This document shows positions 1 through 35,958 of a stretch of 35,958 nt of DNA, piece by piece. A model generated the notes under the pieces. That model did not search any database, had not been told where the DNA came from, and saw nothing but the letters and a program-made list of their open reading frames with translations. The DNA is from Eubacteriales bacterium (GTDB lineage: Bacteria > Bacillota > Clostridia > Oscillospirales > CAG-272). The stretch covers positions 1 through 35,958 of the forward strand of contig JAZSIJ010000010.1 in assembly GCA_045533755.1 (NCBI GenBank). Reading direction: 5' to 3'. The position numbers were made by a program, and so were the translations under genes. How positions within the stretch are numbered: the stretch's first letter is position 1; the number at the start of each line of letters is the position of its first letter.

Positions 1-8
1 TATTTCGC

Positions 9-97
9 GACATTTTGTCTGTTGAAAAGAGACATTTTGTCTGTTGAAACACGACATTTTGTCTGTTGAGAGATGTTAAGAGCTGTTGAGAGATGTT
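9..97. repeat. Tandem direct repeats, 22-bp period (GACATTTTGTCTGTTGA x3) followed by CTGTTGAGAGATGTT x2
   Basis: Copies start at 9, 31 and 53; the second motif is at 63-77 and 83-97. Confidence 0.85.
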
Positions 98-133
98 GAA
101 AACCACTATGTAGCAAAGTCCGGCAAAACGGCT

Positions 134-466
134 TTATTTGCATACCACAATTTCGCAGGGCTTTCCCACCTTTTCGGCGTATTTTATGACAGAGAGCGTC
201 CCTTTTGAGCTTCCGTTCCAAAAGACGAGAACCTTATCGGCATAGTCCACTATCAGCTTATTTCTGACTATTGGCGCGGCGCGTCCGTAAAGCTTGTATT
301 CGGGCAAAAATTCGGTGAGCTTCAAGCCCTCTCTGTTCGCATACTCTGCCGCGCAGGTATCAACTCCGACAGCACCGCCCGACACGATTTCATTCACTTC
401 CTTTGATATATAGGGCGCCAAGTCAACCTTCGTGATATTTCTCGAGCCTATAACCGCTAATTTCAT
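134..466 (-). CDS. SLOG-superfamily protein (DUF2493/YspA/DprA-like Rossmann fold)
   Basis: Motifs AVIGSR, IVSGGAxGVD, APIVRNKLIVDYAD and FWNGSSKGT; start moved to ATG 466 behind a GGGAGG RBS. Confidence 0.75.
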   Translation of the reverse strand: MKLAVIGSRNITKVDLAPYISKEVNEIVSGGAVGVDTCAAEYANREGLKLTEFLPEYKLYGRAAPIVRNKLIVDYADKVLVFWNGSSKGTLSVIKYAEKVGKPCEIVVCK

Positions 467-577
467 ACTTTTTTCCTCCCGGTGAACACATTTTAAATGC
501 ATTATGTGTTTACATTTAACATTTTACCATAAAATAGGTGTAAAGTAAATATGTAATGAATTTATTTTGAGGTTATT

Positions 578-748
578 ATGGCTATAAAAAGTTTATCTAT
601 AAGGATTGAAGAGGAAATGCTCGACAAATTGCACGTGATTGCAGACTACGAGGGCAGAAGCGCAAACAGTCAGATACTCGTGCTTATACGCGACCTCGTC
701 GAAGCCTACGAGCAAAAGCACGGAGAGATAAAAACAGGAAAAAGATAA
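578..748 (+). CDS. Arc-family ribbon-helix-helix DNA-binding protein (56 aa, not in ORF track)
   Basis: Hand translation MAIKSLSIRIEEEMLDKLHVIADYEGRSANSQILVLIRDLVEAYEQKHGEIKTGKR; Arc pattern SIRI...L...A..EGRS.N.QI; GAGG RBS. Confidence 0.85.
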   Translation: MAIKSLSIRIEEEMLDKLHVIADYEGRSANSQILVLIRDLVEAYEQKHGEIKTGKR

Positions 749-769
749 TTAAATAAGATTTACGGATTT

Positions 770-800
770 GAGCAGGCACGCTTTGTGCCTGCTCTTTTTT
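770..800 (+). terminator. Rho-independent terminator after arc-like gene
   Basis: GAGCAGGCAC-GCTTT-GTGCCTGCTC followed by T6. Confidence 0.85.
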
Positions 801-813
801 ATTCGCCTCCCGA

Positions 814-901
814 TTGTGCAAATTGCACAAGTTTTTGATTGGAATATGCCGGTTTTTTAGAAGCCACCTATACTTACACGGCGAAAAAAATGCGGTATAA
901 T
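814..901 (+). promoter_or_regulatory. Palindromic operator-like site and putative sigma-A promoter for the phage-like operon
   Basis: TTGTGCA-AAT-TGCACAA at 814-830; CTTACA (873-878), 17 bp, TATAAT (896-901). Confidence 0.5.
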
Positions 902-1127
902 GGTCTTGCCAAGGCAAAACGGCGGGGCGAGATGCCGAAGAGGCGACGCTCTGCCGAGCTCACAGCGGTTGCAAACGAGGTGAGCAAAAAAACGACGCAG
1001 AGAACACGCGGCGAGCCGGCGCAGACAAGACCAAACGCTGCAGACAAGACGCGGCAAAGTGCCGAAGCCAAGCAAAGCGGCAGAGGCAAGGCGCCTCCTG
1101 CGGTGCGGTATAGGAAGGAGGGAGAAA

Positions 1128-1445
1128 ATGAAGTATTCGAAGGATTTGCCGAGAAAAATGTACCTTTACTTTACAGGGTACTCTGAATCGGTGGGAGCTC
1201 CGAGCTTTCAAAAATTTGCGAGAAGTGTTGGCGCGACGGTAGCCGAGCTTGAGTCTTTCAGAAAAAGGCGCAGGTTTGAGCTCGCGTGGCGCGAATGTCT
1301 TGAGATCAGAAGAGATTATCTTATTGACTCGGCGCTCTCACGGCGATTTGACCCATCGTTTACGAAGTTCCTTCTCTCCGATGAGGCGGCAGAGGGCGGT
1401 GCGGAGGACGGCAGTCTCTCGGTATTACTGGAGGTGATAGAGTGA
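1128..1445 (+). CDS. Terminase small subunit (P22 gp3-like DNA packaging protein)
   Basis: Directly upstream of and overlapping terL; PSFQKFARSVG...F..A...LIDSAL...F.KFLL pattern; AGGAGG RBS before ATG 1128. Confidence 0.65.
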   Translation: MKYSKDLPRKMYLYFTGYSESVGAPSFQKFARSVGATVAELESFRKRRRFELAWRECLEIRRDYLIDSALSRRFDPSFTKFLLSDEAAEGGAEDGSLSVLLEVIE

Positions 1446-2803
1446 GGTTAAATTTGGCTGTGACTAAAAAGCAAAAGGCGTTTATCGACGCTGTGGAGTC
1501 GGAGGTTCTCTTCGGCGGGGCAGCCGGCGGCGGTAAATCCTACGGTCAGGTTGTTGACGCTCTGCTTTTTGCCCTCAAATACCCGGGCTCAAAGCAGCTT
1601 ATACTCCGCCGCACCTACGCCGAGCTTGACAAGTCGCTGATAAGACTTGCCCTCGCGCTGTATCCGCGTGAAATTTTCACGCTCAACTCCTCCTCACACA
1701 CGGGAAGGTTCAAGAACGGCTCGCTTCTCGACTTCGGCTACTGCGCGGCTGAAAACGATGTCTATCAGTATCAGTCGGCAGAGTACGATGCCGTAAGATT
1801 CGACGAGCTGACGCACTTCACCGAGTCGCAGTATCTATACCTTATCTCGCGTGTCCGAGGCGCAAACTCCTTTCCGAAGCAGATAAAGTCCTCGACCAAC
1901 CCCGGCGGTGTCGGACACGCGTAGGTGAAATCGCGGTTCGTTGACCCTGCGCCGAAAAATTCCTCCTTTGTTGGCAGGGACGGTATGCGGCGGATATTCA
2001 TTCCCTCTCTGCTTTCGGACAACCGCTTTCTCCTGGAACGAGACCCCTCCTACCGTGAGAGGCTCACGGCGCTTCCCGAGCGTGAAAAGCGCGCTCTCCT
2101 TTACGGCGACTGGGACATCTTCGAGGGGCAATACTTCACCGAGTTCGACAGGGCGCGTCATCTGACAGAGGCCTTCGAGATACCGCGCGAGTGGCGAAAA
2201 TACAGAACTATCGACTACGGTCTTGACCGCCTGGCGTGTCTGTGGATAGCCATAAGCCCCGACGGGTGTGCCTACGTCTACCGAGAATACTGCGAGTCAA
2301 ATCTGCCGATAAGCGAGGCGGCACGAGCAATAACCGAGAGAACTCCGCCCGCAGAGAACATATACGCGACGCTCGCTCCCCCTGACCTTTGGTCGAGAAG
2401 TCAGGAGACGGGAAAGAGCAAGGCGGGAATTTTCGCAGAATACGGCGTCAGCCTAACCAAGACCTCAAACGACAGGGAGTGCGGCTGGCTTGCCGTAAAG
2501 GAGCTGCTCTGCGGAAGCGGAAAAATGCGCCTATCCTTCTTTGACAACTGCTGTGAGATTATACGCTGTCTGCCCGCGCTGGTGGTGGATAAGCTCCGTC
2601 CCACCGACTGCTCGACCGAGCCTCACGCGATAACCCATGCGCCCGACGCTCTGCGCGGCTTTGCAATCTATCACGCAAGACCCGAGAGAAGCATTCGGGT
2701 AGAGCCCCGCGTTGCTTGGTCGCGCGATATGTGGGAGGACTATCACAGAGCAAGCGAGGAGGAGAAAATTTATTTAAGACGAAGATACGGAGAACCAAAT
2801 TGA
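1442..2803 (+). pseudogene. terL: Terminase large subunit interrupted by one in-frame TAG (1922-1924)
   Basis: Walker A GGAAGGGKS, Walker B RFDELTHF, coupling motif STNPGGVGHA*VKSRF, nuclease motifs IDYG and HAPDALR; both ORF-track halves are in the same frame. Confidence 0.85.
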
Positions 2804-4548
2804 AAACCGAAACAACATCTAAAGAAGCGCGCCTTGAGTTCTTCAGGGAGCTTTACGAGCGCGCAAGGTCGGCGTCCCTCGAGCTGTACGGGGAGCTTGA
2901 CCGCCATTTTGCACAATACAAGGGCTCGCGCGAGATAGACGGCTCCGAGGAGCAGGCGCTGACGGTAAGGAACATCACCTACGAGGTGGTAGAGAGCCAG
3001 ATTTCCTCCGAAATCCCGATGCCCAAGGTCGACGCAGACCTATACAGCAAGAGCCGTGACAAAAACGCTCACTCAATAGAGCTTCTCTGCGCCTCGCAAA
3101 GAGACAGGCTTCCATTCGAGCGAATGAACGACATCGACGAGCGCTACACCTATATATACGGCGGAAGCGTTTGGCTCGTGGAATGGGACAGCTCGCTCGC
3201 GGTTGGAGGTGAGAGGGGCGGTGTAAGAGTGCGCGCCATCTCACCGCTTGACTTCATACCCGAGCCCTGCGTCTATTCGGTAGAGGATATGGAATACTGC
3301 TTCGTACGCAGAGCTACGACTAGAGGAGAGATAGCACGCCGCTACTCTGTCGGCGAGGACGAGCTCTCGCGCCTTGAGTGCGAATACTCGGCTGATTCAG
3401 CCGAGAGCGAGGGCGATGCTATAACGCTCGTCACCTGCTTCTATCGCTCGGAGGACGGTGAGGTCGGCAGGTTCGTGTTCTCGGGAGAGGTTACTCTCTC
3501 CGACCTTCCGCGGTACTACGCGAGAAAGCTTATGACCTGCTCTGTCTGCGGCGGCAGCTTTGGAAATTGCTCCTGCGAGGACTCCGAGCCCGTGGTGTCG
3601 GAGGTAGAGTACGAGAGCGTAAGCCTTACCGCCGAGGAGGCGACGGGAATATTCGGTCAGGCTATATCGCGCCCCCTCGAGCTCTCGCTGCCCTACTACC
3701 TGCCGAAGCGCTTCCCTATTATCGTAAGGAAGAACACCTCGGTCGACGGTATGCTTCTCGGTCAGTCCGACTGCGAGTACATCCGCCCTCTTCAGCAGGC
3801 GATAAACAAGGTTGAGTCGAGGATACTTCAAAAGCTGCTTCGTGCCGGCATAACACCGATAATCCCCGAGGACGCGAGCATATCGCTGAACAACGCCGTC
3901 TTCGGTCAGGTGATAAGAATGAAGCCGGGCGAGAGCGCCGATATGTACGGAAAGGTGGACACCACCCCCGATATATCGCAGGATATTCTTGAGGCCGACA
4001 GACTCTACGAGCAGGCAAAGAGGGTTATAGGTATTTCCGACGCCTTCCAGGGCAACGATACTCTGAAAAGCGAGTCAGGCTATGCAAAGCAGCTTAGAAT
4101 CTCGCAGGCAAGCGGCCGTCTTGAATCCAAAAGACGAATGAAGAAGGCGGCTTATGCCGACATATACAGAGCTATATTCGAGCATTATCTCGCCTTTGCC
4201 GACGAGCCTCGAGAGCTATCCTATGCTGATTCGCTCGGAAACATACACGTAGAGTCCTTCAACCGACGCGACTTTATAGAGCTTGACACCCGTACGGGCA
4301 GGCTTCACTATTCCGACGCCTATCTCTTCTCCTCCGACTCGTCGGGCGAGGAATACAATCGCGATGCGCTATGGGAGAGAAATCTCGAAAATCTGAGGTC
4401 AGGAACGCTTGGCGACCCCGCCTCACCGAAAACGCTGCTCCGCTATTGGCAGAGCCAGGAGCGCGCCCACTACCCTTACGCACGTGAGAACGTAGAGTAT
4501 TTTACAGCACAACTCGAAGAAAGGAATAATTATGAAGAAAACCAATAA
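2800..4548 (+). CDS. Phage portal protein (P22-like) with a Cys-rich insert
   Basis: Follows terL with TTG start overlapping its TGA; size about 580 aa; motifs ISPLDFIPEP, FPII...LGQSDCEYIRPLQQAIN and GISDAFQG..SG.A. Confidence 0.8.
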   Translation: MKTETTSKEARLEFFRELYERARSASLELYGELDRHFAQYKGSREIDGSEEQALTVRNITYEVVESQISSEIPMPKVDADLYSKSRDKNAHSIELLCASQRDRLPFERMNDIDERYTYIYGGSVWLVEWDSSLAVGGERGGVRVRAISPLDFIPEPCVYSVEDMEYCFVRRATTRGEIARRYSVGEDELSRLECEYSADSAESEGDAITLVTCFYRSEDGEVGRFVFSGEVTLSDLPRYYARKLMTCSVCGGSFGNCSCEDSEPVVSEVEYESVSLTAEEATGIFGQAISRPLELSLPYYLPKRFPIIVRKNTSVDGMLLGQSDCEYIRPLQQAINKVESRILQKLLRAGITPIIPEDASISLNNAVFGQVIRMKPGESADMYGKVDTTPDISQDILEADRLYEQAKRVIGISDAFQGNDTLKSESGYAKQLRISQASGRLESKRRMKKAAYADIYRAIFEHYLAFADEPRELSYADSLGNIHVESFNRRDFIELDTRTGRLHYSDAYLFSSDSSGEEYNRDALWERNLENLRSGTLGDPASPKTLLRYWQSQERAHYPYARENVEYFTAQLEERNNYEENQ

Positions 4549-4663
4549 TCCCGGATACCGCCACAGCGGTGTCGAGAAAATTACCGCCAAAAATCCGCCG
4601 AAGGACGAGCCGCGCGCCGAGAGAAAAACGGCGAAAACCGACCTTCGCGTGAAGGGAGGCTGA
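4532..4663 (+). CDS. Small basic protein (43 aa, not in ORF track)
   Basis: AAAGGA RBS; MKKTNNPGYRHSGVEKITAKNPPKDEPRAERKTAKTDLRVKGG fills the portal-scaffold gap. Confidence 0.6.
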   Translation: MKKTNNPGYRHSGVEKITAKNPPKDEPRAERKTAKTDLRVKGG

Positions 4664-4667
4664 TCAA

Positions 4668-5093
4668 ATGGAGGAAATCAGAATGGAGGAGAGCGAGCTC
4701 GCCCCCGACACCGTTACCGAAGACACCGCAGGCGAGGGTGCGCCTTCGCCCGTCGGCGAAGAGTCTGTGCCTCCCCGCGAGGAGCTTATCCGACTTGCAG
4801 AGAGCTTCCCCGAAATTCTTGCCTCTGAAAATGCGGCGGACGTTATGAATCTCGACAGGTACGCCGAGCTTCGACGTCTTGGTCTCTCCGAGCGTGAGGC
4901 ATACCTCGCTACGAGAAGCGTCACGGTGCGCGAGGACAACCGCGCGCATCTCTCTCCAACCGTAACGCGAGAGGCCAAGGGTCCCGGGTCGGCTATGCCG
5001 GAGGGCGAGCTTCGCGCTTGCCGAGAGCTCTTCTTCGGAATGAGCGACGCCGAAATAAGGCGCTTGTATAAAAAGGTATGCGCGCAGCCGTAA
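4668..5093 (+). CDS. Putative capsid scaffolding protein
   Basis: Acidic low-complexity N-terminus, helical C-terminus, position between portal and capsid genes, GGGAGG RBS. Confidence 0.55.
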   Translation: MEEIRMEESELAPDTVTEDTAGEGAPSPVGEESVPPREELIRLAESFPEILASENAADVMNLDRYAELRRLGLSEREAYLATRSVTVREDNRAHLSPTVTREAKGPGSAMPEGELRACRELFFGMSDAEIRRLYKKVCAQP

Positions 5094-5136
5094 ATTTGTC
5101 ATACGGCAACACAACAGACAGAAAGGATAATTTAAA

Positions 5137-5547
5137 ATGTTCAAATTGAAAAAGATACTCAATTCGGGCGTAAACGTACCCGAGCCCGAAATAGTTCATG
5201 CACAGCCGTCCATCGACTTGGCTGCCGGCTCAACAGCCTACTCCAATGCAGGCACCCTCACCAGAGGAGGTGCTACGACAAAGCCCACTCACGTACTTAT
5301 TCGCACTAAGGAAAAGGGCACGGAGCAGGCACTCTGCTACAGAATAACCCCCGAAATGATATTCGAGGTCGAGGTCGTTGGCGATAACATCGGAGAGATT
5401 TACGCAGGCGACAGCATCTGTCTCTATCAAGAGGGCGCCGAAGGCTACTCGAAGTGCTGTGACACCTTCGAGGGTGGCGTTGCCCTCATCAAGGATAAAA
5501 ACGGTGCGACCAAAAGCGGCGACACCATATACGTATCCTTCGAATAA
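5137..5547 (+). CDS. Putative head decoration/cement protein
   Basis: 136-aa beta-rich protein just upstream of the major capsid gene; AAAGGA RBS. Confidence 0.45.
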   Translation: MFKLKKILNSGVNVPEPEIVHAQPSIDLAAGSTAYSNAGTLTRGGATTKPTHVLIRTKEKGTEQALCYRITPEMIFEVEVVGDNIGEIYAGDSICLYQEGAEGYSKCCDTFEGGVALIKDKNGATKSGDTIYVSFE

Positions 5548-5571
5548 GTGAAATAAGAAAGGAAGAAATAA

Positions 5572-6630
5572 ATGATAATATATTCCAAGTCATCCGGACT
5601 TAATCCCGGAGCATACGGCAGACTCGAAACTCCCATTAAGATGGTTATCGAGCACGAGAGCGATATTCAGACCAAAAAGGGAGGCATTTGCTCCTGGCTC
5701 TTCAACGTAGAGCGCAGCAACAAGTTCGGCGAGACCATTATCGGTCAAAACGAGTTCGACGTGTTCGCTGCGGCGCTTGAGGGCGCGGGAGCAGAGAATG
5801 ACACCATCGTTGAGACCTACCGCAAGTTCATTGAGCACATTCAGTTTATGAAGGAGTTCACCGTCACCGCGGAGATGATGGAGGACGCCGGCTACGGCGT
5901 TGCTCAGGATACCAAGCGCCGTGCAGAAAACTTCACGAGAGCCTACTACAAGACCATAAACAAAATCTGCGAGTTCGCCCTCGCTAACGGTACCTCTGAG
6001 GCGGGCAGCTTCGCAAGAGCAAAGCTCGACCTCACCGCACCCGACGGTCTTCCTCTCTTTAACTCCGAGCACGTTTGGGGCACTAACGGAAATAGCGGCA
6101 AGCAGTCGAACTTCTTCTGGGGCGATATTTTCAAGAGCGGTGCAGGAGACTCAAGAGCGGCAAGAGCCGAGGTATTTGAGGAGGCACTCGCCGCCCTCTC
6201 GACCAAAATCAGAAATATGAAGGACGAAAACGGCGATATTCTCGGATACACCGCCGACACCATAATCCTCCCCGGCAACCGCCTCGTGTCCGAGTCCATT
6301 GCAAAGAAGGTGTGCGGCACCGAGTTCACCCTCGGGACAGCCAACAACGACATCAACCTTCAGTACGGCAACTGGAACATCGTCATTATGCCTAACTGGC
6401 AGACCGAGGACGACAGAGTTATGATAATGTCGAGCGAGGCCAACAAGCACCTTGCCGGCAATATGTTCTTCAACCGCGTTCCCCTCACCGTAACGAATTG
6501 GGTTGACCATCACACCGGCAACTACATCTGGAACGGCAGGTGCCGCTTCGGCGTGGGCTTCGGCAGCTACAAGCACATTCTTCTTGCTGTTGATTCGGCG
6601 TCTGCCGTAGAGGGCGCAAGCGCGCTTTGA
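5572..6630 (+). CDS. Major capsid protein (HK97 fold, Mu gpT-like family)
   Basis: 352 aa; EGA....D, FTVTAEMMED, DGLPLFNSEH and terminal RFGVGF motifs; strongly biased codons suggest high expression. Confidence 0.8.
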   Translation: MIIYSKSSGLNPGAYGRLETPIKMVIEHESDIQTKKGGICSWLFNVERSNKFGETIIGQNEFDVFAAALEGAGAENDTIVETYRKFIEHIQFMKEFTVTAEMMEDAGYGVAQDTKRRAENFTRAYYKTINKICEFALANGTSEAGSFARAKLDLTAPDGLPLFNSEHVWGTNGNSGKQSNFFWGDIFKSGAGDSRAARAEVFEEALAALSTKIRNMKDENGDILGYTADTIILPGNRLVSESIAKKVCGTEFTLGTANNDINLQYGNWNIVIMPNWQTEDDRVMIMSSEANKHLAGNMFFNRVPLTVTNWVDHHTGNYIWNGRCRFGVGFGSYKHILLAVDSASAVEGASAL

Positions 6631-6729
6631 TAAAGAGCCTCGGCTAATCAATGCCCGAGACCTTTAATCAAAGAGCCGAGGCCACAGGGATTTTCCTCGG
6701 TGGCTTCGGCAAAAGAAAGGAGCAAAAAT

Positions 6730-7563
6730 ATGACTTTAAACCAACTTAAATCGGCAGTTTCGGCTCTTCTGTCCGAGGCTGTGACCGAGCGAGACCCAAT
6801 ATTTCTCGGCGCGGCAAACCGCTCTCTCGAAATGCTCTTTCGCGAGCTTCCCTCTCTGAAGCTATTGACGCTTCCCGTAACCAAGACGGGCTCGACGCTT
6901 CTTGCAGAAAAGGTCGAGCACTCGGCAGGAGAGAAAATTTCCTTCAAGCTTTCGGCAGACGCTTATTCCTTTAAGGTCGCAGGCAGAGGAAGATACACCG
7001 TCCGTGACTCCTCGGGCGAGGTGGAAAGAGACTTTGACACTCCCCTCTCTACCCTTCGCGGCTTTATTTCGGGGTGCTCGGGCGAGATAGTCTTTGAGGG
7101 CGATTATCGCTACACGGTATTTGCTCTTACGGTCTTTAACGGCATTGTCGGGCAAAGCCTCGAGGATATTCCCGACGGCTCGGGGGAGAGGGTAGTCGCT
7201 GCCGACGATTATGCCGACGACATTCTCTCGCTTTGCACAGAGGCAAAAGACGCTTCGGGAAGAATAGTTTCGGGGGCAAAGGTCGTGGGTAGGAGCGTTG
7301 TATTCCCGAAGGATTATTCGGGGCTTGTTACGCTCTCTTACGAAAGGCGTCCCGCACCGATTACCGAAAGCTCGGTATTCATTGACGCCGAGCCCGACGC
7401 AGCCTCCGTCCTTCCACTTCTCACAGCATATTTTCTCACGCTTGAGGAGGACTGTGACAGAGCCGGAGAATACCTCTCTCTTGCGCGCGACGGGATAAAG
7501 AGCCTTCTCGCGCGCAGAGCGCGCACCGACCTTGAATATACCGACGTTACGGGGTGGGCGTGA
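6730..7563 (+). CDS. Putative head-tail adaptor (tail tubular A / P22 gp4-like)
   Basis: MTLNQLK...LL N-terminus and Y.RRP..IT...D.....LPLL.AY C-terminal pattern; follows capsid gene; AAGGAG RBS before ATG 6730. Confidence 0.55.
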   Translation: MTLNQLKSAVSALLSEAVTERDPIFLGAANRSLEMLFRELPSLKLLTLPVTKTGSTLLAEKVEHSAGEKISFKLSADAYSFKVAGRGRYTVRDSSGEVERDFDTPLSTLRGFISGCSGEIVFEGDYRYTVFALTVFNGIVGQSLEDIPDGSGERVVAADDYADDILSLCTEAKDASGRIVSGAKVVGRSVVFPKDYSGLVTLSYERRPAPITESSVFIDAEPDAASVLPLLTAYFLTLEEDCDRAGEYLSLARDGIKSLLARRARTDLEYTDVTGWA

Positions 7564-10238
7564 TGGGAATAAACAGAAGAGCTCCGACGAGCAAAAAAAG
7601 CGTATATACGCGCTCCTATCCGGGTTTTCTCGGAGTTGACCTCTCGGGGTCAAGCGCCTCGGCGGGAAAACGCTGTGCCTACGCCGAAAATATGTATCGC
7701 GACTACGAGGCAGGAGATACGGGAGCGCTTGAGAGCATTCCCGGCTTCAGAAAAATATTTTCGACAAGCAACAAAATAAACGGTCTCTTTCTTCAGAGAA
7801 CAGCCGACGGCGAGACCTACGTCATTTTGCAGGACGGAGTGGAGGTAAAGCGCTTCAATCCCACAGCGCCCGAGGAGATGACCCCTCTCACGATAACTCC
7901 CAGCATCAACGACAAAGAAAGCTTTTGCTTTAGCTACGGAGACTATCTCTTTCTCTCCAACGTCCCAAGCCTATACAGAATAAGCGATAGCGGCGAGATG
8001 CGCTTGGTGCAGGACACCTTAGCTAGCGCCCCCTACGTTCCGACCGTATATAAAAACGGCAGGGCATTTGAGCAAAGGAATCTTCTGACCTCGCGCTTTA
8101 TCGAGAGCGCAGAGCTTCTGCCCACCTCCGACTACGCCTACGGAACTCCGGGTCTGTTCTACAAGGTTACGAGCGTCGAGCGCCGCGAGTGCGCCGTCAC
8201 CGGCATATCCGACACGACCGCCGACGTATTCATTCCCGGACGCGCCCTGCTCGGAGAGGAATACTACACCGTTACCGAGATAGACAACTCCGCCTTTTCG
8301 GGCAACACGTCGGTAGCCTCCGTAACGATAGCCGATACCGTAAAAAGAATAGGAAACGGCGCATTCTACGCCTGCTCGGCGCTGCGGCGCGTCGCCTCGG
8401 GTGACGGTCTTCTCGAAATCGGCGACCTCGCATTTGCCGAATCGGGTCTTGGCGAAATCTATATCCCCGCAGGCTTCCTCCGCTTCGGAGATTCGGCTCT
8501 TCCCACAAACTGCAGAATTCTTTACGAGCTCGGACAGGCAGGCTTCGAGAGCATCGAGAACGCCCCCGCCCTTTCGGTTTCCTACGGAAGCCAAAACAAA
8601 TCTATAACCCTCGGCTTTAAGCTTAAAACGCCCTCACATACTATTCATTCGGTGAAAATTAACGGCTTGACGCAAAAATACACCACTCTGAGCGACGCTG
8701 ACGGTTGCGTAAGCGAAATAATAATCTCGGTAGCCGACAAGAGCAATCTGACGGGCAGCGTATTGAAGGTGCTGGCAAGCATGCGGGATTACAGCGCAGC
8801 TCCAAGCGACGAGGGCGTTGACTTTACGCTTTTTACAAAAAACAAGCTGATACAATTCCCCTCGGTGATAAGAAACTGCACCGCGGCAAAAACGATAGAC
8901 GGCAGAGTATTCGCCTGGGGACACCCACAGTTTCCCTCGGTGCTCTTCTACTCTAAGCGGGGAGCAGATTATAACTCGGCGCTCTATTTCGGCACGCTTG
9001 ACTATATTAACGAGGGCGACGGAGACAAAAGAATCGTTTCGGTGCTCGGGCTTCCCGACGGAATAGCGGTATTTACCTCTGCCAAGGACAACGCCGAATC
9101 CATCTACTTCCACACTCCCGAGGACTCGGGGGGACTGCGCGACAGGCTCTATCCCGTCTCCGAAATACATATCGGCGACGGAGCGGTGGGAGAATCGCTG
9201 AATTTTGGCGATGACCCCGTGTTCGTATCCGAAAAGGGTCTTCTCGGTATCGGTGAAAATCCGCTCTATCTTTCCAGAAGCGTCACCCAGCGCTCCTCCT
9301 CGGTGTCTCCCGCTCTCCTAGGTGAGAAGCTTTCGGCATCAAGGCTTGCGCTGTGGCGAGGATACCTCGTGCTCTCGGTCGGCGGAAAAATGTATCTTGC
9401 CGATTCGCGAAAGACCTACGAGAGTGTATTCGGAAAGGAGTACGAATGGTTTATCCTTAACGGAATAGGGACTTACAAAAACGACGAGCGCGTATACCGC
9501 TATGCGACGAGGGCTGACGACGGCTACGAGCTATCCGATACGCCCGACGCGGCTGCGGAGGGGACGGTTTACAGCGAGGACAGGGGAAGCGGGCTCGTCT
9601 ACTTCGTCTACGACGGAGATAAAAAAATTCAGGTTTATCCTACCGAGGAAATGACGGGCGGAGACTTCTATCCCGCCGAGAGACTTCTCTCCTTTGACGG
9701 ACTTCTTATGTTCTCGACGGGGTGCGGAGACCTTTGCGTATTCAATAGCGATATGCGCGGCGTACCGCCTCTGCGGATTGCATCGGCTCCGGACTTTGAC
9801 GCCGAGGAATATTCCCGGCTTTTCGGCAACCGAATACACTCGGATTTCTACGACTTTGCAGGTCACGCGGCAAGATACGCCTTGGAAACGATACCCGACG
9901 ACTGCGGGCTTCCGCATATGGCGAAGAGGACTCTCTCCGGCTCTCTGGTTATCAAGCTCAAGTGCTTTATCGGCTCAAGGGTTACCCTGAGGGCATCATA
10001 CGGAGGCGACGGCTATTTCCTTCTCGGAGAGTACGACGCGGGTGTTACCGACCTGTCCTCGCTATCATTTGACACGCTCTCCTTCACCGCCTCGGAGGAC
10101 ACCGTAATAATGCCCGACGAGAGACGCGAGAGCTGGAACGAGAAGAGCATTTCTCTCTTGTCGGAGGACTTCCGCTCACCTGTTGGTGTCTACTCTGTAA
10201 GCTATCTCTACCGAGTGACCGACAGACCTAAATCATAA
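7563..10238 (+). CDS. Tail nozzle/head stabilisation protein (P22 gp10 / T7 gp12-like) with internal BspA-type LRR module
   Basis: N-terminal GFLGVDLS...ENM...G.L...PG motif, propeller-like segments (DGRVFAWG, PVFVSEKGL), and IGNGAFYAC..L / IGDLAFAES.L repeats. Confidence 0.65.
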   Translation: MGINRRAPTSKKSVYTRSYPGFLGVDLSGSSASAGKRCAYAENMYRDYEAGDTGALESIPGFRKIFSTSNKINGLFLQRTADGETYVILQDGVEVKRFNPTAPEEMTPLTITPSINDKESFCFSYGDYLFLSNVPSLYRISDSGEMRLVQDTLASAPYVPTVYKNGRAFEQRNLLTSRFIESAELLPTSDYAYGTPGLFYKVTSVERRECAVTGISDTTADVFIPGRALLGEEYYTVTEIDNSAFSGNTSVASVTIADTVKRIGNGAFYACSALRRVASGDGLLEIGDLAFAESGLGEIYIPAGFLRFGDSALPTNCRILYELGQAGFESIENAPALSVSYGSQNKSITLGFKLKTPSHTIHSVKINGLTQKYTTLSDADGCVSEIIISVADKSNLTGSVLKVLASMRDYSAAPSDEGVDFTLFTKNKLIQFPSVIRNCTAAKTIDGRVFAWGHPQFPSVLFYSKRGADYNSALYFGTLDYINEGDGDKRIVSVLGLPDGIAVFTSAKDNAESIYFHTPEDSGGLRDRLYPVSEIHIGDGAVGESLNFGDDPVFVSEKGLLGIGENPLYLSRSVTQRSSSVSPALLGEKLSASRLALWRGYLVLSVGGKMYLADSRKTYESVFGKEYEWFILNGIGTYKNDERVYRYATRADDGYELSDTPDAAAEGTVYSEDRGSGLVYFVYDGDKKIQVYPTEEMTGGDFYPAERLLSFDGLLMFSTGCGDLCVFNSDMRGVPPLRIASAPDFDAEEYSRLFGNRIHSDFYDFAGHAARYALETIPDDCGLPHMAKRTLSGSLVIKLKCFIGSRVTLRASYGGDGYFLLGEYDAGVTDLSSLSFDTLSFTASEDTVIMPDERRESWNEKSISLLSEDFRSPVGVYSVSYLYRVTDRPKS

Positions 10239-10254
10239 TCAGAAAGGAAACGCT

Positions 10255-10623
10255 ATGAATGCAACTAAAATAACCGACGGAGAGCTTGAGGCGGCAAGGG
10301 TCGCCTCGCTCCCGACAAGGCCGACCGCCCCCACAGCCTTCGGGGGACGCGGCTACACAGCCACCGAAATGAAGGAGGCGTTTGACAAGCTCCCTTTGCT
10401 TCTCACCGAGAGATATAATCTCCTTATCGACGACGCTTTGGCGCTCGGTGAGGGCTCGCTTGCCGACTCTATGCCGACAGGACTTTCCGAGGAACACACT
10501 CTTGCCGACCTGTTCAGTGATATAGGCAACGGAAATCTCGCCTCCTACCTTAAGGTAGGCGACGCAACGCTTTATTCTATTCTTAACCGTCTTATGACGG
10601 CTGTCTTTGGGGAGGGTATATGA
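10255..10623 (+). CDS. Phage structural protein resembling a tail-fibre N-terminal attachment region
   Basis: VASLPTRP...TATEMKEAFDKL...YN.LID pattern; position after nozzle gene. Confidence 0.45.
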   Translation: MNATKITDGELEAARVASLPTRPTAPTAFGGRGYTATEMKEAFDKLPLLLTERYNLLIDDALALGEGSLADSMPTGLSEEHTLADLFSDIGNGNLASYLKVGDATLYSILNRLMTAVFGEGI

Positions 10624-11012
10624 GCAGCTTCAGATATGCACTGGCAGGCGGCTCGTACGAGCTTATCTCCTACTCCGAGGAGGGTGCGGGTGCCTCCTTC
10701 GCCTTCCCGAAGGAGACCTCGGGTGAGATTTCCATCGGCCTTCACAGCTATCCCCTCTCGCAAGGCAGGGCAAGCGTCGGAATGAAGAGCCTTGCCGACG
10801 GAGTATACACGCCCTATCTCATATCAAGAGATAAAAAGGCGGCTCTTCCCGCAATAAGAAAAAGCGGAAACAAAATTACCTTTATCGGCTACACGACCCC
10901 CGAGCTTTGCGCGAAATTCGACGAGCTGCGCAGATTGAAAAGAACCTGCCGCGAGCTTGGCGAAAAATACCGTGCACTCGAGGAATACGTATTCGGCAAG
11001 GGACTCTTTTAG
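10620..11012 (+). CDS. Hypothetical protein with C-terminal coiled coil
   Basis: ATGA overlap with upstream gene; GGAGG RBS. Confidence 0.6.
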   Translation: MSSFRYALAGGSYELISYSEEGAGASFAFPKETSGEISIGLHSYPLSQGRASVGMKSLADGVYTPYLISRDKKAALPAIRKSGNKITFIGYTTPELCAKFDELRRLKRTCRELGEKYRALEEYVFGKGLF

Positions 11013-11024
11013 AAAGGAAGAACT

Positions 11025-11633
11025 ATGAAAAGAAAATTTATCAAAAGACTTACGGCGGCATTCGCCTGCATTATTCTCGTCCTCTCGCTCTCCTGCCTCG
11101 CGGCTTCTGCCGAGGAGGTATACGATGAGCCGTACGGGGAGGATTCTGTTACAGCAGAGACCGACACCCGAGCAAACGTCTTCGAGGACGTCTTCACGGC
11201 GCTTGAGGGCGTCTCCTCCGAAATACTCTGCGCCCTTTCCTTCGCAGGCTCTCTCATCATCGCCTTCGCTTACAGGAAGGGACTTCTTCCCGCCGTCAAA
11301 AGCGGTATCAGCGCAATAGGAAGCGCTGTCGGCTCAATGAAGGAGAGCTCCGAAAGCTACACCAAGCAGGGTGAGGAGCTTCTTTCGCTGATGTCAAAGA
11401 GGCTTGAAGAGGTTGAAGCGACACTCGCCTCCTTTGAGAAGGCGGTCTCAGATATAGCCGAAAGGAGTGAGGACGGCGCCCTTGCCGCCCGCGACAGAGC
11501 CGAAATGAAGGCTCTTATGTCGGCGCAGATTGATATGCTCTACGACATCTTTATGACCTCCTCGCTTCCGCAGTATCAGAAGGATGCCGTCAGCGACAGA
11601 GTGCGCGAGATGAAAGAGGTGATGGCGGAGTGA
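11025..11633 (+). CDS. Membrane protein (signal peptide, one TM helix, coiled coil)
   Basis: Basic N-terminus plus hydrophobic signal ending AASA; TM ILCALSFAGSLIIAFAY; heptad-rich C-terminus. Confidence 0.7.
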   Translation: MKRKFIKRLTAAFACIILVLSLSCLAASAEEVYDEPYGEDSVTAETDTRANVFEDVFTALEGVSSEILCALSFAGSLIIAFAYRKGLLPAVKSGISAIGSAVGSMKESSESYTKQGEELLSLMSKRLEEVEATLASFEKAVSDIAERSEDGALAARDRAEMKALMSAQIDMLYDIFMTSSLPQYQKDAVSDRVREMKEVMAE

Positions 11634-12007
11634 CGGGTCAAGAGAAGAAAAAAGCGGTGCGGAGGATTATCCTGAGGGCTATCGGCTTTACGCTCTGCGT
11701 TTTGCCGGTTACAGCTTGTATTTTTCTCTACTTTCCAATATGGCAGGCAAGGGGCGGCGAGGTTTTGCTCTCGGGCATAGCTCTTATTCTCCTGATGCTT
11801 GCCCTTATCCCGCTTTACAAGGCTGTTAAGGAGGCACTCCGCTCGCCTGCGGCTTACACGGTATGGCTCATCACCTTTATTCTCTTCCTTCTTCTTTCGA
11901 GAATTGCCGACGAAATGGTGGTAATATCCTTCACCGGCTTCGTTGGAAACGCCCTCGGCGCTGTATGCTTTAAGCTGGCGGAGGACAAAAAGAATGAACG
12001 AGTTTGA
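11630..12007 (+). CDS. Small four-TM membrane protein (holin-like size and charge)
   Basis: Four hydrophobic stretches with basic termini; GTGA overlap with upstream gene. Confidence 0.65.
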   Translation: MTGQEKKKAVRRIILRAIGFTLCVLPVTACIFLYFPIWQARGGEVLLSGIALILLMLALIPLYKAVKEALRSPAAYTVWLITFILFLLLSRIADEMVVISFTGFVGNALGAVCFKLAEDKKNERV

Positions 12008-12836
12008 CAGCCGTCTTCTCGAACAGGGGAGCCTGTTCAAGCAGGGCTACGCCGCGCTTGCCGCCAATTTGAGCAAGGTAATAGCCGTGATAACCGCCGC
12101 CGTCGCGGTGCTGGTGACCTTCACCGAGGTCAGCTTCGCATCCTTCGGGGCGTACGACGTCACAACCACCCTCGTCGTTCTTCTCATCGCGGCATACGTA
12201 ATCTACTTCTCGCTTGAGGACGCGGGAGAAAGACAGGCTGAGGAATCGGCAGAATACTACGATGCTCTCGCCCGCCATTCAGCCCTCGCCGAGAGAATAA
12301 CGCCCGAGCTCATTCCCGCCCTGCGCGATTTCGCCCAAAAATACGCTCTCGCCGAGGCTGAATACAGACGGCGCTGTGAGCTTATGCGTCTCGGCTACGG
12401 AAGCGATGACCTTGCGGCTTACGAGCGCGGCGAGAGGTTAGGGCGCAAGGCAAGGCGCGCCCTTCTGCGCGTGGAGAGGATAAAGCCTATGCCTATCTCA
12501 GCGGGGGTGCTTCTCTCAAAGGAGCGAAGGGCGAAAAGGAGCGAGCTTTGCGACCCCGCGAGAGAAAAGCATCTGAAAATGCTGCTTCAGCTAATCCCGA
12601 CGACACTGTGTATGCTGGTCACGGTATCTATCGTGCTCAGCACAAAGGACGGTCTCGGCACGGCAGAGATATGCGAGGGCATAATGAAGCTCTCCACCCT
12701 GCCCGCCGTCGGAATACGCGGATACCTCGCCGGGCTCTCCTACACGAAGGAGACCCGCGTCGGCTGGCTTCGGGTGCGCTCAAGGCTTCTCGAGGCGTTT
12801 CTCTCGGAGATGGGCGTGCCCGCGTGTGAGCATTGA
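11994..12836 (+). CDS. Membrane protein (two TM, soluble helical domain, one or two TM)
   Basis: GGAGG RBS before ATG 11994; hydrophobic segments at both ends. Confidence 0.65.
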   Translation: MNEFDSRLLEQGSLFKQGYAALAANLSKVIAVITAAVAVLVTFTEVSFASFGAYDVTTTLVVLLIAAYVIYFSLEDAGERQAEESAEYYDALARHSALAERITPELIPALRDFAQKYALAEAEYRRRCELMRLGYGSDDLAAYERGERLGRKARRALLRVERIKPMPISAGVLLSKERRAKRSELCDPAREKHLKMLLQLIPTTLCMLVTVSIVLSTKDGLGTAEICEGIMKLSTLPAVGIRGYLAGLSYTKETRVGWLRVRSRLLEAFLSEMGVPACEH

Positions 12837-12861
12837 CATTTATCCTAAAATATGCTACAAT
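12833..12861 (+). promoter_or_regulatory. Sigma-A promoter for the helicase gene
   Basis: TTGACA (12833-12838), 17 bp, TGcTACAAT extended -10; the -35 contains the upstream TGA stop. Confidence 0.8.
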
Positions 12862-12889
12862 AAATTAACTACTAAAAGGAGGGACGGAG

Positions 12890-15283
12890 ATGGTATACGA
12901 CGAGAAGATTTCTGCTATCCGAATAAGCATACCCGAGCTTGTAAGCATAGCAAGACGCGGCGTATCCCCCTCCGTTCCCAGAGATGAGGACGAGCCAAAG
13001 GACAAGGCGCCCTCTAAAATCGAGCTTCGCGCGCTCGGAATTTCGCTCACCGAAAGGAAGATAGAGCACTCAACAGAGGCAGACGGCGACAGACTTCTGC
13101 TCTCAGGCAGGGTATCAATTGACAGAGACGGCGGTATCGTGATAGTCAGGGAGTCCGACAGAATAAGCGGCAAGCCCTCGCGCGAGCTTTCCGAAAAGAC
13201 GAGAGGCGAGGGCTTTATATACGCTTATCTTATATCGCGCGAGGACGCGCTCCCGCAAATAAAACTAACTATAGTTTACATCAACAGTATTACAGGAGAA
13301 AAAATCGAGACCTCAGAGGAGATAAGCTTTGCCACAGCCGAGCGCTTTTTTGGCAAATGCATGGCAACCGTGTCGATTTATTCGCGTCCCGAGCGTGAGC
13401 GTGTCAGTCTGAGACTTCCCACTATGCGCTCGGTTAAGTTCCCATACGAATCGGTACGCGAGGGACAGCGCGATTTCGCGAGACGCGCATACAAGGCAAT
13501 CTGCCGAGGCGGTTCACTATTCGCCCTCGCACCGACGGGCACGGGTAAAACCGTAGCGGCGCTCTTCCCTGCAGTGAGAGCGATGGGCGAGGGAAAATGC
13601 AGCAAGGTGTTCTACCTCACGCCAAAAACCACTACCGCTATGGCGGCGCGTGAATGCATTGAGCTTCTCTGTCGGTCGGGCGCTGAAATCAGAGCTACCG
13701 TGCTTTCGGCAAAGGAGCGCGTATGTAAAAACGGTCTACGCTGCCGCGACGGAAGGGACGGCTGTGAGAACGCCTGCGAAAACAGGCTGCGTGATGCAGT
13801 TCTCGAGCTCTATTCTATGAATATTACGGTCGTAACGGCGGAAAACGTGGGACCCGTGTCGAGAAAATACACCGTTTGCCCCTACGAGCTTGCCCTGACC
13901 TATGCCGAGCTTTGCGACGTCGTTATATGCGATTTCAACTATCTTTTCGACCCGAGAGTATATATTCGCCGCTTCTTTGACGAGGGGGGCGACTTTGCCT
14001 TTCTCATCGACGAGGCGCACAATCTTCCCGACAGGGCAAGAGAAATGTTCTCGGCTGAAATATCGGCAGAGGAGCTTGCCTCGCCCTCGGAATCCGAGCT
14101 TCTAGGAGAGCTCTCGCGCGTAAAAAGTCAGTCGGTTGAGGCTAGCCATGCCGTCTTTTCGCTTCTCTACCCATTCGTCAAGGACGAAATTCGCCTGACC
14201 GCCGAGGGCGAGGTCGGCGCAACTCACCTCTCCGAGCTTCCCTCCGGGCTTTACGGCATATTCGAGAGACTTCTCGCCGTCTGCGAGGAGGAGATAACCG
14301 ACACGACGAGGGCGCGCGACGAGGAGAAAAAGCCTCGCCTGCGGCTTCTGCGCGATTACTATTACAAGGTAAAGCGCGTCTACGACACGATGCTTGCCTT
14401 TGACTCGGACTATCAGCTCTTTATATTCTACGAGCACGCCGAGCTGCGCTTCAAGCTCTTCTCTATTGACACCGGCAGGCGCATATCCGAGGCTATATCA
14501 AAGGGAGGCTCTGCCGTCTTCTTCTCTGCGACGCTCTCCCCCCTTGATTACTACCGTGCAGTCCTCGGGGGCGACAGAGCCTCGGAGATTATGGAAGCCG
14601 ATTCGCCCTTTGCACCCGAGCAGCTAGCCGTCGCGGTGATGGACAGGATAAGCACGAGATACTCCGAGCGCGAGGACACTCTCACAGCGGTATGCCGCGC
14701 CATAGCGGCAACTCTGTCGGCAAAGCGCGGAAATTATATAGTTTTCTCGCCTTCCTTTGCCTACTCCGAGGCACTTGCGGGTATATTTAAGTCGAAATAT
14801 CCTCACCTGAAGGCTCTCGTTCAAGGAAAAAACATGTCGGCAAGAGAAAAAGCCGAGTTCCTCGCCGCTTTCCATGAAAAAAACGGCTCCTATCTCGTTG
14901 CATTCTGCGTTATGGGCGGCATCTTTGCCGAGGGAATTGACCTTGTCGGCGAGTCGCTTATCGGCGCTGTCGTCGTCGGAATAGGCCTGCCGCAGCTCTC
15001 CTACGAGCGCGAGGCTATCGCCGCATATTTTGACGAGCGATATGAAAAGGGCAAGGAGTTTGCCTATATCTACCCCGGCATGAACCGAGTTCTTCAGGCG
15101 GCAGGGCGTGTCATCAGACGCGAGGACGACCGGGGCGTTATAGTCCTCATAGACGACCGCTTCGACGACCCGATATACAAAAAAAGCCTCCCTAAGCTCT
15201 GGCGCGGAATAAAATTCATATCCGACCCGAAGGAGCTCAAGACGGCTCTCGAGGACTTCTGGCGCGAGACGAAGTCCGACTAG
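12890..15283 (+). CDS. ATP-dependent DNA helicase, DinG/Rad3 (XPD) family with Fe-S cluster
   Basis: Q motif REGQ, Walker A APTGTGKT, Cys cluster C..C..CPYE, LIDEAHN, FSATL, FAEGID, QAAGRVIR. Confidence 0.92.
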   Translation: MVYDEKISAIRISIPELVSIARRGVSPSVPRDEDEPKDKAPSKIELRALGISLTERKIEHSTEADGDRLLLSGRVSIDRDGGIVIVRESDRISGKPSRELSEKTRGEGFIYAYLISREDALPQIKLTIVYINSITGEKIETSEEISFATAERFFGKCMATVSIYSRPERERVSLRLPTMRSVKFPYESVREGQRDFARRAYKAICRGGSLFALAPTGTGKTVAALFPAVRAMGEGKCSKVFYLTPKTTTAMAARECIELLCRSGAEIRATVLSAKERVCKNGLRCRDGRDGCENACENRLRDAVLELYSMNITVVTAENVGPVSRKYTVCPYELALTYAELCDVVICDFNYLFDPRVYIRRFFDEGGDFAFLIDEAHNLPDRAREMFSAEISAEELASPSESELLGELSRVKSQSVEASHAVFSLLYPFVKDEIRLTAEGEVGATHLSELPSGLYGIFERLLAVCEEEITDTTRARDEEKKPRLRLLRDYYYKVKRVYDTMLAFDSDYQLFIFYEHAELRFKLFSIDTGRRISEAISKGGSAVFFSATLSPLDYYRAVLGGDRASEIMEADSPFAPEQLAVAVMDRISTRYSEREDTLTAVCRAIAATLSAKRGNYIVFSPSFAYSEALAGIFKSKYPHLKALVQGKNMSAREKAEFLAAFHEKNGSYLVAFCVMGGIFAEGIDLVGESLIGAVVVGIGLPQLSYEREAIAAYFDERYEKGKEFAYIYPGMNRVLQAAGRVIRREDDRGVIVLIDDRFDDPIYKKSLPKLWRGIKFISDPKELKTALEDFWRETKSD

Positions 15284-15356
15284 GCAAGAGTGATAAGAGC
15301 CGAAAGCGCTGAAAATTCAGGCTTTAGAGCGAGTTTGGATCATTCTCTCTTGCCTA
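15281..15356. repeat. Dispersed hairpin repeat (REP/MITE-like), copy 1
   Basis: Terminal inverted repeat TAGGCAAGAG...CTCTTGCCTA; near-identical to 35742-35813. Confidence 0.8.
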
Positions 15357-15385
15357 AAAAAAGACAGATAGATTGGAGCTTTAAA

Positions 15386-15676
15386 ATGAAAACTCTTATG
15401 CTGATTTGCGAAATAATCATAGGTCTGGTGGGAGTATTCACCATAATCACCGGAAGGGACACCCACGACAGAATGCACGGAATCTTCGTCGTTCTGCTCT
15501 GCTTTTGCGGGCTCTGCGACCACTTCTTCTCGCACTTTGACGTAGTGAGTGAAATAATGCTCGGCATAACCGCCGTGTACGGACTGTTCTTCATTATTTT
15601 CTTCTCGGCGAAGGACGTCCACGAGCGCGCCCTAAAGCTGAAGGAGCAATTCAAGGGCGGAAAGGATAAGGAATAG
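15386..15676 (+). CDS. Small membrane protein (about three TM)
   Basis: GGAG RBS before ATG 15386; hydrophobic segments and a charged tail. Confidence 0.7.
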   Translation: MKTLMLICEIIIGLVGVFTIITGRDTHDRMHGIFVVLLCFCGLCDHFFSHFDVVSEIMLGITAVYGLFFIIFFSAKDVHERALKLKEQFKGGKDKE

Positions 15677-15683
15677 GTAAAGC

Positions 15684-16006
15684 GACGCAGGATACCGCCG
15701 AAGGCGGTTACGCATACCGCGTAAGCGGTATCTTGCCCGGCGAGGAGATGAAAGCCTCAAGAAAAACAAAGCGGAACAATCACCAAAAACTACACCCCGA
15801 GCGGCAATACCCCTGCGACATTCGTCGCCGGGTAGATTCCTCGTACGGGAATTTGCTCCGCCCTGCAAGGCTTCCGACACGGAAGCGGCGGAGCAATGTT
15901 TCGAACCCAATTCGCGCGTTTTATTTCAATTCTTGCCTTTGATAGACAAAGCTAAAACACTAGCTTTCCGTTCGCGCGAGTGGGTTCGAAAGCGTACGGG
16001 CCACCA
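15684..16006. repeat. Multi-hairpin cluster ending in an inverted partial copy of the tRNA-Glu 3' end
   Basis: CCGCC-GAA-GGCGG, TTGCTCCGCC...GGCGGAGCAA, TTTCGAACCCA (15899) / TGGGTTCGAAA (15981); 15981-16006 resembles the tRNA-Glu T-arm and acceptor. Confidence 0.65.
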
Positions 16007-16010
16007 TAGA

Positions 16011-16049
16011 ATAGAAAAATGGACACCGTGATTGGTGTCCATTTTCTAT
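16011..16049. terminator. Bidirectional terminator hairpin (original tRNA-Glu downstream terminator)
   Basis: AAAATGGACACC-GTGATT-GGTGTCCATTTT. Confidence 0.75.
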
Positions 16050-17518
16050 GGTGAAGCAAACGCTTCAATATCCGAACTGCCTTCTATTGCCTCAAGCTCG
16101 TCGCTTGTGGGAACTGTTACAGGCTCATTTTTGAAATTAAAGGTTATTACGAGCTTGTCGTCGTAAAGTAACACACATTTCACAAGACTGTCAATCAAAC
16201 GCTCCTTATTTGTCTCAATTGTTAAGTCAAGTTTACGGAATTTGTCCAAAGCAAATAAAATTTGTTCTTTTGTTAGCTTGGGAGTGCTTGTCTGCTCTTT
16301 CAAAATATTGAGCTGAATTTGCTCTTCCTCGGCTTCAAGCTCCTCGAGCTTTGCCTTGGTTGAACGAGTGATAATTCCTGCCGCAATAGCCTTCATTACG
16401 TTGTCAATGGATTTACGGACTTCCTTAAGCTGAGCCTCAAGAAGCGGTATAACCTTGTTGTCTTCGTCAAGCAATGCCACTATCTCATCGGCAATCTTAT
16501 CAAGAGCTTCGTCATCAAAAAGAACCTTGATAACCTTATTCAGCACAAGCTCCTCAATCCATTCCTTACGAACGGCTTTTTTATCGCACTCGTGCCTCTT
16601 TGCGCTAGCACATTTGTAGTAGCGGTAGATATTGCCGTTTTTCTTTTGTGCGGAATCTCCGACCATCATACTGTGGCACTTTCCGCAGAACAGCTTGGTA
16701 GTAAGCACGTACTTTTCTTCTGCCTTGTTCTTGGCTGATGCATGCTTGTTCTGTGCCATTCGCCTTTCGACTACCTTGAATGTGTCTTCTGACACTATAG
16801 CGGGTACACCGCCCGGAATTTCAATACCGTTATAGTGATACACACCCATATAAGATTTGTTACCAAGCATTCGGTTGAGCGTGCCATGATTAAAGGCTTT
16901 GCCCTTCTGCGTTTTAAGTCCTCTTGCATTTAGACTGTGCACTATTTCCGCAATAGACTCTCCGTGAGCATAACGCTCAAAGATTTCAGCCACTATGGGA
17001 GCTTTTAAAGGGTCAATTTGGAAGTGCTTCTCCTCGTCAACGGTGTAACCGTATGGAAGACCATTTCCACCGTTAAAACGACATTTTAAGGCATTCTCGG
17101 TGAGACCCCGTGTTACCTTTTCTGCAAGATCAGCGGAATAGTATTCCGCCATACCCTCAAGCACGGATTCAAGAATTATGCCCTCAGCACCTTCAGAGAT
17201 TGCTTCGGTTGCGGAAATGACACGAACGTCGTTCTTCTTCAAAGCAGCCTTATATTTTGCACTGTCGTAGCGGTTACGAGAAAATCGGTCGAGCTTCCAA
17301 ACTATGACTACGTCAAAGGTTTTCTTCGCACTGTCGCGAATCATTCGCTGAAATTCAGGACGGTTATCGGTCTTGGCAGAATATGCCCTGTCAATGTAAT
17401 GCCCGACTATCGTAATGCCATTCTTCTCGGCAAAAGCAGTGTTCTCACGAATCTGCCCCTCAATCGACTCCTCGCGCTGATTGTCCGAGGAATATCTCGC
17501 ATAAATTACACCCGTCAT
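16046..17518 (-). CDS. Large serine recombinase (resolvase, recombinase and zinc-ribbon domains)
   Basis: YARYSS catalytic motif, DRFSRN, PYGY, CGKC...YYKC...C zinc ribbon, coiled coil. Confidence 0.95.
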   Translation of the reverse strand: MTGVIYARYSSDNQREESIEGQIRENTAFAEKNGITIVGHYIDRAYSAKTDNRPEFQRMIRDSAKKTFDVVIVWKLDRFSRNRYDSAKYKAALKKNDVRVISATEAISEGAEGIILESVLEGMAEYYSADLAEKVTRGLTENALKCRFNGGNGLPYGYTVDEEKHFQIDPLKAPIVAEIFERYAHGESIAEIVHSLNARGLKTQKGKAFNHGTLNRMLGNKSYMGVYHYNGIEIPGGVPAIVSEDTFKVVERRMAQNKHASAKNKAEEKYVLTTKLFCGKCHSMMVGDSAQKKNGNIYRYYKCASAKRHECDKKAVRKEWIEELVLNKVIKVLFDDEALDKIADEIVALLDEDNKVIPLLEAQLKEVRKSIDNVMKAIAAGIITRSTKAKLEELEAEEEQIQLNILKEQTSTPKLTKEQILFALDKFRKLDLTIETNKERLIDSLVKCVLLYDDKLVITFNFKNEPVTVPTSDELEAIEGSSDIEAFASP

Positions 17519-17552
17519 TTACTCTTACCCCTTCCCTAAAATTTGTGCTTTG

Positions 17553-17581
17553 ATTGTAGCATAAACTTCTCTGATATTCAA
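17553..17581 (-). promoter_or_regulatory. Sigma-A promoter for the recombinase
   Basis: Minus strand TTGAAT, 17 bp, TGcTACAAT. Confidence 0.6.
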
Positions 17582-17746
17582 GTCTTTTTAACTACTTATT
17601 TTGCCAAAACACCTCGATTTTAGCAAGGTGTGCACGTCCAGGTACATCTCATTACGATATTGCCACTAAAACTTGAAAAATCACTATGCCTAAATCAATG
17701 AAAAAGCGCTTGAGAGTTGCAAAAAAATTACAGCACTAAACAAAGA

Positions 17747-17769
17747 AAAGCCTCGAGATCCGAGGCTTT
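17747..17769. terminator. Terminator hairpin
   Basis: AAAGCCTCG-AGATC-CGAGGCTTT with T/A tracts on both sides. Confidence 0.65.
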
Positions 17770-17773
17770 GTTT

Positions 17774-18190
17774 TTAGCTAAATATGGGTCGCAAAAAATC
17801 CACAGCATTACGCTCAACCATCAGAAATATCTTATTTGGTTTCGGTACGTTGTTGTGGGATTTTATTAAACCATCCAAACCAACGATAACGCCTGGATTG
17901 CCACGTATAACAACCACAGTTATACAATCTTTGTCACAAATCGGTTTTAACACATATTTCTTTTCTCGTGCTGGTCTCGACATGCCTCCAAAGAGGTAAA
18001 ATTGCTCCCAGATTATATCACCGCTTTCTGTGCAGTGAATATGAGTGGCTTTTGTAGCTCTTTTTCTGCTAACGTAGAGATTCGCAGCAATATCATTGAA
18101 CTTTAAATTGTACAAATCAAAATAATCCAACCTCTGTTTAGGAGCTTTTCCTATAAACTTAGATAGCTTTCTCGAATTAACAAAGCACAT
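17774..18190 (-). CDS. Hypothetical protein
   Basis: TAATG-coupled to the upstream XRE gene; ends at a terminator. Confidence 0.55.
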   Translation of the reverse strand: MCFVNSRKLSKFIGKAPKQRLDYFDLYNLKFNDIAANLYVSRKRATKATHIHCTESGDIIWEQFYLFGGMSRPAREKKYVLKPICDKDCITVVVIRGNPGVIVGLDGLIKSHNNVPKPNKIFLMVERNAVDFLRPIFS

Positions 18191-19317
18191 TATTTTACCC
18201 TCTTGTTAAAGTCGTCAATATCGCGGAGCAGCTTTTTGTAACGTTCGTCATCACGTAACGATGCAAAACATTCCATTGACATTATTTCTTCGAGATTTTG
18301 GAATCGATCGCCCAAGCGATTGCTAACGTTAGAAAGAAACGGAGAGTCTATTTTGAAGCCGGAAGCTATAAGCTCCTCTTTATCCTTGATGTCATAGTTG
18401 ATTGCTTTCTCAAGAGAGTCAAGCGCAAGCTCTGAGTTGCCAAACTCCATCGCTTTTTCCGCAAGCAGAACGTAGATATCACCGCCTTCAACGTGGTGGA
18501 AGGGCATCTTCGTCTCGCCTTCAAATATAACGTCGAGCATTCTTATCAGACGTTGATATATATCCATCGCCTTCTCAGGCTCTTCTGTCAGATCATAAGC
18601 CTTGCCGAGACTGACCGCACCGTATAGAAGGGCGTGGATCAAATTCATTATATAAAACTGCCAGCTTGTGATCTCGGTTTTGTAATCCTTCTGCCAATGT
18701 GCGTGAATGGAGTACATTTTATGGATATTGAAATCTGCCCTTGACGGAAATTTTTCAGCTTGCCTTCTTGCTTCTTCAAATTTGCCGTTAGCACAGTGGA
18801 GCATAAGCATTATCATTCTGGCGCGGAGTATGCGGTTTACATTATCATCATAGGAGAATATAGTATTTGCATGCTTTTCGCAAGACTCGTAAAGAGCCTT
18901 TGCATTCTTCTCGTCATAAATGGAATTTTGCGGATATGCGAGCGAAATTTCAAGCTCCATACAGTTTATAAGGAGTGTAAAGTTGTTGGGGTAGATCTCT
19001 AATCCCTCAAGCAGCACATTGTACTTGTCGGTCAAGCACTCGATGGTCAAAGGAAATGTGAGTTTGCTTTGCGCTCTCCTCATTATTTCCGAAATATCCT
19101 CGTTTTTCTTTATATCTCCGGTTCCGAGAATTGTGTCCGTACTAACACCAAATACATGCGCCAATGGAACGATTTGCGAAAGGTCAGGCATTCCGCTTTC
19201 GTTCTCCCATTTAGAAATAGCTTGTGCGGTAACACCAATTTTCTCTGCAAGCTCTTCTTGAGTAAGACCTCGGCTTTTACGAAGTTCTTTTATCGTTTTT
19301 CCAATTGAATGTTGCAT
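18190..19317 (-). CDS. XRE-family HTH regulator with TPR-like C-terminal domain
   Basis: IKELRKSRGLTQEELAEKIGVTAQAISKWE HTH; helical repeats; GAGGAG RBS before ATG 19317. Confidence 0.88.
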   Translation of the reverse strand: MQHSIGKTIKELRKSRGLTQEELAEKIGVTAQAISKWENESGMPDLSQIVPLAHVFGVSTDTILGTGDIKKNEDISEIMRRAQSKLTFPLTIECLTDKYNVLLEGLEIYPNNFTLLINCMELEISLAYPQNSIYDEKNAKALYESCEKHANTIFSYDDNVNRILRARMIMLMLHCANGKFEEARRQAEKFPSRADFNIHKMYSIHAHWQKDYKTEITSWQFYIMNLIHALLYGAVSLGKAYDLTEEPEKAMDIYQRLIRMLDVIFEGETKMPFHHVEGGDIYVLLAEKAMEFGNSELALDSLEKAINYDIKDKEELIASGFKIDSPFLSNVSNRLGDRFQNLEEIMSMECFASLRDDERYKKLLRDIDDFNKRVK

Positions 19318-19459
19318 ACAGCTCCTCCTCTGTTTCGTTGCAATAAGTATATCAAAAAACGGTGTGTTTTTGAAGATACTAATTCGCAACACAAACTCAA
19401 CGTTCCGTTGTATTAATTATAGCATCAATTCTTCAAAACTTCAAGAGGCTGGCTTAATA

Positions 19460-19488
19460 TTGACTATTTTTCAAGTTTGTGCTATAAT
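19460..19488 (+). promoter_or_regulatory. Sigma-A promoter
   Basis: TTGACT, 17 bp, TGcTATAAT. Confidence 0.7.
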
Positions 19489-19532
19489 TATTGTGACAAT
19501 AAGATAAGAAGTAGGGGGCGTGAGTAAGAAAG

Positions 19533-20138
19533 ATGAAAAAGATAATCATATTATTTCTAGTATTATTTTTCGGGTTTATCATTTCTCTACAACTCCAAAG
19601 TTCTAGCATCCCCAACATATTTATTATCGAGGCTATAATAGCTGTTGTCGCATATTTATTACAAGCGATTTGTCGCGTAGTTTATGTGTACGTAATTAAA
19701 AGAAAAGCACAAAAAATATACAATTGTCCTTTCAAACATAATAGTTTAATAAAATTAGTTTTCTCGGTTTTACCAAGATTTATAGCGCTACATAATAGCG
19801 ACAACTCTATAAACTTAATCATAATCTTTGTTCGTAGAAAGCATGCAAAGTATCATTTTGATTCGAAAACTCGCGTTGAAGTTTACGTTGGAAATAGAGA
19901 AACATATCGTACAGGCAAGATTCGCTATTCCGTTGGAAAAAACGTTACATGGAAACTAAACAGCGGATTTAACATTAAAAGTATTGAGAGTGCAAAAAGT
20001 ATTTTTGTATTATCAAGAAAACCTATGGATATCACTTCTTCGGATAAAAAAGCAAACAGCTACCTTGAAAACGGTGATGCCTTCCACGAGGATTGCGTAG
20101 TATACTCCAAAAAACACTTTATGGAAAAAGTGCAATAG
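19533..20138 (+). CDS. Hypothetical membrane-anchored protein
   Basis: Two N-terminal hydrophobic segments; own promoter; terminator hairpin at about 20189-20222; very AT-rich. Confidence 0.7.
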   Translation: MKKIIILFLVLFFGFIISLQLQSSSIPNIFIIEAIIAVVAYLLQAICRVVYVYVIKRKAQKIYNCPFKHNSLIKLVFSVLPRFIALHNSDNSINLIIIFVRRKHAKYHFDSKTRVEVYVGNRETYRTGKIRYSVGKNVTWKLNSGFNIKSIESAKSIFVLSRKPMDITSSDKKANSYLENGDAFHEDCVVYSKKHFMEKVQ

Positions 20139-20277
20139 AGATTAAATTCAAGCAGCATAAGCTTTCCCCTTAAACATTTAATATTTTGAAAGGTTCTGCC
20201 TAAAAACTGGCAGACCTTTTTCTTTGAAAATTATCGAGATTTAAAATATATACATATTGACTTTTTGAAGTATAAAA

Positions 20278-20696
20278 CCACGGTATAGACCTCGGAAATT
20301 GAGCAAAAAATCGAGGTGGTAGAGTAAACATACCACCCCATATTCCTAAATGTTTTTGCAAGGTCTAGACCGAGAAAACAGACTATAAATTTTACATCGA
20401 ATTCTACGAATTTTTAGCGTAAATCAGCAGATGGGTAAAACTTGAGATATCAAGCTATTGAATATCTCTTTCGAATGTGGTATAATTTTATTGTAAGAGT
20501 AACAAGCTGTGCAAAATTTGAGCCGCTTGAAACAAAGAAAAGGCGCGAAAAAATGCCTCAAAATGCGATTTCAGATTGCAAGGTCTAAACCGTGGTAATA
20601 TCCGATTTTGCCCTTTGGGAAGGGATATTCAAACACGAGTACAAAAACAAGTGTTTAATTCGAAAAATCGCGATATTTCCAAGCTCTAGACCGAGG
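20278..20696. repeat. Four dispersed copies of a 17-bp motif (consensus CAAGGTCTAGACCG(A/T)GG)
   Basis: 20359-20375, 20579-20595, 20680-20696 and an inverted copy at 20278-20294. Confidence 0.7.
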
Positions 20697-20740
20697 CTTT
20701 TTTCACCAAAAAACGCACATACGGACGAAAAGGAGAAGTT

Positions 20741-21103
20741 ATGAAAAAGAAGCTTAAAACTACGGAAATCTCCTTCAATGAAGCAGATCCCACGACCACG
20801 ATTTATACATATAATACGAATCTGAAGAAGCGGCTTTTAGAGTTTTCCGAAGAATGTCCGGATTTATGTAAGGTTATCTTGAAAGACGAGGACGGTTGCA
20901 TAGGATTTGAGATAAACAAGGATAATTTCACTTTTAGGTGCATGAAGCCGGCATCTGAAGAAAAGCGTGAAAAAGCCAGGGAGCAAATGAATAAGCTGAT
21001 TGGCAAGACAACCGAGGCGAACGCAACGATAAGTGAGCCGAAAACAGAACTAATAACCAATACAAAAAAGACGCTTTGGGAGCAAAAATACGGCAAAAAT
21101 TAG
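20741..21103 (+). CDS. Hypothetical protein typical of clostridial mobile elements
   Basis: AAGGAG RBS; T.I.FNEA....IYTYN..LKKRL pattern. Confidence 0.7.
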   Translation: MKKKLKTTEISFNEADPTTTIYTYNTNLKKRLLEFSEECPDLCKVILKDEDGCIGFEINKDNFTFRCMKPASEEKREKAREQMNKLIGKTTEANATISEPKTELITNTKKTLWEQKYGKN

Positions 21104-21316
21104 CCAAAAAGTTGGGTCGATTTTTAAGCAGCCGGCTATAAAATTGTCAATAGGTTTTTGAGAAATTTTTCTTAAGCCGAATGAATAATATGCAAATTTT
21201 AAAACATCAGTCAAGGGTAAAACGAGCGTGCTTCGCGCGCCCTTGACAGCTGCTTCAAAATTCGCTGAAAAAGCAATTAAGGGCTTAAGAAAAATTATGA
21301 AGTGCAAACTTCCAAA

Positions 21317-22498
21317 TTACTGTTCGTCAGGATTGTAATAAGGCTTGTTGTCACGAAGAACTGCAAAGATAATGTTGGTCATTTTCCTTGTAACGTGCCC
21401 AATTGCATTCATATAAGGTTTGCCCTCGGCACGTTTCTTTTGGAAGAAAGCTTTCATGTGAGAATCAAATGTAGCGGCGGCGGTAGAAGCTTGCCAAAGT
21501 GCACGTCGCAAATAAGGAGAACCACGTTTGGACATGTGGTTATGTGTTCCAACGAATTCACCAGACTGAGTTACTGTAGGATCAATCCCGGCGAAAGCGG
21601 CAAGCTTGGCTGCAGATTCAAATCTGGATATGTCTCCAATCTCACTGAATATGGTAGCACCCAGCGTTGGTCCAATGCCAGGGATAGTGGTTATGTATGT
21701 GTTAAAATGAGAAAATAGTTCTGCAATCTTGGAATCTATCTCAGCGATCTGTTGTTCTGAGAAGCGAATATGTTCCATGTGTTGCTTAATTAAAATTCCC
21801 ATTGTGTTATGTTCAAGAATAATACCGAAAGAGTTTTGAGCAAGAGCTTTTATCTCTTCAGCTTTAGCTGTTCCAAAACGCTTGCGGCTAGGTGTCTCTA
21901 TGAGCTGAGTAAGCTTTTCAGTGTCGATGTTAAGTATCTCATCCGGGGTGGATGCAGCACGTAAAAGTTCTGAGGACGTAAGACCGAATACATCCGTGAA
22001 AATTGTTTCGTATTCAGGAAATGCTTGATCTAACAAGGCAATTACTTTGTGTTTTAGGTCAGCGGTCATATCCACAATGAAGGTTCGTGCACGGCAAAGC
22101 TCTCTTAACTCGTAAACGACAGATGGAGGCATACCGCCTTCGGTATATCTGCCGAAACGAATAACCTCTGCTATTATGAACGAGTCATGCTCATCGCTCT
22201 TTACTTGGCGTATATACATTCCGCGCAGAGCGTTAGACTGTATTGGATTAAGAACGTGAACTGGATACCCCTCACGCTTTAGCGCGGAATAGAGAGCAAG
22301 CCAGTAGTGGCTGGTAGATTCCATACCGATGATGAAATCTGAAGGGGTGTTGCTAACAGATTGTAAAATCCCTTTGAGTTTAGAAAATCCGGTAGCATCA
22401 TTTTTGAAGTTGAATGCTTTCTTTACAATGGTGCCTTCACGGTCAATAATAATTGCTTCATGACTGCGCTTGGCAATGTCTACACCAACAATAAACAT
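21317..22498 (-). CDS. IS110-family transposase (DEDD RuvC-like bridge recombinase)
   Basis: GVDIAK, GMESTSHYW, KSDEHDS, IPGIG, QSG and SKRG..YLR motifs; AAGGAAGG RBS before ATG 22498. Confidence 0.95.
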   Translation of the reverse strand: MFIVGVDIAKRSHEAIIIDREGTIVKKAFNFKNDATGFSKLKGILQSVSNTPSDFIIGMESTSHYWLALYSALKREGYPVHVLNPIQSNALRGMYIRQVKSDEHDSFIIAEVIRFGRYTEGGMPPSVVYELRELCRARTFIVDMTADLKHKVIALLDQAFPEYETIFTDVFGLTSSELLRAASTPDEILNIDTEKLTQLIETPSRKRFGTAKAEEIKALAQNSFGIILEHNTMGILIKQHMEHIRFSEQQIAEIDSKIAELFSHFNTYITTIPGIGPTLGATIFSEIGDISRFESAAKLAAFAGIDPTVTQSGEFVGTHNHMSKRGSPYLRRALWQASTAAATFDSHMKAFFQKKRAEGKPYMNAIGHVTRKMTNIIFAVLRDNKPYYNPDEQ

Positions 22499-22539
22499 AA
22501 AGGTATTCCTTCCTTTCATGATTCGGACAGTATCCTCAC

Positions 22540-22860
22540 ATCCTTATGGATCACAACCTGCTGGGAAATTAGAAGAAAGCATAGAGCTTCGACATCCGGC
22601 CAATAAATGAACTCCCATAAGGCAGAGGCCTCAAACTGCTTAAAGTGAACAGATAGTCACAAGGATAATAGAAGAGCAACCTCTGTCCGTTATGGTTATT
22701 ATATCATATCCGAAAAGAGTTCGGAAGAGATATCTAAAAAATGCAGAAAGACGATCAAACTGCTTAAAGAAAAACTGTGCTTTCACGGAGAATAGAAGGT
22801 CAGATCTTTCTGCATATATATTCGGAAATTATGCAGTTGTAACAACAAATTATTTACGGT
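22540..22860 (-). ncRNA. Predicted IS110 bridge RNA region with two target-binding loops and one donor-binding loop
   Basis: Three stem-enclosed internal loops whose segments match the reconstructed target (two loops) and the donor junction (one loop). Confidence 0.75.
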
Positions 22861-23128
22861 TTATATTATAGCAGGAGAAAGGGTTGGCGTCATAATGCGC
22901 CCACCCGCTTCACATCGGACGGCAGTGCCGACCGAATTAACGAGAGTTAGAGAGATTTCACGAGATTTTGCCAGGTGACGCTGTGGGTAATACTGTAGGT
23001 CAAAAAACGCTATTTTTAAAAAACAGCGCCACAAGTAACGCTTTGACATCGAATTTTCGAGATCTTTCCAAAGAGTACACCAACGCTTTGAAAAACGCTT
23101 TGTAGGTCAACTAGGAAAGGATTAGAGA

Positions 23129-23431
23129 ATGTACTTAAAAAAGATATGGAACAGAATAGTAGAGGTTCTGTCTGACAAATCCTCGGGAATTCAACCCGAG
23201 TTCAGACAGCAGCTTGCGAACATAGCAAAACGCATCGAGGAATTACTAAAGGACAAGCACGGGGAGTGCGAAATTCCCGATGATTTGATAAAGGAAATCG
23301 CAAGGTGTCTTGCACCCGATATTGTAGCATTCTTCGAAACCGAAGAAGCAAAACGAGAGTTTGAAGAGTGGAAACTCGAACAAGAGAAAAAACTAGCTGA
23401 AAAAGCGAAAAACGAGGCGATGCCCAAGTGA
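23129..23431 (+). CDS. Hypothetical helical protein at the element end
   Basis: AAGGA RBS; terminator CGAGGCGATGC...GCATCGCCTCG-T tract overlaps the stop. Confidence 0.65.
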   Translation: MYLKKIWNRIVEVLSDKSSGIQPEFRQQLANIAKRIEELLKDKHGECEIPDDLIKEIARCLAPDIVAFFETEEAKREFEEWKLEQEKKLAEKAKNEAMPK

Positions 23432-23532
23432 GCATCGCCTCGCGCTTTTTATGTGTAATTAGAGATAAAATCGAAGTAAAAAACAAATCCGAACCACTTA
23501 TCTGTTACGAAGTAGTTCGGATATGTTTTGTT

Positions 23533-23607
23533 TGGTGACCCGTACGGGAATCGAACCCATGTTACAGCCGTGAAAGGGCCGTGTCTTAACCTCTTGACCA
23601 ACGGGCC
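23533..23607 (-). tRNA. tRNA-Glu (TTC)
   Basis: GGCCCGTTGGTCAAGAGGTTAAGACACGGCCCTTTCACGGCTGTAACATGGGTTCGATTCCCGTACGGGTCACCA cloverleaf with encoded CCA. Confidence 0.97.
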
Positions 23608-23614
23608 TTAATAA

Positions 23615-23648
23615 AGAATGTCGAAGCCGAAGTGGGCTTCGACATTCT
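23615..23648. terminator. 14-bp perfect hairpin between the two tRNAs
   Basis: AGAATGTCGAAGCC-GAAGTG-GGCTTCGACATTCT. Confidence 0.55.
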
Positions 23649-23724
23649 GGTAGCGGATGTCGGATTTGAACCAACGACCTACCGGGTATGAACCGGGCGC
23701 TCTAGCCAGCTGAGCTAATCCGCC
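23648..23724 (-). tRNA. tRNA-Met (CAT), elongator type
   Basis: GGCGGATTAGCTCAGCTGGCTAGAGCGCCCGGTTCATACCCGGTAGGTCGTTGGTTCAAATCCGACATCCGCTACCA. Confidence 0.95.
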
Positions 23725-23753
23725 AAACAAGACTTTGCAAATCTCGCTTTGCT

Positions 23754-23782
23754 ATTATACCACAACTATTTTGAATTGTCAA
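23754..23782 (-). promoter_or_regulatory. Consensus sigma-A promoter of the tRNA pair
   Basis: Minus strand TTGACA, 17 bp, TGgTATAAT. Confidence 0.85.
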
Positions 23783-23810
23783 GGGCTTTTTGAAAGATTT
23801 TGCGGCTTTT

Positions 23811-25250
23811 TTAATCTTTCGTTTTGAGTGCGTTCGTAAGACCTCCGCCTTTGTTCATATCCTCGATATGACACAGAAGGGCAAGCGCTGCCATTGGATA
23901 GAGCATCGTATAGAAGCAGAACACAAAAACGTCGAGCAGGCTCTCCGCCACAATCGTAAAGGCGGCAAGTCCGAGCATTGTTTTTATCAGCGAGGGCTTG
24001 TCAATGACAAGACGCGATGCATCGACAATATAGTAGAGATAGGCTGCAAGGCCGAAAGCTCCCGCAGAGCCGAGAAGCTCAAGCACCGTATTATGCGCCA
24101 TCGTGGGCATAACGGCTATCGATATATACACGTCGTCGTAAACCTCGCCAAGAGTAAAGAAGCCCGCGCCGAAGAGCTTGTTCTCGGCAAAGAGCCGCCA
24201 AGCGTGTCCCCAAAGCTTGAAGCGTCCGTTGTCGCTCGTGCCGTACTTTATGAAGCTATGGAAAATCAGGACTATTTCTTCTCTCATCACCAAAAACAAA
24301 ACCAAAGCAGCGGCTGCGCCCAAAATGAGCGTGGCTACGAACATAGGACGCCTTTTGCCCGACTTAAAGCAGGCAAAGACGATAGAGACAATAAGAACGA
24401 GCGTTCCGAAAAGAAAGGCGTTTCTCGAGCAGGTAGAGACTGCTCCTGCGTAAACGAGCAGCGCTGTGACAAGGTAAATCCAGCCGTGCTTTGCCTTCAT
24501 CGCCCCGTAAAAGAGCACCGGAATAAATCCGACGAGGATTGAGGCAAGCGGATTTGAGGTTGACCATCCAAGATAAACGTTTTCCTTGATTATAGAGCCT
24601 GCTTCGGAAATGGCGTCGCCAAAGAGGAAAAGATGCCCGAGCTGAATGAGTATCATATAAGACATAACGAGCGTTATATAGCAGAAGTATTCAATAAGCT
24701 CCTCGGTGCTTTTCTCTACGGAGAGACCAAGGTAGAAAAGATAGAAAACGAGAAGATATATCAAAAGCTGACCTGCGCCGAAGGCAAGAGACTCGGGCTT
24801 CCAGGTTTCCGAAAAAGCGCCGTTCAGCAAAAAGGCAAGCGACAGGACGAGCGTAGGCAAAAGAAGCCGCGTTTTCCTGATATTTATCCTGCGGTAAAGG
24901 CGGTTGCGGACGATGAAGAATACTATCGCAAAAACGGCTATGCTCCCGAGCGCGATTATTACGGGCAGACGCCACTCGGTGAAGTAGTAGTCGGAATAGA
25001 CCGGATTTGCCGGAGAATGCTCTCGTGACACTTGAAAGACAAATGCGGGAACGGTGATAAGCATCGGCCTTACCGAGCGGCAGACGAGAAGAGCCGTGAC
25101 GGCAAGAGCGAGGCTCAGAAAATTGAAATAGAACTCAAGTCCCGTTATATGTCCGAGTGTGACGACGGCGGCGAAGACGAGAGGATACAGCTTCCCCATA
25201 AAGAATGCCGAGAGCAGTCGGCTGAATTCCTGCGCTTTTACCTTTTGCAT
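23811..25250 (-). CDS. O-antigen ligase / Wzy-like polymerase family protein
   Basis: Multi-TM; N...(S/T)CSRNA, GRFKLW...FGAG and AHNTVLELL...G.FG motifs. Confidence 0.85.
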   Translation of the reverse strand: MQKVKAQEFSRLLSAFFMGKLYPLVFAAVVTLGHITGLEFYFNFLSLALAVTALLVCRSVRPMLITVPAFVFQVSREHSPANPVYSDYYFTEWRLPVIIALGSIAVFAIVFFIVRNRLYRRINIRKTRLLLPTLVLSLAFLLNGAFSETWKPESLAFGAGQLLIYLLVFYLFYLGLSVEKSTEELIEYFCYITLVMSYMILIQLGHLFLFGDAISEAGSIIKENVYLGWSTSNPLASILVGFIPVLFYGAMKAKHGWIYLVTALLVYAGAVSTCSRNAFLFGTLVLIVSIVFACFKSGKRRPMFVATLILGAAAALVLFLVMREEIVLIFHSFIKYGTSDNGRFKLWGHAWRLFAENKLFGAGFFTLGEVYDDVYISIAVMPTMAHNTVLELLGSAGAFGLAAYLYYIVDASRLVIDKPSLIKTMLGLAAFTIVAESLLDVFVFCFYTMLYPMAALALLCHIEDMNKGGGLTNALKTKD

Positions 25251-25277
25251 ACTTCCTCCCTTCGTCCCGGCACGAAT

Positions 25278-26345
25278 TTATTCGAGCTCGGACTCTATTG
25301 TCTTCAAAACGAGAGGGAAAACCCTCTTTCTTTCATAAAATCTGTATCTTTCCTCTGCCTCGGAAGAGCCAACCAGCCCCTTGTCATGAGCCATATATAT
25401 CGCCTCGACGAATGCCGAGGCGTCTCCCTCGGGGTACAAAGTGCCCACCCGTGTTGAATTAACGACGTCACGGTGACCCTTAATATCCGAAATAACGGTA
25501 TAGCAGCCGCAGCCGAGCGCCTCGACTATATTGAAGGGCAGCCCCTCGATTTTCGCCGCGCTCACGTAAAGACTGCATGCACGCATAAAGTCGCAGGCGT
25601 CGGTGCGCTTACCGAAGAAGGTCACCGAGTCAGAGCAGCCGAGGCTCCGTGCAAGCGTCTGCAAATTCTCTCGCTCCGAGCCGTCGCCAACCAGCCAAAG
25701 CTGAGCGTTAGGTATTCTCTCCTTGACTTTCGGCAGGGCGCGGATAAGAAACTCTTGATTTTTCCTTGCCGAGAGCTCACCCACGAAAAGAAGGGCGTAT
25801 TTTCCCTCTCCGTACTCCCGTCTTATCTCCTCGGGCGGAGTGATAACCTCCCTTATTTCGACTCCAACGCCGTCAACGAAGGACACTTTACCTCGGCAAA
25901 GCCGCATTTTCTCGGCTATTTCTCTGTCCTCGGCGTTCATGACTATTATAGCGTCAGTCCTCGGCGCAACCAGCCTCTCGCAAAGCGAAAGAAGCCTTCT
26001 TTTAATAAAGCCGGTATTCCTCGAAAAGAGGTAGCCGTGTACGATATTTATAACTCTCGGGCGCGCGCGCCTCGGAAGAGCAAGTCTGATATGAAACGCC
26101 GCAAGGGTGGTGTTAAGGATAACGGCATCAAAGCCCTCACGCTTTATTATCTCGCGTATCCTGCGTCTGCAGGCGGTGTTCTTTGGTGAGAAAAACTTTT
26201 TTTCAAAGGGTATATCGTAATCGGCGCCCTCTCCTCTCGCCATCACAGAGACGGTGTGTCCGTGCCGGCGGAGAGCCTCTATATATCCGAGGTGGAAGTT
26301 TTTGATATGCGTCATATTTGAGGCGGCGTAAAGAATTTTACTCAT
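25278..26345 (-). CDS. Glycosyltransferase family 4 (GT-B)
   Basis: FVGELSARKNQ, LVGDG and EGLPFNIVEA motifs; start MSKILYAAS at 26345. Confidence 0.9.
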   Translation of the reverse strand: MSKILYAASNMTHIKNFHLGYIEALRRHGHTVSVMARGEGADYDIPFEKKFFSPKNTACRRRIREIIKREGFDAVILNTTLAAFHIRLALPRRARPRVINIVHGYLFSRNTGFIKRRLLSLCERLVAPRTDAIIVMNAEDREIAEKMRLCRGKVSFVDGVGVEIREVITPPEEIRREYGEGKYALLFVGELSARKNQEFLIRALPKVKERIPNAQLWLVGDGSERENLQTLARSLGCSDSVTFFGKRTDACDFMRACSLYVSAAKIEGLPFNIVEALGCGCYTVISDIKGHRDVVNSTRVGTLYPEGDASAFVEAIYMAHDKGLVGSSEAEERYRFYERKRVFPLVLKTIESELE

Positions 26346-27822
26346 TATTCCCGACCTCGCCCTCCTCGGTCTTTTCCTCCGACACGCCGTCCTGCGAGTC
26401 GGTGTCCGAATTTTCCTCGGTGGGAACGGTGTATATCTCATTCTTATTGAACGCCTTAAAGGGTGTGGCGAAGAGTATTGCCAAATCCATGCCGAGCGTC
26501 CAGTTCTCGATATACTCTATATCCTCACGTATGCGCTTCTCAACCGAGGTATCTCCGCGAAGTCCCTTTACCTGCGCAAGACCGGTCATGCCCGGCTTTA
26601 CGTAATGCTTGACCATATAAAGCGGTATCGTCTGCTTGAATTCCTCGACGAAGTGGGGTATCTCGGGTCTCGGACCTACGAGCGACATATCGCCAAGGAG
26701 AACGTTGAAGAGCTGGGGAAGCTCGTCTATCGCGGTGCTTCTGATAAACGCGCCGAACTTGGTTTTTCTCGTGTCTCCCTTATGCGACCACGCCTTAGTC
26801 GACTCTCTGTTAAGGCGCATGGAGCGGAACTTATACATCGTGAATATTTTGCCCATCTTGCCCACTCTTCTCTGCTTGAAGAGAACGGGACCGGGCGAGG
26901 AAATAAATACTCCGATAGCGGCAAATATCATAATCGGCAGGGTGGCTATGATGAGGGCGAGTGAGCCGAGAATATCCATTATCCTCTTGACGAAGGCGTT
27001 CGCCGGGTTGTCAAGCGGTGTGCTGTGAATATTGATTATAGGCATATAGCCGACGCGCTCTATCTGACGCGCGGTCTTAAGGAAGCCGTAAATAACCGGA
27101 AGGAAATACACCTTAACGCATCTGTCATCACACATATTGACAAGCTTGATAAGGCTCTTCTTATCGTATGAATCTATCGCAAAGACGACGAAATCGGGAC
27201 TGTACTCGTCAAGCACGGCCTCAAGATCCTCAAAATCTCCGAGCTTGTCACAGCCAATCTCGTCACTCATCTTTCTTCCTACCGCACCGACCACAACAAT
27301 GCCGTTATCGGGGGTCTCGGATAATTGATTTATATACTCCTTCGCAGTCGTGATATTGTCACCGACTATTATAACCTTCTGGAGCTTGAACCGGTTTTTT
27401 CTCCAGGCGAGAATTATATTGACTATTATACGCTTTTTGAGCAGAAGGAACGCCGTGCTGATTATGCTGAAGACGGCAATCCAAACGAAGACGAAGTGTC
27501 TCTCCTCCCCCTCAAGCAAAATCGAGTTGAGAATAACGGCAAGCGAAAAGAATATGCAGTTAGCCCTGATTATATGGTGAATAAAGTGAGATATTTTGAC
27601 ATGGGGTACGGGGCGATAAATATTGAACGCCTGATAAATAAATGAGAGAACCAAAACCGAGACGAACATCGGGAGAATGACGGTATAATCGAAAATGTTT
27701 ACCGGCGCGCTGTTCATAATTACGACGGTGAGCATATACGACACTATCATAATGCCGAAGTTCAAGACTATATCAATAAAGTTCTCAAAGAGGTAAAAAA
27801 TGCCCGGTCTCTCGGATCTCAT
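26338..27822 (-). CDS. Undecaprenyl-phosphate glucose phosphotransferase (WcaJ-like priming transferase)
   Basis: KR.MD, YKFRSM, DELPQLFNVLLGDMSLVGPRP and KPGMTGLAQV motifs. Confidence 0.93.
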   Translation of the reverse strand: MRSERPGIFYLFENFIDIVLNFGIMIVSYMLTVVIMNSAPVNIFDYTVILPMFVSVLVLSFIYQAFNIYRPVPHVKISHFIHHIIRANCIFFSLAVILNSILLEGEERHFVFVWIAVFSIISTAFLLLKKRIIVNIILAWRKNRFKLQKVIIVGDNITTAKEYINQLSETPDNGIVVVGAVGRKMSDEIGCDKLGDFEDLEAVLDEYSPDFVVFAIDSYDKKSLIKLVNMCDDRCVKVYFLPVIYGFLKTARQIERVGYMPIINIHSTPLDNPANAFVKRIMDILGSLALIIATLPIMIFAAIGVFISSPGPVLFKQRRVGKMGKIFTMYKFRSMRLNRESTKAWSHKGDTRKTKFGAFIRSTAIDELPQLFNVLLGDMSLVGPRPEIPHFVEEFKQTIPLYMVKHYVKPGMTGLAQVKGLRGDTSVEKRIREDIEYIENWTLGMDLAILFATPFKAFNKNEIYTVPTEENSDTDSQDGVSEEKTEEGEVGNNE

Positions 27823-27859
27823 ATAAATCTCCTTTTAGGATTTTAAAGCTTTCAAATAT

Positions 27860-27888
27860 ATAATAGCACCTTTGCCGGCGTTTGTCAA
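27860..27888 (-). promoter_or_regulatory. Sigma-A promoter for the polysaccharide genes
   Basis: Minus strand TTGACA, 17 bp, TGcTATTAT; the -35 contains the MATE gene stop codon. Confidence 0.7.
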
Positions 27889-29261
27889 CAATTGTCGGCC
27901 TTCCTCTTTTTGTCGACGCCTCTCCAGCTTCCGAAGAAATAGAAGAAAATTCCGATAACGAATGGCGTGAAGCCTGCGAGGGCGTCGCCGAGCCAGAAGC
28001 CGTAGTGCCTCATATCAAGGGCGATGCCAAAGAGAAGCGACAGACCTATACGCATTATTATGCCGTCGAAAATTGCCGTTGCAAAATTGACCTTATAGTT
28101 TCCGCTTCCGTTGAGAAGAGCGTTCATTATCGCGCGGAGAGCGCTTCCGAAGAAGAGTAGCACTGCTATCGGCAGATATCCGCCAACGATAGCAAGGGTA
28201 TCGGGCTCATCGGCAAAGATAGAGAAGACGGCGTTCGGCATAAGGCAAATGAACACCGACGCCAAGCTCGCCATCGAAAGCATTATCACTGCAAGCACGC
28301 CGAGGGTGCGCTTTACCCTTTCCGTCTTCCCTGCGGCAATATTCTGACCGACTATCGTCGAGCCTGCCGTGTTCATTGCCGCCGAGATAAGATTGGCTAC
28401 GTTGTTTATCTTGTTGGAAAATCCCGAAAAGGCGGATATAGCAAGGCTGTAGGAATTTACCCAGGAGTTGACGAAGAGGCGCGACACCTGTATTGCCGCC
28501 ATCTTTATCGCCATGGGAGTGCCGAGCTTCAAGAGGTCGGAGAGCATCTCGCGGTCAAAGGTGAAAAGCTGACGGACTGTGATATCAAGCGCAAATCGCT
28601 CGCGGTTTTTGGCAAGGAACATAAGCGAAATAATGAAGCTCGCCGCCTGGCTTATTACGGTGGCGAGAGCCGCGCCGAGCGCTCCCCAGTCGAAGACGAA
28701 GACGAATATCAAATCAAGCACTACGTTGGCCACCGCGGCGATGGTGATGAAGACGAAGGGGTGCTTTGAGTCGCCCATTCCGCGCAAAACCGCGCTGACG
28801 GCATTGTAGCCGTAGATGAATATTAAGCCGACCATACAGACGGAGGAGTATTCGAGCGCGCCCACGTAAGACTCGCTCGGAGTATTCATAAGCGAGAGTA
28901 TTCCGTGGCGGAAAATCAGGGAAAGGACGCTGACCGCCGCAGCACTGATTAAGAGAAACGCAGACATTGTGCCCACAAAGCGCCCGATCTTATCACGTCT
29001 GCCCTCGCCTATGTACCTCGCTATGATAACCTGTCCCGCGTTCGAAAAGCCGATAGCCACGAAGGTCAGAAATGAGGCTACGTCGCCGCCAACTGACACC
29101 GCTGAGATGCCGGGATTGCCGAGTGCCTCGCCCACTACTACCATATCTATCATATTGTAGACTACCTGCAAAAGATTCGACAGGAAAAGCGGCAGAGAGA
29201 ATATAATAAGCTGCTTCGTTATGCTGCCCTTTGTAAAGTCCTTGATTTCGGTTGCGTTCAT
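27885..29261 (-). CDS. MATE-family efflux transporter
   Basis: FSLPLFLSNLLQVVYNMIDM, LRGMGDSKHP and NVVLDLIF...GALGAALATVISQ motifs. Confidence 0.93.
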   Translation of the reverse strand: MNATEIKDFTKGSITKQLIIFSLPLFLSNLLQVVYNMIDMVVVGEALGNPGISAVSVGGDVASFLTFVAIGFSNAGQVIIARYIGEGRRDKIGRFVGTMSAFLLISAAAVSVLSLIFRHGILSLMNTPSESYVGALEYSSVCMVGLIFIYGYNAVSAVLRGMGDSKHPFVFITIAAVANVVLDLIFVFVFDWGALGAALATVISQAASFIISLMFLAKNRERFALDITVRQLFTFDREMLSDLLKLGTPMAIKMAAIQVSRLFVNSWVNSYSLAISAFSGFSNKINNVANLISAAMNTAGSTIVGQNIAAGKTERVKRTLGVLAVIMLSMASLASVFICLMPNAVFSIFADEPDTLAIVGGYLPIAVLLFFGSALRAIMNALLNGSGNYKVNFATAIFDGIIMRIGLSLLFGIALDMRHYGFWLGDALAGFTPFVIGIFFYFFGSWRGVDKKRKADNC

Positions 29262-29371
29262 TTATTTTTCCACTTCTTGTATTGAAATATATTACTGAAT
29301 ATTTATTGTAGCATACTTTTACGCTTTTTTCAAGTTTTGGAGCAAACTTACCCTAAGTTTTTTTGTTTTAC

Positions 29372-29400
29372 TTGACACGGGGGGACGGGTGTGGTAAAAT
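29372..29400 (+). promoter_or_regulatory. Sigma-A promoter for rnc
   Basis: TTGACA, 17 bp, TGgTAAAAT. Confidence 0.75.
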
Positions 29401-29430
29401 ATGAGCAGTAAATTAAAGGAGGAGCTCCCT

Positions 29431-30420
29431 ATGAAATTTGACGAGCAGGTCGGAAAAATCGAGAAAATTATAGGCTACAGCTTTAGTGACCGCGCGCTTC
29501 TCAGGCAGGCATTCACGCGCAGCAGCTATTGCAACGAGCAGGGACGAGCCTCCCTGCAATCAAACGAGGTGCTCGAGTTTATCGGCGACAGCGCGCTCTC
29601 GACGGCAATAATCACCCTGCTTATGAGGGAACGCTCCGAGCGCTGTGAGGAGGGGCTTCGCACGACGCTCACCGAGGGCGACTTCTCAAATATCAAGGCG
29701 GCGCTCAGCAACAAGCGCAATCTTTCGGTCAGCACCGAGAGGCTCGGACTTGAGAAATATCTTATCGTAGGCGAGGGCGACGAGAGGCTCGGTGTCAGGT
29801 CGCAGCCGTCTGTGATGGAGGACCTCTTTGAGAGCATTATCGGCGCTATATTCGTAGATTCGGGAATGCGTATTGAGCCTGTAATAGACGCGGTTAAGAG
29901 AATGCTCGACACCTCGGTCTACGACTTTACCGACGCGGCACGTGCCGTCCCTCAGAGCGCGAAAAACGAGCTTCAGGAGTGGTGCGCCAAAAAAACCGTT
30001 AGGCTTCCCGCCCCCGTTTACAAAACGCTGTCCGAAAGCGGCCCCGACCATCAGAAAATCTTCGTACGAGGCTGTTATATTGGCGAGGAGCTGTACGGCT
30101 GTGGCGAGGGCAAGAGCACCAAGTCGGCTGACTCCGCCGCGGCAGAGGAGGCTCTCAAAAGGCTGAAGAGCGAGCACTCCGACGCCACAGGAGAGCCCGA
30201 ATATACCGAGCGTCTGCGCAAGCTCGCCGCCGAGGCGCACACAGCGCCCCCCGAATACACCGACCTTGGCGAAACCGAGCGCTCCTCAAGCTCCGAGCGT
30301 GAGTACAGATGCGAGTGTCGCCTTCTCGGAAGGAGCGCGCTTGGCATCGGCAAAAGCAAGCGCGAGGCAAGAAAAAACGCCGCAGAGGCGCTCCTTTTCC
30401 TCTTCGACGGAAAAAATTAA
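29431..30420 (+). CDS. rnc: Ribonuclease III with two dsRNA-binding domains
   Basis: NEVLEFIGDS signature, EDLFESIIGAIFVDSG, dsRBD AKNELQEW...SGPDH..F...GEGKS, second dsRBD ending GKSKREARKNAA; AAGGAGG RBS. Confidence 0.88.
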   Translation: MKFDEQVGKIEKIIGYSFSDRALLRQAFTRSSYCNEQGRASLQSNEVLEFIGDSALSTAIITLLMRERSERCEEGLRTTLTEGDFSNIKAALSNKRNLSVSTERLGLEKYLIVGEGDERLGVRSQPSVMEDLFESIIGAIFVDSGMRIEPVIDAVKRMLDTSVYDFTDAARAVPQSAKNELQEWCAKKTVRLPAPVYKTLSESGPDHQKIFVRGCYIGEELYGCGEGKSTKSADSAAAEEALKRLKSEHSDATGEPEYTERLRKLAAEAHTAPPEYTDLGETERSSSSEREYRCECRLLGRSALGIGKSKREARKNAAEALLFLFDGKN

Positions 30421-30515
30421 CAAAATCAACTTTTTTGTATTTGTCACTTGATTTATGGGTTTGAATATGATATACTGATAATGGCTTTTAGCCAAAAAAA
30501 CTTAGGAGAAACGAA

Positions 30516-30746
30516 ATGAAAGACTTAATCAAATCATTCGACAACCTTCCTTGGATAGCAAAAATCATTCTCTGCATCCCCGTGCTTGACATCGTTTGGG
30601 CTATCTACAGAATAATTAAGGGCGTTGCAAACAACGATGCGCTTCTTATCGTCGTTGGTATCATCTGGCTTATCGGCGGATGCACTATTACTTGGGTTTG
30701 GGACCTTGTCACCACCCTTCTTTATAAGCACCCCAAGCTTGCATAA
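30516..30746 (+). CDS. Small membrane protein
   Basis: AGGAG RBS; hydrophobic 76 aa. Confidence 0.75.
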   Translation: MKDLIKSFDNLPWIAKIILCIPVLDIVWAIYRIIKGVANNDALLIVVGIIWLIGGCTITWVWDLVTTLLYKHPKLA

Positions 30747-30780
30747 TGTAAACTAATATTTACATAGAAAAGCAACCGCG

Positions 30781-30962
30781 TTAGCATGATACTCCGTCAG
30801 GAGTATCATGCTAAGTTATGATTGCCCTTCGGGCAAGTTATGAGTTTTGATTGGCTACGCCAAGTTATGATGCCCTAACGGGCAGTTTGAAGTAACCGGG
30901 GCAATCATATCATAACGCTTGCGTGCAAGCTCATAACGGTGAGCGAAAGCGAACCTCATAAC
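30781..30962. repeat. Branched palindromic repeat cluster
   Basis: 15-bp perfect hairpin at 30781-30814; GTTATGA x3 then TCATAAC x3, with small hairpins between them. Confidence 0.75.
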
Positions 30963-31360
30963 TCTAAACTAAAACAGGTAGAAAAAGAGAGAACATTTCG
31001 GCTGTAAAACCGATTTGCTCTCTCTTCTGCTGTTATATGGGTTTTGGCTTAGCCCACTTGCATTTGACTAGTCAAATGCGATGCTTGCACTTTCGTCAAA
31101 GTTAAAATTCTCCGCTAAGGACATCACTCATTACGTTCTCTATCCTTTTTCTGCTTTTTCTCTAAAACTCAACACGGGTAGTGGGCAACCCGCGCTGAGC
31201 GCGGATTTCACCCGTCGCGCGCGACGGATTCTCGGCGGTTGTCACCAAAGATGCTCACTATACAAGAGGGATTAGGTTTGAGGGAGAAGCGTCGTCTTTG
31301 ACCCGAAGCCGTAGTTGCCTACGGCAAGTGGGAGAAAACGGCGGTTGTCACCAAAGATAA

Positions 31361-31891
31361 TCACTCTTGGGCGGGAATTATTAAGCCGTAGCTGCCCTCC
31401 GCCTTCCTCTTGTAAACCACGCAAACGTCACCCGACTGAGCATCGGTGAATGCGTAGAAGCTGTGTCCTACGAGATTCATCTGAAGAATTGCTTCCTCGG
31501 GGCTCATTGGCTTGAATGGGAAGGTCTTCACTCTAATCTCGAAGTCGCCCTCCTCTACGTACTCGTCATCGTCCTCCTCACCTATTATAAACGCACCCCG
31601 CTTGAGGTTCTTCTCTATCTTCGTCTTGTTTTTGCGTATCTGTCTTTCAAGCCCCTCAACTGCGCGGTCAAGCGCGGTCATAAAGGTTTCGCCCTCGTCC
31701 TCGCATCTGAAGACGGTACCGTTATAATTTATGGTAATCTCGATGATTTTCGTCCCCTTGCGAGTTTTACAGGTAACGAATGCCTCTGAGTCGTCGCCAA
31801 AGAACTTGTCAAATTTTGCAAGCTTCTTTTCTACGAGAGCCTTGAGACTTTCGCGAACCGTCATCTGTTTTCCGTAAATCGAAATCTTCAT
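31361..31891 (-). CDS. hpf: Ribosome hibernation promoting factor (long HPF / RaiA family)
   Basis: EKKLAKFDKFF, ALD.AV..LERQIRKNKTK and KPMSPEEAILQMNL.GH.F motifs; start may be at 31921. Confidence 0.92.
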   Translation of the reverse strand: MKISIYGKQMTVRESLKALVEKKLAKFDKFFGDDSEAFVTCKTRKGTKIIEITINYNGTVFRCEDEGETFMTALDRAVEGLERQIRKNKTKIEKNLKRGAFIIGEEDDDEYVEEGDFEIRVKTFPFKPMSPEEAILQMNLVGHSFYAFTDAQSGDVCVVYKRKAEGSYGLIIPAQE

Positions 31892-32133
31892 ACCGATTAC
31901 CATGCTCCTCTGTCGGAGCATCCTTTCCTTGATGTTGCGGAGGGTTTCCCCGGTGTAATTGAAATTACCCGCGGATTCCTATCCGCACTTATATTATAGC
32001 ATATTTTTTGTGAAAAATAAATAGTTTTTCAAAAATTTTCACACATTTTTTAAGAATTATGCACAAGAAACAAAATCCCACCGTTTAGTTACCTCATTTT
32101 GCACAAAAATCAGCGCAATATATATATTCTCTA

Positions 32134-32162
32134 TTGACACAATCGATTTTGTGTGATATAAT
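32134..32162 (+). promoter_or_regulatory. Sigma-A promoter
   Basis: TTGACA, 17 bp, TGaTATAAT; TGCACAA half-sites upstream. Confidence 0.8.
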
Positions 32163-32218
32163 GGAATAGAAGTGCCTGCGAAAGCTCACCGGTACCTTAC
32201 TCACGTAAAGGAGAAGCT

Positions 32219-32791
32219 ATGTCAAAGAGGAAGCAAACAGTTATTTTCATTATAGCCCAGATGCTTATTATTGCAATCACCGCAACGCTGTCTATTCTGA
32301 TATTCCAAGCCGTTAGTAACGCGCTGCACGTTGACGGCGGCACGACGCCTGACCCCTATCTATCCTTCAACCACGTTTTTTTCAGCGAGGAAGAAGCCGA
32401 ATCCTTTGACGGACTCAAGGGCTACGTACCTTTTCTGCTCGGAGATGCTGACTATTATAGCGGTCATCTCAGACACGACGGAACTAACACCGTCTATGAG
32501 TTCTACTACTCCGACATAATAAGAGGAGAGGAGCATACTTCCTATGACATATTCTTTGGTACGACACTGAAAAAGGAAAAGGGCAATCTTTTTGATAACG
32601 CCGATGTTATGGATATGTCGGGTATATCGGTAAAAATGCTGTACGCCGAGGACGAGCGAGGCAGTACGATACAGTTCGGCTTTGATTACAGCGGAAACGC
32701 CTACTACATCGAAATAGATAACCCGACGCCCGCATCCAGCGAGGACTATATGCCCGCGCTTGAGCAGCTTATTAACAAGCTGACAAAATAA
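32219..32791 (+). CDS. Membrane-anchored extracellular hypothetical protein
   Basis: AAGGAG RBS; single N-terminal TM helix. Confidence 0.75.
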   Translation: MSKRKQTVIFIIAQMLIIAITATLSILIFQAVSNALHVDGGTTPDPYLSFNHVFFSEEEAESFDGLKGYVPFLLGDADYYSGHLRHDGTNTVYEFYYSDIIRGEEHTSYDIFFGTTLKKEKGNLFDNADVMDMSGISVKMLYAEDERGSTIQFGFDYSGNAYYIEIDNPTPASSEDYMPALEQLINKLTK

Positions 32792-32840
32792 ATTCTCCCC
32801 AAAACCCTTCTAATTAAACAAACAGAAAGGAAAGCAACCT

Positions 32841-33761
32841 ATGAAAAAGCTACTGACAGCCCTCATTCTTCTCTTCTGTGCCGTAATGCTCGCTTCCTGC
32901 GGGGGCGACGTATACAGCGAATCGGCGTATTCCGACGCGCTGACCGACAAAACGCTCAACATGCAGGGCTTCTACATATCTACCGACGAATTTATCGGCT
33001 CGACGAGCAGTATCGCGGGGCTTTCGAAGGCTTCGTTTACCGTAGGTGACGAGAAAAAGGAGCTTCGCACCCTTGAATTTGACTCGGAATATCGCGACTA
33101 TTACACCTGCGCCTACCTTGCACCCGAGGCAATAAAGATAATAGACGATAGCTCCTTTGATTCAACTCCCGGCGTATTCTGGGCAGGAATAAAAAACCGA
33201 ATTCGCGGCTACGGCGCACTTGTTGAGGCGGGAGCTCTTGACGCGGGGAAATATCCGATTCTCTGGGTAGAGATAGCGAAGGGCGAGGAAATCCCCGAGA
33301 GCTACCGCGGCAAGACGCTTGTTATGATAACCGAGAGCCGCGGCGTAAAAATCACAGACCTTGCAGACGGCACGGAAGAGCTGCGCGAGGCGTTCTACGA
33401 GAGGCGCGAGCTATACGGCGCAACCACACTTCCCTCCGAATACACCGACCACAAGGCTGAGCTCGCCACCGACGCTATGCTGGTGTACGGTAAGTTCGAT
33501 TACGGCAATTCCATCTTTGGCACGACCGAGATATTCAATATGAGCTACTACCACGGGCTTGATATTACCGAGCTTGACGGCAAGAAATACGTGAAGGCTG
33601 CCGACTCGGTATATGCCACCTACGATTTCGAGAAGAGTGAGCAGGGCTCGATGCTTCTCACCGAGGCTTGCGACAGTAAGTCTGAGGGCGGCGTGTATTA
33701 TTTCGCGCTTGAGGATTTAAAGGAAATTTACCTATCCACCAACATTGAGCCTGCGGAATAA
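32841..33761 (+). CDS. Putative lipoprotein
   Basis: MKK-hydrophobic-LASC lipobox. Confidence 0.8.
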   Translation: MKKLLTALILLFCAVMLASCGGDVYSESAYSDALTDKTLNMQGFYISTDEFIGSTSSIAGLSKASFTVGDEKKELRTLEFDSEYRDYYTCAYLAPEAIKIIDDSSFDSTPGVFWAGIKNRIRGYGALVEAGALDAGKYPILWVEIAKGEEIPESYRGKTLVMITESRGVKITDLADGTEELREAFYERRELYGATTLPSEYTDHKAELATDAMLVYGKFDYGNSIFGTTEIFNMSYYHGLDITELDGKKYVKAADSVYATYDFEKSEQGSMLLTEACDSKSEGGVYYFALEDLKEIYLSTNIEPAE

Positions 33762-33777
33762 TGCCAGAATACAGTAC

Positions 33778-33809
33778 AGGCGACCTCGCTTGAGGTCGCC
33801 TGATTTTTT
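33778..33809 (+). terminator. Terminator between convergent genes
   Basis: AGGCGACCTC-GCTT-GAGGTCGCCT followed by a T tract. Confidence 0.7.
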
Positions 33810-33825
33810 GTTATTCGGGTCGGCT

Positions 33826-35103
33826 TTATGCCTTCTCGGTCTTGACGGCTCTTGCGCTGACCTTGCCCTCGGGCTTGATTTCTCCCGCAGCCTCGAGTGC
33901 CTTCTTCGTCATAAACGGGCCTACTATCTCGTAAACGAGAACGGCAAAGAGAGTGATGTTAAGCACAAGCTCTCCCCCGCCGAGAACGGCGTTTGCATCG
34001 TTAGCCATACCGAGCGCGACACCCGCCTGGGGAAGAAGAGTGATGCCGAGATATTTCACGATATTGGGCTCACACCCCGTCATTTTAGCGCTAGAGAATG
34101 CGCCGAGCATTTTTCCCGCAGAGCGCGATAGTATGTAAACTACTCCGATAAGGACGATTATCCAGCTTGAGAATACCTCGAGATTCAGCTCCGCGCCGCT
34201 GAGCACGAAGAAAAGCACGAGAAGCGGAGCGCTCCACCTATCCACCCTCTCCATAAGCTCCTCGGAGAAATCGCAGATGTTGCAGAACACCGTTCCGAGC
34301 ATCATACAGGTGAGAAGCGAGGAAAATACGAGCGTGACACCCTCCATAATCGGAATCTCAATCTTCGAGAGTGCGACGGTAAGAAGCACGAAGGTAACCG
34401 AAACCGCCATACGCTTTGAGCGAGAGTGGAAGACTCGCTCGGTGAGGTTGAAGAGAAATCCCATAAGAGCGCCGAGGGCGAGTGAGGCAACTACCTCAAG
34501 TATAGGCTCAACCACCACAGAGAGAATATTTATGCCTTCCGATTCGAGACTTCGCGCAACTCCGAAGGAGATAGCGAAAAGCACGAGTCCCACCGCATCG
34601 TCGAGTGCAACCACGGGAAGGAGCATCGAGGTTACGGGGCCCTTTGCCTTGTACTGCTTAACTACCATAAGAGTAGCGGCAGGCGCGGTAGCCGCGGCAA
34701 TAGCTCCGAGAGTTATCGCTACGGGAAGCGAAAGCACCTTCGGCATAGCGAAGTGAAGCCCTATGAGCACGGCGTCGACGAGAAGCGTCGTGACCACAGC
34801 CTGAAGGATACCGATGACCATAGCCTGCCTTCCTATCTTTTTGAGCTGTGACACGCGGAATTCGTTACCTATGGCAAAGGCGATAAAGCCGAGAGCCATA
34901 TCGCATATAAGCGAATAATTCTCGACTGACTCGAGCGAGGTAAAGCCTATTCCCTCGATTCCAAGACGCCCGAGAACGAACGGGCCGACTAAAATTCCCG
35001 CAACGAGATACGCCGTAACCGCGGGGAGCTTCAAGAGCTTTGCAAGTCGGGATAAGAGAAGTCCCGCCAAAAGACAGACAGAAAGCGAAAGTAAAATTTC
35101 CAT
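33826..35103 (-). CDS. Cation:proton antiporter (Na+/H+ exchanger family)
   Basis: LPAVTAYLVAGILVGP, ATAPAAT, VALDDA and LLPQAGVALG motifs. Confidence 0.9.
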   Translation of the reverse strand: MEILLSLSVCLLAGLLLSRLAKLLKLPAVTAYLVAGILVGPFVLGRLGIEGIGFTSLESVENYSLICDMALGFIAFAIGNEFRVSQLKKIGRQAMVIGILQAVVTTLLVDAVLIGLHFAMPKVLSLPVAITLGAIAAATAPAATLMVVKQYKAKGPVTSMLLPVVALDDAVGLVLFAISFGVARSLESEGINILSVVVEPILEVVASLALGALMGFLFNLTERVFHSRSKRMAVSVTFVLLTVALSKIEIPIMEGVTLVFSSLLTCMMLGTVFCNICDFSEELMERVDRWSAPLLVLFFVLSGAELNLEVFSSWIIVLIGVVYILSRSAGKMLGAFSSAKMTGCEPNIVKYLGITLLPQAGVALGMANDANAVLGGGELVLNITLFAVLVYEIVGPFMTKKALEAAGEIKPEGKVSARAVKTEKA

Positions 35104-35251
35104 AGCAGCCTCCTTGACGCCACTTGGCGTCTTATGATAAAAGTCCCAAAAAAATCCCGGCCGAGAGCCTGCCCGACCGGTAAGTTCTTTATTAACGCTA
35201 ATGATTATAGCACCAAATTCTTAATTTGTAAATAGCTTTTTGAAAATATTT

Positions 35252-35716
35252 TCAATATTTTTCCTTCATCTGTCGCTCGATAATGCGGTCTGCATCGCGC
35301 TTTGCGGCGGTTTCGCGCTTGTCGTAGAGCTTCTTACCCTTGCATAGCCCGACCGCGCATTTTACGTACGAGCCCTTGAAATAAAGCGAAAGCGGCACGA
35401 GGGTGTAGCCCTCGCGCGAAACGAGTCCCGTCAGCTTCATTATCTCGCGCTTGTGCATAAGGAGCTTTTTCGGGCGGAGGGGCTCGCGGTTGAAGATATT
35501 ACCCTTTTCGTATGGGCTGATATGTACGCCGAGGGCAAACATCTCGCCCCCGTCTATCTCGCAGTAGGAGTCCTTCAGGTTACAGCCGCCCGCGCGGAGC
35601 GACTTGACCTCTGTGCCGAAGAGCTCGACGCCCGCCTCGTAGGTTTCCTCGACGAAATAGTCGTGGCGCGCCTTTCTGTTATCGGCTATTATTTTAGTTG
35701 CGCTCTTCTCTGCCAT
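35252..35716 (-). CDS. smpB: SsrA-binding protein SmpB
   Basis: NRKARHDYF, EAG.EL.GTEVKSLR, KLLMHKREI and GKKLYDKRE motifs. Confidence 0.97.
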   Translation of the reverse strand: MAEKSATKIIADNRKARHDYFVEETYEAGVELFGTEVKSLRAGGCNLKDSYCEIDGGEMFALGVHISPYEKGNIFNREPLRPKKLLMHKREIMKLTGLVSREGYTLVPLSLYFKGSYVKCAVGLCKGKKLYDKRETAAKRDADRIIERQMKEKY

Positions 35717-35741
35717 CGTGCGCTCCTTTCGTTTTTAAGAC

Positions 35742-35813
35742 TTGGCAAGAGTGATAAGTGCCGAAAGCGCTGAAAATTCAGCCTTTAGAGCGAGTTCGGA
35801 TTACTCTTGTTAA
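35742..35813. repeat. Dispersed hairpin repeat (REP/MITE-like), copy 2, in the smpB leader
   Basis: Near-identical to 15281-15356; lies between the smpB promoter (35822-35850, minus strand) and its RBS. Confidence 0.8.
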
Positions 35814-35854
35814 CCTAAGATATTTTAGCACAAATCGAGAAGAAAATCAACCGT

Positions 35855-35958
35855 TTAGTCAATAAAATCCGAAATCAGCTCAAGAAGCTTGAATTTCACC
35901 CTGTATTTTCCGCCCGAAATCAAGGAAAGCTCCTCGTCGGTGTAGCCCGACACCCAGT
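35855..35958 (-). CDS. 3' end of a gene running off the window (unidentified)
   Basis: Open frame ...WVSGYTDEELSLISGGKYRVKFKLLELISDFID* with host-like codons. Confidence 0.45.
   Translation of the reverse strand, partial: WVSGYTDEELSLISGGKYRVKFKLLELISDFID

What the first reader, a model, noticed from the sequence alone, without database searches (positions are those of the whole stretch)
1128..12836. Candidate gene transfer agent: domesticated podovirus-like particle operon in a clostridial chromosome
Seen: 11.7 kb with only packaging, head, adaptor and nozzle genes plus three membrane proteins. There is no integrase, att repeat, replication, tape-measure or lysin gene. Codon usage (GAG, CTC, GCC-rich) looks like the neighbouring helicase and rnc and unlike the AT-rich island at 16-23 kb. 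It has a host-type promoter on the left and abuts a host helicase promoter on the right. Known: GTAs such as RcGTA are replication-less structural clusters that package host DNA, and P22-type terminases use headful packaging. Inference: this is a vertically inherited GTA-like or otherwise co-opted capsid system; I do not know of a characterised podovirus-type one in Clostridia. Caveat: missing modules could lie left of the window.
Basis: partly seen in the sequence, partly recalled or inferred. Interest (0 to 1): 0.85.

Follow-up and report, generated by a model that had tools for sequence, protein, structure and literature searches.

The report
Domesticated short-tailed phage particle operon
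An uncultured gut Clostridia genus has inherited, from parent to daughter species, a compact set of phage genes for a DNA-packaging head and short tail but none for integration or replication, which makes it a strong candidate for a bacterium-owned "gene transfer agent" like the one recently described in Faecalibacterium.

Summary
The cluster is real. Window 1128-12836 encodes a TerS-like protein, TerL, portal, capsid protein, a T7 gp12/P22 gp10-type tail nozzle and three membrane proteins. A sigma-70 promoter lies to its left.

- 34 of 36 species of the genus carry an intact copy.
- The copies are flanked directly by housekeeping genes.
- In 5 of 5 genomes checked, no tyrosine or serine recombinase lies anywhere on the 102-232 kb contig that holds the cluster.
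- A TerL+portal tree matches the RpoB tree: 12 of 23 splits are shared, against a mean of 0.16 under label shuffles.
- dN/dS is 0.03-0.19 for TerL, portal, capsid and nozzle.
- Related true prophages, with integrase, RecT and primase, exist and serve as a contrast.

- The window is a whole contig, so the left side is cut 1.1 kb from the cluster.
- A large serine recombinase lies 3.2 kb to the right, in an unrelated AT-rich island.
- This copy's TerL has an in-frame TAG where relatives have Trp. Contigs from 3 of 3 other runs read TGG there.

A podovirus-like GTA-like element in gut Clostridia (FpGTA) is already published, so this is a new member of a known kind. Packaging of host DNA is untested.

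The parts
814..830 (.). Perfect palindrome TTGTGCAAATTGCACAA, operator-like, about 45 nt upstream of the -35 hexamer
   Evidence: Read. It aligns as TTGTG.A...T.CACAA in 15 loci. Palindrome plus promoter occur together in 11 of 53 upstream regions, against a shuffle mean of 0.01. Its function is inferred.
873..901 (+). Sigma-70-type promoter CTTACA-17-TATAAT, followed by a leader of about 225 nt
   Evidence: 10 of 12 matches. ATACTTACA, a 14-nt spacer and TG.TATAAT are conserved in the 15-locus alignment.
1128..1445 (+). TerS-like protein, 105 aa, all-helical
   Evidence: phrog_3064 'terminase' E 2.3e-4. The family is found before TerL in 46 of 80 loci. The model has pLDDT 83.6. The best 2 of 48,161 chains are P22 TerS (Z 8.1) and Sf6 TerS (Z 7.8). 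Foldseek gave no significant match.
1442..2803 (+). Large terminase (ATPase plus nuclease) interrupted by an in-frame TAG at 1922-1924
   Evidence: phrog_979 E 6e-36 for the N part and 1.5e-10 for the C part; Terminase_3. Both parts lie in one frame. 9 of 9 relatives have Trp at this position and no stop. Contigs of 3 of 3 runs that cover base 1923 read G.
2800..4548 (+). Portal protein
   Evidence: phrog_156 E 2.6e-29; weak matches to P22_portal and SU10_portal. It is 52-62% identical in most of the 34 matching genus genomes (four match only in two pieces, 43-73%) and no match carries a stop.
4668..5093 (+). Scaffold candidate, 141 aa, named by position only
   Evidence: No Pfam or PHROG match. 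The family is conserved between portal and capsid gene in 60 of 80 loci.
5137..5547 (+). Conserved 136-aa head-module protein of unknown role
   Evidence: No family match. The family occurs in 44 of 80 loci, directly before the capsid gene.
5572..6630 (+). Major capsid protein
   Evidence: phrog_371 E 3e-6; weak Mu-like_gpT match. The nearest atlas clusters are Phage_capsid_4 / Mu-like gpT, score 0.99. It is 69-77% identical across 7 genus relatives.
6700..7563 (+). Head-to-tail adaptor candidate, 287 aa, named by position only
   Evidence: The family occurs in 67 of 80 loci, between the capsid and nozzle genes. There is no Pfam, PHROG or PDB-sequence match.
7554..10238 (+). Tail nozzle/hub protein (T7 gp12 / P22 gp10 type) with an inserted BspA-type leucine-rich-repeat domain at about residues 219-340
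   Evidence: AF2 model with pLDDT 84.3 and pTM 0.76. Foldseek top hits: cyanophage A4 tail E 1.6e-19, SU10, LME-1, T7 gp12, P22 gp10. LRR_5 E 2.8e-12. The PDB profile search hits only the LRR part.
10255..10623 (+). 122-aa protein. Its family has a conserved N-terminus and, in relatives, a variable C-terminal extension (up to 1122 aa). Fibre or spike anchor candidate.
   Evidence: No family match. The region after it is the variable part of the cluster.
10620..11012 (+). 130-aa protein of unknown role
   Evidence: The family occurs in 26 of 80 loci. No family match.
11025..11633 (+). Membrane protein 1 (202 aa; N-terminal signal or anchor plus one more hydrophobic segment)
   Evidence: The family occurs in 51 of 80 loci. 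No family match.
11630..12007 (+). Membrane protein 2 (125 aa, four hydrophobic segments)
   Evidence: The family occurs in 40 of 80 loci. No family match.
11943..12836 (+). Membrane protein 3 (297 aa, three hydrophobic segments). Last gene of the cluster.
   Evidence: The family occurs in 50 of 80 loci. No family match.

Best explanation
Window 1128-12836 is a chromosomal operon derived from a temperate short-tailed (P22/T7-like) phage. It has lost integration, recombination, replication and lysogeny genes, and the species of this uncultured gut Clostridia genus inherit it vertically.

Inferred mechanism:
1. A conserved sigma-70 promoter with an upstream palindromic operator drives one transcript.
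2. Scaffold and capsid protein build procapsids on the portal.
3. The TerS-like protein and TerL fill the procapsids with DNA by the headful. Because the element cannot replicate or excise, that DNA would be host chromosome.
4. The adaptor candidate, the LRR-bearing nozzle and a variable fibre-like protein close the head and bind target cells.
5. The three membrane proteins act either as ejection/channel proteins or in release.

In short, it is a GTA-like particle system of the kind shown experimentally for FpGTA in Faecalibacterium.

Shown here: gene identities, absence of mobility genes, genus-wide presence, co-divergence with the host, purifying selection, and the conserved promoter.

Inferred: particle production, host-DNA packaging, transfer, and the roles of the membrane proteins.

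The copy in this MAG carries a TAG in TerL that related strains do not have. This particular copy may be inactive, or the base may be an assembly error.
For: - **Distribution.** The portal is found in 34 of 36 other species of the genus, with no stops in any match; 30 have a single match, three match in two pieces, and G004 has two copies. It is found in 1 of 24 genomes from other families of the order. The capsid protein is found in 7 of 7 genomes of genus g1 and 7 of 7 of genus g32, and in 48 of 401 genomes of the family (G000 included). 189 species-level genomes encode a relative.
- **Intactness.** TerL (450-477 aa) and portal (560-639 aa) are open in 25 of 25 genus genomes fetched. The capsid gene is full length in 18 of the 18 where the fetched stretch covers it.
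- **Co-divergence.** In 26-taxon trees, 12 of 23 splits are shared between RpoB and TerL+portal. Under 2000 label shuffles the mean is 0.16 and the maximum 3. Mantel r is 0.76, with a permutation maximum of 0.31.
- **Selection.** dN/dS is 0.07, 0.10, 0.08 and 0.19 (TerL, portal, capsid, nozzle) for G019/G021, and 0.03, 0.06, 0.04 and 0.13 for G030/G036.
- **Flanks.** Of the 19 ORFs scanned beside the cluster in 7 genomes, 15 matched Pfam families, all ordinary cell genes such as carB, dihydroorotase, MnmA, a MiaB-like gene, pgsA-type, OGG, ABC-F and topoisomerase. One exception is a pectate-lyase-like protein in G014. 4 of the 19 had no match.
- **Recombinases.** None of 12 PF00589 matches or 4 PF00239 matches lies on the cluster's contig in G016, G036, G033, G014 or G010. 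Those contigs are 102-232 kb.
- **Positive contrast.** Related elements elsewhere do carry mobility genes. G004a has a serine integrase, repressor, RecE/RecT-like genes and a primase-helicase directly upstream of terS. G136 and G066 have a tyrosine integrase on the same contig.
- **Tail.** The nozzle fold matches podovirus nozzles.
- **Regulation.** The promoter and palindrome are conserved.
- **Precedent.** FpGTA has the same gene categories, 40-nm particles and about 9 kb of host DNA (PMC12946183, section 9 read).
Against: - Nothing here shows particles, packaging or transfer.
- No lysin or recognisable holin was found in the cluster. FpGTA has them in a second operon.
- The locus is not the same across the genus. 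G014, G016, G033, G034 and G036 have unrelated neighbours, and G014 has a permuted gene order. The helicase follows the cluster in only 17 distinct genomes. This point is weakened by generally poor synteny: rnc and smpB, 4.8 kb apart here, lie on different contigs in 20 of 20 genus genomes.
- The TerS-like protein resembles whole P22/Sf6 TerS. The 'TerS without DNA-binding domain' trait reported for FpGTA is therefore not shown here.
- This copy has a TAG in TerL. It lacks the 238-aa gene present in 54 of 80 loci and has the shortest fibre-like gene.
- Two genus genomes (72% and 76% complete) lack portal, capsid gene and TerL.
- The TerL of prophage G004a groups beside G000's TerL (SH-aLRT 89). 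Exchange with live phages therefore occurs.
Confidence: 0.7

Rival explanations
1. The element makes particles but is kept for a purpose other than gene transfer. It could be a PBSX-like killer or decoy particle, or a device for programmed lysis and DNA release. The DNA it packages would not be delivered productively.
For: The authors of PMC12946183 raise the same doubt for FpGTA (discussion passages seen). The region between the nozzle and the membrane proteins is hypervariable, and the nozzle carries a surface-binding LRR domain. That would also fit a targeting or killing function. No recipient-side genes were identified.
Against: TerL, portal and the TerS-like gene are among the most constrained genes of the cluster (dN/dS 0.03-0.10). 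DNA packaging is therefore itself under selection. Three conserved membrane proteins sit after the tail genes, where P22 (from my recall of its gene order) has its ejection proteins. That placement suggests delivery. This is inference only.
Confidence: 0.18
2. It is part of an ordinary, still mobile prophage or capsid-forming satellite. Its integrase, regulation and replication genes would lie beyond the left end of this contig.
For: The contig ends 1.1 kb left of terS. That stretch holds phage-like small genes: a DprA/SLOG-like protein matching phrog_289, an Arc-like repressor fold and three 22-nt tandem repeats. Close true phages exist.
Against: In relatives with assembled left flanks, housekeeping genes abut terS. 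No recombinase lies on the 102-232 kb contigs. G010 shares the SLOG gene, with an ABC-F gene directly beyond it. A distribution of 34 of 36 species with host co-divergence is not what a mobile element shows. A satellite would not carry its own nozzle.
Confidence: 0.06
3. It is a dead prophage remnant that is simply decaying.
For: This copy has a nonsense codon in TerL and lacks one gene that is common in relatives.
Against: All 25 other genus copies examined are open in TerL and portal, even though RpoB divergence reaches about 30%. dN/dS is 0.03-0.19. Contigs from 3 of 3 runs holding closely related DNA read TGG at the site.
Confidence: 0.05

Closest known systems
FpGTA of Faecalibacterium prausnitzii (PMC12946183; section 9 and search passages read, supplements not seen)
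   Same: It is a gut Clostridia chromosome element. It has a compact operon with a TerS-like gene, TerL, portal, scaffold, capsid protein and short-tail-type proteins, and no integrase or replication genes. It is near-ubiquitous within a genus.
   Different: FpGTA is split into two operons 125 kb apart, and the second carries fibre, receptor-binding, holin and endolysin genes. Here the tail genes and three membrane proteins sit in the same operon and no lysis genes were found. The host genus is different and uncultured. Sequence homology could not be tested because I had no access to FpGTA sequences. A capsid-profile search of 401 genomes of the order found no other large family with general presence. 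FpGTA has particle, proteomic and DNA-size evidence. This element has none.
RcGTA-type gene transfer agents of Alphaproteobacteria (PMC9662315, PMC6821227: abstracts seen in the listing; further details recalled)
   Same: A phage-derived head-tail cluster without replication or integration genes. It is vertically inherited, under purifying selection and under host control.
   Different: RcGTA is siphovirus-like, with a tape measure and a long tail. This element is podovirus-like, with a nozzle. There is no sequence relationship (none was seen).
PBSX-type defective prophage of Bacillus subtilis (recalled; mentioned in PMC12946183)
   Same: An element of a Gram-positive host that packages host DNA without being able to propagate.
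   Different: PBSX is myovirus-like and acts as a killing particle. It sits at a fixed locus and has its own repressor and lysis genes.
P22/Sf6- and T7-like podoviruses
   Same: The nozzle/hub fold. A weak P22-type portal signal. A TerS fold nearest to P22 and Sf6. The gene order terS-terL-portal-scaffold-capsid-tail-membrane proteins (the P22 order is recalled).
   Different: There are no early, lysis or lysogeny genes. An LRR domain is inserted in the nozzle. Sequence identity to the solved proteins is 7-11%.
Related temperate phages of the same bacterial family: prophage G004a, and IMG/VR contigs up to 41.8 kb
   Same: Homologous TerS, TerL (63-66% identity to G004a's TerL in IMG/VR cluster copies; G004a's N domain is 87% identical to G000's), portal (43%) and capsid protein (51-55%).
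   Different: These phages carry a serine or tyrosine integrase, repressor, RecE/RecT-like genes, primase-helicase and extra large genes between portal and scaffold. The same capsid sequence recurs in five metagenomes.
Capsid-forming PICI satellites (recalled; cited in bioRxiv 10.64898/2026.07.08.737213, passages seen)
   Same: A small cluster with its own terminase, portal and capsid genes.
   Different: Satellites keep integrase and replication genes and borrow tails from a helper phage. This element has a nozzle and no integrase.

Membership tests
Gene transfer agent (viriform) | Phage-like structural and packaging genes in the chromosome, without integration, excision or replication genes | tested here: met
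   No such family was found in 1128-12836. Housekeeping genes flank the cluster in 7 genomes. No recombinase lies on the cluster's contig in 5 of 5 genomes.
Gene transfer agent (viriform) | Vertical inheritance and co-divergence with the host lineage | tested here: met
   Present in 34 of 36 genus species. 12 of 23 splits are shared with the RpoB tree, against a shuffle mean of 0.16. Mantel r is 0.76. This rests on one host marker and quick ML trees.
Gene transfer agent (viriform) | Purifying selection on the structural and packaging genes | tested here: met
   NG86 dN/dS is 0.03-0.19 for TerL, portal, capsid and nozzle in two species pairs, and 0.31 for the adaptor candidate.
Gene transfer agent (viriform) | Particles carry random host DNA fragments too short to hold the whole cluster | not testable with these tools
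   This needs purified particles or long-read sequencing of virus-like particles. The cluster is 11.7 kb here and up to 18.6 kb in G004. Capsid capacity is unknown.
Gene transfer agent (viriform) | Delivery of packaged DNA to recipient cells | not testable with these tools
   This needs an experiment.
Gene transfer agent (viriform) | Production under host regulation | tested here: inconclusive
   A sigma-70 promoter and an upstream palindrome are conserved. The regulator is unknown. An Arc-like gene lies upstream here and in 3 other loci.
Gene transfer agent (viriform) | Lysis genes for release (in the cluster or elsewhere) | tested here: inconclusive
   No lysin or holin family was found among the cluster proteins or the variable-region proteins scanned. 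The rest of the genome was not searched.
FpGTA family | Sequence homology to FpGTA operon I proteins (capsid RCH50849.1, portal RCH50851.1) | not testable with these tools
The paper's supplements are closed.
FpGTA family | TerS lacking an obvious DNA-binding domain | tested here: inconclusive
   The 105-aa helical model aligns over 92-93 residues with P22 and Sf6 TerS (Z 8.1 and 7.8). Foldseek gave no significant match.
Functional temperate prophage | Integrase, repressor and replication or recombination module contiguous with the structural genes | tested here: not met
   The same tests find these modules in the related elements G004a, G136 and G066. For G000 itself the left flank is cut by the contig end.
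Podovirus tail (T7 gp12 / P22 gp10 nozzle) | Nozzle/hub fold encoded downstream of portal and capsid genes | tested here: met
   Foldseek E values run from 1.6e-19 to 1e-9 against nozzle or hub chains of A4, SU10, LME-1, T7, P22 and Sf6.
Capsid-forming phage satellite (cf-PICI) | Own integrase and replication genes; no tail genes | tested here: not met
   There is no integrase and a nozzle is present.

The most novel reading that the evidence does not exclude
This is an independent and ancient domestication of a temperate podovirus, not homologous to FpGTA, that predates the radiation of this deep genus (RpoB identity down to about 68%). The ancestor phage carried large internal proteins.

The result would be a single-operon gene transfer agent that keeps its own ejection proteins and a diversifying, LRR-armed tail, switched on through a conserved operator.

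It could be the unidentified gene cluster behind some of the GTA-like packaging that virus-like-particle sequencing has seen in Oscillospiraceae and Ruminococcaceae other than Faecalibacterium. A second universal lineage, in genus g32, may share that origin.
Probability: 0.35. Interest if true: 0.75.

Novelty: new member of a known kind. Interest (0 to 1): 0.62.

Why it matters
Gene transfer agents were long known almost only from Alphaproteobacteria. In 2024-2026, particle sequencing showed GTA-like packaging to be common in gut Clostridia, yet a gene cluster was identified only in Faecalibacterium (PMC12946183).

This cluster is a well-supported genomic candidate in another, uncultured lineage. 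Relatives of its capsid gene occur in at least 189 species-level genomes from animal and human gut, and within the genus it shows clear signs of host ownership.

It provides:
- concrete genes to look for in particle proteomes and transductomics data;
- a natural comparison set of domesticated copies against live phage relatives, for studying how a podovirus becomes a host organelle;
- a conserved promoter and operator from which to look for the regulator.

Tried and rejected
**Stop-codon recoding as the cause of the TAG.** Rejected. It is the only in-frame stop, the position is an invariant Trp in 9 of 9 relatives, and other strains read TGG.

**The serine recombinase at 16046-17518 as the element's integrase.** Rejected.
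- It lies in an AT-rich island whose genes sit at the 1st-4th GC percentile.
- The island also holds an IS110 transposase and ends at two tRNA genes.
- The recombinase has no counterpart next to the cluster in relatives. Its only tblastn hit is the integrase of prophage G004a.

**Searches that gave nothing useful.**
- Cultured-phage database: only 2 unannotated faecal phage contigs, at 31% portal identity.
- Sequence search of solved structures with TerL, portal, the capsid profile and the adaptor-candidate profile: no useful match.
- Rfam on the leader and on the whole window: only two tRNAs, plus sub-threshold hits on the terminator.
- Pfam and PHROG for the fibre-like protein, the 130-aa protein, the three membrane proteins and the 238-aa family: nothing.
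- Link to Faecalibacterium through the protein database and the atlas: the listings showed only close relatives or virus-labelled clusters, so homology to FpGTA stays open.
- Expression: no RNA holder listed.
- The runs laid are contigs only. Parts without cover say nothing.

**Tools and files not available.**
- I never asked for the supplementary files of PMC12946183 (protein lists, Fig. 5 data). They may hold the sequences needed for the FpGTA comparison.

**Not followed up.**
- G032's nozzle frame of 657 aa.
- The nature of the genus g32 copies beyond gene order.

**Printed literature.**
- 'FpGTA' occurs in 1 paper.
- The searches found no paper describing this cluster.
- Two searches cannot show that none exists.

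Full report
**What the window is.** The window is the whole of contig C63 of a 162-contig, 1.40-Mb metagenome-assembled genome that is 81% complete. The left edge of the window is therefore a contig end, 1.1 kb from the cluster. It has to be settled in relatives.

**Anatomy.** All genes lie on the + strand.
- 1128-1445: a 105-aa TerS-like protein.
- 1442-2803: TerL.
- 2800-4548: portal.
- 4668-5093 and 5137-5547: two small head-module proteins.
- 5572-6630: major capsid protein.
- 6700-7563: a 287-aa protein.
- 7554-10238: an 894-aa protein.
- 10255-11012: two small proteins.
- 11025-12836: three membrane proteins with 2, 4 and 3 hydrophobic segments.

PHROG and Pfam identify TerL (phrog_979, E 6e-36), the portal (phrog_156, E 2.6e-29) and the capsid protein (phrog_371, E 3e-6).

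I folded the 894-aa protein with an alignment of 19 relatives (pLDDT 84.3).
- Its best structural matches are all nozzle or hub proteins of short-tailed phages: cyanophage A4, Pa223, Carin-1, SU10, LME-1, T7 gp12 and P22 gp10. E values run from 1.6e-19 to about 1e-9.
- A BspA-type leucine-rich-repeat domain is inserted at about residues 219-340.

The TerS-like protein folds as a helical protein (pLDDT 83.6).
- The two nearest of 48,161 representative chains are the small terminases of P22 and Sf6 (Z 8.1 and 7.8).
- For a helical protein this is suggestive rather than decisive, and Foldseek gave no significant match.

The 'adaptor' and 'scaffold' labels rest on position alone. No integrase, replication, tape-measure or lysin family was found inside the block. 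No att-like flanking repeat was found either.

1. TerL is interrupted by an in-frame TAG at 1922-1924.
   - Nine of nine relatives have an invariant Trp there and no stop, so this is a TGG-to-TAG change.
   - I laid contigs of four public gut metagenome runs on the region. All three runs that cover base 1923, from three studies, read G.
   - The stop is therefore private to this MAG or is an assembly error.
2. A large serine recombinase (Resolvase + Recombinase + Zn_ribbon_recom) lies at 16046-17518, 3.2 kb to the right.
   - It belongs to an AT-rich island that also holds an HTH-TPR regulator and an IS110 transposase.
   - The island ends at two tRNA genes at 23536-23724.
   - Its genes sit at the 1st-4th percentile of host GC, while the cluster genes sit at the 86-100th percentile.
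   - The recombinase is not found next to the cluster in relatives.
3. This copy lacks a 238-aa gene that lies between portal and scaffold in 54 of 80 related loci.

**Distribution.**
- The portal is found in 34 of 36 other species representatives of the same genus. Most are 52-62% identical; four genomes match only in two pieces (43-73%) and G004 has two copies. No match has a stop.
- It is found in 1 of 24 genomes from other families of the order.
- The two genus genomes without it also lack the capsid gene and TerL. They are 72% and 76% complete.
- In a draw of 401 genomes of the family (G000 included), the capsid protein was found in 7 of 7 genomes of this genus (74-80% identity) and 7 of 7 of a second genus, g32 (50-56%). 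Elsewhere it was sporadic, 48 of 401 in all.
- Across the order it was found in 27 of 401 genomes.
- A scan of 185,579 species genomes found 189 that encode a relative. The 80 best are nearly all gut or rumen MAGs labelled Eubacteriales, Clostridia, Oscillospiraceae or uncultured Ruminococcus (one carries a Coriobacteriaceae label).

**Neighbours.**
- I fetched 40 kb around the cluster in eight genus genomes. The core gene order is conserved but the 20-kb flanks are not shared. The exceptions are a DinG/XPD-type helicase downstream in G000, G010 and G031, and a SLOG/DprA-like gene upstream in G000 and G010.
- Nineteen ORFs beside the cluster in seven genomes were scanned against Pfam. The 15 that matched are ordinary cell genes: carB, dihydroorotase, MnmA, a MiaB-like enzyme, a CDP-alcohol phosphatidyltransferase, OGG, an MGDG synthase, ABC-F, a type IA topoisomerase, cysteine-synthase-type PALP, an SDR and a LexA-like repressor. 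One pectate-lyase-like, tailspike-like protein sits in G014. Four had no match.
- In five genomes where the cluster lies on contigs of 102-232 kb, none of 12 tyrosine-recombinase matches and none of 4 serine-recombinase matches is on that contig.
- The helicase follows the cluster in 17 distinct genomes. Part of the genus therefore shares the right-hand junction.
- The differing flanks elsewhere count less than they seem to, because gene order is poorly kept in this genus. rnc and smpB are 4.8 kb apart in the window. They lie on different contigs in 20 of 20 genus genomes that have the rnc ortholog.

**Vertical descent and selection.**
- RpoB identity to G000 ranges from 69% to 88% within the genus, so the genus is deep.
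- TerL (450-477 aa) and portal (560-639 aa) are open in 25 of 25 genus genomes fetched.
- The capsid gene is full length in 18 of the 18 where the fetched stretch covers it.
- The nozzle is 873-978 aa in 17 of 18. G032 has 657 aa, which I did not follow up.
- I built maximum-likelihood trees (IQ-TREE quick, LG+G4) of RpoB and of concatenated TerL+portal for 26 genomes. They share 12 of 23 internal splits. Under 2000 label shuffles the mean is 0.16 and the maximum 3.
- Patristic distances correlate with r = 0.76, with a permutation maximum of 0.31.
- For the two closest species pairs, Nei-Gojobori dN/dS is 0.03-0.10 for TerL, portal and capsid, 0.13-0.19 for the nozzle and 0.31 for the adaptor candidate. 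dS is 0.43-1.5.

**Contrast with true phages.**
- Genome G004 has a second, more distant copy (portal 43%, capsid 51%). Upstream of its terS lie a serine integrase (phrog_95, E 2e-99), a repressor, RecE- and RecT-like proteins and a primase-helicase.
- IMG/VR holds a phage with a capsid protein 55% identical to the window's. The same sequence occurs in five samples, on contigs up to 41.8 kb, and the phage shares a G004a-type protein.
- In four other genera of the family, the related element has a giant ORF of 1871-2066 aa between portal and scaffold. In G136 and G066 a tyrosine integrase lies on the same contig.
- The same methods therefore find mobility genes where they exist.
- The TerL of prophage G004a groups beside G000's TerL (SH-aLRT 89). 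That points to some exchange between live phages and the resident cluster.

**Regulation.**
- A terminator at 770-794 ends the upstream Arc-like gene.
- After it come a perfect palindrome TTGTGCAAATTGCACAA (814-830) and a promoter CTTACA-17-TATAAT (873-901).
- In 15 loci these elements align as TTGTG.A...T.CACAA, TTTTGGA, ATACTTACA and TG.TATAAT.
- A strict pattern for palindrome plus promoter is met in 11 of 53 upstream regions, against a mean of 0.01 in shuffles.
- This fits host-type, regulated transcription. The regulator is unknown.

**Literature.**
- PMC12946183 (Nat Commun 2026, also a 2024 preprint; I read section 9 and the search passages) describes FpGTA of Faecalibacterium prausnitzii.
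  - Operon I is 10.5 kb with a TerS lacking an obvious DNA-binding domain, TerL, portal, scaffold, capsid protein and short-tail-type proteins.
  - A second operon holds fibre, receptor-binding, holin and endolysin genes.
  - The particles are 40 nm and carry about 9 kb of host DNA.
  - The element is near-ubiquitous in the genus.
[quoted passage not shown] They report GTA-like packaging in other Ruminococcaceae, Oscillospiraceae and Christensenellaceae, without identified gene clusters.
- A 2026 preprint (10.64898/2026.07.08.737213, passages seen) proposes further candidates in mouse gut Clostridia.
- I could not test homology between this cluster and FpGTA.

**Verdict.**
- The inference of a vertically inherited, co-opted podovirus-type particle system is well supported genus-wide.
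- The gene-transfer function is inferred by analogy.
- The copy in this MAG may be disabled.
- The kind of element is already in print, so this is a new member of a known kind and of solid interest.

Noticed in passing
window 15900-23730: An AT-rich island (GC 0.32-0.43) holds a large serine recombinase (16046-17518, -), a 400-aa HTH_3+TPR regulator (18190-19392, -) and an IS110-family transposase (21317-22519, -). It ends at two tRNA genes (23536-23724, -). It looks like a separate integrated element and is absent next to the cluster in relatives.
   Followed up: partly
window 9-74: Three tandem 22-nt repeats (GACATTTTGTCTGTTGA...) sit at the very start of the contig. After them come a DprA/SLOG-like gene (134-502, -; phrog_289) and an Arc-like ribbon-helix-helix gene (569-748, +). 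The Arc-like gene also lies about 0.5 kb upstream of terS in at least two of the three other loci that have it.
   Followed up: partly
L033/L034 (G004:C44) and the TerL tree: A true prophage in genome G004 has a TerL whose N domain is 87% identical to G000's. Its TerL groups beside G000's TerL rather than with the resident cluster of its own host. This suggests recombination between live phages and the domesticated clusters.
   Followed up: partly
L017/L018 (G014:C14): In this species the cluster is permuted. The scaffold-to-membrane-protein genes come first, then terS-terL-portal, followed by an 805-aa pectate-lyase-like protein that matches tail-spike PHROGs.
   Followed up: no
L154-L156, L160 (genus g32): A second genus has the capsid gene in 7 of 7 genomes. 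In the four loci fetched the layout is compact (terS to nozzle). The N-terminal ATPase part of TerL is not matched by G000's TerL N domain, although the C-terminal part is (40-47%). This may be a domain replacement.
   Followed up: no
L157-L159, L161 (genera g55, g31, g101, g100): In the three genomes where the portal was located (G136, G066, G297), giant ORFs of 1871-2066 aa lie between portal and scaffold. The portal is 13-15 kb from the capsid gene. The 238-aa gene at this place in most genus copies might be what is left of such a protein. G211 has the same ORF before its scaffold gene.
   Followed up: no
L028:16320-16991 (G033): A LexA-like repressor gene (Peptidase_S24 + HTH_3) lies 0.8 kb downstream of the cluster in one species. 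I did not test whether the cluster responds to DNA damage.
   Followed up: no
window 29401-30420 and G000:C54:6475-7188: The genome has two RNase III-like genes. The 339-aa one in the window has close orthologs mainly in the nearer half of the genus (48-62% identity; weaker matches of 36-46% in five others). The other copy is the widespread type.
   Followed up: no

Follow-up and report, generated by a model that had tools for sequence, protein, structure and literature searches.

The window, meaning the whole stretch of 35,958 nucleotides that was analysed, comes from a gut bacterium and contains an RNA-guided insertion sequence of the IS110 family, IS110 group. Its boundaries can be read from two contigs of run X3 that carry the empty site, in which 21126 is joined to 22870 and 1743 bases are skipped, with 5 ambiguous letters. 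The 5-nt sequence CTGCT (AGCAG on the plus strand) is repeated at 21127-21131 and 22870-22874, and CT-GCT stands at both junctions. Insertion is precise and site-specific, at a short core and without long terminal inverted repeats, the features by which membership of the IS110 group is judged, and the junction motifs GCTATAATAT and TTGACA-N-GCCGGCT are found again in homologues. The intact recombinase matches the Pfam domains DEDD_Tnp_IS110 (PF01548, 3.4e-41) and Transposase_20 (PF02371, 1.3e-27), DEDD/Tnp membership being assigned by these domain matches; in the PDB its sequence matches the transposases of ISCro4 (9t56, 4.3e-21) and IS621 (8wt6, 4.6e-19). The noncoding left end is long (353 nt from the left boundary to the ATG) and the right end short (~187 nt after the recombinase stop codon). 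Judged from its sequence, this IS110-type element looks active. No further copy was found in the source genome (an 81%-complete assembly of 162 contigs), the viral contigs searched held no relative, and the plasmids searched held distant IS110 genes and nothing closer; at the DNA level, the 401 genomes of the order that were searched gave one additional left end (L039). Loci L019 and L025 were considered as tandem or circle junctions and rejected, as their right flanks are no more than similar to the left end over its first 7-14 nt.

The left end, upstream of the 400-aa recombinase ORF, has the minus strand as its RNA strand and carries three internal-loop modules, two target-binding loops (TBL-a and TBL-b) and a donor-binding loop (DBL), with TGATATAAT between TBL-a and TBL-b. 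The features of the element and its target are:

21100-21131 (-), right half of the target, CT-GCTTAAAAATCGACCCAAC
21130-22872 (-), entire IS110-family element, 1743 bp including one CT core
21145-21150 (-), TTGACA, putative -35 hexamer of the right end, which circularisation would bring to 17 nt from TATAAT of the left end
21317-22519 (-), recombinase gene, 400 aa, intact, from Pfam and PDB sequence matches
22524-22530 (-), 3' arm CUGUCCG of a long-range helix that encloses TBL-b and DBL
22542-22622 (-), DBL, left donor guide GCCGG, right donor guide AGCAG
22623-22689 (-), TBL-b, canonical target-binding loop, from covarying stems, the match to the TBL-a model and guide-flank matches
22644-22636 (-), right guide of TBL-b, UUUAAGCAG
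22668-22663 (-), left guide of TBL-b, UUAUCC
22689-22683 (-), 5' arm CGGACAG of the long-range helix
22698-22706 (-), internal extended -10 TGATATAAT, putative promoter P_int
22707-22733 (-), small hairpin UUCCGAA...UUCGGA, directly upstream of the internal -10
22735-22740 (-), U6 tract 3' of TBL-a, present in the window
22741-22815 (-), TBL-a, extra upstream target-binding loop, from its stem, covariation and guide-flank matches
22768-22760 (-), right guide of TBL-a, UUUAAGCAG
22792-22787 (-), left guide of TBL-a, UUCUCC
22816-22864 (-), 5' leader, with a 5' stem-loop UAGAUAUU...AAUAUCUA in most homologues, read off the alignment
22865-22873 (-), left-end extended -10 TGCTATAAT, its T being the second core base
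22873-22960 (-), left half of the target: hairpin CGGTCGGCACTGCCGTCCGA, TGTGAA, GC hairpin, CTTTCTC-CT

Two target loops and their conservation

The first-pass annotation had described an IS110 bridge-RNA region with two target loops and one donor loop, closed by three stems, and all of these features were recovered. The closing stems of TBL-a (22741-51/22805-15, 11 nt) and DBL (22542-49/22615-22, 8 nt) are 100% complementary, and that of TBL-b (22623-28/22680-85) reads CAGAGG/CCTCTG. The recurring motifs that it had listed, TCAAACTGCTTAAAG (22631, 22755) and AATAGAAG (22667, 22791), are indeed there and lie within a single 44-nt direct repeat (22631-22674/22755-22798) that is 73% identical at a spacing of 124. 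Its reading of the guides also holds: both target loops carry the same right guide, 9/9 complementary to the right flank CTGCTTAAA, and the left guides differ, UUCUCCG in TBL-a and UUAUCCU in TBL-b, against the window flank TTCTCCT. Each of the two loops has a left guide in the same sense as the left flank, a right guide complementary to the right flank and the core in both. The third loop is the donor loop, as it had supposed, GCCGG and AGCAG matching the joined ends (right end GCCGG-CT, left end CT-GCT); in L005 the donor guide (GACCGG) and the right end (AACCGG) have both changed to ACCGG. The U tract and TGATATAAT, which it had placed behind the first loop, are both present in the window. 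The arms of the small hairpin at 22707-22733 seem to vary together among homologues, as read by eye from the alignment.

Of 26 homologous left ends that were aligned, taken from other genomes and metagenomes, 19 retain TBL-a, a two-loop layout too frequent to be chance, and the recombinases of the left ends that keep it are 72-96% identical to that of the window. The structural argument is one from covariation, single-sequence folding energies being unremarkable (z -0.5 to -1.9). Compensatory changes, for which the first-pass annotation had proposed to look, occur in 12 of 19 TBL-a stem pairs, and 87.7% of the cells are paired vs 44-55% in slid controls, a level reached by 0 of 500 shuffles; alignment A3, from which these values come, was fitted to the model, so that structure is favoured in them. 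RNAalifold independently gave compensatory change in 9 of 14 TBL-a pairs. The covariance model of TBL-a matches TBL-b in the window over its full length (22613-22699, 42.7 bits, E 2.8e-7), also matches TBL-b of one-loop relatives, and gives no match to DBL; on this comparison TBL-a is a structural paralogue of TBL-b. A single model thus detects two target-loop modules where the IS621 type has one target loop and one donor loop. A search of Rfam returned no match for 22520-22872 (E up to 1) or for 15 homologous loci (E up to 0.1). The long-range helix around TBL-b and DBL has 6 pairs, 3 of them with compensatory changes (20 sequences). The guide segments are near-invariant and are the most conserved parts of TBL-a. 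Together with the covarying stems and the guide-flank matches in homologues described below, they are signs that both target loops are under selection, as had been proposed.

TBL-a is absent or replaced in three lineages (L009/L022, L015/L035 and L019/L020/L021) and also in L039, and the nearest outgroups have one loop. Since it was lost or replaced in several lineages it can be dispensed with, and judged from this distribution TBL-a is a dispensable, derived addition. The base of a quick recombinase tree is unsplit and fits one gain with losses or several gains alike; three of its rows (L011, L031, L034), all frameshifted, have very long branches.

Target alleles and guide-flank matches

The same target module is seen in 25 flanks and is found uninterrupted at 20 further places in the 401 genomes of the order, where the pattern gave 30 hits, 21 of them bona fide modules, against 4 hits for a reversed-pattern control. 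Among the 21 modules the alleles are TTTCTC (14), TTTATC (6) and TTTGTC (1); both alleles that correspond to the guides, TTCTCC and TTATCC, are thus common in empty targets. The two left-flank classes that had been set beforehand as a check therefore exist. They differ by one base, and a single loop that tolerates one mismatch is a possibility. The target is best explained, from its sequence and surroundings, as a conserved hairpin module of small integrative mobilizable elements, which we presume might be a MOBP-type oriT nic site (YATCCTG|C). A MobL relaxase is encoded nearby.

Guides and flanks were compared over 17 independent two-loop insertions. The 6-nt left flank is identical to the guide of TBL-a in 11 of them and to that of TBL-b in 4, and 2 (L026 and L028) match neither guide exactly. 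Either guide is matched in 15 of 17 vs 9.8 expected with flanks shuffled (p 0.0006) and the TBL-b guide alone in 4 vs 1.5 (p 0.009), and the right guides of TBL-a have contiguous matches to the right flank that sum to 89 vs 81 expected (p 0.003), these permutation p-values being optimistic because kin are not independent. The left guide of TBL-a taken alone is marginal (11/17 vs 8.3 expected, p 0.058) because most flanks carry the common allele; the informative cases are L008 (UUAUCC at TTATCC) and L027 (UUGUCC at TTGTCC). Among one-loop relatives 6 of 9 have a flank identical to their TBL-b guide vs 1.4 expected (p 0.0004, with the same caution about kin).

The guide pair of the window, UUCUC(C/A) in TBL-a with UUAUCC in TBL-b, stands at TTCTCC in the window and at TTATCC in L002, L003, L017 and L025. 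A contig of run X2 has 18 differing letters and 5 gaps against the window over 1729 bases covered; at least 10 of the differences, among those listed, lie in the flank, and the identity of its loops is known to that extent. Its G>T at 22877 gives a TTTATCC flank, a different target copy. With L002, L017, L025 and the X2 copy all at the TBL-b allele, TBL-b of the window matches real insertions of close relatives. Where one loop is damaged the flank follows the other: L003, in which TBL-a is mismatched at the core, stands at the TBL-b allele, and L005/L014, whose TBL-b reads AAGCUG, at the TBL-a allele.

Putative promoters and transcripts

TTGACA (one mismatch allowed)-N7-12-GCCGG-CT is found at 30 right ends, the window and 29 loci; 4 other rows of this search are off-site motif matches. 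At the left end the promoter scan called ATGACG-17-TATAAT with a TG (10/12 matches), and GCTATAAT is conserved among aligned left ends. If joined, the two ends would read TTGACA-17-TATAAT, and by analogy with IS621, where excision is reported to reconstitute the ncRNA promoter (PMC11208160), we infer a junction promoter completed by circularisation. No circle junction was seen in the contigs of the runs examined. All 26 aligned left ends, one-loop ones included, have the internal -10 as TGNTATAAT/TGATATACT, and so do L021, L032, L033 and L039; it lies 8-12 nt before the closing helix, in a region that resembles the left-end junction at 15 of 21 positions. The promoter scan made no call at the internal TGATATAAT, which has no -35.

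The first-pass annotation had further proposed a stand-alone extra guide RNA, an idea that depends on the U tract. The U6 tract is a feature of the window's subclade only, weaker in L002, L003 and L005 and absent from most other two-loop loci, and a consensus terminator scan did not call the TBL-a stem with U6; because the tract is not conserved, this RNA is unsupported as a feature of the family. RNA run X15 has contigs over most of 21107-22755, in four pieces with gaps, and no cover at 22778-22868; such contigs show neither starts nor transcription, and the one of 237 nt (22519-22755) that crosses the internal promoter and the U tract carries no inference on one versus two RNAs.

A probable dual-guide bridge RNA and its alternatives

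The published bridge-RNA model has one target loop and one donor loop, and IS621 is described (Durrant et al. 2024, PMC11208160; Hiraizumi et al. 2024, PMC11208158) as having a 5' stem-loop together with a single TBL and a single DBL. The window element resembles it in its DEDD and Tnp recombinase, its left-end ncRNA, loops that read as the top strand on their 5' side and as its complement on their 3' side, the CT core, the order TBL then DBL and a promoter, here predicted, completed by end joining. There are also differences: (i), a second, diverged TBL lies upstream; (ii), a conserved internal extended -10 separates the two TBLs of this family; (iii), a covarying long-range helix closes TBL-b and DBL, in a left end of ~350 nt. 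A target loop apart from its donor loop has been seen before. The TBL-only RNA of CazIS110-1 (Sun et al., bioRxiv 10.1101/2025.10.25.684509, with the seekRNA work cited there) has a part in transposition, but it is described there as a truncated single TBL with the same guide, whereas TBL-a is a separate paralogue with a left guide of its own. For IS621, the TBL and DBL of one synaptic complex are reported to come from two RNA molecules (PMC11208158), and recombination in vitro also proceeds with TBL and DBL supplied on separate RNAs (PMC11208158, Extended Data Fig. 6e); a TBL on another RNA than the DBL thus works, as the mechanism proposed here needs, although that split of one bridge RNA was engineered and TBL-a is a natural extra loop. 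Noncoding parts are likewise duplicated in the tandem repeat units beside IS110 recombinases (bioRxiv 10.64898/2026.08.14.744561), but that screen took units of at least 50 bp and at least 95% identity, and the available part of the preprint does not describe a diverged second target loop or specificity. IS1111-group members (attC, Tn21 inverted repeats; cited in PMC11208160) likewise insert into a conserved structured site of another mobile element, but they belong to the other subgroup, with the RNA in the right end and other targets. Bridge-RNA structures that 'visibly deviate' from IS621 are mentioned, with no detail in the part available, in bioRxiv 10.64898/2026.10.21.760802. In the literature that was searched, no report of a second target loop was found.

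From these comparisons the region is probably a natural dual-target-guide variant of the bridge RNA. We lean modestly towards the view that a TBL was added to the bridge-RNA region and that the two left guides let the element insert at both target alleles. The layout would be 5' leader, TBL-a, hairpin, internal promoter, TBL-b and DBL within the long helix, and recombinase gene, with TBL-b and DBL as the ancestral bridge RNA. This ancestral part would probably be made from the internal TGATATAAT promoter whatever the state of the element, and the left-end promoter TGCTATAAT would acquire its consensus TTGACA -35 solely when the ends are joined. TBL-a, lying between the two promoters, would then come chiefly from the excised circle, either by itself or within a read-through transcript. 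A dimer of the recombinase with either TBL could pair with a DBL-loaded dimer; because the right guide is common (AAGCAG for CT-GCTT) and the left guides differ, insertion would be possible at TTCTC-CT-GCTT and TTATC-CT-GCTT. A fuller form of this proposal, to which we hold tentatively and with some doubt, is a natural multiplexed bridge recombinase whose two guides differ in specificity and promoter, TBL-a excision-induced and TBL-b with DBL constitutive, so that both alleles of a conserved oriT-like site on integrative mobilizable elements could be attacked.

Alternatively, guides may turn over, one loop taking over targeting while the other drifts, with one working loop per element; the working guide of the window element would then be TBL-a (6/6 with the left flank vs 5/6 for TBL-b), and TBL-b would persist chiefly for its structural role beside DBL in the closed bridge RNA. 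In the clade of L006, L007, L008, L010, L016, L018, L023 and L031 the left guide of TBL-b (UUUUCU/CUUUCU/UUCUCU) has no match among the flanks observed, while TBL-a fits both sides, and core complementarity is mutated in the TBL-b right guide of L005/L014, L023 and L027 and in TBL-a of L003. Given these TBL-b mismatches, use of both loops is not general. We nevertheless regard turnover as unlikely, since L002, L017 and L025, with both loops intact and the same guide pair, and the near-identical X2 copy are located at the TBL-b allele, and UUAUCC of TBL-b is conserved between the distant L017/L025 clade and the window clade.

The drift of TBL-b guides in several lineages would also suit a division by phase, in which the internally promoted TBL-b and DBL serve excision and the junction-promoted TBL-a guides insertion. 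TBL-a lies directly behind the promoter that becomes consensus in the circle alone, TBL-b and DBL begin 8-12 nt past the conserved -35-less extended -10, IS621 excision needs donor-arm recognition only, and excision is reported to be independent of target complementarity (bioRxiv 10.64898/2026.08.31.748434). This is improbable in our view: four to five insertions fit TBL-b and not TBL-a, one-loop relatives insert by TBL-b alone, and the promoters are putative. Very improbable is a regulatory decoy or attenuator, that is, a TBL-a hairpin (with its U tract) that binds the recombinase and titrates it or blocks read-through, and guides nothing. The 11-bp stem followed by U6 in the window would suit it, as would the abundance of the TBL-only RNA, reported as the most abundant species in CazIS110-1 (bioRxiv 10.1101/2025.10.25.684509); yet the U tract is not conserved, and the guide segments, which a decoy would not need, show the strongest conservation and vary in step with the flanks (L008, L027, L026). 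That TBL-a is a non-functional relic of a duplication or nested insertion is hardly credible, its loss in three lineages and the likeness of the internal-promoter region to the left-end junction being outweighed by its retention down to 72% recombinase identity with compensatory stem changes and near-invariant guide segments.

Bridge recombinases are under development as programmable genome-rearrangement tools. If a lineage keeps two target loops with different guides, having several target guides for one donor would be both tolerated by the system and favoured by selection, and the dual-guide reading would, if true, offer a template for multiplexed or allele-tolerant targeting. If the multiplexed form holds as well, recombinases in nature would accept and use additional target loops, whether in cis or in trans. 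The conserved internal promoter, itself putative, and the closing helix suggest separate expression of the guides in the integrated and excised states, which bears on how excision and insertion are balanced. This would also be a mobile element that tracks variation of its target, another mobile element, by means of an added guide.

The two-loop left end and its relatives

Judged from sequence, the minus strand carries an IS110-family element whose non-coding left end houses the finding and whose recombinase, in sequence comparison, matches the transposases of IS621 and ISCro4, both of solved structure. On that strand the sequence reads ...CTTTCTC-CT-GCTATAATAT... at the upstream junction and, at the downstream one, ...TATAGCCGG-CT-GCTTAAAAAT... 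Contigs from X3, a public gut metagenome run, join 21126 to 22870 and skip exactly 1743 bases (5 ambiguous letters). They are uninterrupted target copies, and their joints fix the element at 21130-22872, with the CT core inside the shared CTGCT. The first-pass annotation had described a bridge RNA locus with two target loops; sequence reading and a repeat and stem search recovered every feature that it named, including the three closing stems and the U6 tract:

21317-22519, minus strand: recombinase ORF, 400 aa, with the two defining domains (Pfam DEDD_Tnp_IS110 and Transposase_20)
22815-22741, minus strand: TBL-a, the extra upstream target-binding loop
22698-22706, minus strand: TGATATAAT
22689-22623, minus strand: TBL-b, the canonical target-binding loop
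22622-22542, minus strand: DBL, the donor-binding loop
22631-22674 and 22755-22798: direct repeat, 44 nt, 73% identical
22873-23128 and 21100-21129: insertion target module, with further copies at loci L045-L074

Along the RNA strand, a leader comes first, followed by TBL-a, U6, a small hairpin, TGATATAAT, TBL-b, the DBL and finally a ribosome-binding site and ATG. The annotation's further proposal of a stand-alone guide RNA does not, in the form of a terminated transcript, extend to the family because the U tract 3' of TBL-a is restricted to the window's subclade.

In 16 non-redundant two-loop loci, RNAalifold predicts that TBL-a folds into outer and inner stems and an apical hairpin, with pairing kept through two-sided changes in 9/14 pairs. 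A hand-extended structure shows compensatory changes in 12/19 pairs and pairing in 87.7% of cells vs 44-55% with slid partners, values that 0/500 shuffles reached, all on a model-fitted alignment that is biased towards structure. Two unpaired TBL-a segments, CUAUUCUCC and UUUUCUUNAAGCAGUUUG, hardly vary at all; single-sequence folding energies are unremarkable. A covariance model built solely from TBL-a finds the window's TBL-b at full length (22613-22699, 42.7 bits, E 2.8e-7), as well as TBL-b in one-loop relatives and most of the two-loop loci, and it does not detect the DBL; this makes TBL-a a paralogue of the target loop. A long-range helix, CGGACA/UGUCCG, encloses TBL-b and the DBL (3/6 pairs with compensatory changes). 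In the DBL, the guides are GCCGG and AGCAG, in agreement with the joined ends, and in L005 guide and element end have both shifted to ACCGG.

Relative loci came from a species-genome scan (12), a metagenome scan (24) and a genome search (one more, L039); the 25 with a left end were aligned with the window. Both target loops are present in 19 of these 26 rows, and six hold TBL-b and DBL only, with other sequence (L009/L022), a short hairpin (L015/L035) or a deletion (L019/L020) at the TBL-a position. The last row, L030, has a GC-rich insert there; this ~240-nt sequence (L030:469-706) replaces TBL-a, carries a long inverted repeat (GCGCGGATTTTGGGCGC... / ...GCGCCCAAAATCCGCGC) and is bordered by remnants of loop-like sequence. 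One loop is also found in L021, L032, L033 and L039, inspected individually outside the alignment, L032 and L033 being the nearest outgroups (recombinase identity 55-58%). A quick tree, its base unresolved, splits the two-loop elements into three clades, between which one-loop lineages fall, and the simplest reading is that TBL-b and DBL are ancestral and that TBL-a was gained, then lost a few times. Some copies are decayed: the recombinase frames of L011, L031 and L034 contain 12, 21 and 6 stops when read through; unrelated sequence occupies most of the left end of L011, and both loops of L031 are intact despite its decayed frame.

Putative promoters and the insertion target

Joining of the ends would yield TTGACA-17 nt-TATAAT, the same design as the circle-junction promoter described for IS621 (PMC11208160). 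In the integrated state the left end keeps an extended -10 (TGCTATAAT), to which the scan couples a flank-borne ATGACG. Further in, TGNTATAAT is conserved in 26/26 aligned left ends and in L021, L032, L033 and L039, and the CGGACA/UGUCCG helix begins 8-12 nt past it; we infer an internal -35-less promoter whose transcript would start at the foot of the bridge RNA. The internal promoter region (22699-22719) and the left-end junction with its flank (22861-22881) are identical at 15/21 positions, which might be a relic of a nested or tandem insertion that made the second loop, or merely the likeness of two AT-rich promoters.

The target pattern occurs at 30 places in 28/401 genomes of the order, the reversed pattern at 4. 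The full module is present at 21 of the 30 (14 TTTCTC, 6 TTTATC, 1 TTTGTC; some copies are orthologous), nearly always uninterrupted, and both target alleles are common. All loci share a flank layout of iteron-like repeats, a hairpin CGGTCGGCAYTGCCGTCCGA, TGTGA, a GC hairpin that varies with compensatory changes, and CTTTMTC-CT-GCTTNNNNTCGACC. The module occurs once in the window's genome and has no Rfam match. Uninterrupted copies adjoin an RHH gene and then a MobL relaxase gene (L073, L058, L061), a NikA-like gene and AAA_25 (L062), or HTH_36 genes and recombinases of the tyrosine or serine type. Within the window, the distance is 2-5 kb to a large serine recombinase and an Xre-type regulator, and 0.7 kb to two tRNA genes. 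Such neighbours mark the target as a conserved non-coding site that belongs to small integrative mobilizable elements; that it lies upstream of RHH-relaxase operons hints at an oriT region, an idea prompted by what we take to be a resemblance to MOBP nick sites.

The IS itself is probably located inside an integrated mobile element. The surroundings include the serine recombinase (Resolvase, Recombinase, Zn_ribbon_recom) and a 400-aa Xre-type HTH/TPR protein (16046-19392), the tRNA genes adjoining the host region (23536-23607 and 23651-23724, minus strand), and a weak plus-strand match to IS605-orfB-I RNA (23404-23551; 33 bits, below the gathering score of 94). The same contig encodes an 894-aa BspA-type leucine-rich-repeat protein (7554-10238) and a 797-aa XPD/DinG-like helicase (DEAD_2, Helicase_C_2; 12890-15283). 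In gut metagenomes, depth at 22906-22950 exceeds that of the IS several-fold. Over its first ~18 nt (22854-22872, consensus GCTATAATATCGACCGTA), the left end resembles the target's right half (21111-21129, GCTTRAAAATCGACCCTG) at ~13/18 positions, and therefore the left junction nearly regenerates a target; the shared ATCGACC is not explained by the guides (5-6 nt).

Correspondence between guides and flanks

By the rule published for bridge RNA loops, the 5' side has the top-strand sequence and the 3' side is complementary to it, with the core in both (PMC11208160). Each loop's 6-nt left guide was compared with the 6 nt whose last position is the first core base. The comparison covered 17 independent insertions with two loops and 9 with one; L018, L020 and L029, whose flank duplicates that of a sister locus, were left out, as were L004 and L033, which lack a flank. 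All guide-flank tests take related elements as independent, so their significance is overstated. The flank equals the TBL-a guide in 11/17 insertions (window, L005, L014, L006, L007, L008, L010, L016, L023, L027, L031), the TBL-b guide in 4/17 (L002, L003, L017, L025) and neither in 2/17 (L026, L028), both one mismatch off TBL-a. Against shuffled flanks, with kin counted as independent, 15/17 matches to either loop compare with 9.8 expected (p 0.0006), 4 to TBL-b with 1.5 (p 0.009) and 11 to TBL-a with 8.3 (p 0.058). Dominance of the common allele makes the test for TBL-a a weak one; informative cases agree (UUAUCC at TTATCC in L008, UUGUCC at TTGTCC in L027). Contiguous right-guide matches total 89 vs 81 expected for TBL-a (p 0.003) and 67 vs 62 for TBL-b (p 0.02), kin again counted as independent; TBL-a examples are UCAAGCAG at CTGCTTGA in L016, L023 and L031, and GAGCAG at CTGCTC in L026. 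One-loop relatives match in 6/9 insertions vs 1.4 expected (p 0.0004, with the same treatment of kin), including L039 (TTAACC) and L032 (TATCTT).

Two left-flank classes, as the first-pass annotation had anticipated, do exist: of the five loci that pair a TBL-a guide UUCUC(C/A) with a TBL-b guide UUAUCC, as the window does, the window itself lies at TTCTCC and the other four at TTATCC. A contig from run X2 spans 21207-22935 with 18 differing letters, at least 10 in the flank; G>T at 22877 gives the flank TTTATCC, a different target copy, and the loops of this copy are likely identical to the window's. Loop damage tracks loop use: L003, with a core mismatch in TBL-a, is located at the TBL-b allele, and L005/L014, with AAGCUG in TBL-b, at the TBL-a allele.

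General dual use is argued against by elements in which TBL-a looks like the sole fitted guide. In the clade of L006, L007, L008, L010, L016, L018, L023 and L031, the TBL-b left guide (UUUUCU/CUUUCU/UUCUCU) fits no observed flank, and TBL-b right guides have lost core complementarity in L005/L014, L023 and L027. Such misfits suit guide turnover. They also suit a division of labour, TBL-b and DBL serving excision and TBL-a insertion, which is compatible with a report that IS621 excision needs no target complementarity (bioRxiv 10.64898/2026.08.31.748434).

A possible role of the second target loop in bridge RNA function

Bridge RNAs as published have one TBL and one DBL (PMC11208160; PMC11208158; PMC13626964), whereas the window's element has a second, diverged TBL. 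Related reports concern a truncated TBL-only RNA (10.1101/2025.10.25.684509), tandem non-coding repeats at ≥95% identity (10.64898/2026.08.14.744561) and, without detail, bridge-RNA models deviating from IS621 (10.64898/2026.10.21.760802); in the text consulted, none describes a second diverged target loop, and a literature search for one, covering article text, returned nothing relevant.

A single IS621 synaptic complex draws its TBL and its DBL from two different RNA molecules, and the two loops also work in vitro when supplied as separate RNAs (PMC11208158); therefore, any TBL-bearing RNA can load the target-side dimer. The bases 3' of the right guides, where IS621 is described as having its handshake guides, are UU in both TBLs and G in the DBL; by analogy, UU could pair with donor GG (wobble) and G with target C. 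Sitting behind a promoter that excision would strengthen, TBL-a may be in greater supply when a target must be chosen. We hypothesize that the element forms either TBL-a/DBL or TBL-b/DBL complexes, which would bring both target alleles within its reach.
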